Below, piece after piece: positions 1 to 64,000 of a stretch of DNA of 64,000 bases; the first letter of the stretch is position 1; each line of letters starts with the position of its first letter. The notes beneath the pieces were generated by a model that was not told where the DNA came from, searched no databases, and saw only the letters and a program-made list of their open reading frames with translations. The stretch spans positions 275,066-339,065 of the forward strand of contig CAWCIL010000007.1 of the NCBI GenBank assembly GCA_963795485.1, given 5' to 3'. The stretch is from an uncultured Alphaproteobacteria bacterium (lineage in GTDB: Bacteria; Pseudomonadota; Alphaproteobacteria; ATCC43930; CGMCC-115725). The position numbers and the translations under genes were made by a program.

Positions 1-1978
1 GGGCTCGATCAACGAGGGCGGCGAACTCGGCTACTCGCTGTCGCACGCCTACGGCGCGGCCCTCGACAACCCGGGGCTGATCGTCGCCTGCGTGATCGGC
101 GACGGCGAAGCCGAGACCGGGCCATTGGCGACCTCGTGGCACGGCAACAAGTTCCTCAACCCCGCCAAGGACGGCGCGGTGCTGCCGATCCTGCACCTCA
201 ACGGCTATAAGATCGCCAACCCGACGATCCTCGCCCGCATCCCGCGCCAGCAGCTCGAAAGCCTGCTCCGGGGCTATGGGTACGAGCCGCATTTCGTCGA
301 GGGCGACGACCCGGCGGCGATGCACCAGCTGATGGCGGCGACGCTCGATCGGGTGCTCGACGAGATCGCCTCGATCCAGCAGGCGGCGCGGGCCGGCGAC
401 GACATCGTCTGCCCGCTGTGGCCGATGATCGTGCTGCGCAGCCCCAAGGGCTGGACCGGCCCAAAGAGCGTCGATGGGCTGAAGGTCGAAGGCACCTGGC
501 GCGCCCACCAGGTCCCGTTCGGCGACATGGAAAAGCCCGAGCACGTCAAATTGCTCGAAGACTGGATGCGGAGCTACCGGCCGCAGGAATTGTTCGGCGA
601 TGACGGCAAGCTGCGGCCCGAAATCGCGGCTTTGGCGCCGGTGGGCGACCGGCGGATGAGCGCCAATCCGCATGCCAATGGCGGGCTGCTGCGGCGGGAA
701 TTGCTGATGCCGGATTTTGCCGATTATGCGGTTTCGGTCACCCGTCCGGGCCGGACCGACGGCGAGGCGACGCGCGCCATGGGCGTCTTCCTGCGCGACA
801 TTATGAAAATAAACCCCAACTTTCGCTTGTTCGGCCCGGACGAGACCGCTTCCAACCGCCTTTCCGCAGTGTTCGAGGTGACCGGCCGCGCGTGGATGGC
901 GGAAACTTCGCCCGATGACGACCTCGGCTCGCCCGACGGCGATCAGCTGTCGCGCGACGGCCATGTCATCGAGATGTTGAGCGAGCATACCTGCGAGGGC
1001 CTGCTCGAAGGCTATCTGCTGACCGGGCGCCACGGTCTGTTCAACTGCTACGAAGCCTTCATCCATATCGTCAACTCGATGTTCAACCAGCACGCCAAAT
1101 GGCTGAAGGCCGCGCGCGAGATCCCGTGGCGGCGGCCGATCTCGTCCTTGAACTATCTGTTGACCTCGCACGTTTGGCGTCAGGACCACAACGGCTTCAG
1201 CCACCAGGACCCGGGGTTTATCGACCACGTCGTCAACAAAAAGGCCGACATCATCCGGGTCTATTTGCCGCCCGACGCCAATTGCCTCTTGTGGGTCGCC
1301 GACCATTGCCTGCGCAGCTGGGACCGGATCAATGTGATCGTCGCCGGCAAGCAGCCCTCGCCGCAATGGCTCGACATCGATGCCGCGGTCAAGCATTGCG
1401 ACGCCGGGATCGGCATCTGGGAATGGGCCAGCAACGATCGCGGCGCCGAACCCGATGTGGTGATAGCCTGCGCCGGCGACGTGCCGACCCTCGAAGCCCT
1501 GGCGGCGGTCAACCTGTTGCGCCATCATGTCCCGGACCTGAAGATCCGCGTCGTCAACGTCGTCAACCTGATGACCTTGCAGCCGCATGACGAGCATCCG
1601 CACGGGCTGACCGACCATGATTTCGACGCGCTGTTCACCCCCGACAAGCCGGTCATCTTCGCCTATCACGGCTACCCGGCTTTGATCCACAGGCTGACTT
1701 ATCGTCGAACCAATCACCACAATATTCATGTTCGCGGCTACAAGGAGGAAGGAACGACGACCACCCCGTTCGACATGGTCGTCCGCAACGACCTCGACCG
1801 GTTTCATTTGGCCTCAGACGTGATCGACCGGGTGCCTAAGCTCGGCTACATGGCCGCCTACGCCAAGCAGGCGATGCGCGACAAGCTGATCGAGCACAAG
1901 CAGTACATTACCCGCCACGGCGACGACATGCCCGAGGTGAAAAACTGGCGCTGGCCCGCCGCCGCTTCCGGCGGCTGA
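1..1978 (+). CDS. xfp: Xylulose-5-P/fructose-6-P phosphoketolase, 5'-truncated by window edge
   Basis: Frame open from nt 2 ([54 protein letters not shown]...), the TPP-binding phosphoketolase signature. Long intact ORF to stop at 1978. Confidence 0.93.
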
Positions 1979-2008
1979 TGCGTGAGAATTGCTGCGAAAG
2001 GTGCGAGA

Positions 2009-2410
2009 ATGCTGACGATCCCGCTCGAAAAACTGGCCTATATCGTCGAGAAGGCGCGTGAGTTCGACGCCGAGGTGCCGGTCGATCCGGACGCGGTGTC
2101 GGGCTCGGACCCCGCCGACGACGACGAGCGCCAGATCCTGCTCGACACCCCCGACAATCCGACCGAAGAAGAGCTGCGCGACGCGATCGACGGCTTGAAT
2201 ATCGACGAGCGCGAGGAATTGCTGGCGCTCGTATGGGTCGGGCGCGGCGATTTCGACGCCCAGGGCTGGCCGGAAGCGGTGCGGCAGGCGCGCGACAGCG
2301 GCAATGCGAGCGAGACCGGTTATCTGCTGGGGACGCCTTTGCTGGCCGATTACCTTGAAGCCGGCGTCAACGCCCTCGGCCTGTCGCTCGAGGATTTCGA
2401 GCGCGGATAG
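2009..2410 (+). CDS. DUF3775-family protein
   Basis: MLTIPLEKLAYIVEKAREFDAEV...EELLALVWVGRGDF matches my recollection of DUF3775. ATG at 2009 preferred over the 1982 track start. Confidence 0.7.
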   Translation: MLTIPLEKLAYIVEKAREFDAEVPVDPDAVSGSDPADDDERQILLDTPDNPTEEELRDAIDGLNIDEREELLALVWVGRGDFDAQGWPEAVRQARDSGNASETGYLLGTPLLADYLEAGVNALGLSLEDFERG

Positions 2411-2569
2411 CCTCGGTGCCCTACGCCACCGCTGCAGACCTGCCGCCGGCAGGACGCCATCTGCCGCCGCGCGCATAGGAAATCTTTGTGGCGGCGTTTA
2501 GCCTGACGCGATTGACGTCGCCGTTCACGGCTCGAACCAAGAAGAATTCTTGAGGGCCGATCGAATCCT

Positions 2570-2672
2570 TGACCGTCATTTCCGCGAAAGCGGGAACCCA
2601 GAGCCTGCCCTGGCTCGAACAGGGGACAGACCGTGCGGTCTCCCCTAAGCCCCTGCTTTCGCGGGGCGACGG
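2570..2672. repeat. REP/MITE-like intergenic element made of three short hairpins
   Basis: TTCCGC-gaaa-GCGGGAA, GGGGACAGACC-gtgc-GGTCTCCCC and CCCCTGC-tttc-GCGGGG. Both strands give the spurious peptides (WVPAFAEMTV / ISAKAGTQ) typical of alphaproteobacterial repeat elements. Confidence 0.45.
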
Positions 2673-2877
2673 CGGATACAGCAATCGCCTAATCTCGCAT
2701 CAATCTCTCACGGCTACGATCTCGTCCTCCCGGCCTCTTGCGACCGCGCCCGGCCATTCCGGAAGCGCGGCAAGAAGACTGCCGCATTTGTCTGGCGCCC
2801 ATCACGCGGCGATCGTACGATGACCGCCTCAGACGTCTCGTCCGATATCCCTAGCGGAGGAGCAAGAGGAGCCCGCC

Positions 2878-4038
2878 ATGCCCGCCACCCAAGAAAAGCT
2901 GATCTCCGGCGACAACCACATCGACCTGACCTATTGCCCGCCCGATCTTTGGTCGTCGGCAGCGCCGCAGAAGTGGAAGCAGACGGCGCCGCGCGTCGAG
3001 GAGCGGGAGGACGGCCTCCATTGGTTCGTCGACGGCCAGGACCGGGGCATGTGGAACGGCGTCGGGCCGGGTTTTCTCAAATACCAACGCGGGATGTTCA
3101 ATCATATCGACGAGATGAAAGATCTCGGCTTCGAGTGGGGCAACACGCGGGGCGTCGCGCCGCGGCCGACCACCCCCGAATTGCGGCTGGCGGATCTCGA
3201 CCGCGACGGTCTCGCCGCTGAAATCGTCTATGGCTGTTTGATGGTCAACGACCTGATCGAGGACGCGCCGCTTCGCGCCTGGACCGACAGGACCTATAAT
3301 GATTGGGTCGCCGATTTTGCCAAGCGGGCCGATCCGAGCCGGGTCTTTCCGCTCGCCATCATCCCCAACACCGACCCGCTCGAGGCCGCGGCCGAAGTGC
3401 GGCGCTGCGCCAAGCTCGGGCTGCGGGGCGGCGACCTCGCCTTCAAGCGGATGACCCCGCCGCTCTACACCGACATGTGGTTCCCCTTATGGGAGGCCGC
3501 GGCCGAGTGCCGCTTTCCGATCTCGTTCCACTCGACCGGGTTCAAGGCATTGCGCGCGCCTGACACGCCCGAGCAGGAGCAGAAGTATCTGGCCCAATGG
3601 CGACTGGTTCGCTCGGCATTGTTCCAGCTCGACACGATGGAGGTGCTGGTCTCGCTGCTCGCCTCCGGCGCCTGCGATAAATACCCCGATTTCAACTTCG
3701 TCCTGGGCGAGTCGGGCGTGACCTGGCTGCCGTATGTGTTCGACCGCCTCGACACCGAATACGCCGATCGGGCGAGGAGCCTCAATTTCAAGCTCAAGCC
3801 CAGCGATTATTTCCGCCGCCAGGGCTATGTCACCTATCAGCAGGACCAGTTCCTGGAGCCGATCATCCCACTGATCGGTGAGGACAACATCATCTGGGGT
3901 GCCGACTACCCGCATCCCGACTGCATCTGGCCCGGCTCGCACGCGACCCTCGATAAGAACCTCGCCGCGATCTCGCCCGCCGTGCGCCGCAAGATCACTA
4001 GCGAGAACGTGACCCGCCTCTATCAGCTGCACCAGTAG
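2878..4038 (+). CDS. Amidohydrolase-2 (ACMSD/metal-dependent hydrolase-like) family protein
   Basis: 386-aa intact ORF ending ...IIWGADYPHPDCIWPGS..., typical of the PF04909-type amidohydrolase fold. AGGAG-like RBS upstream. Confidence 0.8.
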   Translation: MPATQEKLISGDNHIDLTYCPPDLWSSAAPQKWKQTAPRVEEREDGLHWFVDGQDRGMWNGVGPGFLKYQRGMFNHIDEMKDLGFEWGNTRGVAPRPTTPELRLADLDRDGLAAEIVYGCLMVNDLIEDAPLRAWTDRTYNDWVADFAKRADPSRVFPLAIIPNTDPLEAAAEVRRCAKLGLRGGDLAFKRMTPPLYTDMWFPLWEAAAECRFPISFHSTGFKALRAPDTPEQEQKYLAQWRLVRSALFQLDTMEVLVSLLASGACDKYPDFNFVLGESGVTWLPYVFDRLDTEYADRARSLNFKLKPSDYFRRQGYVTYQQDQFLEPIIPLIGEDNIIWGADYPHPDCIWPGSHATLDKNLAAISPAVRRKITSENVTRLYQLHQ

Positions 4039-4069
4039 GAACGCACGGTCGGCGGCGCCGCGACCGACT

Positions 4070-4540
4070 TCATCTGCACCAGCGGCCCGCGCGACCGAGC
4101 CTTCGCCGGCCGCGCGCGACGATTGCGACGCTGCGGCATTCGAGGAGCTGGCGCTGCGCCTTGCTGGTGGTGTCGCCCCGGTGCTCGCCGAAAATGGCGG
4201 CGCGGCATCGGCGGCGAGCCCGCGCGACGAGCGGCGCATCACCCGCGCGCGGCGTTGCATCGCGGCCGCACCCGACGAGAAGCTGACGCTCGCCGAGCTG
4301 GCGGGCGAAGCGGCGATGAGGCCTTACCATTTCCTGCGCACGTTCCGCGGGCCGTCGGGCTGACGCCGCGTCAATTCCTGTTGCGCACCCGGTTGCGGGT
4401 CGCGCGATCCGGTCTCGGCCATCGCCTTCGATGCCGGCTTCAACGACCTCTCCACCTTCAACCGGCGCTTTCGTCGGCTGATGGGCGCGAGCCCGAGGCT
4501 ATCGCGCGCAGGGAACGGCCGGGGGGCCAGCCTTAAGCCG
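4070..4540 (+). pseudogene. AraC-family transcriptional regulator relic (frameshifts, internal deletion)
   Basis: HTH region is split over three frames: ...KLTLAELAGEAAMRPYHFLRTFR / LTPRQFLLRTRL / IAFDAGFNDLSTFNRRFRRLMGASP. The N-terminal sensor part is largely missing. Confidence 0.7.
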
Positions 4541-5474
4541 GTCGGCCTAGCAATGCCATCAGCTCGCGCCACTCGCGGGCGGAGAGCCCGCTCTCGTCTC
4601 GGGTGACGGTTTCGCCGGCGACCAGGCGACGGATCACGGCCAGCCCCGTTGCCGAGATCGTGGCCGCGTTCATCTGGAATTCGAGAAAGGCCGCGTAGGT
4701 CATCGGGACCCAGCGCTTAAGGGTGCCGAGCATGATTTCAGCGTAGGCGCGGATCTCGTGCTGCGCATGCGGGTCGGCGCGCAATGACAGGAAGTTCAAC
4801 AGGTTGTGCAGGTCGGTCTTCCAGTACCATTGCGTATAAAAGCCGAGCGTCAGGTTGATGCGGGCGAGCTCGCGCGCGAGGCCCGGCCGATCGGGGTCGA
4901 GCGCCACACCTGCGGCATCCTGGTTCAACAGCTCGGCATAGCCGGCATAGGCGCGCTCGGCATCCTCGCGCAGCAGGTCGAGGACTCGACCCGCTGCCGC
5001 GTCATCCAGCACGACGCCGCGGCCTTGCGCATTTGTCGTCGTTTGCGCGGCCAGATGCTGGGGCTGGGGGAGGTAGAATTCGTTGTCGAGGATCGAGTAG
5101 CGCGCCGAGTATTCGTTGACGTTGGCGGTGCGATGCCGAATCCACTGCCGGGCGACAAAGATCGGCAGCTTCACATGGTACTTGACCTCGCACATCTCGA
5201 ACGGAGTCGTATGACGGTGCCGCATCAGATAGTTGATCAGCCCCTGGTCTTCGTTGACCCGCCGAGTGCCTCGGCCGTAAGAGACCCGCGCCGCCTGCAC
5301 CACGGCGGCGTCGTCGCCCATATAGTCGACGACCCGGACAAAGCCGTGGTCGAGCACCGGCACCGGCTCATAGAGGATCTCCTCGAGCGCTGCTACGGTC
5401 GCGCGCCGCGTCGGCCGCCGCTCCTCGCCGCGCTGCGCCGCGATTTCGCCCCGTTGGTCTTGCGTGAGCGGCAT
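4533..5474 (-). CDS. thyX: FAD-dependent thymidylate synthase
   Basis: 313-aa ORF with the ThyX motif [15 protein letters not shown]. Confidence 0.93.
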
Positions 5475-5538
5475 CCTGCCCTCCCTGCCCGAGAGCGAGA
5501 TTAGGCGGCTGCGCGCATTGCAAGCAACCGATCCTAGG

Positions 5539-6141
5539 TCAACGGTCCGCCGTTCCGGCTGCGCTGGAAATGCCGGCGGCGATCCGGCCGGCGAGATCGG
5601 CGACGGCGCGGCTCATCGCCGCTGCGACCGCGGCGGCATCAGGACCCTGTCCCGGCTCGACGATCGTCGCGCTGGCGGGCACGCCGACAACCGCGCCGTT
5701 CCGGCCGAGCTTCTCCCAGCCGGCCTCGAGCGTCACCTTGCCGGACTTGTCGGCATCGAAGCGGCTGATGTCAACCGCGATCGTCAGCTTTGCCGGCGAC
5801 GCCGAATCATTGTTGACCAGAACATATCCGGGGCCGAGCCGCGCCCGCAGATCGCTCGCCAGCACCCGGCGCACCATGTCGTCGAGCGGGCTGGCCCAGC
5901 GCTCGTTTTCGCTGTATTCGAGTTGGTTGGGCCCAAGCCGGCGGGCGATCTGCGGGCGATCGAGCGCGCCTGGCAATTTGATTTCGCCGATCGCGACCGT
6001 GGTCCCGGTCAGGCCCTCCGATACCGGCCCGGTCGCCTCCGGCCGGGCGCTCAACACGTAGTAATGGCTCGGCGCCGAGCTGCACGCCGCGAGGACGCCG
6101 GCAAGCAGGGTCAGCAACGTCGGCAACACAAGCGCCCTCAT
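5539..6141 (-). CDS. pqiC: PqiC-like lipoprotein (ABC-type transport auxiliary component, DUF330)
   Basis: Lipobox LLAGVLAAC, about 200 aa, stop/start overlap with upstream pqiB. Confidence 0.8.
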
Positions 6142-7829
6142 CGCGAGGCCTCGCCGGGCTTGCCGCTGATCAGCGATTCGGGGTGGCGTTCCAGATAATC
6201 GGCGAGCACCCGGATCGAGCGGGCGGCGTCCTTCAGCTCGGCCATGGTCCGCGCGAGATCGTTGCTGGCGGCCGGGTCGCTGCCGAGGATCGTCAATGTC
6301 GCTCTCAGCTGCTGGGCGGCGCCGTTCAAGCGCTGGAGCAGCGGACCAACCTGGATGTCGGCAGTTTTGGTCAGGCGTGCGGTGTTGGCCAGGGTCAGGT
6401 CGAGATTGTGCAGCGAGCGCTTGACCTCCGGTCGGTCAACCAGCTGGTCGGCGTGGCCGACCATGGCGCGGACCTGCTCCACCAGCTGGGCGAGCGGCAA
6501 GGCTGCGAGCTTGCTCAGCAGCCGGTTGGCCGAACGGGTGACCTGCCCGATGCCGCCGGCTTCGACGGTCGGCAGCTCAGGGTAGGGCTCGACCCACGCC
6601 ACCTGCGCCGACGGCGCATCGGGCACGATATCCAGTTCGATCGCGCGCTGTCCGGTCAGCAGATTGGCGCTGATCAGCTGGGCGCGCAGCCCTTGCGCGA
6701 CGAGCTGCGCCATCATCCGGTTGGTGGCGGCGACCGGGTCTTTCGAAATCGCGTCGAGATGCCGGCCGCCGACCCTAATCCGGTGCGGCGCCACCTCGAT
6801 CGTCACCGGCTCGCGAATTCGGTGCGCCGCCGGATCGTATTCGAGCTCGACCCTGGTGACCTCGCCGACCGGCAGGCCGCGCAGATCGACCGGAGTGCCG
6901 ACCTCGACACCCTCGATCGACCCCGGAAAGTACAGCCGATAGGAGACGCGCACCGGTTCGGCGGCCTCGTCGGCGGCCTTCTGGTCGATATAGAGGCGGA
7001 ACGACGAGCCGGGCGGGCTCGGCGGCCGGGCGAGCGCCTCGTCCGGGGTATCGAAGACGATGCCGCCGGCGACGATCGCCAGCAGCGGCGCGGTGGCGAG
7101 CTTCACTCCCTCGGCCCCGATCGAAACATTGAGCCCGGATGCCACCCAGAACCGGCTGTCCGGGTGGATCAGCGCCTGGTGCGGCGCATAGATGAAGATA
7201 TGCACCGCGACGGTCCCGTCGCGGTCGGACAGCTTGTGGTCAGTGACCTCGCCGACCTGGACGCCGTGGTAATAGACCGGCGCCTGATCGCTGATCTCGG
7301 CAAGCCGTTTGGCGATCAGGGTGTAGACCCGGCCCTCGACCAGGCCTTCCTTAGGCGGCGGAGTCTCGAGCCCGGTGAAGGAGTGGGCGCCATGCGCCCC
7401 CTTCCCCGGCAGCATGCCGATATAGGGGCCGGAGAGAACCGTCGTCAGACCCGAGACCCCGCTCAATCCGATGCGCGGCCGGACGATCCAGAACTTGCTG
7501 TCGGTGCGCAGCAATGGTTCGGCCGAGCGGGTCATCGCCGCGGTGATCAGCGCCTGCGAGCGATCGGGGGTGAGCCCGACCTTGGTGACGTGGCCGAGCT
7601 CGACATCCTTGTAGCGGATCGGAGTGCGGCCCGCCTCGATCCCCTCGGCGGTCTCGAAGCGGATCGTGATCTCCGGCCCGCGCTCGATCAGCGCGCGGTA
7701 GCCGAGCCAGCCGGCGATGACCAGCGCCACCACGGGCACCGCCCACACCCAGGGCAGGCCGGCCCAATGGCTCGGCTCGGGCGGCGGTGGCGCCTCGGGG
7801 ACCGGGCCCGACGGATCCGAACCGGTCAA
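6138..7829 (-). CDS. pqiB: PqiB, multi-MCE-domain intermembrane transport protein
   Basis: 563 aa with an N-terminal TM segment and repeated MCE/MlaD-like segments. Overlaps pqiA stop and pqiC start. Confidence 0.85.
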   Translation of the reverse strand: MTGSDPSGPVPEAPPPPEPSHWAGLPWVWAVPVVALVIAGWLGYRALIERGPEITIRFETAEGIEAGRTPIRYKDVELGHVTKVGLTPDRSQALITAAMTRSAEPLLRTDSKFWIVRPRIGLSGVSGLTTVLSGPYIGMLPGKGAHGAHSFTGLETPPPKEGLVEGRVYTLIAKRLAEISDQAPVYYHGVQVGEVTDHKLSDRDGTVAVHIFIYAPHQALIHPDSRFWVASGLNVSIGAEGVKLATAPLLAIVAGGIVFDTPDEALARPPSPPGSSFRLYIDQKAADEAAEPVRVSYRLYFPGSIEGVEVGTPVDLRGLPVGEVTRVELEYDPAAHRIREPVTIEVAPHRIRVGGRHLDAISKDPVAATNRMMAQLVAQGLRAQLISANLLTGQRAIELDIVPDAPSAQVAWVEPYPELPTVEAGGIGQVTRSANRLLSKLAALPLAQLVEQVRAMVGHADQLVDRPEVKRSLHNLDLTLANTARLTKTADIQVGPLLQRLNGAAQQLRATLTILGSDPAASNDLARTMAELKDAARSIRVLADYLERHPESLISGKPGEASR

Positions 7830-9112
7830 CTCCGCCCCCCGGCCGCTCGCCTCTTAGCCGCTTGTCTCTGGGTCGCCGCCGCGTCCCACATCAGACGCGG
7901 GTCGAAGACGCGGGTGGCGATCATGGTCGCGACGACGACGCCGGCAAAAGCGGCGATGCCCGAGCCCGGCTCGATCCTCGTCAGCGTGCCGAACTGCACC
8001 AGCGCAGTCACGATCGACACTACGAACACGTCAATATTCGACCAGCGGCCGATAAAGTCGATGAAGCGATAAAAGGCAGTGCGTTGCCGCAACAGCCGGG
8101 CCGAACCCAGCCGAACCGCGATCAGGCACCAGCTCAGCACGCCGAGCTTCAGCACCGGGACGACAATCGAGGCGGCCAGCACGAGCAGCGCCAGCGGCCA
8201 CAATCCGGCGGACGCCAGATCGCGCACGCCGCCGAGGATCGTGTACGGGTCGGTGCGGCCGAAACGGGTGATCGTCAGCACCGGCAAGAGGTTCGCCGGC
8301 AGATAGAGGATGTAGCCGGCGGCGGTGAAGGCGGCGGCGGCGGCGAGGCTTCCCGGTTGGCGCGCAACGAGGCGCGCGCCGCACCGCGGGCAGCGACGGC
8401 TCTCTTCCCCGCCGGCGCGAACCGCCACGACCAGCTCGCATTCGAGGCAGAGGACCCAAGGCTCGCCGCGGGCCGGGGTGTATTTTGCCGGGTCGCCGAT
8501 CGCGTTCCACACCCGCTGGCGGCCGAGCGACTGCTCGATCACCACCTCTACCAGGACCAGGGCTGCCAAGGCGTAGCCGCCGATGGCGACCGCGACACCG
8601 GCCAATTGTCCGAGCCGGGTATAGGCAACCACCGCAGCGAGCAGGAAGACGTCGAGCATGCTCCACGGGCGCAGGCGCAGCACGGCACGCCACAGCCCGG
8701 CGATCCACAGCCGCTCATGCCGAACGCTGCGTTCGGCGGCGTGGAGCCAGCCGAGCGTCGCCGCCATCAGGACCAGGCTCAGCGCCGGGACCACCAGCGA
8801 AATCATCGCCACTAGCACGCCCACCGCCGAGATGCTGCCGCCGTAGCGGGTGAGCGCCACCGCCCCCGTCGCGATCAGGCCACTGCGTTGGTCGCCGGCC
8901 AGGTTGACCTCGAACAGCGGGAAGGCGTTGGCGAGCGCGAACAGGACCGCCGCGGTCAGGACGAAGGCCAGCGGTGCGGCGAGGCCGATTGCCGGCAACC
9001 GCCACATCCGGGCGCCGCAGCGCCGGCACAAGAGCCAGCCGCGGCGCAGCAGACCGGCATCGGCGCGGTGGATCTGCCCGCAATCTCGGCAGGCGAGGAA
9101 GGTGTCTGTCAT
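7826..9112 (-). CDS. pqiA: PqiA, paraquat-inducible protein A (two PqiA repeats)
   Basis: 428 aa with two CxxC...CxxC zinc-ribbon-like motifs, each followed by TM bundles. Confidence 0.85.
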   Translation of the reverse strand: MTDTFLACRDCGQIHRADAGLLRRGWLLCRRCGARMWRLPAIGLAAPLAFVLTAAVLFALANAFPLFEVNLAGDQRSGLIATGAVALTRYGGSISAVGVLVAMISLVVPALSLVLMAATLGWLHAAERSVRHERLWIAGLWRAVLRLRPWSMLDVFLLAAVVAYTRLGQLAGVAVAIGGYALAALVLVEVVIEQSLGRQRVWNAIGDPAKYTPARGEPWVLCLECELVVAVRAGGEESRRCPRCGARLVARQPGSLAAAAAFTAAGYILYLPANLLPVLTITRFGRTDPYTILGGVRDLASAGLWPLALLVLAASIVVPVLKLGVLSWCLIAVRLGSARLLRQRTAFYRFIDFIGRWSNIDVFVVSIVTALVQFGTLTRIEPGSGIAAFAGVVVATMIATRVFDPRLMWDAAATQRQAAKRRAAGGRS

Positions 9113-9143
9113 TGCGGAAAAGGTGCTTGTGGCGAGGGTCCGG

Positions 9144-9173
9144 GTTGGGCGTTGAGGTGTTGGGCGTTGAGGT
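9144..9173. repeat. Perfect tandem direct repeat, 2 x 15 bp (GTTGGGCGTTGAGGT)
   Basis: Read directly: 9144-9158 equals 9159-9173. Lies in the pqiA/ssrA intergenic region. Confidence 0.9.
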
Positions 9174-9235
9174 ACGGCCGTGCTGGCGCTAACACCCGGC
9201 GGCCGGGATTGCGTTCCCTTGCCCGCCGTCCTATA

Positions 9236-9323
9236 TCTGCGCCGTCGGTCTACCGACTATGGCGATACACGGCTTGCGGAATAAGCGTTGCGGACCCGGG
9301 GGCAGTACCCGGCGCCTCCACCA
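9236..9323 (+). ncRNA. ssrA: Two-piece (permuted) tmRNA, acceptor piece ending in encoded CCA
   Basis: T-arm CCGGG-ggcagta-CCCGG, then GGCGCCTCCACCA (9311-9323). The 3' strand CGCCUCC pairs with the 5' end of the coding piece. Confidence 0.8.
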
Positions 9324-9359
9324 CCCTCACCCCCCGCCACTTCAGCGGGGTCATGCTAC

Positions 9360-9560
9360 GGGGGCGAAACAGGCTCGACGCGCGTAGTAAAGGTAAGATC
9401 CGTCGCCCGGCATGATACCACCGTTATCGGGTCATAACCTAGCTGCGAACGATAACTTCGCAACAGAGGCGCTCGCGGCCTAACCCCTAGCGGGGTAAAA
9501 GCCTAGAGCAAATCGCGGTTCGAGGGGCACCGGGCAACAGAAGCCCCTCACTCGCGCCCG
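9360..9560 (+). ncRNA. ssrA: Two-piece tmRNA, coding piece (tag ANDNFATEALAA)
   Basis: 5' GGGGGCG (9360-9366) forms a 7-bp acceptor stem with CGCCUCC, including G3:U70. Tag reading frame gct gcg aac gat aac ttc gca aca gag gcg ctc gcg gcc taa at 9442-9483. The 3' end is approximate. Confidence 0.8.
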
Positions 9561-9607
9561 CCGTTACCGCCGCCTGCCGACCGACCCCAAGAAGCGAGCC
9601 GCTACAG

Positions 9608-10078
9608 ATGGCCCAGGATCTCTTCCAGTACGATAAGATGGTCGAGACGGCGTTGCGCGGTGTCGCGCGTCAGGCGCTGGCGATCGCCGCCCGCGACGGT
9701 CTGCGCGGCGAGCATCACTTTTACATCGGCTTTCGCACCGATGCTCCCGGGGTTGTGGTGCCGGCGCAGCTGCTGGCCAAATTTCCGGAAGAGATGACGA
9801 TCGTGCTGCAGCACCAGTTCTGGGGGCTCGAGGTCGGGGACGCCGCGTTTTCCGTGACCCTCAGCTTCAGCAGCCGATCGGAACGTCTGACCGTCCCGTT
9901 TGCCGCGGTCACCACCTTCGCCGATCCGTCGGTCAAATTCGGGCTGCAATTCGAAATGCCCGCGGCCCCGCCGGCCGAGGCTGCGGCGGCTCCGGCCGCT
10001 CTCCCCGCCCCCGAGCCGGCGACCCCAGAGCGGCAGGAAGCCGAAATCGTCACCCTCGACCAATTCCGCAAACGCTAG
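9608..10078 (+). CDS. sspB: SspB-alpha-type ClpXP adaptor
   Basis: EHHFYIGFRTDAPGVVVPAQLLAKFPEEMTIVLQHQFWGLEV...FADPSVKFGLQFE followed by a Pro/Ala linker, as in alphaproteobacterial SspB. Confidence 0.8.
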   Translation: MAQDLFQYDKMVETALRGVARQALAIAARDGLRGEHHFYIGFRTDAPGVVVPAQLLAKFPEEMTIVLQHQFWGLEVGDAAFSVTLSFSSRSERLTVPFAAVTTFADPSVKFGLQFEMPAAPPAEAAAAPAALPAPEPATPERQEAEIVTLDQFRKR

Positions 10079-10141
10079 GCCTTGCTTGACGGCGGCGCGG
10101 AAACGGCGATCTTGCCGGCAGACCGCATGGCGGAGCGAGGC

Positions 10142-11755
10142 ATGAGCGACATCGCCTATCATGAGCTGTTCCCGCTCGGTGCCGACGAGGCGCCCTATCG
10201 CAAGCTGACCGGCGATCATGTATCCGCCGCCAGCTTCGAAGGGCGGCGCATCGTCAAGATCGAGCCCGAGGCACTGACCCAGCTCGCTGCACAGGCCTTC
10301 GCCGACAGTGCACACCTGTTGCGCCCGGGCCACCTTGCCTCGCTGCGCGCGATCCTCGACGACCCGGAAGCTTCCGCGAACGACAGGTTCGTCGCCTTCG
10401 ACCTGTTGAAAAACGCCAACATCGCCGCCGGCCGCGTCTTGCCGATGTGCCAGGACACCGGCACTGCGATCGTCATGGGCAAAAAGGGCCAGCAGGTGTG
10501 GACCGAAGGCGACGACGCGGCCGCGATCTCGGCCGGCATCCGCCGCACCTATACCGAGACCAACCTGCGCTACAGCCAGGTGGCGCCGTTGTCGATGTAC
10601 GAGGAGGTCAACACTGGCGATAATTTGCCGGCGCAGATCGATCTCTATGCCGAGCCCGGGGACACCTACAAATTCCTGTTCATCGCCAAGGGCGGCGGCT
10701 CGGCCAACAAGAGTTTCCTCTATCAGCAGACGAAGGCGGTGCTGAACCCGAAAGCGCTGCTCAAGTTTCTCGACGAAAAGGTCCGCACTCTCGGCACCGC
10801 CGCCTGCCCGCCCTACCACCTGGCGATTGTCATCGGCGGCACCTCGGCCGAGATGAACCTGAAGACGGTCAAGCTCGCCAGCTGCCGCTATCTCGACAGC
10901 TTGCCCCGAGCGGGCAACCAATGGGGCCAGGCCTACCGGGACCGTGAATTCGAAGCGGAGGTGCTCGAGCTGACCCGCGGTCTCGGCATCGGCGCGCAAT
11001 TCGGCGGCAAGTATTTCTGTCATGACGTGCGGGTGGTCCGGCTGCCGCGCCACGGCGCCAGCCTGCCGATCGGTATCGGCGTTTCGTGCTCCGCCGACCG
11101 CCAAATCCTCGGCAAGATCACCGCCGAGGGCGTGTTTCTCGAAGAGCTCGAGGCCAACCCGGCGCGCTTTCTTCCAGAGATCCACGAAGCCGCGCTCGGC
11201 GGCGAGGTGGTGCCGATCGACCTCGCCCGGCCGATGAACGAGATCCGACGCACCCTCTCGCGCTTTTCGATCAAGACGCGGCTCAGCCTGACCGGGCCGC
11301 TGATCGTGGCCCGCGACATCGCCCATGCGAAACTGCAGGAGCGGCTCGACCGCGGCGAGGGGCTGCCCGATTACGTCAAAAATCACCCGCTCTATTACGC
11401 CGGTCCGGCCAAGACGCCGCAGGGCTATGCCTCGGGTTCGTTCGGCCCGACCACGGCCGGCCGGATGGATAGCTATGTCGACGCTTTCATGGCGGCGGGC
11501 GGCAGCTTTGTCACCCTGGCCAAAGGCAATCGCGGCGCCGAGGTGCGCCAGGCCTGCCATCGGCACGGCGGCTTTTACCTCGGCTCGGTCGGCGGCCCGG
11601 CGGCGAGGCTCGCCCTCGAATGCATCCGCAAGGTCGAGCTTCTCGAATATCCCGAGCTCGGCATGGAAGCGGTCTGGCGCATCGAGGTGGAGGATTTCCC
11701 CGCGTTCATCGTTATCGACGACAAGGGAAACGATTTCTTCTCCGCGCTCGCCTGA
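10142..11755 (+). CDS. fumA: Class I (Fe-S) fumarate hydratase
   Basis: [13 protein letters not shown]...[17 protein letters not shown]... About 537 aa from ATG 10142; the track ORF begins earlier at 10082. Confidence 0.9.
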
Positions 11756-11810
11756 GCGCGGAGCGGATCAGGCAGGTGTGGGGGCCTCCTGGTTGGCGCA
11801 GAATGGAGGA

Positions 11811-12347
11811 GTGCCGCAGGACGACGTGGTCGATGCCCTCACGCGCGGCGAAAAGGGTGCCTGGAAGACGTTCGTGCGGCGCTACGCCGGGCTCGTCACC
11901 GTCGCCGTGCGCGGGGTGGCGCGCGAGCCGAACGACATCGAGGACCTGGTGCAGGAGGTTTTTCTACGACTGTGCCGGAACGATTTCCGCCTGCTGCGCA
12001 CCTACGACCCGGCCCGCGCCGGCCTGTCGACCTGGATCACGATCGTCGCGCGCAGCACCGCCCGCGATGCGATGCGCCGGCGCCGGCCGGTGGCGGTCCC
12101 GATCGAGGCGGTGCCCGAAGGGCTGCTCGCCGTCGACCCGATCGAGCCGGTCACCAGGCTCAAGCTGCCCGACGCTCTTCTGTCGCCGCGCCAACGCGAA
12201 ATCCTGACCATGTTGTACGATCGCGAAATGGAGGTTGCGGAGATCGCCGTCCAGCTCGGCATCGATCCGCAGACCGTCCGCAGCGCTCACCACAAGGCGA
12301 TGATCAAGCTGCGCGCCCATTTCAAGGCCGAAGCGAATGAGCGCTGA
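11811..12347 (+). CDS. ECF-type RNA polymerase sigma-70 factor
   Basis: Region 2 (IEDLVQEVFLRL) and region 4 (LSPRQREILTMLYDREMEVAEIAVQLGIDPQTVRSAHHKAMIKLR). Start is ambiguous: GTG 11778, TTG 11793 or GTG 11811. Confidence 0.85.
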   Translation: MPQDDVVDALTRGEKGAWKTFVRRYAGLVTVAVRGVAREPNDIEDLVQEVFLRLCRNDFRLLRTYDPARAGLSTWITIVARSTARDAMRRRRPVAVPIEAVPEGLLAVDPIEPVTRLKLPDALLSPRQREILTMLYDREMEVAEIAVQLGIDPQTVRSAHHKAMIKLRAHFKAEANER

Positions 12348-12447
12348 AGGGGGATCAGCGCGAACCAGCAGGTTGCGGGGATGCCCGGATCGCAGGCTGC
12401 CTAGATATCCGAAGAAAGCCGTGCGATAAGTTCGAGCCGACGACGAA

Positions 12448-12999
12448 ATGAGCAACCCGGCGAACTTTGAGTCGAACCGCGCCTTTTGGCGACATTGCCG
12501 CGCTGCCGACGCGCCGGGGGACGAGGCAGCGCACTTTCTCGATCTCGCCGCCTTCGCCGACGGCCGTCTCGACGAGGAGGAACGCGATCGCGTCGCCTTC
12601 CACCTCGCCGCCGACCCGGACGCCGCGGCCGACGTGTCCGCGGCGCGGATGCTCTCCGCCGGCGGCGGCTCTAGGCCGGTCGGATTGGAACGGGTGATCG
12701 CTGATGTCGTCGCCCGCGCCGATCCGCTCGTCGCCGATGCCATGCCCGAGCCCGGTCGGGTGCTTCGGTTCGGGGTGTTGCCGGCGCGTGCAGCCTTCCA
12801 GCGCTTTGCGCAATGGGGCAGCCTCGCCGCGGCGATCGTGGTGGCGAGCTGGCTCGGCTTTGCCATGGGCAGCGGCGCCTTGCTGACCCTCAGCCAGCCC
12901 GATCAATCGAGCCAGGTCGGCGAGGCGAGCTTTCTGCCCGAACTGCTCGACCCCACCACCGGCTTTCTGCGCGACCTGACCGCGGGTCAACAGACGTGA
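12448..12999 (+). CDS. Putative anti-sigma factor (single-pass membrane)
   Basis: Position after the ECF sigma gene; N-terminal LDLAAFADGRLDEEERDRVAFHLAADPDAAADV motif; one TM segment (AAAIVVASWLGFAMG). Confidence 0.6.
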   Translation: MSNPANFESNRAFWRHCRAADAPGDEAAHFLDLAAFADGRLDEEERDRVAFHLAADPDAAADVSAARMLSAGGGSRPVGLERVIADVVARADPLVADAMPEPGRVLRFGVLPARAAFQRFAQWGSLAAAIVVASWLGFAMGSGALLTLSQPDQSSQVGEASFLPELLDPTTGFLRDLTAGQQT

Positions 13000-13499
13000 C
13001 CTTCGCCCATGCGGTGGCGGGCGGCGGGACGCGTCGGCATTTTTGGCAGGTGGCGCTGGCGCTGTCACTGGCGCTCAACCTGTTTTTCGTCGGTGGGGCG
13101 CTGTGGATCCGCGTGCACGCGCCAAACCCGCCGATGACCCCGCAGCAGCGCCTCCATCAGATGGCCGGCGAGCTCGGGCTCGACGCCCAGCAAAGCCGGG
13201 CCTTTGCCGATTACTCCAAAACCATGAGCGAGCGCCTGCAGGCGATGCATCAGGCGATCCGGCCGCTGGTCTCCCAGGCTTGGTCCGAAGTGGCCAAGCC
13301 ACAGGCGAACGAAACGAGGATCATGCAGCTGCTCGACGAGGCCGGGCAAAAGCGGCGCGAATCCGTCGGCCGGCTGACGACCACAACCTTGTCCTTCCTG
13401 GCGACCTTGTCGCCCGAGCAACGGCGGAAATTCGTCGAGCTCGCCCATCAGCGGCCGCGGCCCTGGTCGCCGCCGCACGATCAGGACAGGTCTCGCTAG
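12996..13499 (+). CDS. Spy/CpxP-family periplasmic protein ('periplasmic heavy-metal sensor' type, LTXXQ-like motifs)
   Basis: GTG 12996 overlaps the anti-sigma stop (GTGA). Has a signal/TM segment and MTPQQR / LSPEQRRKF motifs. Confidence 0.65.
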   Translation: MTFAHAVAGGGTRRHFWQVALALSLALNLFFVGGALWIRVHAPNPPMTPQQRLHQMAGELGLDAQQSRAFADYSKTMSERLQAMHQAIRPLVSQAWSEVAKPQANETRIMQLLDEAGQKRRESVGRLTTTTLSFLATLSPEQRRKFVELAHQRPRPWSPPHDQDRSR

Positions 13500-13554
13500 C
13501 CTCGTTGCGATACCCGACCGGCGCGAACTGGCGCCTTTTCACGCGGAGCCGAAA

Positions 13555-14376
13555 ATGGCAAGGGACTCCTCAAATACGCGCGGTCGCAGGGAATTTTTGC
13601 GGGCCGCCGCGGCTGCCCCGGCGCTGCTCGCGCTCGCCGCGTGGCCGCTGGCTGCTGGCGCCCAGTCGCCCAATGGCGGGACAGCCAGTGGCGGGGCGGC
13701 CAGTGGTGAAGCCGGCGGCGGCGAGTCGAGCGGTGGCGCAACGCTCAAGATCGGTGTGGTGGGCTCGGGCCGCGAAGGCGGCGCGCTCGGCTCGCTGTGG
13801 GTCAAGGCCGGCCTCCCGGTGATGTTCTCTTCCCGCCATCCCGAGGAGCTGAAGAGCCTGGTCGACGGGCTTGGTCCGCTGGCGCGGGCCGGCACGGTCG
13901 AGCAGGCGATTGCATTCGGCAATGTCGTGTCGATCGTCGTGCCCTACACCGCGATGCAGCAGATCGGCAAAGATTATGCGGCGGCGCTCGCGAAAAAGGC
14001 GCTGGTGATCGACGTCAGCAACCCGATCGCCCGGCGCGACGGCGAGGACTGCGTCAAATGGGTGAGCCAGCAGGGAGGTCCGGGGCTGGCGACGGCAAAG
14101 CTCCTGCCCGGCGCACATGTCGTCCGCGCTTTCAATGCGATCGGCTACGCGAAGCTGTCGGCCGACGCGCATCGTCCGGGCGGCCCGGTCGGCATCCCGA
14201 TCGCCGGCGACGACCCCAACGCCATCGCGATCGCCTCGAACCTCATTCGCCAGATCGGCTACGAGCCGGTCCTGATCGGCGGGCTGGCGAAGGGCAAGTA
14301 TCTGGTCCCGGGGACGCCGCTCGGCGGCGAGCACACCCCGGCGGAGATCCACAAGATCGCTGCCGGCCTCGGTTGA
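13555..14376 (+). CDS. Tat-signal-bearing NADP-oxidoreductase (F420-dependent NADP reductase/ProC-like Rossmann) protein
   Basis: Twin-arginine motif TRGRREFLRAAAAAPALLALAA..AGA, a Gly/Ser-rich linker, then KIGVVGSGREGGALG Rossmann fingerprint. Confidence 0.7.
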   Translation: MARDSSNTRGRREFLRAAAAAPALLALAAWPLAAGAQSPNGGTASGGAASGEAGGGESSGGATLKIGVVGSGREGGALGSLWVKAGLPVMFSSRHPEELKSLVDGLGPLARAGTVEQAIAFGNVVSIVVPYTAMQQIGKDYAAALAKKALVIDVSNPIARRDGEDCVKWVSQQGGPGLATAKLLPGAHVVRAFNAIGYAKLSADAHRPGGPVGIPIAGDDPNAIAIASNLIRQIGYEPVLIGGLAKGKYLVPGTPLGGEHTPAEIHKIAAGLG

Positions 14377-14724
14377 GCCGCGCTCGACCGACCGTCCCCC
14401 GGCCGCCGACACCAACGCCTCCGGCCGTCTCTTTCGCCTGCTGCACCGGTTCATCGATGTCCGGCGCGAGGAGGCGCCGGTGGTCGGTTGGTGCTGCTCG
14501 CGGAGCTCATCGCAGCCAAGAAGTTGCGGCCGCAAATTGCGCTTTAGGCCCCATGGAGCGAGATTGGCACGCTCGCCCGCCGACTTATCGATCGCGAGTT
14601 CACCGGCAACGCATCCTGCACGTCCGTTGAGGTTTGCCAAATCTGCAGCACACCGGTATTTGCGGCGAAAGCAGCCTTTTAATGCTGGCCAACAGCTCGC
14701 ATTGGAGGGTTTCCAAGAACGGGC

Positions 14725-14985
14725 TCACTTGATCTCCGCGATCTGCGCTTCGCTGAGGCCGCGGATAAAATCGGGCAATGCGATGAAGCCGACGCGCCCG
14801 AGATAGTTTTTGCCATTACCTCCAGTGGTCGATATGGCCCACAGCAAGAATTGGCGAAGCGCATGGGCAGTTGCAACGTTGGGTTGCAATTTAGAAACGA
14901 TGGCATATTCATAGTTAATCAGCGGGTAGCTGTTGTCGCCGGGGGCAAAGACGAGGCTGATGCGCTCATACGACGGTGTGCGCGG
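14725..14985 (-). pseudogene. pstS: PstS-like phosphate-binding protein, C-terminal fragment only
   Basis: Reverse translation gives ...FAPGDNSYPLINYEYAIVSKLQPNVATAHALRQFLLWAISTTGGNGKNYLGRVGFIALPDFIRGLSEAQIAEIK*. The upstream part is absent. Confidence 0.7.
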
Positions 14986-15054
14986 GCATAATTATACTTG
15001 ACGTACCCATTTGATGACCCTATATTGAGCGCCAGGGAGATAGCCGATGTCCTG

Positions 15055-15950
15055 TTCTTTCTGAGCCTCACTACCACAACGAAGCCGCCGCCTATGCTTT
15101 CGTAGAGGCGCATGTCTGGCGGAACGGTCGGTTCTGTCCGCATTGCGGGGTTGTGGATCTTCGGCCCGCCTGACGGGCAAGAGCACTCGGATCGGGGTCT
15201 ATAAGTGCTATGCCTGCCGGAAACCTTTTACCGTCAAGGTCGGAACCATCTTTGAGGCTAGTCACGTCAACTTGCACGTCTGGCTTCAGGCGATGTTCCT
15301 TATGTGCTCTTCTAAAAAGGGGATCAGCAGCAACCAGCTCCATCGCATCTCGGCGTCACCCTCAAAACTGCTTGGTTCATGAGCCATCGCATTCGCGAGG
15401 CGATGCGCGAAGGCAAACTGCCGGGCGGCATGGGCGGCGAAGGCAAGTTTGTCGAGGCTGATGAAACCTACGTAGGCGGGAAGGCGAAGAAACCGGGCCT
15501 ATAAAGAACCGCCATCGAAGGAAGGCGGTTATCTTCTCTGGTGGAGCGCAAGGGCCGCGTCTGCTCTCGTCCACGTTCCGAATGTGTACGGCGGCGAACC
15601 TTAAGCCGATCCTTGTGGAACAAATCTCGCCGAAGCTTCTCATTTGAGGACTGACGAGAGTGGCGTCTATTGGAAGCGTGGGCGAAGGATTTGCCAGCCA
15701 TCGCACCGTCAATCACTCTGCCGACGAATATGTTCGCGGCGATGCTCACACCAACACCGTCGAAGGCTATCTTCTCGATCCTCAAGCGCGGCATCTATGG
15801 CGTGTACCACCACGTCAGCGAAGAACATTTGAAGCGCTATCTCTCCGAGTTCGATTTCCGTTAAACGAACGCATCGCGCTCGGGGTTGACGACTGAGCGG
15901 GCCAGTCGCGTTGGCGGCATCGTCGGAAAGCGCTGACCTATCGAACGACT
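15055..15950 (+). mobile_element. IS1595-family (ISXO2-like) transposase relic, multiple frameshifts/stops
   Basis: Fragments in three frames: CPHCG..., TGKSTRIGVYKCYACRKPFTVKVGTIFEASHVNLHVWLQAMFLMCSSKKGISSNQLHR, TAWFMSHRIREAM, FVEADETYVGG, NTVEGY.SILKRGIYGVYHHVSEEHLKRYLSEFDFR. Confidence 0.75.
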
Positions 15951-16291
15951 AATCGGCATGAGCATGAAGACAAAGTCGAAAGCCTAAGACCGAAAAGGCC
16001 AGCGAGCCAAACCCCGGATGATCCGGCGCAGTCGAAGCGCTTCGTCGAGACCGCCCGCGAGATTGAAGCGGACGAAGTGGTGAGGCGTTTCGGGCGCGCA
16101 TTTGAGAAGATCGTCCCACCAAAATCGCCTACTCCGAAATCCGGATCGCCAAATGCGCCATGAAATGACCGGACAGCTATCAGGATTTCCTCGGCGCGGT
16201 CTTGTGAATATGTTTTTTTGGGTGCATTGTAGGATTACGCCGAGCGCGGCGCAGTCTGTCGAAGTTGAGGGCCGCCTCGGCATAAAATTGC

Positions 16292-16660
16292 TCATCCCTT
16301 ATCGCTTTCCGCCCTCTTTGGCGCGATCATCAAGCGTGCGTTCAATTTTACGGAGATACGCGCCCCTAATTTGTTCTGTTCTTCTACCCCAAGCGCTCGC
16401 GCCATGACCTTTAGTCCACATTCAAGCACCCGATCGAGGTGCATGACGCACGCGGTGGATCGCTCCAAAGCGAGACAAGTGCCAGCTTCATAGATATCGT
16501 CGTTGGCCGAAGGGAAGGAGGAGAAGACCCTTTCTCCAAATAGTTTCGCATTTCCAAAATAGTTATTATATCTCGGGTCCGGCTGAAAGAAAGTCCTACC
16601 GGAACAATCTTGATGAATATTCCATTTTACATGGCAAACATGGGAGGATAATTCCTCGCT
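16292..16660 (-). pseudogene. Hypothetical protein gene interrupted 8 codons after its start by IS1595 copy A
   Basis: Removing 16661-17802 restores ATG TAC GAA AAA AGT AGA ACA AGC GAG GAA... = MYEKSRTSEELSSHVCHVKW... (about 131 aa). AT-richer than the core. Confidence 0.5.
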
Positions 16661-17794
16661 TCTCCCCATCCAGCTAGCACAGGTTCGGCAACTGTCACGG
16701 GCATCCGTCGGTTTCGCGTAGCCCCGGCTGCCATACCGCCGGCCGTGAGCTGGTCATAGGTTATCGCGGCGCGTTCGACAGCGCGCCGGATGAGATACCG
16801 GTCGAGGCCCTCGGGCAGGTTGCGTCGGTTGAAGCGATACGCCCATTCCCGGAGGTAGCGCGGCAGGTGCTTGGCGCTGACGCCGTGATGGGTTCCGACC
16901 AGCCAGGCTTTGATGTTGCTGAAGAGCGTATGGATGATCGGGAAGAGTTCGCCCGCATTGGCGCCGGCGCCCTGGGTCACCGGGGTGTGTTTCAGGTGTT
17001 CGCCAAGGGTGGCGTCGCGCCCCGGGTTCCTTTGAAGCCGTCGGTCAGGAGGTGCGCGCGAGCCTCGATATTGCCCTCGAGGAACGCCCCGAGCTCGGCG
17101 CCGGTCGCGGCCGGCAGCACGGCGATGCCGGCATTTCCGGCAGAGAAGCCGTGCTGGCGCTTCACCGCGTGGCCGTGCTTGCCCTTCTTGTTCTTGGGCG
17201 CCGGCACCTTCTCGACCGCCACGACGACCAGGCTCTTGTCGGCGTTTTCCGTGCTTCGTCCAGGACTTGACTGATCGCCCCTGCCGCCGATGAAGCTCTC
17301 GTCCGCTTCGAGAAAGCCGCTGAGCGGGTGAGCGGGATCCTCGCTGAGGGCGTGGCGCAGCTTGTGCGCTATCGTCCAGGCCGTCTGGTAGGCGACGCCG
17401 AGCTCACGCTGCAGAAACTTGGCCGAGACCCCGCGCTTGTCGCGGCCCAGCAGATAGGCGGCGAGGAACCATTTCGGCAGGTCCGTCTGCGTCCGGTGGA
17501 ACACGGTCCCTGAGGTCACCGATTCCCGACGATGGCAAGTGCCGCACTCTTAGACCCGTGGCCGCCGCCCCTTCAGGCGCCAAGCCTCGCGGCCGCCGCA
17601 CTTCGCGCAGACGTAGCCACCCGGCCAGCGAAGCCCGGCGAGATGCTCGATGCACTGCCCTTCCGAGCCGAACCGAGACACAAACTCGAGTAACCCGCCC
17701 ATCCACGCCTCCATGATCGATTTGCGGATTCTACTCGACGAACGAACAGGTCGGCAAGAACATTCAGTGAACCTGTGCTATCTGGATAGGGAGA
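16661..17794 (-). mobile_element. IS1595-family insertion sequence, copy A (1134 bp), transposase inactivated
   Basis: Imperfect terminal IRs: TCTCCCCATCCAGCTAGCACAGGTTC versus the reverse complement of GAACCTGTGCTATCTGGATAGGGAGA. 8-bp direct repeat TCCTCGCT at 16653-16660 and 17795-17802. The transposase has an in-frame TAA (RPRV*ECGTCH) and a frameshift between ORFs 16992-17519 and 16627-16980. Confidence 0.9.
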
Positions 17795-17806
17795 TCCTCG
17801 CTTGTT

Positions 17807-18067
17807 CTACTTTTTTCGTACATATTCGAGCGACGCCCGCGACACTGGTAAATGCAAATCGTCACAAAATGCACCGATCGCTTCCGCCGCAGTCTCGTTA
17901 GTGCTTATCATCGCACGCGGCAATCGGCCGCGCGTTCTACTTACTTCTAGCTCAGAATTAAAGAGAATTTGCAGCATTTGCATGAAGCTGCCGGCGTGAA
18001 GCATAAGCATGTCCCACAGGCTCCATAGCCGGCAGGAACCCCAAGGCAGCGCAAGAGACTGACACAA
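17807..18067 (-). CDS. Hypothetical small ORF immediately upstream of the IS-disrupted gene
   Basis: ORF only, with no recognisable domain. Stop lies 5 nt before the IS target duplication. A real start may be internal (MLMLHAG...). Confidence 0.25.
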   Translation of the reverse strand: MCQSLALPWGSCRLWSLWDMLMLHAGSFMQMLQILFNSELEVSRTRGRLPRAMISTNETAAEAIGAFCDDLHLPVSRASLEYVRKK

Positions 18068-18073
18068 TCAGCC

Positions 18074-18949
18074 TTGGGGTCCAAACCGGCGTTGGGCGCG
18101 ATCATAGCGCGCTCCCGCGGGTTTGGGTACGGGAAATATAATAATGCCGAATTTCATCCGATGGGCAACGATTTTGCCCAACTGCCTTATCTCTGCAACT
18201 TCACCAACGATGCGCTCTGCGGGCATCCGATCACGCTTTTCGATAACAGTGGGTGGGCCGATGCTCCGGCCGGCCGATGGACCGCTCGAGCCAAATGACA
18301 CATAACCGACGAACTTCAATTTCAAACCGCGGTCCTCAATTCGAACCCGCTCTATACGCGCAGACAGGACGGCTTCAAACTCGACTTCAACGGGAGCACC
18401 GGCGTCATCGTGCCGGTGGAGTTCAAATATCAGCTCGGCAAGAAGCCCGAGGATTACGGCGGGACCTATAATCTCGGCGGCTATTACGATTCATCGGCGA
18501 GAGCCGACTTGGCCAATCCCAATATCTCCCACGCCGGGCTGTATGGGCTCTACGTCGAAGCTGCGCAGCAAATTATCAAGTGGGGCCCAGACAATACCGA
18601 CGGGCTGGCAGTTTTCGGCGTCTACACGGTGAGCGATCAGAACACCGCGAAATTCAAAAATGACTATGAAGCGGGTGTTGCTGCCCGCGGCGTTTTCCCG
18701 GGCCGTGAACTGGACATCCTTTCTCTCGGCTGGGTAGAGGCTACGATCAATCGGCGGTTTCAGTTTCAGGAGGAAAAATCGGGATCGCCGATCCAGACCA
18801 ACGAACAGCTTGTCGAACTTAATTACGCCTTTCAGCTTACCCCCTCGCTGTTTTTCCGGCCAGGCGTCCAATACGACATCCGCCCCGGCGCGACATCGAC
18901 GAATCCGAATACTTGGATCTTCGACTTCCACGTCCAGCTCACGCTGTAA
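18074..18949 (+). pseudogene. oprB: OprB-family carbohydrate porin, N-terminally truncated with in-frame TGA (18296-18298)
   Basis: ...GRWTARAK*HITDELQFQTAVLNSNPLY...YNLGGYYDS...LNYAFQLTPSLFFRPGVQYDIRPG...DFHVQLTL. Only about 290 of an expected 450+ residues remain. Confidence 0.75.
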
Positions 18950-19184
18950 GCACACGATGATTTCCGGTGCCGTATCCCCCACAAGTCGCCCGTTTTCGGC
19001 ACCATGTCGCCGCCGGATCGCCGGGATCGGCGATGGGCGACCGGCTCTGCTCGATCCGTCGTCCACGAACCGGCAGGCGACGACGCACGCTCTTCTCCCA
19101 GGGGCGACATCCGTGCAATGTCTGGCCTCCCACAATAGCGTGACGCGCTGGAACCGGCGCCAGCGTATGTCCCAGGATTAGCGC

Positions 19185-19808
19185 ATGGCCGAACCGAATA
19201 AACAACCTCAGCGCACTTGGTCCCCCGCCCTCAAGCACACTGTCACAAGACCGATGATCGTCGTCGTGATGGGTGTCTCCGGCTCGGGCAAAAGCACGGT
19301 CGCGGCCATGCTGGCGGCCGCGTTAGGTTGCCAATTTCAGGAAGGCGACAACCTGCACCCGCGCGAAAATGTCGAGAAGATGCGCGGTGGGACTCCGTTG
19401 ACCGACGCGGACCGGATGCCCTGGCTCCGCAAGATCGCGGCAGAAATCGACGGCTGGCACGCGCGGGGTGAATGCGGAGTGCTGACCTGCTCGGCTCTAA
19501 AGCGATCCTACCGGGACATCATCATCGGTGACCGCCGCGATGTGATACTTGTTTACCTCAAAGGATCGCCCGACCTGATTCATCAGCGCATGGCCGCGCG
19601 GCACGAGCACTACATGCCGGTTGCGCTGCTCGACAGCCAATTCGCGACGTTGGAGGAGCCGACGCCGGACGAGCGTCCGATCATCCTCGATGTCGGCGGC
19701 AAACCGGCCGAACTTGCCCACGAGATTGTGTCCCGGATCGAGGATCGGCAGCATACGACCGACGGCACCGCGCCACCCGCCAGCATCAGCACGCGAGAGG
19801 ATCGATGA
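19185..19808 (+). CDS. gntK: Gluconokinase
   Basis: VVMGVSGSGKSTVAAMLAAALGCQFQEGDNLHPRENVEKMRGGTPLTDADRMPWL. The start may be an internal ATG. Confidence 0.85.
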   Translation: MAEPNKQPQRTWSPALKHTVTRPMIVVVMGVSGSGKSTVAAMLAAALGCQFQEGDNLHPRENVEKMRGGTPLTDADRMPWLRKIAAEIDGWHARGECGVLTCSALKRSYRDIIIGDRRDVILVYLKGSPDLIHQRMAARHEHYMPVALLDSQFATLEEPTPDERPIILDVGGKPAELAHEIVSRIEDRQHTTDGTAPPASISTREDR

Positions 19809-21109
19809 CTGCCATACCCGCCGTCGTGCGCATCCCCAGGGTTCGGTGGGGCATCGGAGTTTTGCTGGGGGCCGGCGTGCTGGTCAATTATTTCGACCGG
19901 ATCAACCTCTCCGTTGGCGGACCTCAGTTACAGCAGGAATTTGGTCTGACCAATAGTGACCTGGGCTGGCTATTCAGCGCGCTTTTCTGGCCTTATGCCC
20001 TGCTGCAAATCCCCACGGGAATGATTCTCGACCGCTTCGGCGTTACTTTGGTCAATCGAGTAAGCACATTTTTCTGGTCGGTCGCGTCTATCGTGACTGC
20101 CTTCGCCGGCGGGTTCGGCAGCATTCTGGCAGTGCGCATTTTGCTGGGCGCCGCGGAAGCACCGAGCTTCCCGGCAAGTTCGAAGGCCACGGGCTATTGG
20201 TTCCCCCGCGGTGAGCGGTCGCTGGCGACAGCAATCTTCGACGCCGCGGCAAAGTTCGCCAACGTCATCGGCATTCCGTTGGTGGCGCTCGTGGTCGTTC
20301 GTTTCGGCTGGCGGTGGGGCTTCGGCATGACCGGACTCCTGAGTTTCCTTTATTTTCTTGCCTTCCTGCTCGTCTATCGAGATCCGAGCAAACATCCGCG
20401 GCTGAGTCCGGAAGAGCGCGAATATATCCGCGCAGGGGGCGCCACGGCAGAAGGCCCCTCGCATAGCGGAGAAGTCGCGATGCTCGGCTATCTCCTGCGC
20501 AATCGGAAGGTATGGGGACTGACCATCGGCTTCGCGGCCTACGGTTATTCGTTTTACCTGTTCCTGACGTGGCTGCCGAACTACCTGGAGCAGTCGATGC
20601 ACATGAGCGTCCTGAAATCCGCCGGATATGCGGCGGTCCCCTGGATGTGCGCCACGGTCGCGGATCTCGTGGTCGGTGGCTGGCTGATCGACCACTTGAT
20701 TAGGCGGGGTTATGGCGAGACGCCCGTGCGCAAGACCGTGCTGGTGTTGGGCATGCTGCTCGGCCTTGCGGTGTTCGGAGCCACGCTCACGACCAATCCG
20801 GCTTGGGCGATCCTTTGGATCTCGGTGGCATTGAGCGGGTTGGCGGCGGCGGCGCCGGTCGGCTGGTCGATACCGTCCTTAATCGCGCCGCGCGGCGGCA
20901 CCGCCACCATCGGCGGAATCATGAATTTTTTGAACAACATGATGGGAGTCGTGGCGCCGGTGACGACGGGTTACGTTGTCGGGGCGACGGGTTCCTTCGC
21001 TGGCGCGTTCCTGGTGGCGGGCCTCATACTGGTCATCGGCATTGTCGCGTACGTCTTTATCCTGGGTCAGCTCGAGCCGATCCCCGACCCACCTGTCGCG
21101 GTTGCTTGA
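19805..21109 (+). CDS. MFS transporter (anion:cation symporter/sugar-acid type)
   Basis: 434 aa, 12 predicted TM segments; start overlaps the gntK stop (ATGA). Confidence 0.85.
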   Translation: MTAIPAVVRIPRVRWGIGVLLGAGVLVNYFDRINLSVGGPQLQQEFGLTNSDLGWLFSALFWPYALLQIPTGMILDRFGVTLVNRVSTFFWSVASIVTAFAGGFGSILAVRILLGAAEAPSFPASSKATGYWFPRGERSLATAIFDAAAKFANVIGIPLVALVVVRFGWRWGFGMTGLLSFLYFLAFLLVYRDPSKHPRLSPEEREYIRAGGATAEGPSHSGEVAMLGYLLRNRKVWGLTIGFAAYGYSFYLFLTWLPNYLEQSMHMSVLKSAGYAAVPWMCATVADLVVGGWLIDHLIRRGYGETPVRKTVLVLGMLLGLAVFGATLTTNPAWAILWISVALSGLAAAAPVGWSIPSLIAPRGGTATIGGIMNFLNNMMGVVAPVTTGYVVGATGSFAGAFLVAGLILVIGIVAYVFILGQLEPIPDPPVAVA

Positions 21110-21633
21110 CCCAGCGCTTTCCCCCCGGAACACCCGCGCTCAACTCCCGTGCGGGCCAGCCTTTCGCCCGGAGCCCCCGCTGCTGCTCGGATGACCGTTA
21201 TGGGGCACGAAGACCAGTTCCTGCCGCCGAGGCTGAGCGCCCGCTCTGTGCCCAGAAAGCAGACCAGCGCCGCGACCTGAGGCAATGGGCGGGACGCGCC
21301 GTACTGACCCTTCGTCGAAGGCCAGGTGTCGGCCGGTCGCGGATGCGAAGCGGCCGCTGACTGCTTGCATCGGTAGCCTGTCACTTTTGTATCGGGGCCC
21401 TTGGGCGCCGATGCAACGAGCACCACACGACAACGTGACGTCAGTACGTCTTGGCGTCAAATACCCAACTCCTATTTTCCGGAAGCATGGCGGCGTCGGC
21501 CGATCCCTATCGAGCGGAAATGCCGCTGTTTTCCGGATCACCACAACCGAGAAAACCATGAGCTACATCCGCATATGGTCGCCAATGTGGCGCGACCTCC
21601 CATCGATCTGATCAGCAAATCTCCGCTCGCCGT

Positions 21634-22093
21634 TTGGCCCCGATCCCACTACGGCTGATCGTCGGTTACGGCTTCATGGAGCATGGCGTCGCCAAGTTGG
21701 CCAGGGGCCCCGATGCGTTCCCCATAATTTTGCAGGCGCTTGGCGTGCCCCCGCCACATCTCATGGGATGGCTCACTATCTTGGTTGAGGGTATTCGGCG
21801 GTCTGGCCGTACTTCTCGGTGCGACGGTGCCGCTCGCGAGCATACCGATGGCGGCGGTTCTGCTGGTTGCCATTTTTACCGTGCATCTGCCATACGGCTT
21901 CAGCTCGATCAAGCTCCAGGCTGTGACGACGGCCGGCGCACAGTTTCGGCCGCCCGGCTTTGAAACCGATCTCCTTTATCTCGCCTGCCTTGCGGCTTTC
22001 GTCTTGGGAGGCTCAGGACCATTGGCGATCGAGGGCTTGCTGACAAAGCGCAGAGATCACGCCTCCTTCGATGCAAACCGGGGAACTAAGTGA
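21634..22093 (+). pseudogene. DoxX-family membrane protein with a 1-nt frameshift near 21790
   Basis: PLRLIVGYGFMEHGVAKL...WLTILVE then a frame change to VFGGLAVLLGATVPLASIPMAAVLLVAIFTVHLPYGF... There is an extra G in the gaggg run. Confidence 0.75.
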
Positions 22094-22353
22094 ATGAAAA
22101 GAGGTCATCCCCGTTCGGGAGCGCACCAGACCAGGATCGGCTTGGGTTAAGGTGGCCTTTCGGGCACGAAGAGCAGTCCCAGTCGCCAAGGCATCGGCTT
22201 GCCGGATCAATAAGCCGACCGTGCCCGGGAGCTCGGCAACGGGTCGGATGCGCCGCAAGCTGACCTCTGCGATCACAGGTGCCTTGTTACCGGTACACCG
22301 TGACGAGGTGTGCTGGCAGTACCCAACCCGCTGGTCCTCACCCGCGTCGTCGA

Positions 22354-23040
22354 TCAGAAAGGCAAGACGACAGCAGCCAGCCCGCCGACCACGCCGATAG
22401 CCACGATCCCTACGGCTACGGTCGCGAGCAGCCGAAGACGAAAGGCGCCCCCGACCATGGCAAGCGAGGCCACGCTTATCGGCGGCAACACCACCAGCAG
22501 CACGCCTGCTGGACCGACCCCTACCCCCAGCGACAGCATTGCTTGAATGATCGGAACCTCTCCGGCCGTGGGGATCACAAACAGCGTGCCGGCGACGGCG
22601 AAGGCAAGGATCCACCCGAGGCTTTCGCCGACTTCCGGGCCCACATGGGGAAAGAGCCAGGCGCGCGCCGCGCCGAGCAGCAGCACGAGCACGATGTATT
22701 CGGGGATCAGCCACAGGGCCAACCGAGCGAAGATGGTCAGCCATCGTGGTGAACGGGTTGCCCAGCGGTGTCGGCCGCATCTCCGCCAGTTGCCGTTCCA
22801 CGGCGTCCGCTTCTTCGGGCGTGGCCATCCGGTTGGCGATGAGGCCGAGGCCCAGGACCGCAACAATGCCGAGCACGAGCCGCAAGGCGGACCACCGCCA
22901 ACCGAGCACGAAGCCGATAAAGACAAGGGTCGCCGGGTTCAATATCGAGTTGCCCAACCAAAAGGCGATGGCTGCTCCGGCCGAAGCGTTGGCCTTGCGC
23001 TGTCCGCCGCGGTCCGACGCGACGTCATGATGCCGGGTGT
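22354..23040 (-). pseudogene. Predicted permease (DUF318/ArsP_1-like), N-terminally truncated and frameshifted near 22745
   Basis: AGAAIAFWLGNSILNPATLVFIGFVLGW... in one frame continues as LTIFARLALWLIPEYIV...FVIPTAGEVPIIQAMLSLGVGVGPAGVLLVVLPP in another. Similarity stops abruptly at about 23040. Confidence 0.6.
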
Positions 23041-23300
23041 CTGGGGCGCGAGATTGAGGTCTTCTATCCATACCATCCGCTTGCCGGGCAGACCGCGATG
23101 GTCGTCGCCGATCAGATCCATGACGGCTGTCGCCACCTGAACCTTCGATCGGAGGATGGCGCCTCGTTTCTCGTGCCCGCTTGGATGACGCAGGATGAGG
23201 CATCCTGCGTCAAGATCGTTGACGCACCGTGTCTATCCCTCCGCCGGCTCCTTGAGCTGCGAGCGTTTGTAGACTCGGTTTTAGCCTCTCACGCGGGGGA
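23041..23300 (+). CDS. Module-1 ORF-a: small protein with YPYHPLAGQ...VPAWMT motif (DUF5372-like by recollection)
   Basis: VFYPYHPLAGQTAMVVADQIHDGCRHLNLRSEDGASFLVPAWMTQDEASCVKIVDAPCLSLRRLLELRAFVD is paralogous to ORF-a of module 2. The start codon is unresolved, and the frame stays open to 23505 where its TGA overlaps the recombinase ATG. Confidence 0.45.
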
Positions 23301-23326
23301 AGAGGTCCCCGGTAAAGGAGGCGTCG

Positions 23327-23521
23327 ATGATGATGCGTCGGATATTCCCGCAACCGGATTTGTTCGAGACTCCGCCGCCGCGGATGGTGCTCGCTCCGGC
23401 GGAGCGGACGAAGTTGATCGATCAGCTGCGGGTGTTGCTGATGGAGGCGATGGCGACACCGCACGCCGCCGGCGGCACCCAGGATCAATGGGAGGCGGGC
23501 GATGACGAAGATCACGCCTGA
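23327..23521 (+). CDS. Module-1 ORF-b: 64-aa protein with strong RBS, overlapping the recombinase start
   Basis: AAAGGAGG lies 6 nt upstream of ATG 23327. MMMRRIFPQPDLFETPPPRMVLAPAERTKLIDQLRVLLMEAMA is paralogous to the frameshifted ORF-b in module 2. Confidence 0.5.
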   Translation: MMMRRIFPQPDLFETPPPRMVLAPAERTKLIDQLRVLLMEAMATPHAAGGTQDQWEAGDDEDHA

Positions 23522-25562
23522 CCATCTGGCGAGAGGCGCCTTCGTTTACGTACGTCAGTCGACGGCCATGCAAGTCGCCCATAACTTAGAGAGCCAGCGA
23601 CGGCAGTACGGCTTGGCGGACCGCGCCCGCCAACTGGGGTGGCAGGATGTCGAGGTGATCGACGATGACCTCGGCCGATCCGGAGGTGGCGCCAGAAGGC
23701 CAGGCTTCGAGCGGCTGCTTGCCGCCATCTGCGAGGGCCGCGTCGGCGCGGTGATGTCTGTGGAGGCCTCCCGGTTGGCCCGGAACGGGCGCGATTGGCA
23801 TACGCTGCTGGAGTTCTGTGGCCTGGTCGGCACCGTGATCATCGATGAAGATGGCGTCTACGATCCAGCGTCTCCCAATGATCGGCTCCTGCTTGGCATG
23901 AAGGGCACGATGAGCGAGATGGAGCTGTCTGTCTTCCGCCAACGCTCTATCGAGGCGATGAAGCAGAAGGCGGGCCGAGGCGAGCTCTTTCTGACCGTCG
24001 CCGTGGGCTACGTGAAGGGCGGCCGTGACAACATCGAGAAGGATCCGGACCGGCGGGTGCAGGAAGCCGTCGCCCTGGTGTTTCGCAAGTTCACGGAACT
24101 GCAGACGATCAGGCAGGTCCTGGTGTGGCTCCGGCAGGAGAAGATACCGCTACCGGTCCTGACCGTCGGCGACGCGGCGGATCGGGTTATCTGGCGAGCC
24201 CCGGTATATCCGACGGTCCATCACATCCTGACCAACCCGGTCTACGCTGGTGCATATGCCTTCGGCCGCAGGACCATGCGCCTCGTCATCGAGAACGGGC
24301 GCAAGCGCATCATTCGGAGCATGCAACGCGACTGGCGTAGCTGGAGTGTTTTGATCCAGGATCACCATGAGGATTACATTCCCTGGGTCGAGTTCGAGAG
24401 GAATCAGCACCTGATCGCCGACAACGCGAACGGCAAGCGGTTCATGAGCCGCGGCGCCATCCGCCGCGGCGAGGCTCTGCTGGCTGGTCTCCTGCGCTGC
24501 GCGCGGTGTGGGCGGAAGCTTCATGTCCGTTACAGCGATGGAGCGCCGCGCTACCAATGCGTCGGCGCTTTCAATCATCTCGCCGCGGCGCGGTGCATAA
24601 TTTTCAGCGGGGCGCGCCCCGACCGGATGGTGTCCAAGGAGGTGCTCGACCGCCTTCAGCCCATCGGCGTGGAAGCGGCCCTTGCGGGGATCGACGCCCG
24701 CAGCCAGAAGGGCTCGGAGAAGCGAGACCAGCTCGAGTTCGCTCTGCGCCAGGCGCGCTACGAGGCAGCTCGCGCGCAGCGCCAGTATGACGCCATCGAT
24801 CCGGACAACCGGCTTGTGGCCGGAGAGCTGGAGCGTCGGTGGAACCAGCGCCTTGTCGCGGTGCGCAACCTTGAGGTTGAAGTTGATCAGCTCGACGCCG
24901 GAACGGAGCAGGCTCTCACCAGCGTCGACCGGGAACGTCTCATGGCTCTTGGGCGAGACCTGACCATAGCCTGGGATAGCCCTGGAGCCACGCCGGAGAC
25001 GCGCAAGAAGATCATCCGCACCGTCATTTCGGAGATCATCGTCGATGTCGTTGGCGACATGCTAGAGTTGGTCATTCACTGGCAAGGCGGCGATCACACC
25101 GCTCTGACGGTGAAGAAGAACCGCAATGGCCGGACGGACTGGTGCACCGACGACGATATCGTTGATCTCGTGCGCGCCTTGGCGCGCCACATGCCCGACC
25201 AGACGATCGCCGCCGTACTCAATCGACTAGGCAAGTCGACCAGCCACGGCCACAGCTGGATCCGCGGCAGCGTCTGCTCCCTACGGCATCAGAATGACGT
25301 CGCCATCCACCGACCGGGAGAACGCGCCGAGCGCGGTGAGGCGACGATCAACGAGGCCGCGGTGGCCCTGGACATCAGCACGACTACCATTCGTCGTCTG
25401 ATCGCGAGCGGCGCTCTGCCCGCGACCCAACCGTGCAAGGGCGCGCCTTGGATCATCCGGCAAGCTGACCTGGCATGCGCATCCGTTCGTAATGAAGCAA
25501 GCGCGCGCCGGTCACGACGCCCGTCGCCTGATGATCGCCAACAAAATATCCTGTTTTTATAA
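23502..25562 (+). CDS. Large serine recombinase (resolvase catalytic domain, recombinase domain, Zn ribbon, coiled coil, C-terminal HTH), intact
   Basis: YVRQSTAMQ...SVEASRLARNGRDWHTLLEFC; CARCGRKLHVRYSDGAPRYQC; C-terminal EAAVALDISTTTIRRLIASGALPA. 686 aa with no disruptions. Confidence 0.92.
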   Translation: MTKITPDHLARGAFVYVRQSTAMQVAHNLESQRRQYGLADRARQLGWQDVEVIDDDLGRSGGGARRPGFERLLAAICEGRVGAVMSVEASRLARNGRDWHTLLEFCGLVGTVIIDEDGVYDPASPNDRLLLGMKGTMSEMELSVFRQRSIEAMKQKAGRGELFLTVAVGYVKGGRDNIEKDPDRRVQEAVALVFRKFTELQTIRQVLVWLRQEKIPLPVLTVGDAADRVIWRAPVYPTVHHILTNPVYAGAYAFGRRTMRLVIENGRKRIIRSMQRDWRSWSVLIQDHHEDYIPWVEFERNQHLIADNANGKRFMSRGAIRRGEALLAGLLRCARCGRKLHVRYSDGAPRYQCVGAFNHLAAARCIIFSGARPDRMVSKEVLDRLQPIGVEAALAGIDARSQKGSEKRDQLEFALRQARYEAARAQRQYDAIDPDNRLVAGELERRWNQRLVAVRNLEVEVDQLDAGTEQALTSVDRERLMALGRDLTIAWDSPGATPETRKKIIRTVISEIIVDVVGDMLELVIHWQGGDHTALTVKKNRNGRTDWCTDDDIVDLVRALARHMPDQTIAAVLNRLGKSTSHGHSWIRGSVCSLRHQNDVAIHRPGERAERGEATINEAAVALDISTTTIRRLIASGALPATQPCKGAPWIIRQADLACASVRNEASARRSRRPSPDDRQQNILFL

Positions 25563-26019
25563 GGACATGATGAGATGAGCAGTATGAAGCGCCCTCGTCG
25601 GAGCCGGCGAACAACCATGATTTTCTGCCAAGGGCAATGCCACGCAATGCGCGTTCGGCGGCGTTGTTCGAGAGGCAGATGCGGCCGTCTTCGAGGAACC
25701 GGGTGAACGCCGGCCAGCGCTTGAGCATGTAATCCATCGCCTTGGCGAGATCATTGCCGCGCGAGAGCTTGGGCCGCTGCTCGCGCAGCCAGCGCTCCAG
25801 ATCGGCGACCAGCGGCGCGCTCAATTCCTGCCGGACAGCCCGACGCCGCTCGGCGCTCTGGCCATTGATCGCGCGTTCGATCCCGAACAGGGCGTCGATG
25901 CGCCGGACCGCTTCCAGCGCCAGCGGCGAGATCACGCCGGTGGTTTTGCCTTGCGCCGTGCGGCGGGCATTGGCGGTGAGATCGGCCATTTGGAAGAACG
26001 GTCGGCGGGCATGCGCCCA

Positions 26020-28035
26020 GCTTGCGTCAGGACAAGTCCTGGAAAGGGGGATGGATGTGACCTGAAACCTTTCATCGTGACCCAGAGGGTTCGACGCCCT
26101 CCCGGCAAAGGTGGAGGCCGCCGGCCGGAAGCGAGTTCTTGCATGGGTGACGGCAACGCCGCTCGTGAAGCGTAGACAGCGGGTACTGAAGCCCTGTGGC
26201 AGCCTCGAAATCATGGAACGCCGAAGCCTTCGCCGTGTTGGGCGCGGGGGCAGCACCGGGAAATCCGCGATGGCCAGGATGACCGGTTCGGCCGGGGTCT
26301 GGGAGCAGGGCAAAGGTACGGGACGGGTCACCAGGGAACCTGAGAGATCCCGCTTGTGTCCGTGTGGAAGCGGCCGGTCCCGGAGCGCCGGCTGAACAAC
26401 GCTCCTGGCCTGACGATGCGCTTGGGCATCATCGGGAGCGCATCCGCGAACACGAACAGCCAAGCACCCACGGAATTCCGAGGCGAAACCATAAGCCGAG
26501 GGACGTGCACGGCGGGATGTCGTAGCGGCTTCGTAGTACCGAGGAAGGCGGGGAACCGGGCTCACCGGGACCCGCTGGAGGAAAGGGGGCCGCCGCGCGC
26601 ATAGACCCATTGACGAGAAACACGGGAGGGAACTCTGAGTCCCATAAACCTGTCCACGAAACGACAATGGATAGCCGATCTGGCGAGGGAACATCCTGAG
26701 CGGGTGCTGACCTCGCTGCATCACCTGATCGACCGCGAATGGATGATGGAAGCCTATCGCCTGACGCGCAAGGATGGCGCGCCGGGCATCGACGGCATGA
26801 CGGCGGCGGATTATGAGGCGGACCTCGAGGCCAATCTTGACGACCTCCTGACGCGCATCAAATCCGGCCGCTACATCGCGCCGCCGGTGCGGCGGCACTA
26901 CATCCCGAAGGCAGACGGGACGAAACGGCCACTGGGCATCCCGACGCTGGAAGACAAGGTGGCGCAGCGGGCGATCCTGCTGCTGTTGGAGCCGATCTAC
27001 GAAACGGACTTCTTGCCTTGCTCGTACGGCTTCCGACCGGGACGGTCGGCCCATGACGCCCTTCACGCCCTGCGCGTCGGGTTCATGGAACAGGGGCTGC
27101 GCTGGGTGGTGGATGTCGATATCTCCAAATACTTCGACACCATCGACCACGCGCACCTGCGCCAATTCCTCGACCAGCGAGTGACGGACGGCGTCGTCCG
27201 GAAGATGATCGACAAATGGCTGAAAGCGGGGGTGCTCGAAAAGGGCGTCCTCCGCCGCACGACTGGCGGAACGCCCCAAGGGGGCGTGATCTCGCCGCTG
27301 CTCGCGAATATTTATCTGCACTACGTGCTGGATGAGTGGTTCGAGGGGACGGCGCGGCCACGGCTCAAAGGGCAATGCCAACTGATCCGATATGCAGATG
27401 ATGCTGTGATGGCCTTCGAGGACCACCTGTCCGGCAAGCGAATGCTGGACGTGCTGGGCAAGCGCCTTGGCCGGTATGGGCTTCGGCTCCATCCGATCAA
27501 GACCCGCTTCGTAGACTTCCGGTTCAAACGCCCTGACGGGCGCCATCCCGCAACGATGGGAACGACGTTCGACTTCCTTGGATTCACCCACGTGTGGGGC
27601 AAGTCCCGGAATGGCAAGAACGTAGTTCGGCAAATAACGGCGAAAGACCGGTACGCACGCGCGCTGGCTTCCGTGACGGAGTGGTGTCGGCGAAACCTGC
27701 ACCGCCCGTTCAGGGATCAGCATGCCCATCTGACGCGGATGATCCGGGGACACTGCGCCTACTATGGCATCACGGGAAACAGCCGGCGGATCAGCTGGTA
27801 CCACCACCAGCTCTTGCGGATATGGAAGAAATGGCTCGCTCGGCGCGGGCGTCACAGCAATCTGCCGTGGCCGCGCTTCAAAGCCATGCTCACACGGTAT
27901 CCCTTGCCGCCAGCCTTGATCGTCCACCAGTACAACGTCGCCTGAGCGAACCTTGCGCGCGAAGAACCGGATGCGGGTAATCCGCACGTCCGGGTCTGTG
28001 AGGGGCGGGGATGGCAACACCCCCGCCTACTCGGC
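26020..28035 (+). mobile_element. Group II intron (about 2.0 kb) inserted antisense into IS66 tnpC
   Basis: RT/maturase ORF, a domain V-like hairpin at 27964-27996 and a domain VI-like hairpin at 28003-28033. The insertion is delimited to +/-2 nt by the split Cys-Trp codons of tnpC (ITEAAC|WAHARR). Confidence 0.85.
26704..27945 (+). CDS. Group II intron reverse transcriptase/maturase (no endonuclease domain evident)
   Basis: RT motifs [49 protein letters not shown]/maturase region [12 protein letters not shown]. The true start is probably upstream (about 26634, non-ATG). Confidence 0.9.
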
Positions 28036-29120
28036 AGGCCGCCTCGGTGATCCGGTTGCCGGCGAACAGCTCATTGAAGCCGGCATAACCGTCGGCGTGG
28101 ATGATGCCGCGGAAGTCCTTCAGATGCTCCTTCGGGTGCTCGCCCTTGCGGTCCGGCGAATAGAAGAACAGCGCCGCCGGCGGGCGTGCGCCGGCAAACG
28201 GCCGCTCGTCGCGGACATAGAGCCTGCCCTCGCGAAGGCGGGGGTCCACAACCTTCCGGTCTTGGTCTTGCCGGTGCCCGGCGCCAACACCGGCACCGGC
28301 GTGTCGTCGACATGCAGCACCTCCGAGCCCATCACCTCGGCGGCGAGCGCGTCGACCAGCGGCGCCAACGCCGCCGCGGTCGCCCCGACCCAACCGGACA
28401 GCGTCGAGGTTTCCAGGGTGATGCCCTCGCGGGCGAAGATCTCGGCCTGGCGATAGAGCGGCAGATGATCGTCGTACTTCGATACCATGATATGGGCGAG
28501 CAGCCCCGGCGCGGCGCGGCCGCGGGCGATCGCGTGATCGGGCGCCGGCGCTGCGACCACGGTGTCGCAGGTGCGGCACGACAGCTTCTCGCGGACATGC
28601 CGGATCACCTTGAAGCGGCCGGGCACGTAGTCGAGGGTCTCGGTCACATCCTCGCCGATATGGCGCAACGCGCCGCCGCAGGACGGACAGGCGCCAGGCG
28701 CGTGATGCCTCACTTCTTCGCGCGGCAGGTGATCGGGCAGCGGTCGGCGCGCCGGCTTCTGCGCTTCGACTGCCGCCGCCTCGATCGCCGCCGCCGCCGA
28801 GGGCGAGGCGGCGGCGGTCCGCTCGGCTTGGTCAGTTTCCAGCGTCTCGATCGCCAACTCGAGTTGATCGATCTCGCGGCCCAGCTTCTCCGACGAGCGC
28901 CCGAACTCGGCCCGCCGGTAGCGCGCCAGCTGGAATTTGAGTTTGGCGATCTCGGCTTGCGCCGTCGTCGCGTCACGCGCCATATCGGCGATGATCCGCT
29001 TCAGCGCGGCAATATCGTCGGGCAGGCTCTCGGGTGCGATCGTCACGCCCGCCATTGGACAGGACTGCTGGTGGTCGGGCCCCGCCAAACTGGGGCTGAG
29101 TCAATCGGCCGCAGCCAGGC

Positions 29121-29335
29121 TCACCCGGCCAGCTCGGGCCGCCAGGTTTTCTGCGGCATCCGCCAGTCGATCCCGTCCAGCAGCATCGACAATTGCGCCC
29201 GCGTCAGCACCGCCACGCCCTCATCGGCGCGCGGCCAGACGAATCGGCCTCGCTCCAGCCGCTTGGCGAACAGGCACAGCCCGTCGCCATCCCACCACAG
29301 CAGCTTGATCAGATCGCCGAACCCCACGTCATTCA
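29121..29335 (-). pseudogene. tnpB: IS66 tnpB (Orf2), C-terminal part only
   Basis: GDLIKLLWWDGDGLCLFAKRLERGRFVWPRADEGVAVLTRAQLSMLLDGIDWRMPQKTWRP. The upstream part of the track ORF is not homologous. Confidence 0.8.
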
Positions 29336-29356
29336 GCATACCGATCGCAATTTGTT

Positions 29357-29640
29357 GTGGTCGCGTACCCCTGGCATCCGCTCCACGGCGAGCGCGTTCG
29401 CGTTTACGGCCGGCAGGGGCGTGCCGGCCGTCAGATCCTTTACATCGAGGTCCGGCCGGGTCTGTCGCGCGAGATCCCGGCATGGATGTGCGATGCCGCG
29501 GTGTGTGCGGCGATCACATCGGGCAGCGCGAGGATCGCGATTGATGCGCTGACTGAACTCCGGGCCGTTCTCGACACCCGTTCGGCCGGGCTGTCCTCCG
29601 ACGGATCATTGACCTCCTCGACGGCGAAGGAGGGTTCAGA
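29357..29640 (+). CDS. Module-2 ORF-a (paralogue of 23041-23300)
   Basis: GTG start; VAYPWHPLHGERVRVYGRQGRAGRQILYIEVRPGLSREIPAWMCDAAVCAAITSGSARIAIDALTELRAVLD. Begins about 20 nt from the truncated IS66 tnpB. Confidence 0.45.
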
Positions 29641-29808
29641 TGAGACGTTGCTCTCCGCAATCAACTGGTGCTCGATCTCGATCGCGGCGGAAAACGCCTC
29701 CCGCCGGCAGCGGCGCCGGAGGAGCTGCTCCAGGCTTTGGCCGACCTGCTTCTCGAAGCTCTCGCCAAGCAAAACAATGCGATACCGGCCGAGCGGGAGG
29801 CGCTGTGA
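29640..29808 (+). pseudogene. Module-2 ORF-b, frameshifted after about 7 codons
   Basis: GAAGGAGGG RBS and ATG 29640 (MRRCSPQ, compare MRRIFPQ in module 1). Homology then continues in another frame (LVLDLDRGGKRLPPAAAPEELLQALADLLLEALA...REAL*), with TGA overlapping the recombinase ATG (TGATG). Confidence 0.4.
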
Positions 29809-31903
29809 TGCATCCCAAGATCACGCCTGACCACCTCGGCCGCGGTGCGGTGGTCTATGTGCGCCAGTCGACCATGGGCCAGGTCGCGGAGCACACCGAG
29901 AGCCAGCGGCGACAATACGCGCTGGCCGAATCGGCGCGGTCGCTCGGATTCGCTTCGGTCACCGTGATCGACGACGATCTCGGCCGATCCGGTTCCGGAT
30001 TGGTCGAGCGTCCCGGCTTCCAGAAACTGGTGGCCTCGGTCTGCTCGGGCTTGACCGGCGCGGTGTTCTGCATCGAGGCGTCCCGCCTTGCCCGGAACGG
30101 ACGCGACTGGCACCACCTGATCGATCTGTGCGCCCTCGTCGGCACGCTGGTGGTCGATCCGGACGGCACTTACGATCCTCGCCTGGTCAATGATCGCCTG
30201 CTCCTGGGGCTGAAGGGGACGATGTCCGAATACGAGCTGAGCCTGCTGCGCCAGCGCGGAATTGCGGCGCGGGATTCGAAGGCGCTGCGCGGCGAATTGC
30301 GGTTCATCCTGCCGCCCGGCTATTGCTGGAACGAGATCGGGCAGATCGAGATGGACCCTGACGAGCGCGTCAGCGGGCTCATCCGGCTGTTGTTCGACAA
30401 GTTCCAGGAGCTCGGAAGCGCTCGCCAGGTCCTGCTTTGGGCGCAGGATCAGGCGCTGCAACTGCCGATTACCCGGCGCAATAACAGCAGCGTGTGCAAG
30501 ATCGAGTGGCGGCCGGCGGCCTACCACACGGTGCTGCAGATCCTCAGGCATCCGGTCTATGCCGGCGCCTATGTCTTCGGCCGCACAACCCAGCGCACGC
30601 GCATCGTCGAGGGGCGCGCCCGCAAGACCACCGGCCATTCGAAGCCGATGACCGCATGGAACGTCCTGCTGCGCGATCATCACCCCGGATACATCAGCTG
30701 GGAACAGTACGAAGCGAACCAGAAGCTGATCTCGGAGAACGCCCATATGCAGCGGCGGACCGAACGCAAGTCGGCCCGCGGCGGGCGGGCCCTGCTGACC
30801 GGATTGGTCCGTTGCGGCCGCTGCGGCCGGACGATGCGGGTGTTCTATGGTTCGCAATCCGGCCACGCTCATCGCTACCAATGCCGCGGCGACGACAGCC
30901 ATGTCGGCGGATGGCTGTGCATCGGCATCGGCGGCGTCCGGATCGATCGCGCCGTCGCCGCGCAGATCGTCGAAGCCGTCTCGGAACATGCCGTCGAAGC
31001 CGCAATTCAGGCCGCGGAGCAGTCGGTGAAGGCCGACAACGAGATCCGGCAGGCGCTTTGCCGCGAACTTGAGGAAGCACGTTACGAGGCCTCCCTGGCC
31101 GCCCGCCGCTACGAAGTCGTCGACCCGGCCAAGCGGCTGGTCGCGCGCGAACTCGAAACCCGCTGGAACACGGCGTTGGAGCGGGTCGCCCATCTCGAGG
31201 ATCGCATCGCCCGGCATGATGCTGCCGCGGCGCTTCGCCCGAAGGTCGATCGCGCGGCGCTTGATGGCGCTCGCCCGGGATCTACCGGCGACATGGAATG
31301 CGCCGGGTACGGATGCCCGAACCAAGCAGCGGATCACCCATATCCTGATCCGGGAAGTCGTGCTCGACCGCGACGACGCCACCAACGAGGCGCTCGTCAC
31401 GATCCATTGGAACGGTGGGCGGCACACTGAATTGCGCGTCTCGCGCGTGCGAACCGGTCGCTATCCGGCCGATCGCCACCCGAGCCCGGTAGAGGCGATC
31501 CGCAAGCTCGGCGGCCAATTGCCGGATCGCGAGCTGGCCGTGACGATGAACCGGATGCGATGCAAACCTGCTGACGGGAACGCCTGGACCACCGTTCGCG
31601 TGCGCGAGCTTCGCGAGCGGCTCGGCATCGCGCGCTTTCGATCCGACGCTACCACGCGTCGAAACGATCAGCGCCGACGCTGCCGCGACCCGGCTGGGCA
31701 TCTGCGTCGGCTCGGTCCAGAAGCTCATCCGCAAGGGCGTGCTTCCCGCGACGCAGCTGATGCCGTCGGCGCCTTGGCAAATCCCGGTCGCCGCGCTCGA
31801 AACCGAGGCCGTCAAGACAGGCGCACGCGAAATCGCCGGCCGCCGGCCCAAGTTCTACAAGCGTTTCCAAGAGGATAAGACCCTCCGGCTCCCCAGTCTC
31901 TGA
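29808..31903 (+). pseudogene. Large serine recombinase paralogue with at least 2 frameshifts (about 31255 and about 31650)
   Basis: MHPKITPDHLGRGAVVYVRQSTMGQ...CIEASRLARNGRDWHHLIDLC; CGRCGRTMRVFYGSQSGHAHRYQC. The C-terminal region is readable only by frame-hopping (ALMALARDLPATWNAPGTDARTKQRITHILIREVVLD... then ISADAAATRLGICVGSVQKLIRKGVLPA...LPSL*). Confidence 0.85.
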
Positions 31904-31949
31904 ACGAAGGATGCACTATGTCGCTCGGTCCCCGCGGCGGCCGCGAAAG

Positions 31950-32642
31950 CAGAACACGTGGCCCGAGAACGGGTCCTGTCCGAGCACGCTCTGAGCCTGC
32001 GCCGCCAGGCCGTCGAACCCCTTGCGCACTATCGCCGGCTTTTCCTGACCCGCCTCCAGGAGGCGTTCGATGCCGGCCAGCTCAGGTTTTTCGACAGTCT
32101 GGCGAGCTTGGCCGCACGAGGTGTATTCGCCGCCTGCCTGCGGCCATTGCGCGCCATTCCCTGGGTCGTTCTATGCCAAGCGACCGTTCGGCGGCCCCGA
32201 ACAGGTGCTCGACTATCTCGCCCGCTATACCCATCGCGTTGCCATCGCCAACAGCCGCCTGGTCGGGCTCGCCGACGGCCGGGTCAGCTTCCTGTGGAAG
32301 GACTATCGCCACCACGACAAGCGAAAGGTGATGACCCTCGACGCCGACGAGTTCATCCGCCGCTTCCTGCTCCACGTCCTGCCCGACGGCTTCCATCGCA
32401 TCCGCCACTACGGCTACCTCGCCAACGGCAGGCGCGCCGCCAAGCTCGCTCATTGCCGCCATCTGCTGGCCGCCCCGGAGCCGGCGCCGCCTCCCGCCGC
32501 CGCCGATTACCGCGAGCGATACCAGCAGCTCACCGGCCATTCGCTCGACCTCTGTCCGTGCTGCGGCGGCCGCATGATCGAGATCGCTATCATCCCCCGC
32601 GCGACCGCCTTTGCCGCCACGGCTCCCTGGAATACCTCATGA
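31950..32642 (+). mobile_element. IS91-family (Y2 rolling-circle) transposase, C-terminal relic with frameshift
   Basis: YAKRPFGGPEQVLDYLARYTHRVAIANSRLVGLADGRVSFLWKDYRHHDKRKVMTLDADEFIRRFLLHVLPDGFHRIRHYGYLAN...CPCCGGRM. Confidence 0.75.
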
Positions 32643-33164
32643 TCTCGCCACGAGACCGATCAAAGCCTCATATTCCCACAGCGGCTCGGGCTATCGATGC
32701 CGCTATCGTGCCCGCACGTCTTGCCGCTGGTGCCAGGTGTCATCCGGACATTCATCCCCCGAGCCGACGGCGACTCTCGGCGCTATCCATCCGCCGCCGC
32801 GCCGAGACCGCCACCATAATCCCGCCCGCGGCTCCCCGGCGCGTCACCGCGAATCGACAGTGTCTCCTCGCCTCGATCACCGGCAGCGCTCAATCCCCAT
32901 AGGCCGTGAACTCGATCCGCGGCTTCGTTCAATCAGGCTTCTGTGCAATCCCGCGATCCCACTGCGCTCGATGGACCGTGTCACCGACGCGGGATCGCGC
33001 AGAACCCTCATTCATTCTCGTGAAACGCGCACCAGGTCGAGGCAGCGTTTCCTGACTATCACGAGTTACTTCGCTGGGATTTGTTCTGGCCCACGCATGG
33101 CGGATGCAGAACGACATGTTCTTTTCCCCGACGAGCGTTACCGCCGGCCCAGTGCCCGCGCGGG

Positions 33165-34421
33165 TCAAGCGTGTGGTATACCCGCTTCGGATCGCGTCCG
33201 CGTGCGCGCTGCGTCACCATCTCTCTCCGGGCCCCCCAAAGGCGGATAACGGTAGACAAGATGCGGATAAGCCTGCTCGGCGAAGGCACCTTCCTTCTGT
33301 ACCAAGTCTTGCTCGACTGCCTGCAGAGCCCCAAGGCAATCATGGATTAGCGGGTCATCGAAGATGATATAAGCGCCGCGCACAGCGTATCTCTTGCTAA
33401 ATCCTATAGAGAACCTTACAGATTTGTAGATATCACAATCGACATGGGATAGGGCAAAATTTCGTTCCTCGACTGGGATCATCCGCTCGGCGGTCTCCTG
33501 AAACAAGCCTTTGATGAAGATCAGATTGTCAAGCTGCAATTCCTGCTTTATCTTCTCCAGCTCATCCAAGTTCACCTGAGAGAAGCCACCGGCCCGGTGC
33601 ATATCTAGGACGGGATCGCAATCCGGCATCCCGGCAAATGTGTCTAGGGAATAAACTTTAAATGGTCTTCCCAACCTTTTAAGAAGGGTTGCCATGAAAA
33701 TCGAAGACCCTCCCCGATATGCGCCGAATTCGATGATATTCCCCTGCATTTCCGAATACTTGATGATCAGAAAAATATTCATGAGGCAGAGATTTCCGAC
33801 AATGCTCCTCCCCCGCGAAGCGGCCACAGCGGCGATCCAATCCGGGTCATGAGTGATAAACGGGACAAGCGTACCGAGTGCCAAACCGCTGCCTCTGAGA
33901 TAACCGGCCTTGATGTTCGGGCCGGCTTTGATGCCGGGATTCTCAGCGACCGGAGCGGTCTGCGCCTTCTCGAGTTCTCTCAACTTTGGCGGTACAATTC
34001 CGCGCGCGGACAAATCGTCCATTGCTACCTTGTTCAAGATTATCTCAGAAATGACCAAGCGTTTTGAGGTTGGTGTTCTAATGACGACCACCTCGAATTG
34101 GGCAATATCCGTATCCGCGCTAAACAAGATCGCCGCGTCGGCAGATGATACGATCTGTTCATGTAACAACCGACCGCCGCTGTTACAGGTCAGCCTTAAC
34201 CGGAACTCACCGACTAATTTGTCCGCCAAGTGCACTAAATATAATCCCCGTTGTAGCGGAATATAGGGACCATAGAATAGCGTGTCGTGCGCGATAAGAC
34301 CAGAATTTGCAGAGTTGTATGAAAAAATGCCATCTACGGCAAGTGTGCTAGCCATGGCGCGTAACCAGGGAGGAAGGTGGAGCGCGGGCGCCTTGATAAC
34401 GATCTGAAGCAATGACATCAT
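33165..34421 (-). CDS. TylF/MycF-like SAM-dependent O-methyltransferase with an about 200-aa N-terminal extra domain
   Basis: GNIIEFGAYRGGSSIFMATLLKRLGRPFKVYSLDTFAGMPD...HVDCDIYKSVRFSIGF...GAYIIFDD. The last about 25 codons run into GC-rich flanking DNA, so the native 3' end is uncertain. Confidence 0.75.
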   Translation of the reverse strand: MMSLLQIVIKAPALHLPPWLRAMASTLAVDGIFSYNSANSGLIAHDTLFYGPYIPLQRGLYLVHLADKLVGEFRLRLTCNSGGRLLHEQIVSSADAAILFSADTDIAQFEVVVIRTPTSKRLVISEIILNKVAMDDLSARGIVPPKLRELEKAQTAPVAENPGIKAGPNIKAGYLRGSGLALGTLVPFITHDPDWIAAVAASRGRSIVGNLCLMNIFLIIKYSEMQGNIIEFGAYRGGSSIFMATLLKRLGRPFKVYSLDTFAGMPDCDPVLDMHRAGGFSQVNLDELEKIKQELQLDNLIFIKGLFQETAERMIPVEERNFALSHVDCDIYKSVRFSIGFSKRYAVRGAYIIFDDPLIHDCLGALQAVEQDLVQKEGAFAEQAYPHLVYRYPPLGGPERDGDAARTRTRSEAGIPHA

Positions 34422-36362
34422 TTCCCCCGGTCGCTGATAGCGCTGTTTAACAGAATCAGGTTCTCGATCAAACTCGTCCTAGCGGCCAAATCGTTGTTCA
34501 GGTAGTAGCCCAAACCCGACAATCCGACATAAAGCCGGCGTGCGTCTCCGTTGCCAACTTCCGTTTCCCTCAGGTGTCTTTCGATGTAGATATTGAGAAA
34601 GCCGTCATCATCGACGGCTACCTTGCACCTCACCCATCTCGGTGCGCCGAGAGACGTCAAGGCCACGGAATTCCCAACGGAATTGGACACCCAAACCTGC
34701 TGGTCCGCGTCATAGGGCGGCAGACGCAACTCTAGGTACAGGCTCGCCTCTTGGCCGGCGTGCTCGGCGCCGAGATTCAGCCGCAGCTGCGCCCGGCGCT
34801 TGGACGACCACGAACCCCAGGGTTCCAATGGGTGCCATCCCGAGTAACGAACCAGCCTCATCAATTGATGAGGCCACGAGGTCCGTGATCGTTCAAGCAA
34901 TGCATCGCCTGTGAGTTTATAAAGCTCGCCCGATTTATCGGTATTTTAATCGGGCGCGATTGGATGCGAGCCCCGTCACCGTTCCGGATTACCTCCATGC
35001 AGTCGCCGACCCGTTTCAAGAAGTTTTCGGTGACGCTCCGCCCGACCGCCGCGGGGTAAACTCAGCTTCGATCCGCGCGGCGAGGCCACCAAGGAAACTC
35101 TCGTCGAAGATCGCCTTCTCAAGCAGCGCGGTCGCGCCGATTAGGTCGTGTGGGTTGAAGTAGACAGCAAGATCGCCGCCGACCTCTGGGATAGAGCTGG
35201 CGTTAGACGCTAGGCAAGGCTTTCCGAACGCAAGGCTTTCACCGACCGGAAGACCCCACCCCTCGACAAAGCTCGGGAAAACCGTGAACATGCACCGTTC
35301 GTACAGGTAGGATAACTCGCCATCGCCCAAATCCGACTCTATGACTATCTTCCCTTCCAGGAAATTGCCCTTGTTACACATTTCACGAAAATCATCAATG
35401 GCCCAGCCCCACCTTCCGACCAAAACCAGCTGCGGGACTTTTTCCGCGCCATGTTTGCGGATCAGGGAAGACCATACGCGGTAAAGCAGGACATGGTTCT
35501 TTCTTCCCTCCAACGTGCAGACGCATAGAACAAATGGTTGATCCGCAGCGGCCGCCAACCCGTCAGAAATGACGTGCTCCACACCATCCGCAGGTTGAAG
35601 GATTTCGTTGGCTAACGGCACGGCGTGCACTAGTTTCTCAACTCCAAGCTCAGATTTAAGAAGTTCTTTTAGCTCGACCGCGACATATTCCGAAATAGTG
35701 AGAAAAAAATCTGAAAGGGACAAAATCTCAATGAGTTTTTCCTTCACTATCGCCTGAAACGATTCGACACAATATTGAGGGTGGCTGATCGGAATCAGGT
35801 CATAAATATAGGTGGCAGTGAGGACCCCCGTGTCCCGCAGGTGAAGCAGAGGCAATCCGTAATCGTGGTTCCAGAATGCTCCCAAAATCACATAAACATC
35901 GCCAGCTCTCGGCACCGCCGAACTAGCGTCCCTCATCAAATCGGCGAGCATCGTACGAAGGATATCACGGTCCACCGAGGGAGAAAGCGTATATTTGATG
36001 AGAATCCGAAGCTGCCCAGGCTTGAACGCGATCAACCCGTCGTGATCGGGAGAAATTGCGCAACAGACGATATTGTCTGCCTCCTGCCTACTGTCGAGAT
36101 GGCAGCTTATGATGTTCCCGGCTACGCGTTGAATTCCAGTGACTCGCGTGTTGTGGTGGAAAAATAAGATGAGATCGGAAATGTCCAAGTAAAATACTGG
36201 CGAATTGATCTGCTGCTGCTTTGCGTGGTCCTGCGTATCGAGCGTCGAAACATTGACCTCAGAAGACGCTTTCAACTGATCATCTCCTTGTCCGCTGAGC
36301 GCGGCAAGTCTGCTCCCATATTGCGCTGTTGCTTCTTGCTCGCTGCAACCCGCGAGGCACAA
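34418..36362 (-). pseudogene. GT4 (Glycos_transf_1) glycosyltransferase with about 150-aa C-terminal domain, 2 frameshifts (about 35040, about 34940)
   Basis: ...VLCVCTLEGRKNHVLLYRVWSSL...EGWGLPVGESLAFGKPCLASNASSIPEVGGD...EAEFTPRR, then frame-hops to SVTENFLKRVGDCMEV... and to GELYKLTGDALLERSRTSWPHQLMRLVRYSGWHPLEPWGSWSSKRRAQLRL... Confidence 0.75.
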
Positions 36363-36436
36363 ATGATGGAAATCGGCTCACTACAGCCACTCCAGCAACT
36401 TCCCACTACCATTTCGTTGAGGCACCTTTCGGACCC

Positions 36437-38683
36437 TCAGCGATCGTAGGCCATTCCGGCTGCCAGCAACAGGTTCTCGATGAGACCGACTCGCGACGCC
36501 AAGTCGGTGTTCAGGTAGTAGCCGAAGCCGGAAAATCCGACTTGGACCTGGCGCGGGCCCCTGTCGTTGACTTCTATTTTCGTCAGGTTCCCTTCGATGA
36601 AGACATTGAGGAAGCCTTGATCATCGACAGCCGCCCTGCATTTCACCCATTTCGGAGCCATGTTAAGAGAGGTCGTAGTCATAAAGTTCCGAACTCCATC
36701 GGAAATTTTGACCGGCCCGACCAGGGCATTTGGCGGAACCCTGAGCTCGAGATACACGCTCGCTTCTTGGCCAGCGTGCTCGGCGCCGAGATTAGCCGCA
36801 GTTGCGCCCGCCGCTTCGACGACCACGACCCCCAGGGCTCCAATGGGTACCACCCCGAGGATCTAACCAGGCTGACCAATCGGTGGGACCAGGAAGCGCT
36901 CGATCGTTGACGCAACGCCTCGGCGCTGATTTTGTAAAGCTCTCCCGGCTCGATGGGCAGCTTCACCGGCTGCGGTTGACCCCGACCCGCCTTGCCCGCT
37001 CGAACCGTCGCAACGCCATCGTCTAGTTGCCGCAGAAATGTCTCTGCAACGTCCGCCCATCTGCGCGGCGTGAACTCCGCTTTAATCCGGGTCGTTAGTT
37101 GAGACAGAAAATCCTGGTCAAAGATGGCCTTCTCGATGACCGACACCGCACCGAACAGATCATAGGGGCTGAAATAAACGGCAAAATCGCCCCCCACCTC
37201 CGGGATGGAGGTTGTGTTGGAGGCCATACAGGGCTTCCCGAACGCCAGGCTCTCGCCGACCGGAAGGCCCCAGCCCTCGGCAAAGCTGGCAAAGACTGTG
37301 AACATGCACCGCTCATACAAGTAAGCTAACTCGTCATCGCCCAACTCCGCCTCGATAACGATCTTGCCGTCCAGAAAATTATCTTTTCTGCAAACATCGC
37401 GAAACTCATCGATGAGCCAGCCCCACTTTCCGACCAGCACCAGCTGCGGGATTTTCGGCTGCGCCGTGTTTGCGGACCAGGGAAGACCATACGCGATGGA
37501 GCAGGAGATGGTTCTTTCTTCCCTCGAGCGCGCCGACGCACAAGACAAACGGTCGAGCTGCAACGGCTGCCACCTCGTCGGAAATGACCGGCGCCCGACC
37601 TGGTACCGGTTCCCGCAATGCACGGGCATGCAGCACCGCGCGCGCCGGCTTTTCGATCCCAACCTCGGACCTCAGCAATTCTCTCACTTGGCTCGCAACA
37701 TACTCAGAATTCGTCAGGAAGAAATCCGAAAGCAGGAGAATTTCGATAAATCTCTCGTTTACCTCGTCACGAGCCGAATCGGTCACATATTGTGGGTATG
37801 TTATCGGGATGATGTCATGAATATTGCTGACAATCAAGACACCTTTTTCGCGCAGACGAAGTAGAAACAATCCGTAATCCTGAACAATCCAAAACGCGCC
37901 CAAAATTACATAAACATCTTCAGCTCGAAGATCCGCGGACGTGGCGTCCTGCACCAACTCGTCGAGCATACCGCGAAGGATCTCAAGCTTGACTGAGGGT
38001 GATGTTACATAATTGAGGAGCGCGCGCACCTGTTCCAAGCGAAACACTAGCAAACCATCGCCATCTAGATCCGTGGCACAATATTCTACATTATGATCAA
38101 GATTTTTATTGTCGATATTTGAACCGACAACGCTAATGATGAAACGTTGAATTCCGGTGGCTCGCGTGTTTTCACGAAGATATGAGATTAGGTCGAAAAT
38201 GTCAAAGTAGTATACTGGTCCGTCTGCGCGACGCCGCTGCACAAGCCGGGCGCCTTCACGAGATCCACTGCCCACGCCTAATGCTTTTAGCTCTCTGAGC
38301 GCATTACGTTGTTCTGGATCAAGCTCGAGGGCGCGGTTGTAGCACTCTATGGCTGCTGACAGCCTGCCCATGCGCTTAACCAGATGACCGAGTTGAAGAT
38401 AAACGTCAGGGTCGTCTGGTCTGAGGGTGATCGCGCTCCGGTAGGCTTGCTCAGCGTCATCGAAATCGCCCGCCTCCTTGAGGCAATTACCGCGCTGCAC
38501 CCAGATCTCGAAATCACCGGGTTTGGAAATCAAGTGTTCCTGATAGAGTTTTGCGGCCTTGTCCCAGTTTCCAGCGTCGCGTTCCTGATCGCCTCGCGAT
38601 CGCAAGTCTTTTGGTTGCCGTTGCGCCCCGCCCTCCTTTAGGGTACCAGTCAAAAATAGCTTGAGGTCGTTTACTAATGCCAT
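36437..38683 (-). pseudogene. TPR-GT4 glycosyltransferase paralogue with the same C-terminal domain, 2 frameshifts (about 37460, about 36795)
   Basis: N-terminal TPR repeats (AAKLYQEHLISKPGDFEIWVQRGNCLKEAGDFDDAEQAYRSAITLRPDDPDVYLQLGHL...). GT4 core and C-terminal SGWYPLEPWGSWSSKRRAQLRL. Carries a 1-nt deletion relative to the paralogue at ctgcggct(g)aatctc. Confidence 0.75.
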
Positions 38684-38775
38684 AAATTCTTCCCCCGCAA
38701 GTCGCTGGTCTGGTCAGTTCGCCGATCGGCCATCTCGCGCCGCGGGGCGCGAAATCCTAGATCCGCTCCGCGTTG

Positions 38776-39761
38776 TCAATCCGCAAGCGGACAAGGGCAT
38801 CCTCCCCCCGCTGTGCGGACCCGCCGGCGCCAATAGGCGAGCACCTCGGAAAGGGTCGCAGAGAAGGAACACCGAGGCGCCCACCCGAGTTGCCGTCTTG
38901 CCGCTTCGGCGCACCCCACATAGACGGGCGTATCGCTCGGCCGCATCCGCGATGGATCGAGCTCGATCGTTATCCGGCCGGGGCTCAGGGCGAGCAACTC
39001 ATCGAGTGCCGAACGAATTGTGCGGGGCGTGCCGGAGGCGATGTTGAGAACGAGACCGGGGTCGAGCTCCGCCGATTTGAGGACAGCCAGGGCGTAAGCC
39101 GAGGTTACGTCACGGACGTCGAGAAAATCGCGAACCGCGTCCAGATTTCCCACCCGAATCACGGGCGGCTGCAGACCCGCCTCGATGCGAGCGATCTGAG
39201 CGGCGAAGGAGGGAACCACGAACGCCTCCATCTGACCCGGTCCGGTGTGGTTGAACATCCTGAGGCGGATCGACCTCAGACCGCGCCCGGTAAGCGCGCC
39301 GAGGGCGATATCGGCGGCAGCCTTGGTCACCGAATAGTCGCTGTTGGGGGCGAGGAGGGCCGCCTCGTCGAGCAGCCGACCTGACTTGGCCGTATCCCCG
39401 TATACGAGCCCACTTCCCGCAAAAATCAGCCAGCACCGCGGCGCGCGGCGCAGGATCGCATGGGCGATGTTGAGCGTGCCGAACGTATTGATCGTCCATG
39501 CCGTCTTGACGTCAGCGCTTGCCTGGGCGGGCGACGAAACTGCCGAGAGATGGATGACGTGGGTTGGCGCCAAATCTGCCAGGACCCGATCAACGGCGCC
39601 CTCGTCGGTTACGTCGAGCGCCGCCGCGCCGCCGCGGCCGGGCAGGCGGCCCGCACGCCGCGCGGTAGGCACGATCACTGCGTCCGGCCTAGTACGCGAC
39701 CAAGCTCGGGGACGAGATGCTGGCCGACAAAACCAGTGGCACCGGTGATCAGGATGCGCAT
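38776..39761 (-). pseudogene. rmd: GDP-4-keto-6-deoxy-D-mannose reductase (Rmd-like), 1 frameshift near 39690
   Basis: MRILITGATGFVGQHLVPELGRVLG then a frame change to VIVPTARR...YSVTKAAADIAL...FNHTGPGQMEAFVVPSFAAQIARIEAG...VGNLDAVRDFLDVRDV. Confidence 0.75.
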
Positions 39762-39833
39762 TCGTCCTTATCCACTTACCCGTCTCCAGTGGCGGCGCGC
39801 CCGCTCTTACGACTCCCGAGCCGTAGCTTATGT

Positions 39834-40820
<987 letters not shown>

Positions 40821-40983
40821 TCAAATCCAACCTCGGTCAAGATCACTCGCCAGGACGAACGGAGGTCTGAGGCTCTCACGCGGCGTCAGCACGATACTGG
40901 CAAATGCTTGCCGACACCAGTGCTGCTGAGGCTCTGCCTCGCACGTCTCCCTTGGAGCCTGCTCCGACGCTGAACGGGCTGCA

Positions 40984-41013
40984 AGGTTTTTCCAGACCAG
41001 GTTTTTCCAGACC
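40984..41013. repeat. Perfect tandem direct repeat, 2 x 15 bp (AGGTTTTTCCAGACC)
   Basis: Read directly: 40984-40998 equals 40999-41013. Lies beside the 3' end of the IS3 relic, upstream of gmd. Confidence 0.9.
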
Positions 41014-41023
41014 CGGGTAGACA

Positions 41024-41146
41024 TTATGCCGCACGGGTGATGCCATCGCTCCAGACCGCGAGAGGCGTCCGGTTCGCTGGCGTCTGATGCGGCCGTCGGC
41101 GGTTATAGAAGGCGATTGCGTCGCGGCGAGGAGCAGAACCTGGCAT
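41024..41146 (-). mobile_element. IS3-family transposase, last about 40 codons only
   Basis: Reverse translation: ...RRDAIAFYNRRRPHQTPANRTPLAVWSDGITRAA*. Confidence 0.55.
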
Positions 41147-41344
41147 GATCGGTCAACTGCCACATCCCTCAGCCGGATCGCGTAGCGGCACGCCGTGCCG
41201 CTATATGCGGCTGGACTGCGGGCGTGCCGCCGATACGCTTCGACTGGTCGGATCGTAATCGGCCGGGGGTCATGCGAGTTCGGTTGGCGTTGACGGCATG
41301 CGCCGCTTGCTAACGTTCAATGTAGCCGATTTCCGACGTTTCGC

Positions 41345-41850
41345 CTAACTGGTCGCCACCTGACCCATTGCCATGAGCATTGCCACCACGTTCTTCAGAG
41401 AACGTTCTTCAGCGGATGGTTGTGTCGCAATTCGCCCAATTTCCGCATATTCCTCGAGGCTCTTCAATGAGGCATGCCCGGAGAACTGCTTCAAACGGGC
41501 GATGTGGACGCCGTGCGCGACCCCGCTCGAGATCGCGCCGCGGCGCAAGCTGTGCGGCGAAGGCGGCGCCGTCGAGCCCGGCCAGGCCGGTCCATTTGTT
41601 GACGATCAGCGCGATCGAATCTATGTCGATCGCGGCGCTGCCGACCTGGTAGCGGTCGGCTCCGGCTTTCGCGTTGCAGCCCTCCGCACCCGTGGCGGCG
41701 GCAGACGCCACAGCCGCCGGAACAGCGGACCGTTGGTGATCTCGGCCGCGGCGAGCCAGGCTTCGAGGGCGGTGACCGGCATAAATCGGTCTACCCAACC
41801 GGCAGCCACACCGCGGTGCTATGCACCTCCTGGCCAGAAGTAACGGAAGG
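41345..41850 (-). pseudogene. Tyrosine recombinase/integrase, C-terminal half, frameshifted
   Basis: VTALEAWLAAAEITNGPLFRRL / AAIDIDSIALIVNKWTGLAGLDGAAFAA / LRRGAISSGVAHGVHIARLKQFSGHASLKSLEEY are spread over frames. Confidence 0.65.
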
Positions 41851-42478
41851 CTCAGATTTCACGCATAAGCGGACATAGGCGGAACGCGCGAAGCGCGTGT
41901 TCAAGCAAAACAATTGGGTTGCCAGTTTCCCGCCGCCGTCGATGTGCGTAGTGCCGCGACCGGCACGTACGACACCAATTCGCTGTGCCTCCGCTATCAT
42001 CGTCGGCGGCTCGATGCGGTCGTATTTGCCGGCGGATCCCGCCTACGGCCTCGAGGCAATTGCCGGGGTTGCAACGGGGCTCAAAGACGACGGCGCGCGC
42101 GGCGGCGAAAATATCGCCGGTGTCACCGGCGCGATCATCTACGACTTTCTCGGCCACCGGCTGAACGAGATCTACCCGGACAGCGTGCTGCCCATAATCT
42201 CCACGGTGGCGCCAGTTCGTCACCGAGGGGCTCGAAGTTCAGGTCGGCCGCGAGCCACATCGCGCGAGATCCCGCGGTCGCAATTCACACGAACTCGGGC
42301 CTGGGTGAAGTACGGTATGACGCGAGAACATTGCGCCACCCCGCTGCGCTTTCGCCGCCCTGCCCGTCAACCTGGGTTTGCATTTACGCGCTGATGGTAG
42401 TTGACGAGGGCGGTCCCAGGCCAGATCGACGACGGCAAGGGATAAACGTCACGTCGCTATCGATCTTGGATTCGACGC

Positions 42479-42952
42479 GTGCCCGCTACCGTGATATCAG
42501 TTACGCACATACGAAATGGGGTTACCAAGTTGGTGTTCGATGTCCAAGTTGTCTACAAAGCTCCGAGCAAGGAGGAGCTATTTCTTGGATTCGGGTGGGG
42601 TAGCCGCAACGTCCGGGGACCATATTTATCTGCAGAGGCAGCCGAGATCATCATTCCGAATTGGGCATTGTCATCGGAGATAGCTTCGACGGTAAAATTG
42701 TCATTATCCGTGTCCAATCGATGCAAAGTTGATGCGCTTATCGTCCGGGCAACAGGAGTATTTGGATCTGCACAAAAACTTGTGAAGAAAAACGGAGATG
42801 CAGTTCTCACACTCTCTAATGTATTCGCGGACACCATCCGCGATCACACGGTAATTATACTTGAGTCCACATTTGGTTCGGGTAGTGGGATCGCCCAAAT
42901 GGGAGGGACGATTGATATCGTGGCTATCGATGAACTTAAGTTAACAAGGTAG
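42479..42952 (+). CDS. Orphan hypothetical protein in an AT-richer patch
   Basis: 157-aa ORF with a GTG start and no domain I recognise. Codon usage differs from the flanks. Confidence 0.4.
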   Translation: MPATVISVTHIRNGVTKLVFDVQVVYKAPSKEELFLGFGWGSRNVRGPYLSAEAAEIIIPNWALSSEIASTVKLSLSVSNRCKVDALIVRATGVFGSAQKLVKKNGDAVLTLSNVFADTIRDHTVIILESTFGSGSGIAQMGGTIDIVAIDELKLTR

Positions 42953-43149
42953 TTTTTCGGGGCCGTAGATCTGCTTGGCGATGGCATACATCGGTCGCAG
43001 TATGACCGATACAGAAGATTCCCCAGGGCGGATTGTGTGCTATCAATTCCCGAGATGACTTATCTCTGTGCGCCCGGGGCGCCACCCGGCGCAATGCTCA
43101 GCGGCACACAGGTCTGCGCCATCCTCACCCCGCGCGCGACATGCCACCT

Positions 43150-43480
43150 TGGTAATTCCGCGGGCTACCGCTGCTCGCGGTCTTACGAGCTGTACCGCCG
43201 CTGGGCCTCGCGGATCTCGGTCACGATGCGGCAGACCCACGCCGGCGACGACAAGCTGTTTGTCGATTGCGCCGGCGCCACCGTGCCGGTGATCGTTGAT
43301 CGGCTGAACGGCAAGACCCTGTCGGCACAAATTCCTCGCCGTGCTGGGCGCCTCCAACTTCACCTATGCCGAGGCGAACTGGACCGCTGGACCCAAGCGC
43401 TGGGCGATTGGATCGGCGCCCACACCCAGGGCTTTCGAGGCGATCGGCGGGCTCCAAAACCAAGCGCATTCGTCTAATCG
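43150..43480 (+). mobile_element. istA: IS21-family istA relic (central part, frameshifted)
   Basis: GYRCSRSYELYRRWASRISVTMRQTHAGDDKLFVDCAGATVPVIVDRLNGKTLSAQI then a frame change to AVLGASNFTYAEANWT... Confidence 0.7.
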
Positions 43481-43541
43481 GTGCTCGGTACAATTAATAA
43501 CCCAGACCAAGCACTTTTTCTGCCAGGGCGGCATCGGTATC

Positions 43542-44932
43542 CTAGTGCTCAGACGCATTCAGATGGTGCAAGGTCGCCGTATTCGTCATGCCCGGCCTTG
43601 TGCCACGGCTGTCCGGCACATTTTGTGCTGTAGGGGTGGCATGGCGCTGTATCTATTCGTCGTTGGACGTCACCACACGTTCCGGACACGAAACTGAGGT
43701 CAGCGCCATGCGCCACCACAATAGCGTTTTTCATCAGTTGCTGAAGCATGTCCCGTGGGAGGAATTCGACCGACTGGTCGGGGTGCACCGGGCCGACGCG
43801 CGGGCCCGCCGGTTGACCACCAAGAGCCAGATTGTGGCCCTGCTGTATGGGCAATTGGCCGGTGCTGCGAGCTTGCGCGAGATCGTCGGCGGGATCCAGA
43901 GCCAGCAGGCGCGGCTTTATCATCTGGGGGCGAGGCTGCCGCGGCGCGCGACCCTGGCCGACGCCAACCGCGACCGGCCAGCCAACGTCTTCGCCGCGCT
44001 CTTGGCGCTGATGATCAGCCGGGCCCATCGCGGGCTGCGCCGGAGCCTCACCGAGACCACCTATCTGATCGATGCGAGCGGTCTGCGGCTCGACGCGCGC
44101 AGCCGCGATTGGGCGCGCTTTTCCGAGGGCGTGTGCGGCGCCAAACTGCACGTCGTCTATGATCCCGACGCCGACCGGCCGATCTATGCGGCGATCACCG
44201 CGGCCCGGGTCAACGACATCACCGCCGCTCAGGCGATGCCGATCGAGCCCGGCGCTACCTATGTCTTTGATCTCGGCTATTATGATTATGCGTGGTGGGC
44301 CAAGCTCGACGCCGCGCAATGCCGCATCGTCACCCGGCTCAAAGCCAATACCCCGTTGACGGTGGTCGCGGAATTGGCGGTTTGCCGTGACGGCGCGATC
44401 CTCTCCGACCGCATCGGCCATCTGCCGGCGCGCCAAGGCAGCGGGCGGAGTAACCCGTTTGCGGACCCGGTACGCGAGGTCCGCATCAAGCTCGATACCG
44501 GCAAGGTGTTGCGCCTGCTCTCGAACGATCTGGATGCCGCCACTCAAGAGATCGCCGATCTCTACAAGCGCCGCTGGGCGATCGAGCTGTTCTTCCGCTG
44601 GGTCAAGCAGACCCTCAAAATCCGCCGCTTTCTCGGCACCTCGGAAAACGCGGTGCGGATCCAGATCGCCGTCGCGCTGATCGCCTTTTTGTTGCTGCGT
44701 CTCGCCCAGGCCGGGCAGCAGGCGGTCACCAGCCCACTCGCCTTCGCCCGCCTGGTCCGCCTCAACCTGATGCATCGCCGACCGCTCGACCAGCTGCTCG
44801 ACCCCGAACCACCGCCGATTGCGAACCCCGCGCAAATGATGCTGCAATGGAACCCCAGCTGAACCGGACAGCCGTGGGCTCGTCCCGGCCATGACGGTTG
44901 AGTGAAATCTTCTGTCTGCGTCTGAGCACTAG
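43542..44932 (+). mobile_element. Apparently intact IS4/IS5-superfamily insertion sequence (1391 bp including CTAG ends)
   Basis: 16-nt perfect terminal IR CTAGTGCTCAGACGCA at 43542-43557, matching the reverse complement of 44917-44932. Further subterminal matches (GTCATG.CCGG, CCACGGCTGTCCGG). Uninterrupted transposase ORF. Confidence 0.85.
43708..44862 (+). CDS. DDE transposase (DUF4372-type N-terminus, IS4-family-like)
   Basis: MRHHNSVFHQLLKHVPWEEFDRLV...SLREIVGGIQSQQARLYHLG...YVFDLGYYDYAWW...LYKRRWAIELFFRWVKQTLKI. Confidence 0.9.
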   Translation: MRHHNSVFHQLLKHVPWEEFDRLVGVHRADARARRLTTKSQIVALLYGQLAGAASLREIVGGIQSQQARLYHLGARLPRRATLADANRDRPANVFAALLALMISRAHRGLRRSLTETTYLIDASGLRLDARSRDWARFSEGVCGAKLHVVYDPDADRPIYAAITAARVNDITAAQAMPIEPGATYVFDLGYYDYAWWAKLDAAQCRIVTRLKANTPLTVVAELAVCRDGAILSDRIGHLPARQGSGRSNPFADPVREVRIKLDTGKVLRLLSNDLDAATQEIADLYKRRWAIELFFRWVKQTLKIRRFLGTSENAVRIQIAVALIAFLLLRLAQAGQQAVTSPLAFARLVRLNLMHRRPLDQLLDPEPPPIANPAQMMLQWNPS

Positions 44933-45039
44933 TTTGGGCCATCGAGCGACGGATTTGCGGCACGGCTGGGAGATAAGGGACAAAGAGCACCTACCCTGGA
45001 CACTCCGTTAGCGTGCAATTTTGGACAAATCGTCCAGTG

Positions 45040-45347
45040 ACCCCAAATACGTCGTCGCCGAAAACCTGCCAGGGACGAGCGTGCAGACCGACGACGAGCT
45101 GTTGGACTATGCACGGCAGAACGGCTCAACCGTCTATCACGCGAGCTGCAGCTGCATGATGGGCAATCACGCGATGAGCGTCGTCGACAGCGAGCTCCGG
45201 GTGCATGGGCTCGAAGCGCTGCGCGTCATCGATGCTTCGGTCATGCCGGCGGTCAGCTCGACCAACACCAACGCCCCGACAATCATGATCGCCGAGAAGG
45301 GAGCGGTATTGATCAAGTCAACGGTGAGGCAAAGACTGGCTGCATAG
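45040..45347 (+). pseudogene. GMC-family oxidoreductase, C-terminal fragment
   Basis: DDELLDYARQNGSTVYHASCSCMMGNHAMSVVDSELRVHGLEALRVIDASVMPAVSSTNTNAPTIMIAEKGA. Confidence 0.75.
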
Positions 45348-45581
45348 CAACTGTACACCGAGCGTGGATTCTGATCGGTGTCGAAAACCAAAATGATCGA
45401 CCATCACCGCCATGGAACGTGACGGAGAGGCAAAGGAGACAATGACCCGCATCGCATAGTGCTATTATTATTGGGGAGATACGGCTTAAAAGCGACTGAG
45501 ACCCTTGGCCGCATCTACAGTCGTGCACCTACGTTTTACCAAAGAGGTTATAGCGGACCGCTCCGCTATCGACGCCGTATT

Positions 45582-45848
45582 TTAGTCAAACGCCCCGATG
45601 AGATGGGGGTCCTTCTCGACAACCTCATCTATCCCTTCATAGATCCGCATATTGAGCCGGAGATAACAGGGCCTGCCCCAATCGTCAGTCAATCGGGCCG
45701 GGCTCCCGTCGATACAGGCCGTGCCGTCAGTTTGGAGCACTATCGTGCCTGAGCCGTTGGCAACCCTTCCTCTGCGCTGTGGTGGGTGGGGATAGACGAG
45801 TTCCACAGCCCATATCGCGACTTGGCCGCTGCGTAGTATTTTGCTCAT
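45582..45848 (-). CDS. Hypothetical 88-aa ORF
   Basis: ORF only; no recognisable domain. Confidence 0.3.
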   Translation of the reverse strand: MSKILRSGQVAIWAVELVYPHPPQRRGRVANGSGTIVLQTDGTACIDGSPARLTDDWGRPCYLRLNMRIYEGIDEVVEKDPHLIGAFD

Positions 45849-45945
45849 CCTCGTCCTTCCAGCGCGACGGCCAACCTTACCGAAATTGGCTGCTTATAAA
45901 GCTAAGTCCTAACGATTTCTTAGGTAAAATTATGGTTTCCCTATT

Positions 45946-47068
45946 CGGTTAAGGCAGGTTCTCTGAATGTTCTAGTATTGGGCCTCGCCCCGCGGTAGCA
46001 TGTCCGGTCGATGCGGAGGGGGGATCGGATGGCGGGCTGCTGCAATTTGCGGCGCGGTTTGGGACCGAGGAGCGGTGCATCGAGCATCTGGCGGGGCTGC
46101 GCTGGCCGGCTGGGTTTGTGTGTGCCGGATGCGGCGGACGGGGGGCTTGGCGGCTGAAGGCGCGGCCGCGGGTCTACGAATGCGCCGCCTGTCACCGCCA
46201 GGAATCGGTGACGCGAGGACGGTCTTCCACCGCACCCGCACAGATCTGACGAAGTGGTTTCTTGCCGCTTACCTGATGGGCCGCGACAAGCGCGGCGTCT
46301 CGGCGAAGTTTCTGCAGCGGGAGCTGGGGGTGGCGTACCAGACGGCTTGGACCATGGCGCACAAGCTGCGCCATGGGCTGAGCGAGGACCCGGCGCGGCC
46401 GCTGCGCGGCTTTCTCGAAGCCGACGAGACCCTCATCGGTGGCCGCGGCGATCCGAGCAGTCCCGGCCGCAGCACGAAAAACCCCGATAAGAGCCTGGTC
46501 GTCGTTGCCGTCGAGAAGGTGCCGGCGCCAAAGAACAAGAAGGGCAAGCGCGGCTCACGCCGTCAAACGTCAGCACGGCTTTCTTTGCCGGCAACGCCCG
46601 CATCGCGGTGTTGCCGGCCGCCAGCGGCGCGGAACTGGGCGCCTTTCTCAAGGCGAACGTCGCGGCCGGTTCGCATCTGCTGACCGACGGGTTTGCCGGC
46701 TATCGCGGCCAGCAGGCCGATCTCGGCGAGCATCTCAAGCACACCCCGGTGGTTCAGGACGACGGCGCCAATGCCGGCGAATTCTTCCCGATCATCCATA
46801 CCCTGTTCGGCAACATCAAAGCCTGGTTCGTCGGCACCCATCACGGGGTCAGCGCCAAGCACTTGCCGCGCTATCTGCGGGAATGGTCCTACCGCTTCAA
46901 CCGACGCAACCTGCCCGACGGCCTGGACGGTTATCTGATCCGCCGCGCCGTCGAATGCGCCACCATCACCTACGACCAGCTCACAGCCGGCGCCACGCCG
47001 GCCGGCGCCAACCGCGTTCGGCGATTTCCCGCTCCAGTTGGGCAACCTGCTTTAATCGGATAGGGATA
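45946..47068 (+). mobile_element. IS1595-family insertion sequence, copy B (1123 bp), transposase frameshifted
   Basis: Ends TTTCCCTATTCGGTTAAGGCAGGTT versus the reverse complement of AACCTGCTTTAATCGGATAGGGATA. 8-bp direct repeat AATTATGG at 45938-45945 and 47069-47076. The transposase is about 85-90% similar by eye to copy A and needs at least 3 frame changes. Confidence 0.88.
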
Positions 47069-47599
47069 AATTATGGAGCACCACATCATTTTTTTCAAAG
47101 GAAAACAAATTACCTTTGCCTACGATATAGCCCTTTAGAAATAAAAATATCGTCAAAGGGCTAAGTTCTCGATACGATTGAAGTAAGAACATTGTCGCTG
47201 ATTGACGGTAGATTGACGGTCCTGGCAGGACATAGCCGGAACAATCATGCCCGCTCCGACACGGCCTTGGACTTATCCAACAGAACAAAGGACGCATTTT
47301 TGACGGCTGGCGGGGTGATCTCCGGTCCAGGAGTTTGTTAATCTTGATCAGACGGTAGAGCGAGGACCACGTTCCGATGTGAGGCGCTGATGGAGACCGT
47401 ATCAGCAAACGCCCCGACCATTCATGAGAGAAAGGCCAGCACGGGTGACAACGACCGCTGGTCAACTCGATCGGCGGTGATCGCGGTTACGTTGTCGTCG
47501 GTTGGGCTTTGGGCGGCAATCTGGTGGGCGGCCATTTCCTTGGCTTCTCGGTGATAGGGTCGAGCCTCGTGCCCTCGGTCGCTTCCCCATGCAGGCGAT

Positions 47600-48135
47600 T
47601 AGCCCGCCTTATTCATAAGGGGGGCAGAGGTGGGGGCTGAAATTCTCGTATTGGTCGAAGGCGTGATTGTGGTGGCGTCTGTTTCGCCGCCGGGTGTGGG
47701 TGACTGATGCCGGTGCTGGAGGTTGTTGGGATTGGCTCTCGGGGCGCCACGGCCCCGTGATTTACGGCTCTGCGGGGATCGGCCCGGTCGCGATGTGGCG
47801 GAAGAGGGCGGCCTCGGGACAAGCGGCGGCAAACGCGATGCGGACGCGGGCGGCGGTCTCGATGATGCGGGCGCCGAGTTTCAACAGGCGCAGGCGGATG
47901 GTGGCGAACTCGGCAGTGGCGAGCGCCTCGGTCGTTGGGATGGCGTCGCGAACGGCGAGGATCAGCCAATCAGCAACGGTGTGGAGGATCAGCCGCATCT
48001 GGTTAGCACGCGGTTGGCGGCAAGAGGTGCGGTCGGAAGCGAGCTGGGTCTTGTGCAGCTTGATCAGGTTCTCGGCCTGGCCGCGGGCGCAGTAGAGCGT
48101 CTCGTAGACATGCTGGGCGGTGCCGGTGGTCAGAG
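47600..48135 (-). mobile_element. IS1380-family transposase, C-terminal about 125 codons plus 3' end
   Basis: LTTGTAQHVYETLYCARGQAENLIKLHKTQLASDRTSCRQPRANQMRLILHTVADWL...ATIRLRLLKLGARIIETAARVRIAFAAACPEAALF. Confidence 0.7.
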
Positions 48136-48383
48136 GGTGTCCGCAAGCTCAGCCTCTGGCCTCAGCCCGTGTCCCTCACCTCAAATGTCCGATAACCGCC
48201 GTCCGTAGTTGGGTAAAATACGGCATGACGGCTGCCCAAGTCGCCGAGGTCTACGGGGTTGCCGTCAACGATATCGAGCGCATTCTCCGGAAAGCCTGAC
48301 GGCGTCGCCCCTCGGTCGCGGCGTCGCTCTGGCGACCTGCGAGGGATGGCATTTCGCGCCGAGAGGATTGTCCCGGCGGGCGG

Positions 48384-49358
48384 CTACGCGTCAGCCGTTA
48401 CCTCCTCCCGGTCGCGCGCGAAGGCTGCCCGGGCCACGTCCAGGATGACAGCGGCAACCTGCTCGGGGACGATATGATGGATCATGTGACCGGCGTCGGG
48501 CACCTTGCGCAGCGTACTTTGCGGCAATTCCGCGCCCAATCGCCCCGCCTGGCGGTCACAGTCCACAATCTTGTCGCCGAGCCCCGCCGCAATCGCGACC
48601 GGGATCGATAGTTCGGGATAGTGCCCGGCCAGGCCTGCCGCTCCGGGGATCATCAGGGCGGTCTCCGCGGCGCTGGCCCGGATCTGCGACGGGCGTACCG
48701 CGAGTTCGAGCGGGAATTCGCCGGTAAAGCGCCGGGCAACCGGCGAGGGCGCGAACAGCTTGCGGTAGACCATCGGCGCCGTCAGCCGGCCAAGCAGGGG
48801 CGAAATCGTGTACCGCAGGATGTCGCCGAGCACCGGCACGGCCGGCCATGACCCCAGCGCCACATCCGCGCGGACGCTCGGGAAGTAATAGCCGGACAGC
48901 AGCACCAGACCCGCCACCTCCGACGGCTCGCGCAGCGCCAAGGCGAGGGCCACGAGTGTCCCCCAGGAATGGCCGACGATGACGGCCTGCCTCACCTTGA
49001 GCCCGACGAGCGCCTTATGCAGCAGTGCGGCTTGCGCCTCCGCGGTCCAGATCCGGCCGCGCGGACGCTCGCTGAAGCCGAAGCCGGGCCGGTCGAAGGC
49101 GATTACCCGGTGATCTTTGGCCAGGAGGTCGAGGACGCCGCTCAGCACGAAATCCCGCGCCATTGTCCCGTTGCCGTGCAACAGCAGGATGACCGGCCCG
49201 GCGCCGCGTTCGATGTAATGCAGGCGGACCCCGTCGACCGTGATGAATTTGCCCTCCGGCGGGTTGCGGCGTTCGGCCCGTCGCGCGAGCGCGCGATTGG
49301 TCAACGCGGCGGCCGCCAGCACCGCGGCCCCGAGGCCGAGAATTCGACCTAACTTCAC
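48384..49358 (-). CDS. Alpha/beta-fold hydrolase with N-terminal membrane anchor/signal
   Basis: GTG 49358 (VKLGRILGLGAAVLAAAAL...); HGNGTMARDF; nucleophile elbow GHSWGT; C-terminal GHMIHH. Confidence 0.8.
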   Translation of the reverse strand: MKLGRILGLGAAVLAAAALTNRALARRAERRNPPEGKFITVDGVRLHYIERGAGPVILLLHGNGTMARDFVLSGVLDLLAKDHRVIAFDRPGFGFSERPRGRIWTAEAQAALLHKALVGLKVRQAVIVGHSWGTLVALALALREPSEVAGLVLLSGYYFPSVRADVALGSWPAVPVLGDILRYTISPLLGRLTAPMVYRKLFAPSPVARRFTGEFPLELAVRPSQIRASAAETALMIPGAAGLAGHYPELSIPVAIAAGLGDKIVDCDRQAGRLGAELPQSTLRKVPDAGHMIHHIVPEQVAAVILDVARAAFARDREEVTADA

Positions 49359-49775
49359 GGCCGAGGCCCTGCCTGGGGTGGTGGTTGGGCGAGCGCGCCA
49401 AGGCGGATGGTTCGTGACATGTCGGCTTTCTATTTCAGCGGAGCGAAGACGGCAGAGACGTTCAAACCCCTGGACCACGTCGCGAGCCCGTAAAACGTTG
49501 TGCAGTGCAGCAGGGTTCCCTGCAGGGCTCCAACCCATCCGCGTAGCACCGCGGAGGCGACAGGTTGCGGATCTTCATGTCTTCGGATCATGCGGCGGCG
49601 CAGCGGGTTCATCTCGACAGCGAGCTGGCAATCGAGCGCGTCCCTGTATCGCAAGGGTCTACCCCAGAGAGGCATCGCCTGAGACGCGAAAACCTGTCTC
49701 AATTGGCTTGAAAATTCGCCTCCGAGACGATAACAGAAGAACGTCTAGAGGCTAACGAGACAGTTTTGCACCTTG

Positions 49776-50369
49776 ATGGCCCTTTACGGCTACGCCCGGG
49801 TCTCGACCCTCGATCAGGATCTCTCGATCCAGCATTCGGCCCTCAAGGGGGCGGGGTGCGAGGTCATCCGCGCCGAGAAGGCGAGCGGCACCCGCCGCCA
49901 CGGCCGCAGCGAATTGCAGGTGCTGCTCGAGTTTCTGCGCGCCGGCGACACACTCGTCGTCACCCGCATCGACCGGCTGGCGCGGTCGCTGAAGGATCTG
50001 CAGGACATCGTGCACGAGCTGAAGGCCAAGGGGGTGGCCTTGAGGGCGACCGAGCAGCCGGTCGACACCGGCACCGCCGCCAGCAAGGCCTTCCTCGACA
50101 TGCTCGGCGTATTTGCCGAATTCGAAACCAATCTGCGGCGCGAGCGCCAGCTCGAGGGGATCAGTGCCGCCAAGGCACGCGGCGTCTACAAGGGGCGCCT
50201 GCCGTCGATCGATGCCGCCGAGGTGCTGCGCCTGCGCCGGGAAGAGAAGCTCGGCCCGGCGGCGATCGCGCGGCGTCTCGGCATTGGCCGCGCCAGCGTC
50301 TATCGCCTGCTCGACAAGGAGGCCGCTGTCGTTAAGGCAAATGGGGGTGGCGATGCCGATCAGACCTGA
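49776..50369 (+). CDS. Small serine recombinase (resolvase/invertase family)
   Basis: MALYGYARVSTLDQDLSIQ...VVTRIDRLARS...C-terminal HTH GPAAIARRLGIGRASVYRLL. Confidence 0.9.
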   Translation: MALYGYARVSTLDQDLSIQHSALKGAGCEVIRAEKASGTRRHGRSELQVLLEFLRAGDTLVVTRIDRLARSLKDLQDIVHELKAKGVALRATEQPVDTGTAASKAFLDMLGVFAEFETNLRRERQLEGISAAKARGVYKGRLPSIDAAEVLRLRREEKLGPAAIARRLGIGRASVYRLLDKEAAVVKANGGGDADQT

Positions 50370-50811
50370 GATGCGGGGGTTTTATCCCAGGGACTGGCCG
50401 CAGATCAGCCGGCGCGTGCGGTTCGAGCGCGCCGCTGGCATGTGCCAGGGATGCGGCCGGCCGCACGGCATGACAATTCGTTGTCTGCCCGACGGCCGCT
50501 GGTTCGACGCCGCGCGGCGCACCTGGCGTAACGGCCGTGGCCGCCCGGCCCGCTGGCCCGATCTCGTGGAAACCGCGCAGATCCGGCAAACTCGCGTGGT
50601 GCTGGCCGCGGCACATCTCGATAATGACCCGCGCAACAATCGGCTGTGCAACCTCAAAAGCCTGTGCCAGCGCTGCCACATGATCCACGATCGCCCGCAC
50701 CATCTGGCGCAGCGGCGGATCACCTACCTGCTGCGCCGCGCGCTCGGCGACCTGTTTCTCGGTCCCTATTCAGTTTCTTTTGTGCTGCGGATGCCCCGCG
50801 GCTTACCGTGA
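50341..50811 (+). CDS. HNH-endonuclease-like protein, overlapping the resolvase 3' end
   Basis: CQGCGRPHG...AAAHLDNDPRNNRLCNLKSLCQRCHMIHDRPHH. Starts at ATG 50341 or 50353, inside the resolvase gene. Confidence 0.75.
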   Translation: MGVAMPIRPEMRGFYPRDWPQISRRVRFERAAGMCQGCGRPHGMTIRCLPDGRWFDAARRTWRNGRGRPARWPDLVETAQIRQTRVVLAAAHLDNDPRNNRLCNLKSLCQRCHMIHDRPHHLAQRRITYLLRRALGDLFLGPYSVSFVLRMPRGLP

Positions 50812-51459
50812 TCCCGGTACAGCGTGACGAGACGTGCTTGCCTCGCGGTCGATCCTCACTCCGTATCCCGGCAAGGGCTTTGCAGAATCATGAAAAGTAC
50901 GGGAACAGAATACGCGCACACGCTCCGCGATTTCCTTGACCGGCAAGCAGGCGTCGGGATGATCCGCCATCATGGCAGATTGTGGCATGGAAGGCGTTTT
51001 CGCTTCTTTAGGGTCCTGAACCAAAGCCATGCCGCCGTGCTCGGTGATAGCCCGCACCCCAGCGGCTCCGTCGCTGTCGCCACCACTTAGAACAATGCCC
51101 AGAACCCGCCGCCCATGCGCTTCAGCGGCGGAGATGAACAGCGGATCGGCGGCTGGACGGGTGTAGTGGATTTTCGGCCCTTGGATTAACCGGATGCTGG
51201 ACGATGCCAAAGACATGTGATGGTCGGGCGGCGCTACGTAGATGCGTCCAGCCTCAATCGGGGCGCCATCCTGAGCAAAGGCTGCGACATGCTGGCCCCT
51301 GCCACTCAGCATCAGCAGGCTCGGGAGCATGCTTGGGTGGGGGCCTATGTGCATGACGATAAAGACCGCCGCCGTGCAGGGAACCGGCAGCGCCGCGATG
51401 ATGCACCGGAGGGGATTAAGGCCACCGGCTGAAGCTGCGATTACTACCACTCCGCACAT
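50803..51459 (-). CDS. Stand-alone CheB-type methylesterase domain protein
   Basis: VVVIAASAGGLNPL...VFIVMHIG...YVAPPDHHM...TRPAADPLFISAA...IVLSGGDSDGAAG. Confidence 0.75.
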   Translation of the reverse strand: MCGVVVIAASAGGLNPLRCIIAALPVPCTAAVFIVMHIGPHPSMLPSLLMLSGRGQHVAAFAQDGAPIEAGRIYVAPPDHHMSLASSSIRLIQGPKIHYTRPAADPLFISAAEAHGRRVLGIVLSGGDSDGAAGVRAITEHGGMALVQDPKEAKTPSMPQSAMMADHPDACLPVKEIAERVRVFCSRTFHDSAKPLPGYGVRIDREASTSRHAVPGSR

Positions 51460-51567
51460 AGTGACTCACTAACGCGGTGAGCCTTCTGGCCATTCCGCGC
51501 CATAAATCAACTTTCGGCAAATTTGCCTGCCCTCGCCCGATCAATGCGGTTACGTTTGCCGTAAGAT

Positions 51568-52040
51568 ATGACCGAAATTCACCCGCAAAATCGCCGTCTC
51601 GGCTATGCCCGCGTCAGTACCTATGGCCAGACGCTCGACGCTGAGCTTGAGCAGTCGCGCGGCGCGGGCTGTTCGATAATTTACCGGGAGAAAGTGACCG
51701 GCGCGCACGCCGACCGGCGCGAGCTTCTAAAATGCTTCACGCCCTCGCCCCCGGCGACGTGGTGACAGTCACCCGGATTGACCGTCTCGCGCGCAGCACC
51801 TTTGACCTGTTCGCCATCGTCAAGCAGATCGTGGACGCGAAGGCGGAGTTTCGATCATTAGCCGAGCCTTGGGCCGACACCGGCACCATCACCGGGCGAT
51901 TGATGATTGCCGTTCTCGGCGGCTTGGCGGACGTGGAGCGCGATCTTATCCGCACCCGCACCGCCGAAGGCAGAAGCCGGCCAAGGCCCGAGGGCAGCAT
52001 ATGGGCCGACCCCCGTGATGATCCGGGTTGAGCGAAACCG
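51568..52040 (+). pseudogene. Second small serine recombinase, frameshifted (about 51730) and C-terminally degraded
   Basis: RLGYARVSTYGQTLDAELEQ...ADRRELLK then a frame change to MLHALAPGDVVTVTRIDRLARSTFDLFAIVKQI... Confidence 0.75.
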
Positions 52041-52240
52041 CGGGAAGCGGCTCGGGCTATGGGGGATAGAATGCGGGCGGCGACAGCGAGAGGGTTGAGC
52101 GGCTGCGATGCCGAGGCCTCGTGCCGCGCACAGCGGATGTGGCGACGCGGCGGCGGCATGACGCGCGGCTCCCCGTCCCTCGGCGGCGCCGGCAGCAGAA
52201 ATGGCGAGCGCGTTGATCATGAGAGCCAGCTGGCGAGCGT

Positions 52241-52710
52241 TCACGAGCTGTCGTGCCATGTCGAGGGATTGGCTGGGCGCGATCGTAGCAGCGGGTCGAG
52301 CACCTCCATGCGCCCGCCGCAGTAAGGACAAGTGTCAAAGCTCCGGACCCGGGGCGGCCCAACCTCGTCACCGTTGTCGAGCGGCGCGGCCGCGGCGATC
52401 GCGAGCAGCTGACGGCAGAGGGCGAGTTTCTCGGCGGTGACGATTGCTGAGAAACCCGTAATGGCGGATGCGGTGAAAGCCGTCCGGCAGGCTGTGCAGC
52501 AGGAAACGCCGGATGAACTCATCGGCCGCCAAGAGCCATGACCTTGCTCTTGTTGTGATACCGGTAATCGCACCAGCGAAAGCGCACCCGATCGCCGGTC
52601 ATGTCGATCAACCGGCTGTTTGAGATGGCGACGCGATGCGTGTAGCGACCAAGATAGGCTAGCACCACCGCCGGGCCGGCGAAGGGGCGCTTGGCGCAGA
52701 CGATGCGCAC
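52241..52710 (-). mobile_element. Second IS91-family transposase C-terminal relic (frameshifted; diverged from 31950-32642)
   Basis: CAKRPFAGPAVVLAYLGRYTHRVAISNSRLIDMTGDRVRFRWCDYRYHNKSKVMAL...(DEFIRRFLLHSLPDGFHRIRHYGF in a third frame)...CPYCGGRMEV. Confidence 0.7.
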
Positions 52711-52739
52711 CCGCCGCGCCTACGGCTCGACGTGCAGCA

Positions 52740-53150
52740 CTTCATGCGCACCTTGTCGATCGTCACCCCCGAGGAACCGAGGAACTGCGCAAGGCCGACC
52801 ACAATGCGGTGATCGCCCGGGAGCGTTTCATGCGCGAGGTCGAGCGCGCCGCCTCGTCAATGATCCGCCGCCGGCTCGCGGCACTGTCGTCACTGTACAA
52901 GCACCTAGTCCGCCACGACTACGCACCGCGCAACCCGGTCGGCGAAGTCGAGCGGCCGGCGATCAATCATGACGAAGGTTCGACCTTGGCCTTCCAAGAC
53001 GCAGGCGCTCAAACTGCTCGACCTGCCGACCGAAGATACGGTCGCAGGCCTGCGCGATCGCGCGATCCTGTCGGTCGGTTTGCAGGTCGGGCTGCGCCGC
53101 GCCGAGATCGCAGCGCTCAAGGTCGGCGATTTGCATCAGAACCGCGTCAA
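52740..53150 (+). pseudogene. Tyrosine recombinase, N-terminal (SAM-like) part plus start of the catalytic domain, frameshifted and truncated
   Basis: IRRRLAALSSLYKHLVRHDYAPRNPVGEVERPAINHDEGSTLAF / QALKLLDLPTEDTVAGLRDRAILSVGLQVGLRRAEIAALKVGDLHQN. Confidence 0.6.
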
Positions 53151-53403
53151 TATGGCGACCTCCATATAGCGCGCACGCTTCCAACAGCAGCCGGAGGGGT
53201 GGAGGCGCCTCGAAATCCGTCCCGGCCGCCGATGGCGGTGTGATCCGGGTCACACGCTTGCGACTTGGGAGGTCGCTCCGCTACGCCATAATACGGAACA
53301 TAGAAAAATCGCATTGCTGTTACAAAACTTTGCACATAATAACACGTGTTTTGCTTCCCGCTTGATACCTTATCAGCTCGGAAGAAGAAGGTTCGGACTG
53401 GGA

Positions 53404-53652
53404 ATGCCGTTCACCGTGGAAATCGTTATCGCACGCGATCAGCTGGCCAGCCGCATGGCCCAAATGCGCCTCTGGCTCGACGAAGCGAACTCGCAACCGA
53501 GTTCATTTCGCTCGATCGGCGCCGACACGATCCAGGTGATCTTTCCGCAGCACCAGCAAGCAATCCGCTTCGCTCGCGAGTTTCGCGGCAATCTGCGGGC
53601 TATCGGCCGTGATCGCGCGTTCCTGGCCACCAGACCATCCGGCGGCTGCTGA
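53404..53652 (+). CDS. Hypothetical small protein
   Basis: MPFTVEIVIARDQLASRMAQMRLWLDEANSQP...; ORF only. Confidence 0.3.
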   Translation: MPFTVEIVIARDQLASRMAQMRLWLDEANSQPSSFRSIGADTIQVIFPQHQQAIRFAREFRGNLRAIGRDRAFLATRPSGGC

Positions 53653-53683
53653 AACCGGCGTATAACCCGGTCAACCGGCGACA

Positions 53684-54713
53684 ATGGCGAGCTACCCCAA
53701 GTACACGACGACCGTCATCGGCGCTTACAGCGTGCCGCGCTGGTACGAGGCGCTCGATCGCCTGATCACGATGGGGCAGCTCCAGCCGGCCGACATGGCG
53801 GACGCGCAATTCCGCACCATGCAAGCCGCCGTGCTGGAGCAGGAAGCGGCCGGCATCGACATCATCACTGGCGGCGAGGCGCACCGGCGTTCGCACAACC
53901 GCAACTCCCCGCCCAATGCGATGCTCAATCACTTCTGTGACCCGCCCGAAGCCGATCACGCCTTACGACCTGAACGTGACGCATCCGGCGGCGACATGTA
54001 CCGGGCCGATTTTCGATACGACCGACCTCGGTCTGGTCGATGAATTCAAGACGGTTTCCGAGTTTGCCCGTCGCCCGGTCAAAATAACGATGACCGGGCC
54101 GCATTTCCTGACGGCGGTGACCTATGACGAGCATTACCAAGACCCGAAGCGGATGATGCTCGATGCGGCAAAGCTGCTGAACAACAATCTATGTTGGCTG
54201 GCCGAGGCCGGCTGCAAGCACATCCAAATCGACGAGCCCTATTTGACGCCACCGAGCGACGAAGAGGTCCGCAGCGCGGTTGAGGCGATCAATCTGGCGA
54301 TCGAGGATCTGCCGCGCGATGTCCATGTGTCGCTGCATGTCTGTCAGGGCAACTACGCCGTAGGTCCCGATTACGACGGGCAGATCGGCCACCGCTATTT
54401 TGACACCGGCCGGTACAAGGCTGATCTGATCTGCCAAATCCGCTGCCATTCCTATCTCGTCGAGCACGACCGGGTCGGCGCGTTCGAGGCGCTGCTGGGG
54501 AACCAGCAGCTTGGTGTCGGTGCGGTCGACGTGCAGTCGCCCAATATCGAAACAGGCACGGTGATCGCCGCGCGCATCCGCGCGCATCCGTGGCTGGCGC
54601 CGGAGCAGACGATCATCACCGGCAACTGCGGTTTCAACCATCTGCCTCGTCATATCGCGCTGGGAAAGATGCGCGCGATGGTCGAAGCCAAGGCGCTGCT
54701 GAGCGCGGACTAG
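53684..54713 (+). pseudogene. Cobalamin-independent methionine-synthase-II-like (Meth_synt_2) protein with 1 frameshift near 53935
   Basis: MASYPKYTTTVIGAYSVPRWY...IITGGEAHRR...MLNHF then a frame change to VTRPKPITPYDL...KHIQIDEPYL...VSLHVCQGNY... Confidence 0.75.
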
Positions 54714-54727
54714 CAAAAGCACGCGTG

Positions 54728-57381
54728 ATGAGCGACGAGCGCCCGGACCGGCAGCAGTTCGATCGCCGCCTGTGGGAAGCCCAAGAGCGGTTCCGGGTGG
54801 CGCAAACGGCGGGCGGGATTGGGTGGTTCGAGTGGGATCTCGTAACCGGCGCTTGGGAATGGACGGCGCCGGTTGCTGCCCTCTTCGGCTTCGCGGCCGA
54901 CGAGCCGCGCCCGCGTTTTTCCGACTGGGAGCACGCCATTTTCATCGATGACGCGCCGAAATTGTTGGAGGCGGCAAAACAGGCGCAGCAGAGTGGAGTT
55001 TTTTACGCCGAATTCCGGGTCAGCCACGGCGACGGCGCGATCCACTGGATCGCCGGCAAGGGCGAGATTCCGCGCGGTGAGACGGGAGAGGCGCGGTGGC
55101 TGGCCGGGGTTTTTTACGAGATCACCGAGCGCAAGCGGCTGGAAGCACGGCTCCTCGCGGTGAACGAAACCCTAGAGGCGCGCATCGCCCAGGTCCAGGA
55201 GGAAGCGCGAGACTCTCGAAATCATCAACCGGACGGGCGGCATCCTGGCGAGCGAACTCAGCCTGGAGCGGCTGGTGCAAACCGTGACCGACGCCGGCGT
55301 CGAACTCAGCGGCGCCGAATTCGGGGCGTTCTTTTACAATGTCATCGAGGAAAGTGGCGAGGCGTATCGGCTTTACACGCTTTCCGGCGCGCCGCGGGAG
55401 GCGTTCGAAAAGTTTCCGCAGCCACGCAATACGGCCGTGTTCGGGCCTACCTTCAGAGGCGACGATCCGGTGCGGTCGGACGACATCCAGGCAGATCCGC
55501 GTTATGGCAAAAACCCGCCTTATCACGGTATGCCGCCCGGCCACCTGCCGGTGCGCAGCTATCTCGCATTGCCGGTCAGGTCACGATCCAGCGAGGTGCT
55601 CGGGAGCCTTTTTTCGGGCATTCGCGGCCGGGCGTCTTCAGCGCCAGAGCCGAACGCATGCTCGTCGCGGTCGCTGCGCAGGCAGCCATCGCCATCGACA
55701 ATGCGCGCCTCTATGAAACGAGCCAGCACGAGCTAGTCGCGCGCCGTCAAGCCGAGCAGGACTTGAGCGCTCTGAACGATACCCTGGAACAGCGGATCGA
55801 GCAGCGCACCCGCGAAATCCGGGATGTCTTTGCCCAGCTCGACCAAAGCGAGCGCCAGTTTCGTCACCTGGTCGATAGTGTCGAAGACTACGCCATTTTC
55901 ATGCTCAATACGGAAGGCGTCGTTATCAGCTGGAATGCGGGGGCGGAACGCATCAAGAAGTACACGACGGACGAGATCATCGGACAGCACTTTTCCAGAT
56001 TCTATACCGAAGAGGACCGCGCCAGCGGGCTGCCTCAGCTCGCGCTCGACACAGCGCAGCGCACGGGCCGGTTCGAGATGGAGGGCTGGCGCGTACGCAA
56101 AGGCGAAGAGCGGTTCTGGGCAAGCGTCACGATCAACTCCGTGTATGACGACGCGCGGCGCTTATTGGGCTTCGCAAAGGTGACCCGCGACTTGACCGAG
56201 AAGCAGGTTGTGGAAGACCAGTTGCGTCAGATGCAGAAGATGGAAGCAATTGGTCAGCTCACTGGCGGCATCGCGCACGACTTCAACAATATGCTGACGG
56301 TCATCGGCGGGAATATCGAGACTCTGCAACGGCGGCTGGAGAGGGATGACAGTTCTCATCGGCTGATCGCGGCCGCGTTGCGTTGCGTGGAGCGGGCGGC
56401 GACGCTGACGCACCGGCTATTGGCCTATTCGCGACAGCAGCCGCTCGACCCCAAGCCGCTCGACCTCAATCGTCTGATCATCGGCATGTCCGATCTGCTG
56501 ACCCGCACGCTGGGCGAGCATATCAAGGTCGAATCGGTACTTTCAGGGGGCCTATGGCAGGCATCGGTCAATTCCAATCAGGTCGAGAATGCCGTTCTCA
56601 ACCTGGCGCTCAACGCCCGCGATGCCATGCCGGGCGGCGGCCGGCTGACGATCGAAACAGCGAATACGTATCTGGATGACGCCTACGCGCATGCTCACAC
56701 CGAAGTCGCTGCCGGCCAATACGTCATGCTCGCCGTCAGCGATACCGGCGTCGGCATGACGAAAGATGTCAGCGAAAAAGCGTTCGAGCCGTTCTTTACC
56801 ACCAAAACTCTAGGAGAGGGGACTGGCCTTGGGCTATCGCAGGTCTACGGCTTCGTCAAGCAATCGGGCGGGCACATCAAGATCTACAGCGAACCGGGGA
56901 AGGCACGACCGTACGGATTTATTTCCCGCGGGTGAACGCGATGGCGGACGCCATTGAGGACCCACGCCGACCGCCGCGGATATCGCTACTCGGGGGCGAG
57001 GAGACCATCCTTGTCGTCGAAGACGATACCGATGTCCGGACGTATACCATTGGAATCCTGCGAGAACTCGGGTATCGGGTGTTGGAGGCGCACGAGGGCG
57101 ACACCGCTCTCAGCTTGTTGGCGACCGAGCCCGACGTCAAACTGCTGTTTACCGATATCGGCCTGCCAGGACCCTTTAACGGGCGGCAGCTGGCCGATGA
57201 AGCGAGCAAGCGCCGGCCTGACATTAAGGTGCTGTTCACGACCGGCTATGCCCAGAACGCGATAATCCACCAGGGACGGCTCGATAGCGGGGTCCAATTG
57301 ATCATAAAACCTTTCAGCTTTGCCGGTCTGGCGGCGAAAATCCGGCAAATGCTCGACAGCCGCGTTCGGCCGAATAGGTAA
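54728..57381 (+). pseudogene. PAS-GAF-PAS hybrid histidine kinase with C-terminal receiver; 3 frameshifts
   Basis: The GAF domain is readable only in the frame of track ORF 55275-55736 ([21 protein letters not shown]...[10 protein letters not shown]). HisKA EAIGQLTGGIAHDFNN. HATPase ...GLGLSQVYGFVKQSGGHIKIYSEPGK, then a shift to GTTVRIYFPR and the receiver domain (ILVVEDDTDVR...LLFTDIGLPG...IKPF). Confidence 0.8.
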
Positions 57382-57384
57382 TTC

Positions 57385-57640
57385 TCAAATCACGATCCGC
57401 CTGACCACCTCGAGGCTGACCTCGTCGCGGCGGCAATCGTAGAGCTGTCTCGTGCGTGTCGAAGCGTGATTTGCCACGCCGCGGCTTTTTTTTGCACGGA
57501 AGCTGTGGTTGCCGAGCTTGGTTTTAACGCCGGCCGCCGCGGCGCGGCGGCGGGCAATCGCATAGGCGTTCGCCTGTGGCAGCACGTGCGAGTCAGCCGG
57601 GTGGTGCCGCGGCCGATCGTGCGGCACAGCGGCCCGCTTA
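57385..57640 (-). pseudogene. Tyrosine integrase C-terminal relic with internal deletion
   Basis: ANAYAIARRRAAAAGVKTKLGNHSFRA[gap]ANHASTRTRQLYDCRRDEVSLEVVRRIVI*, compared with the neighbouring integrase C-terminus. Confidence 0.55.
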
Positions 57641-57688
57641 CGCCGACCATATCTGTTGGCGCAGGGGGGGTAAGTTCGTCGTCTATCC

Positions 57689-58682
57689 TCATATATTGAT
57701 CCGTTCGATCTCGTCGAGCGTAATCGCGTCGTCGGTGCGGTCGTAGAGCTTCGTCGTGCGCGGGCTTTCATGCGCGGCCATGGCCTGGGCGTTCTCGAGG
57801 GTGCCGCCGGCCTCCAGATAGGCGGTGATGCCGGTCGCACGGAACACGTGGCAGCCGAGCTTGACCTTGAACCCCGCATGGGCCGCGCGCCTTCGCACCA
57901 TGCGGTAGGCGTCGACGCGGTTCATCGGCTTGTCAGTCAGCTTGCCGGTCTTGCAGCGCCGAGTGGAAGAGGGGGGTCTTGCCGGCCTCGCGGATCCCGG
58001 CCGCAGCGAGATACTCGTCGATGAAGGCTTCCAGTTTGTGATGCGCCGGCATCTCGTGCCGCTTGCCGCCTTTCTCGTGGAGGCGCACCCACCAGCGCTT
58101 GCCCTCGGGGTAGTAGTCCTCGACCTTCATCGCGACGACGGCGCCGATGCGGGCGAAGGCATACGTCATCACGCCGATCAAAGCGCGGTCGCGCAGGCCG
58201 ACGACGGTCGCGGTGTCGATGCTGTCGAGTAGACGGCGGGCCTGGTCCTCGGTGAGCACCGGGGTCTTGCCGCGCCGCACGACATGCTTAGGCCCGCGCA
58301 CCGCATGCGCCGGGTTGACGGCGAGGACCTGGCCGACCACCAGCCAGTCGAACAGCATGCGGATCGCCGCGAGGTGCAATTTGACGGTCGGCTTGGCGGC
58401 CGTCGTCTGCAGCACCTCTATATAGGCGGCGACATGGATGGGCTCGATGTCGGCGAGCCCGCCGATCTCGTGCCGCTCGACCCAGGCAAAGAAGTGGCAC
58501 GCGGCCCGGTGATAGGCCATGCGGGTGTTCTTGTTGCGGATCGTGGCGGCGAAGAATTCGATGAAGCGGCGCGCGGCATGATCGCCGACGTCGGCGATCA
58601 CCGCAGGGATCACCAACGCGCCTGCTGGCGATGCCGGCCGGCCAGGCTGGTTCCTGACCGCCGGGAGGAGAGCGTCAGCCAT
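57689..58682 (-). pseudogene. Tyrosine recombinase/integrase with a single 1-nt deletion near 57958
   Basis: MADALLPAV...AARRFIEFFAATIRNKNTRMAYHRAACHFFAW...GLRDRALIGVMTYAFARIGAV...HEKGGKRHEMPAHHKL, then a frame change to GKLTDKPMNRVDAYRMV...HVFRATGITAYLEAGG...HESPRTTKLYDR. Confidence 0.8.
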
Positions 58683-59016
58683 GACCTTCTTCCTCCGTGG
58701 TCGCCAGCAGGCGTTTGAAGAAATTGTCCGCATCGAAGGCCGGCAGATCGTCGAGCTCGATCAAAGGCTCGGCTGCCGACGCCTCCAATACGGCTATCGT
58801 GATTTTGCTGCCGCCATCACCGCCCGGAAGCGACCAATTCCTGAATTCCGGGCGGGTCGAGAGCCGCGCGAGCGCCTGGAACCGCCAATCGATTGCCGCC
58901 ACCCGCGCACTCACTTCGGTCTCACCGAACATCCGAATCAGACAGACTGCACGCGCCCCGATGTCTTTGCGGTCTTGGGGCGGCAGCGCGCTGATCGCCT
59001 CAAGCGCACACTCCAT
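58675..59016 (-). CDS. Hypothetical protein, 8-nt overlap with the integrase start
   Basis: 113-aa ORF; operonic overlap only. Confidence 0.4.
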   Translation of the reverse strand: MECALEAISALPPQDRKDIGARAVCLIRMFGETEVSARVAAIDWRFQALARLSTRPEFRNWSLPGGDGGSKITIAVLEASAAEPLIELDDLPAFDADNFFKRLLATTEEEGHG

Positions 59017-59244
59017 TTCCGCCGCCGATACCCCTTGCGCTCAAAATCTGCTCGACGATCCCCGACATGAATCCTCGTTTCTCCGGCGTAGTGTAACATA
59101 ACGTCCTTTTTATGTTACTCAAAGCTCGGCTGATTTACACGGAGATAAAGGACATTATCAAATATAGGCGCGGCGGCAACAGAGCGGCGGCCCGACCGGT
59201 GTTCCCGATTCCCGAACCGCCGCCCGTGATAACCTCGTCTCGGC

Positions 59245-59586
59245 CTACTCCGTAGCCACCTGCCGCCGCCGACCTCGTCGCGGCCGCGCCGGTGTTTCCG
59301 CCTCGGCCCGCTTGCGACCGAGCCCGAGCTCTTTTGCCAGCGCCGAACGCCGCTCCGAATAGGCCGGTGCCGTCAGCGCATGATCCGTCGCAAGCTTCCA
59401 GCGGGCGCGATAGGCCGCCGGTTCGAGCCCGTGCGACATGCGCAAATGCCGGCGCAGGGTTAACGCGCGAAACCCGCATTCGAGACACACGACATAGTCG
59501 GGCTGCACCGAGCGCCGGATCGGCACCGCCGGCGTCAATGCTTCCCGCAAAGCTGCCGGCGCATCCTGGCCAAGGCCGCTGAGCGT
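59245..59586 (-). pseudogene. mucR: MucR/Ros-family zinc-finger regulator, C-terminal part (split by IS630)
   Basis: PAVPIRRSVQPDYVVCLECGFRALTLRRHLRMSHGLEPAAYRARWKLATDHALTAPAYSERRSALAKELGLGRK. Confidence 0.8.
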
Positions 59587-60766
59587 ATGATACCCACCTG
59601 AATTGATGCTGACTTGCCAAAGGAATTGCGTCGGTGGCTGGTGGCGAGTAGCAGATGTTGTGGTTTGGGGACGGGGGAACCGCAATGTCTGCTCTGGTGA
59701 TCCGGGACGACATCAGTTCGGAGGAATTGCGCCGGCAGGCCCGGCGGGAACGTGACGGCCGGGTCAGCGCCCGGCTGATCGCGATTGCCAACGCGCTCGA
59801 CGGGATGGACCGGGCGAGTGCGGCGCGGTTGGCGGGAATGGATCGGCAGACCTTGCGCGACTGGGTGCACCGCTACAACGCCGAAGGGCTTGCCGGGCTG
59901 TGCGACCGACCGAAGCCGGGGCGCCTGCCCAAGCTGAGCGAGGGTCAGATGGCCAGCCTGAAAGCGATTGTCCTGGCCGGTCCCGATCCGGCGAAGCACC
60001 AGGTCGGGCGTTGGCGGATCGTCGATTTGTGTCGGTATGTCGAGGAGCGCTGGGCGGTCAGCTACAGCGAGACCGGGATGCTGCGGCTGTTGTGGTCGCT
60101 CGACCTGAGCCACCGCAAGACCCGGCCACGCCACCCGCAAAGCGACGAGAAGGCCCAGCAAGCCTTCAAAAAAGGGGGTTTGCTGCTTGCCTGAACGAGA
60201 TTGCCGCGGCCCATCCTGAGGCGCAGCGGTTTGAGATCTGGAGCCAGGACGAGGCCCGGGTCGGGCAAAAGGGACGCACCGGCTATGTCTGGTGGCAGCG
60301 CGGCCATACCCCGCGCGGGCGGCGCGATGTCGGCTATCAGTCGGCCTGGATCATCGGTGCCGTCTGCCCGGCGCGCGACACCGGGGTGGCGCTGGTGCTG
60401 ACCCGGCTCGACACCGCGGCGATGAACCTGTTTCTCGCCGAACTCTCTCAGGCGGTGGCCCCCGGCGCGCATGGCGTGGTGCTGATGGACAAAGCGGGCT
60501 GGCACACCGCCGGCGAGCTCGGCGTGCCCGAAAACCTCAGCCTCGTCTTCCTGCCGCCCTATTCACCCGAACTCAACCCGATCGAGCGGCTGTGGCTGCA
60601 TCTCAAAGACAATCACCTCACCCACCGCGTGTTCCGCACCGCCGACGAGATCATCGACAGCTGTTGTGCCGCGTGGAACTGGCTGCTCGGCGAAACCGGC
60701 CGCATCCGTTCGCTATGCTCCTATCCCTGGTTCACACGGGTTAGCACTTAATCAGGTCGGTATGAT
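59587..60766 (+). mobile_element. IS630-family insertion sequence with two-ORF transposase (apparently intact)
   Basis: Imperfect IRs: ATGATACCCACCTGAATTGATGCTGAC versus the reverse complement of GTTAGCACTTAATCAGGTCGGTATGAT. TATGAT is present at both edges (contains the TA target). ORF1 59685-60194 (HTH) and ORF2 to 60751 (DDE: SQDEARVGQKG...LVFLPPYSPELNPIERLW). Confidence 0.85.
60168..60178 (+). promoter_or_regulatory. Putative -1 programmed ribosomal frameshift site (A6G5) joining IS630 ORF1 and ORF2
   Basis: ttc aaa aaa ggg ggt (ORF1: FKKGG...stop) versus caa aaa agg ggg ttt (ORF2: ...KRGFAACLNE). ORF2 is in the -1 frame. Confidence 0.6.
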
Positions 60767-60886
60767 GCACCGTCGCAATCAAGCTCCCGATCTGATCGAT
60801 GCCAATCGGGTTGTTCCCGACGTAGCTGCTGACGATCTCGGCCACCAGGCCGAGATCAACTTTCGGCGGGCTGCTGGCGTCGGCCA
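60767..60886 (-). pseudogene. mucR: MucR/Ros-family regulator, N-terminal part (split by IS630)
   Basis: MADASSPPKVDLGLVAEIVSSYVGNNPIGIDQIGSLIATV... joins in frame to ...TLSGLGQDAPAALREALTPAVPIRR when the IS is removed. Confidence 0.8.
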
Positions 60887-61089
60887 TTCTTCCATCCCCT
60901 CACGAATTTGGTTGCGGCCTATGTCGGTTGACCAGCGGGTGTTTGCAATTCGTACCTGAAAATATTCCGATCCACTCGGATTTTACTGAAGATATTTTCA
61001 TCAAAATCGGCCGTCGAAAGAATTAGGCTTTTTTTATGCAGATTTTGACGCATGAGAAAAGCACGATTTACGACTGACTATGCACGGGT

Positions 61090-61200
61090 CGGCGCACCCA
61101 TCGCTGCGAAATCATCGAGACCGGCAACGAGCCCTGGCGCTTCAAGCGCCCGAAATCCGCGCGCTGCTCCCCTCCCTCCTGTAATCGAAACAGCTTGGCG
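61090..61200 (+). mobile_element. istB: IS21 istB extreme C-terminal relic
   Basis: RRTHRCEIIETGNEPWRFKRPKS resembles the IstB tail (THHC.I.ETGNES.RFK). Confidence 0.45.
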
Positions 61201-61502
61201 AAAAGAGCCATTCTGCCCTTAACGGCGCAATGGCTCGCCACAGGATGCGGCCATGAAAACCATGTCGGCGCGCGAGGCAAAGAATGCCTTCGGTCTGATG
61301 ATCGACACCGCCCGTTGCTGCGCGGCGAACAGGATGAGAGGAGCGCGTCAATCAGGATGAGAGAACCTCGCCGGATGAGCGACGGAAGGAGGGCGTAGCC
61401 CGACTGACGTTGCGAATGCGGCGAACGGCGCGGCCCTGGAAGGGGCGCGTTGGCTGGCGGTCACGGCCGGCCGGATAGGAGGCGGGTTCTTCATGCCGAT
61501 GA

Positions 61503-61838
<336 letters not shown>

Positions 61839-62079
61839 TGACCGCCTCATTCCCGGAGAGCCGCAGCGAGCTTGTCGCCCCCGATATGTCGCCGGTATCG
61901 ACGGTGTTCGGTCCGCCGATGGTAACGGCCATCGAGCCGTTAGGATCCACCGGATCGGCGTAAGCCGGGCCGGCGATCATTGTTGCGCCGATCGCGGTGG
62001 CGTCGCCCCACAGCATAAATCCCGATCGCTTCACATTCGCCTCCTCAACTGATCCCCGTTACTGCTGACCGATGCGGCA

Positions 62080-62260
62080 TTTAGGGTCGGAGCGATCAGC
62101 GTTTGGAACCGCGCCGATTTTGAGGCGATGAACCAGGCCATAGCATTGCGTCGCTTGCGCCCGGTCATTGACCGGACCTTTCCGTTCGCCGCGGCACAGG
62201 ACCTCTACCGCCACTTCGCGGGCTGCGGCCATTTCGGCAAGGTCGTCATCACGCACTGGT
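62080..62260 (+). pseudogene. Zn-dependent alcohol dehydrogenase/quinone oxidoreductase, C-terminal fragment
   Basis: LRPVIDRTFPFAAAQDLYRHFAGCGHFGKVVI. Confidence 0.5.
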
Positions 62261-62444
62261 TGACCGGTTACCGGATCCCCCGCGCTCCCGGTCATATGGC
62301 GCGATCCTCGAGCCCGACAGTGATAAGCGGGGGCGAGGCCACCGAGGGTTGGGTTTTGTCCAGGCGGTAATTCGCAGACCTCTCTCTCGCGTTCGTCATC
62401 GTTGGCGATGGACGTCAGGTTTGGCGACTGGGGCGGCGCAAGGG

Positions 62445-62576
62445 CTATCGAAGCTGTGAGTTTGCCGCGGGATTGGATGGAGGGCCGGCAATAATCGGCG
62501 GCCGGAGCATCGCATATGCGGCAATACCAATGATCAAGAAAATTGGGATCAGGATTGGCGGAACGAGGTATTTCAT
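62445..62576 (-). CDS. Possible 43-aa single-TM protein (below the ORF-track cutoff)
   Basis: MKYLVPPILIPIFLIIGIAAYAMLRPPIIAGPPSNPAANSQLR*; read by hand. Confidence 0.3.
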   Translation of the reverse strand: MKYLVPPILIPIFLIIGIAAYAMLRPPIIAGPPSNPAANSQLR

Positions 62577-62664
62577 GATCTTTCTCGTCAAAGAGAACTG
62601 GTTGACGGCACCCGCAGCCCTGGCTTTTTGATCCGTCCGGAGCCTCCCGGGCGCGCCGCCGGCA

Positions 62665-63069
62665 TCAGAATCGCCACATGCTGAAGAGCACCGCCGCTGC
62701 GAGAAGGCAAGCGAGCCAGATCACAGCGTGAGAATGTTTCTTGTCCTTCGCACCCGCCGGCTCCCGGCCCCAGGTGGCCGGCTGCCCGCGTGCGGGCAAA
62801 AGCTCCACCAACCGCTGGCTGATGGTCAAATTGTCGGATAGCTGCGATCGATCGATCGACAATCGAGCGATCATCGGCGCGAGCGCCTCGACCGCGCGGT
62901 TCCTCGGCAAGGCTGCGAGTCGGGCGCCCTCCTTCCACGGATCTAGACCAAGCCGCGTGAAAGCCGAGACGACGTTGAGCGGCATTCCATTTTGCTCATC
63001 GCCGACTGATGCGAAGAGAAAATTGTTCAGATCCGAATGGAGCAGGGAAAATCGAGCGGGTAGCGCCAT
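62665..63069 (-). CDS. Conserved hypothetical protein with C-terminal TM anchor
   Basis: MALPARFSLLHSDLNNFLFASVGDEQNGMPLNVVSAFTRLGLDPW...; I recall similar hypotheticals across Hyphomicrobiales. Confidence 0.55.
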   Translation of the reverse strand: MALPARFSLLHSDLNNFLFASVGDEQNGMPLNVVSAFTRLGLDPWKEGARLAALPRNRAVEALAPMIARLSIDRSQLSDNLTISQRLVELLPARGQPATWGREPAGAKDKKHSHAVIWLACLLAAAVLFSMWRF

Positions 63070-63087
63070 GATCCCTCCTGCATGTCG

Positions 63088-63303
63088 TCAGCGAACGGCT
63101 GACGCCGTGGCGATTCCCCCAGCGAGCTGCCGCTGGATGACCCCGAGCACCCTGATCCAAGATTTCGCCTGGGCGGCTTGACCCGCGAGCGCCGCGGCAC
63201 GGGCATTGCCCCGCGCCACGGCGGCGGCCTTTGTCCCGTGCACGTCAATCATGTCGCGGGCGAGTATCTGGTTGTCGGGACCATCGGTCATCGAGCGCCC
63301 CAT
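63088..63303 (-). CDS. Hypothetical 71-aa protein
   Basis: ORF lying 19 nt upstream of 62665-63069 on the same strand. Confidence 0.4.
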   Translation of the reverse strand: MGRSMTDGPDNQILARDMIDVHGTKAAAVARGNARAAALAGQAAQAKSWIRVLGVIQRQLAGGIATASAVR

Positions 63304-63404
63304 TGATTACTGAAGGCCGCGAGAAAAGTAGGCAAGGGCCATCACCTCCCCTGCTTTAAAAAGGAGAGGCGAGGTCCTTCCACCGCGCAATGGAGCGGGA
63401 CGGC

Positions 63405-64000
63405 TTAGTAATCCATGCCGCCCATGCCGCCCATACCACCGCCAGGAGGCATGCCCGGTGCACCCTTGGGCTCGGGCCGGTCGCCGATCATCGCTTCGGT
63501 GGTGATCAACAGCCCGGCGACCGAGGCGGCATCCTGCAACGCGACCCGCACGACCTTGGTCGGATCGATGATCCCGGCGGCGACCATGTCCTTGTACTCG
63601 CCGGACTGTGCGTCAAAGCCGAAATTCGGGTCGTTCCTGTCGGTCAGCTTGCCGACCACGATCGAGCCCTCGACACCGGAATTCTCGGCGATCTGTCGGA
63701 CCGGCGACTGGATGGCCTTGCGGACGATCCCGATGCCGACCTTCTGGTCATTGTTCGCGGGGTTGAGGCCGGCCAGCACCTTGCTCGCAAACAGCAGCGC
63801 CACGCCGCCGCCGGCCACGACACCTTCTTCGACCGCTGCCTTCGTCGCATGCATGGCGTCGTCAACACGGTCCTTGCGTTCCTTCACCTCGACCTCGGTG
63901 CTGCCGCCGACGCGGATCACCGCGACCCCGCCCGCGAGCTTGGCCAAGCGCTCCTGCAATTTCTCACGGTCGTAGTCGGAAGTGGTCTCCTCGATCTGCG
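63405..64000 (-). CDS. groEL: Chaperonin GroEL, C-terminal part (continues beyond window)
   Basis: ...[54 protein letters not shown]...[10 protein letters not shown]. Confidence 0.95.

Follow-up and report, generated by a model that had tools for sequence, protein, structure and literature searches.

The window examined here, a 64,000-nucleotide stretch of DNA, belongs to a region rich in IS elements, on the downstream side of a tmRNA gene. Within it, a single IS66 copy that also carries a group II intron is interrupted by two units of approximately 2.6 kb, which we call modules 1 and 2. Each unit carries a reading frame termed ORF-a, a small reading frame termed ORF-b and a gene for a large serine recombinase (LSR). 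The relevant features are arranged as follows.

From 22996 leftwards: permease gene (ArsP_1), whose ArsP_1 match begins at HMM position 79
22997-23003: ambiguous microhomology between the tnpC stub and the permease gene
23004-23012, minus strand: IS66 tnpC stub of 9 nt (codons R-G-G, CCGCGGCGG on the minus strand), directly left of module 1
23013-23014, plus strand: left junction dinucleotide TC of module 1, putative crossover core (attL)
23015-25597: module 1, a discrete element of 2583 bp bordered by TC on each side, its terminal inverted repeats imperfect and about 20 bp long
23015-23038, plus strand: left terminal inverted repeat of module 1 (P' arm), CGACGCGACGTCATGATGCCGGGT
23014-23505, plus strand: body of ORF-a of module 1 (ORF-a1), lacking a start codon here, with the DUF5372 domain at about 23065-23277 followed by an unconserved tail
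23327-23521, plus strand: ORF-b of module 1 (ORF-b1), 64 aa with an acidic C-terminus, RBS AAAGGAGG at 23314-23321
23502-25562, plus strand: LSR1, intact, 686 aa, with a C-terminal excisionase-like HTH at aa 615-657
25575-25597, plus strand: right terminal repeat of module 1 (P arm), ATGAGCAGTATGAAGCGCCCTCG
25598-25599, plus strand: right junction dinucleotide TC of module 1 (putative attR core)
25600-29088, minus strand: 5' part of IS66 tnpC, up to the insertion site GRKSWLFAGS/D
26092-26307 and 27962-28035, plus strand: Rfam matches to the group II intron in tnpC, with its RT ORF at 26704-27945
29121-29316, minus strand: 3' part of IS66 tnpB, left flank of module 2
29317-29318, plus strand: left junction dinucleotide CC of module 2, the same as at its right junction
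29319-31931, plus strand: module 2, a decayed member of a sister subfamily with CC on each side and the left end GAACCCCACGTCATTCAGCATACC
29318 onwards: ORF-a of module 2 (ORF-a2), DUF5372
29640 onwards: ORF-b of module 2 (ORF-b2), frameshifted
29808-31903: LSR2, spread over three frames
31918-31920: start codon ATG in the right end of module 2
31932-31933, plus strand: right junction dinucleotide CC of module 2
31934-32018, minus strand: 5' fragment of IS66 tnpB, right flank of module 2, ending at about 32018 at the IS91 relic
32070-32642, plus strand: IS91-family relic (Y2_Tnp), beginning about 85 nt to the right of module 2

Module 1 can be delimited by comparison with metagenome contig L004, which is 99.88% identical to the window from 23013 to 25601 and has different flanks on both sides. 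The identity begins at the left terminal repeat, whose sequence is kept across 64 elements. These 64 complete relatives share the geometry of module 1 at lengths of 2548-2598 bp. Modules 1 and 2 each encode an LSR and two small proteins only. Several genomes are multicopy for the elements, with five copies in one genome and seven in another. In one MAG, copies are common over exactly 2594 bp at 99.9% identity and have different flanks. Several contigs of 2.6-3 kb terminate near the element ends, and two of them (L030 and L039) stop exactly there. The elements are thus short, carry mobility functions only, end in inverted repeats and occur in multiple copies, which are the operational characteristics of an insertion sequence.

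We therefore regard the modules as probable insertion-sequence-like mobile elements, whose mobility is indicated indirectly by near-identical copies at different sites and by one head-to-tail junction described below. This agrees with a sequence-only reading of the locus, which had proposed a compact LSR-based mobile unit, and base-exact ends can now be added to its description. That reading had also judged module 1 to be uninterrupted and module 2 to be frameshifted. The intact order of ORF-a, ORF-b and LSR is confirmed for module 1, which looks functional; module 2, with a 1-nt frame change in ORF-b and two frameshifts in the LSR gene (at least two had been anticipated), is a dead relic.

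The most familiar LSRs are integrases of phages and ICEs, and the three genes could in principle serve to integrate something larger, such as a prophage, ICE or genomic island, a reading in keeping with the IS-rich setting of the window downstream of a tmRNA gene. However, identity between near-identical copies ends on both sides within one or two bases of the 2.58-2.6 kb unit, the elements carry no cargo, one contig repeats with a period of 2600 nt, and the targets are IS genes rather than tRNA or other host genes. We consider such a larger element to be exceedingly improbable.

For each subfamily of these elements, the insertion point is a single coding motif in another transposable element, and this motif is short, rich in glycine and highly conserved. 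The canonical target of the tnpC class is the IS66 tnpC motif LFAGS/D/GGGE, encoded at the site TTCGCCGGCTCC GA CGGCGGCGGCGAG (half-site consensus GA CGGCGGCGGCGA), and module 1 sits there. Module 2 is a simple insertion at a tnpB motif of that IS66 copy. Sister subfamilies occupy the Walker A motif of IS21 istB, IS21 istA and an IS256-type transposase gene. Empty sites occur at the same loci, and removal of an element together with one dinucleotide yields intact IS66 TnpC, IstB-like Walker A proteins and one IS256-type transposase. The same operation on module 2 restores an uninterrupted TnpB, which matches PF05717 without a break over positions 13-100 of 101. The presence of only a repeated dinucleotide at the junctions (TC for module 1, CC for module 2), with no longer target duplication, is consistent with a conservative exchange whose core is 2 bp long. 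Every tnpC-class copy found has TC on both sides. Wherever the target frame could be read, these copies point the same way with respect to tnpC, in line with a core that is not palindromic. The attB consensus resembles that of attP. Several copies of the Walker-A class have unequal flanking dinucleotides (GG/AG, GT/GG, GT/CT and CT/GG), which is not predicted by canonical LSR chemistry and counts against the model. Plasmid relatives of module 2 have approximately 72% identity to it. At the same tnpB site, in the opposite orientation, relatives L101 and L102 have GG on both sides and L103 has GG on the left side.

The sequence-only reading had set all four outer junctions against unrelated truncated genes and had attributed these chimeric flanks to recombination between the two copies. 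This part of its account is not supported. The flanks of module 2 are contiguous halves of tnpB, and module 1 retains tnpC on both sides: its right flank is a canonical half-site, within a tnpC gene that matches PF03050 at positions 2-97 and 156-279 of 284 as well as zf-IS66 and LZ_Tnp_IS66, and its left flank keeps 9 nt of tnpC before the permease gene. The joint to the permease lies 10-18 nt away from module 1 at a microhomology, where the tnpC-type sequence reads GGCCAGCGC and the permease sequence reads GGCCTGCGC. Five permease homologues have VV(V/I/A)GLR where the window has DRGGQRKANAS, and the two closest of these go on with RKANAS. The permease fusion looks like a separate, ordinary microhomology deletion. 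Scrambling of all four flanks, with the modules as two copies of one mobile unit, would explain why the left side of module 1 now adjoins a permease gene, and the plasmid relative L103 is flanked by two tnpB 5' halves in a manner that resembles an inversion between two copies. However, modules 1 and 2 belong to different subfamilies: their LSRs are 50% identical, and they differ in both ends and targets. They share approximately 67-73% nucleotide identity in patches only, and therefore would be poor substrates for mutual recombination. Thus, we judge flank scrambling to be very unlikely.

The third gene of each module had been read as an LSR of about 690 aa, and this assignment is borne out. 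LSR1 contains the Pfam domains Resolvase, Recombinase and Zn_ribbon_recom and a C-terminal HTH_17. The resolvase catalytic domain (PF00239, positions 1-144 of 145) is matched by LSR1 with an E value of 9e-26 and by LSR2 with 5e-21, and both also match PF07508 and PF13408. In addition, LSR1 matches the PHROG 95 integrase over aa 13-537 (E 2e-56), has the motif YVRQST around the expected nucleophile as read by eye, and finds its nearest solved structure in SPbeta SprA/YokA. No DUF4368 match was found in either LSR in the Pfam search. LSR2 shares 50% identity with LSR1 over aa 3-466 and then continues in two other frames, its pieces lying at 29817-31223 (frame 3), 31258-31641 (frame 1) and 31676-31849 (frame 2).

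ORF-b lies behind an RBS in both modules, with starts at 23327 and 29640 as originally read, the latter preceded by GAAGGAGG. ORF-b1 shares sequence with the ORF-a tail, read in a different frame, and its last 20 nt lie within LSR1. Third-position wobble in its frame over 23387-23446 supports coding of the ORF-b core. ORF-b2 lines up with intact relatives only if the frame is shifted by 1 nt between 29643 and 29656, after which RNQLVLDLDR...LQALADLLLEAL can be compared with RDQLVLQLER...EEALADLLLEAL in relative L101. The claimed similarity between the two ORF-b copies does not hold in a pairwise comparison (E 0.05 over 7 aa); it emerges at the family level, where the pattern M..(Q)xDLF(E)...ERxKAxxLLxALLxEA is conserved. 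Searches with ORF-b gave no Pfam, NCBIfam or PHROG match and no detectable similarity to known directionality factors, and neither ORF-a nor ORF-b gave a significant fold match. The small directionality factors SprB and TP901-1 Orf7 fall in the same size range of about 60 aa. The size and position of ORF-b and its overlap with the LSR start suggest that it is a candidate directionality factor.

ORF-a1 matches Pfam DUF5372 (PF17342) with 33.4 bits, above the gathering cut-off of 25 bits, which bears out the family assignment proposed in the sequence-only reading. ORF-a2 scores 19.1 bits, below that cut-off. The two proteins are 36% identical over 76 aa, and this similarity is significant (E 4e-12), with the ORF-a motifs quoted earlier present in both modules. 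Third-position wobble in the ORF-a frame over 23041-23280 supports coding of the domain. However, ORF-a1 cannot begin at 23041 as had been supposed. There is no start codon there, and the preceding stop is followed by no in-frame ATG, GTG or TTG until 23098, where the first one sits inside the domain.

A start codon for this frame is found at the opposite end of the element. The right end of module 1 contains an ATG at 25575-25577, 12 nt past the LSR stop, and when it is joined to position 23014 via one TC it is in frame with ORF-a. In the integrated element, this ATG instead opens a 43-aa ORF (25575-25706) that extends into the flank. The equivalent virtual junction of module 2, ATG TCG CTC GGT CC/CC/GA ACC CCA CGT CAT (slashes mark the joins), is likewise in frame with ORF-a2. 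The DUF5372 gene is therefore divided by the element's own ends, with its start codon in the right end and its body in the left end. All 50 distinct copies have a right-end start 23 nt from the end (43 ATG, 7 GTG), and it is in frame and stop-free across 64 virtual junctions, although these members share an ancestor and amount to about three independent observations. The arrangement holds in three divergent lineages, including that of module 2 and an istA-inserted four-gene variant. At its other end, the ORF-a frame leads to the recombinase gene: the ORF-a1 stop TGA (23503-23505) overlaps the LSR1 ATG in the sequence ATGA, an overlap already noted in the sequence-only reading, and in most of the 64 elements (about 55) the two genes meet in a similar way, the ORF-a stop either overlapping the LSR start or lying next to it.

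Head-to-tail joining is represented by metagenome contig L105, which is 2719 nt long and in which nt 1-119 repeat at 2601-2719. Its junction reads GTGAGCATTATGAAGCAGGCTCG/GG/CGAAGCAGCGTCAC, and ORF-a there is a continuous 170 aa that ends on the LSR start. There is one mismatch within the 119-nt terminal overlap, and thus L105 may derive from a tandem dimer instead of a circle. A second example of a joined ORF-a is protein P0003, which starts with MSSMKCPRPTGRHDAGCLGREIEV; it comes from a soil catalogue assembled at the protein level, and no DNA is recorded for it. When metagenome contigs were scanned twice for the junction pattern, neither scan turned up a true junction.

It could be argued that the elements are mobile as described but that the split of ORF-a is incidental. 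DUF5372 would then be made from the integrated copy, using a start supplied by the flank, a GTG valine codon or a non-canonical codon, and the right-end ATG would be kept as part of a recombinase-binding arm. Some in-frame start is present in the flank of 20 of 50 integrated copies, and 20 of 56 distinct left ends have an in-frame GTG valine codon directly ahead of the domain, upstream of YPFHP. Public gene calls (P0040, P0097, P0155 and P0089) use flank starts, and PGAP assigns an ATA start to a copy in S. fredii. Moreover, no wobble signature was found in the 17 junction-encoded ORF-a codons (codons 1-17), so that their conservation could be explained by recombinase binding alone; the codons in the left terminal repeat also lack third-position wobble, a sign that the constraint acts on the DNA itself. 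On the other hand, flank starts vary by target and are missing in the remaining 30 of 50 copies, module 1 among them, and 36 of the 56 left ends have no in-frame start whatever. The right-end start alone is present in every copy and in the three divergent lineages, varies only between ATG and GTG, and is usually 12 nt, sometimes fewer, past the LSR stop. Together with the frequent abutment of the ORF-a stop on the LSR start, these features lead us to regard an incidental split as unlikely.

We consider it probable that modules 1 and 2 are two related 2.6-kb LSR-driven elements that home into IS66 genes, and that their ORF-a is whole only at a head-to-tail junction. Under this model, the arms of attP would be formed by the terminal inverted repeats, about 20 bp each. 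The LSR would excise a circle in which the right end is joined to the left end via one copy of the dinucleotide, and re-insertion would be conservative, by a 2-bp staggered exchange. A complete ORF-a would exist only across this junction, and translation from the right-end start would reach the stop that overlaps the LSR start. The joined form would thereby switch on DUF5372 and boost translation of the LSR, while ribosomes on the ORF-a tail would pass over the ORF-b start. The net result would be a switch set by the state of the element that favours re-integration. Neither the junction nor the interior of the element yielded a sigma-70-like promoter.

A more ambitious proposal, which we advance tentatively and rate at somewhat below an even chance, is that these elements constitute a previously unrecognised IS class that parasitises IS66, IS21 and IS256. 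DUF5372 would be a sensor of the excised state that is assembled only at the junction. Translating it would both activate the recombinase through coupling and silence ORF-b as directionality factor, such that the element excises when integrated and integrates when excised. The roles given to ORF-a and ORF-b, here and in the model above, are pure inference. If the proposal is correct, life inside multicopy transposons would offer harmless landing sites and free rides on transposition and plasmids, and a gene split over the element's ends would sense the integrated and excised states unusually directly. It would also give a concrete role to two families without a known function, DUF5372 and the ORF-b family of about 60 aa. 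The division of ORF-a would explain why annotation pipelines miss or mis-start it, and a DUF5372 search returned only 371 cluster representatives among 1.84 billion proteins. The family is a clear case of one mobile element homing into another via conserved transposition-gene motifs, and the IS66 and IS21 copies that it enters in rhizobial plasmids and symbiosis regions must lose their function. The LSRs are compact, their natural attP and attB sites are directly readable from genomes, and the recognition of different sites by sister subfamilies is useful for engineering recombinase specificity.

The elements are seemingly undescribed, and our literature search found no paper describing such elements. 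Among LSR-driven elements, they represent an additional form that is IS-sized and free of cargo. Tn4451/Tn4453 (TnpX) and Tn5397 (TndX) are LSR-moved clostridial transposons with a circular intermediate, and, according to the account of Lyras and Rood (2000) given in PMC13023037, the Tn4451 circle forms a promoter for tnpX. The present elements resemble these transposons in being LSR-driven, with a conserved flanking dinucleotide and no longer target duplication. However, the clostridial transposons are 6-20 kb with cargo and resistance genes, use many targets rather than one motif per subfamily, and have neither a DUF5372 gene nor a gene split across their ends. Furthermore, the TnpX/TndX LSR clade commonly carries DUF4368 (bioRxiv 10.1101/2021.11.05.467528). 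ICEclc Pcirc and ICEKp1 P3'end are cases in which end joining after excision turns on a recombination gene (PMC13023037), but there the joining places a promoter ahead of a gene that is itself intact, whereas here the ORF itself is divided.

IS607 elements are likewise IS-sized, moved by a serine recombinase and free of target-site duplication. Their transposase TnpA belongs to the small serine recombinases and has its DNA-binding domain at the N-terminus, and the elements have no terminal inverted repeats and little target specificity (PMC6188088). In contrast, the enzyme of the present elements is a full LSR that includes a zinc ribbon, their ends carry terminal repeats and their targets are strict, and the score against the IS607 model of NCBIfam (NF033518) was 17.9 bits, below the cut-off of 110. 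Phage serine integrases such as the SPbeta SprA/SprB system share the enzyme architecture and the 2-bp-core exchange. They differ in that the present elements are multicopy, carry no phage or cargo, have their attB in other transposons, and encode an LSR with an extra C-terminal excisionase-like HTH.

A related arrangement is found in rhizobia. The sequence-only reading had suggested a likeness to multi-recombinase repeats named y4bA-D/y4pH-K. A four-gene variant (DUF5372, HTH, 88-aa protein and LSR) does lie at 33989-37258 of pNGR234a (NC_000914), in agreement with that suggestion, but it has one recombinase rather than several; no y4 gene names appear in the NC_000914 table, and y4bA-D/y4pH-K were not found in the literature search. 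This cluster and a copy on S. fredii pSF83666a show the same DUF5372/LSR pairing as the present elements, and differ from them by an extra HTH gene, a different small ORF and a more distant LSR. The S. fredii copy is inserted in IS21 istA (PKDK/AKVE), and the ATG in its right end shares the reading frame of DUF5372.

Two modules with an identical gene order lie on the + strand within a single IS66 remnant, and each is built around a large serine recombinase (LSR) gene preceded by an open frame of the DUF5372 type (ORF-a) and a small ORF of about 60 aa (ORF-b). The features of this region are as follows (window positions).

22013-23003, - strand: ArsP_1/YraQ-type permease remnant, 5'-truncated (from HMM position 79), with an internal frameshift and its pieces in two frames
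~23000-32018, - strand: IS66 remnant with three insertions in one copy (module 1 in tnpC, a group II intron, and module 2 in tnpB)
23015-25597, + strand: module 1, element proper, with TC at 23013-14 and 25598-99
23327-23521, + strand: ORF-b1, 64 aa, preceded by the RBS-type sequence AAAGGAGG
23502-25562, + strand: LSR1, intact, 686 aa, with Resolvase, Recombinase and Zn_ribbon_recom domains and a C-terminal excisionase-like HTH_17
26092-26307 (D1-D4) and 27962-28035 (domain V/VI) by Rfam, with an RT ORF (RVT_1) at 26704-27945, + strand: group II intron in tnpC, antisense
29319-31931, + strand: module 2, with CC on both sides
32000-32902, + strand: IS91-family (Y2_Tnp) transposase relic, truncating the 5' end of IS66 tnpB ~85 nt past the right end of module 2

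The closest solved structure to LSR1 is SPbeta SprA/YokA. LSR2, its counterpart in module 2, is 50% identical to it over aa 3-466, and the remainder of LSR2 lies in two other frames. ORF-a1 matches Pfam DUF5372 with 33.4 bits and ORF-a2 with 19.1 bits (cut-off 25). The sequence-only reading had regarded the ORFs of the two modules as related, and for ORF-a this holds (36% identity over 76 aa, E 4e-12). ORF-b1 and ORF-b2 exhibit no significant pairwise similarity, and their relationship is evident only at the level of the family: ORF-b2 aligns to intact relatives after one frame change, and comparison of ~70 relatives reveals clearly a single family with the motif M..QxDLFE...ERxKAxxLLxALLxEA (..LADLLLEA.. 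in the module-2 lineage), a GGAGG-type RBS upstream in all, and a core that is coding in its own frame as judged by codon-position entropy. Neither ORF-a nor ORF-b has a family match in PHROGs or NCBIfam. The AlphaFold model of ORF-a (mean pLDDT 73.7) consists of four strands followed by helices, and its top match in the PDB, the small beta-barrel of ribosomal protein eS4, is not significant (E 0.01, TM 0.43). The domain also occurs in an unexpected repeat context, in that a protein of 2901 aa (P0095) carries eight separate DUF5372-matching stretches (best E 3.6e-11). Module 1 appears to be functional and recently mobile, and module 2 is a relic.

The proposal that these modules represent a compact LSR-based mobile unit is supported by the comparison of copies, which also defines the unit precisely. 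A 2898-nt metagenome contig (L004) encodes a protein identical to LSR1; it is 99.88% identical to window positions 23013-25601 and unrelated beyond them on either side. When one genome per species was scanned, 372 relatives were recovered, from which 80 loci were kept; several genomes carry multiple copies, and many matches are contigs of 2.6-3 kb. Copies in one metagenome-assembled genome (MAG) have exactly 2594 bp in common at 99.9% identity, differ in their flanks, and reproduce the geometry of the window, with 489 nt preceding the LSR start and 38-39 nt following the LSR stop. The elements are multicopy and have moved recently. In 64 complete elements of 2548-2598 bp the ends are conserved, and their consensus is CGAnnCnnCGTCATnnTGCCGGGTGTC on the left and (A/G)TGnGCAnnATGAAGCGnnnTCG on the right. 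These terminal sequences are imperfect inverted repeats of ~20 bp, and identical dinucleotides flank both ends, being TC/TC in all members of the class of module 1.

When the left flank, one dinucleotide and the right flank are joined, uninterrupted target genes are restored, and insertion is therefore conservative, with a 2-bp repeat. The targets are strict. The class of module 1 always resides in IS66 tnpC, at ..NRKNALFAGS^D^GGGE(H/N)WA..IASLIE (carets mark insertion points). The attB and attP consensus sequences of this class are similar to each other, and TTCGCCGGCTCCGACGGCGGCGGCGAG is the presumed attB sequence in tnpC. All copies of this class with a readable target frame are antisense to tnpC, a single orientation that is expected because the core is non-palindromic. 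A second class targets IstB-like ATPases, at their Walker A motif (..NVVLVGGP^GTGKTHLA..), and is found in both orientations; one element has an IS256-type transposase as its target. Module 2 is a member of a sister lineage that plasmids of rhizobia and Azospirillum frequently carry (551 records, ~72% identity), and a relative on Rhizobium etli p42a lies in IS66 tnpB at FRGKRG^DLIK with GG on each side. S. fredii pSF83666a and pNGR234a both carry a four-gene variant (DUF5372, HTH, small ORF, LSR), and the S. fredii copy is inserted in IS21 istA at ..PKDK^AKVE... Empty tnpC and tnpB sites are present in the same loci.

Several observations at these sites deserve mention in their own right. In the Walker-A class, several copies (loci L055-L062, L044, L066, L075 and L083) have unequal flanking dinucleotides (GG/AG, GT/GG, GT/CT, CT/GG). 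Unequal dinucleotides, and the use of one site in both orientations, are not expected of canonical LSR exchange; this could reflect mismatched-core integration resolved at replication. In MAG CAWAIS01 (loci L009-L013), five copies have ~4.3 kb in common, taking in the 2583-bp element and IS66 sequence around it (97-99.9% identity), and either IS66 moved together with the element as a unit or insertion occurred repeatedly into identical IS66 copies. A copy on Azospirillum lipoferum 4B plasmid AZO_p6 (L103) is flanked by two tnpB 5' halves in opposite orientations (DLYVFRGRRG and, antisense, GRFLFRGRR), an arrangement that suggests an inversion between two inverted element copies. On Rhizobium sophoriradicis pCC511_5 (L102, 3357-4001), the 215-aa RefSeq ‘IS66 accessory protein TnpB’ is an in-frame fusion of the TnpB N-terminus with ORF-a, produced by a single-nucleotide difference relative to R. 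etli p42a.

The modules noticed in the sequence-only reading are real. Its account of their flanks, which attributed chimeric junctions to recombination between copies, is not supported once the IS66 flanks are re-read. From 25600 onwards, module 1 is flanked on the right by an exact canonical tnpC half, ..GRKSWLFAGS, up to PF03050 position 279/284, and the flanks of module 2, when rejoined, encode a continuous TnpB (PF05717 positions 13-100 of 101). On the other side of module 1, the sequence at 23004-23012 is CCGCGGCGG (RGG), which is the tnpC consensus, and the permease begins only beyond it, further left. We also considered whether an element copy at a similar-looking site within the permease had recombined with the one in tnpC. 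This was rejected given that, at the position of the tnpC-type RGG in the window, all five readable permease homologues share the conserved motif VV(V/I/A)GLR, and in the two closest RKANAS comes next (..CCAAPVVVGLRKANASAGAAIAFWLGN.. in the closest homologue, at 85% identity, versus ..DRGGQRKANAS..). The joint coincides with a microhomology of ~9 nt between a tnpC variant (..GGCCAGCGC.., locus L054) and the permease (..GGCCTGCGC..). Because the tnpC RGG is kept and the joint is a microhomology, the fusion to the permease looks like an ordinary deletion, separate from the element and 10-18 nt outside it, and not like a product of recombination between copies. The group II intron is antisense to tnpC and therefore cannot be spliced from tnpC mRNA.

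In these elements the start codon of ORF-a is physically apart from the body of the gene. Module 1 lacks an in-frame ATG, GTG or TTG from the preceding stop to 23098, a position already within the DUF5372 domain. An in-frame start upstream of YPFHP is absent from 36 of 56 distinct left ends, and in 30 of 50 distinct integrated copies the flank also provides none. An ATG (43 copies) or GTG (seven copies) is located exactly 23 nt from the right end in 50 of 50 copies, and 12 nt past the LSR stop in 40 of these. This start is in frame with ORF-a, and free of stops, when the ends are joined through a single dinucleotide. For module 1, the head-to-tail joint of 25597 to 23015 (...GAAGCGCCCTCG TC CGACGCGACG...) gives the virtual junction ATG AGC AGT ATG AAG CGC CCT CG^TC^CG ACG CGA CGT CAT GAT GCC..., which is translated as MSSMKRPRPTRRHDAGCLGREIEVFYPYHPL... 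The module-2 lineage and the four-gene variant follow the same start-codon rule, despite their different end sequences. The joined ORF-a is 163-172 aa in length. In most elements (~55/64) its stop codon either shares bases with the LSR start or lies directly next to it (ATGA or TGATG). By codon-position entropy the DUF5372 domain is coding from approximately codon 18, and no protein-level selection is evident in the ORF-a tail or in the 17 junction-encoded codons.

Head-to-tail junctions exist in sequence data. In a 2719-nt contig from JGI sample 3300055024 (L105), nt 1-119 recur at 2601-2719 with one mismatch (period 2600), and the LSR 3' end is followed by GTGAGCATTATGAAGCAGGCTCG^GG^CGAAGCAGCGTCACAATGCC and a 170-aa ORF-a whose end meets the LSR start; the source may be a circle or a tandem copy. 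A soil-catalogue protein (P0003, source SRR5271169), on record as protein only and not as DNA, has the N-terminus MSSMKCPRPTGRHDAGCLGREIEV. Two Logan contigs (L108, 5001-5423, and L109, 1019-1441; SRR27875935 and SRR27875934) carry a contiguous junction and ORF-a without an LSR, joined as right end-TC-left end with its own RBS, with a DEAD/ResIII fragment on one side and an RHS/YD-repeat toxin gene on the other; this could be what remains of a tandem copy, or else a DUF5372 gene that has been domesticated. Among the public proteins checked, only P0003, P0083 (from L105) and P0021 (from L108 and L109) are true junction forms. Five others (P0040, P0045, P0097, P0155 and P0089) were rejected as junction N-termini since they start in the flank, where starts arise, for example, antisense to ..NWAL.. 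in tnpC or to the His codon after GK(S/T). A strict attP-junction pattern had no matches in metagenome contigs, a collection other than the source of L105. A looser pattern, which recovers 43 of 51 virtual junctions, had 16 matches there, all judged to be chance, with neither an LSR nor ORF-a nearby. Neither the L105 junction nor module 1 showed a promoter in a sigma-70 consensus scan, a method ill-suited to alphaproteobacterial promoters.

We propose that the LSR would excise the element as a circle that subsequently re-integrates, and that full-length DUF5372 protein would be expressed only from the joined form. Given the overlapping reading frames, ORF-a translation may be coupled to that of the LSR, with the ORF-b start occluded; ORF-b is a candidate directionality factor. 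The IS genes used as targets would serve as safe, multicopy landing sites that travel horizontally.

These elements belong among the LSR-driven mobile elements, a known kind. They have chemistry in common with Tn4451 (TnpX) and Tn5397 (TndX), where the idea of a circle that alters expression, proposed here, also has a precedent (PMC13023037, citing Lyras and Rood 2000). Unlike the present elements, Tn4451 and Tn5397 are large cargo transposons, and DUF4368 is common in their LSR clade (bioRxiv 10.1101/2021.11.05.467528). The transposase of IS607 elements is a small serine enzyme rather than an LSR, and these elements lack terminal repeats and have little specificity (PMC6188088), whereas terminal repeats and strict targets characterize the elements described here. 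Searches of the literature in the searchable library returned nothing relevant on DUF5372, y4bA, or LSR elements inside IS66, IS21 or istB genes. RefSeq names the element genes only ‘recombinase family protein’, ‘hypothetical protein’ or ‘DUF5372 family protein’, and once ‘tnpB’, for the TnpB/ORF-a fusion.

A two-piece alphaproteobacterial tmRNA gene is located at 9205-9552 on the + strand (Rfam RF01849, 241 bits), with the IS-rich stretch ~14 kb downstream, so that the region may represent an island that used ssrA as its integration site. Directly to the right of the IS cluster (33000-36000), G+C falls from ~0.67 to 0.50-0.57, and a 418-aa ORF is present at 33165-34421 on the - strand.
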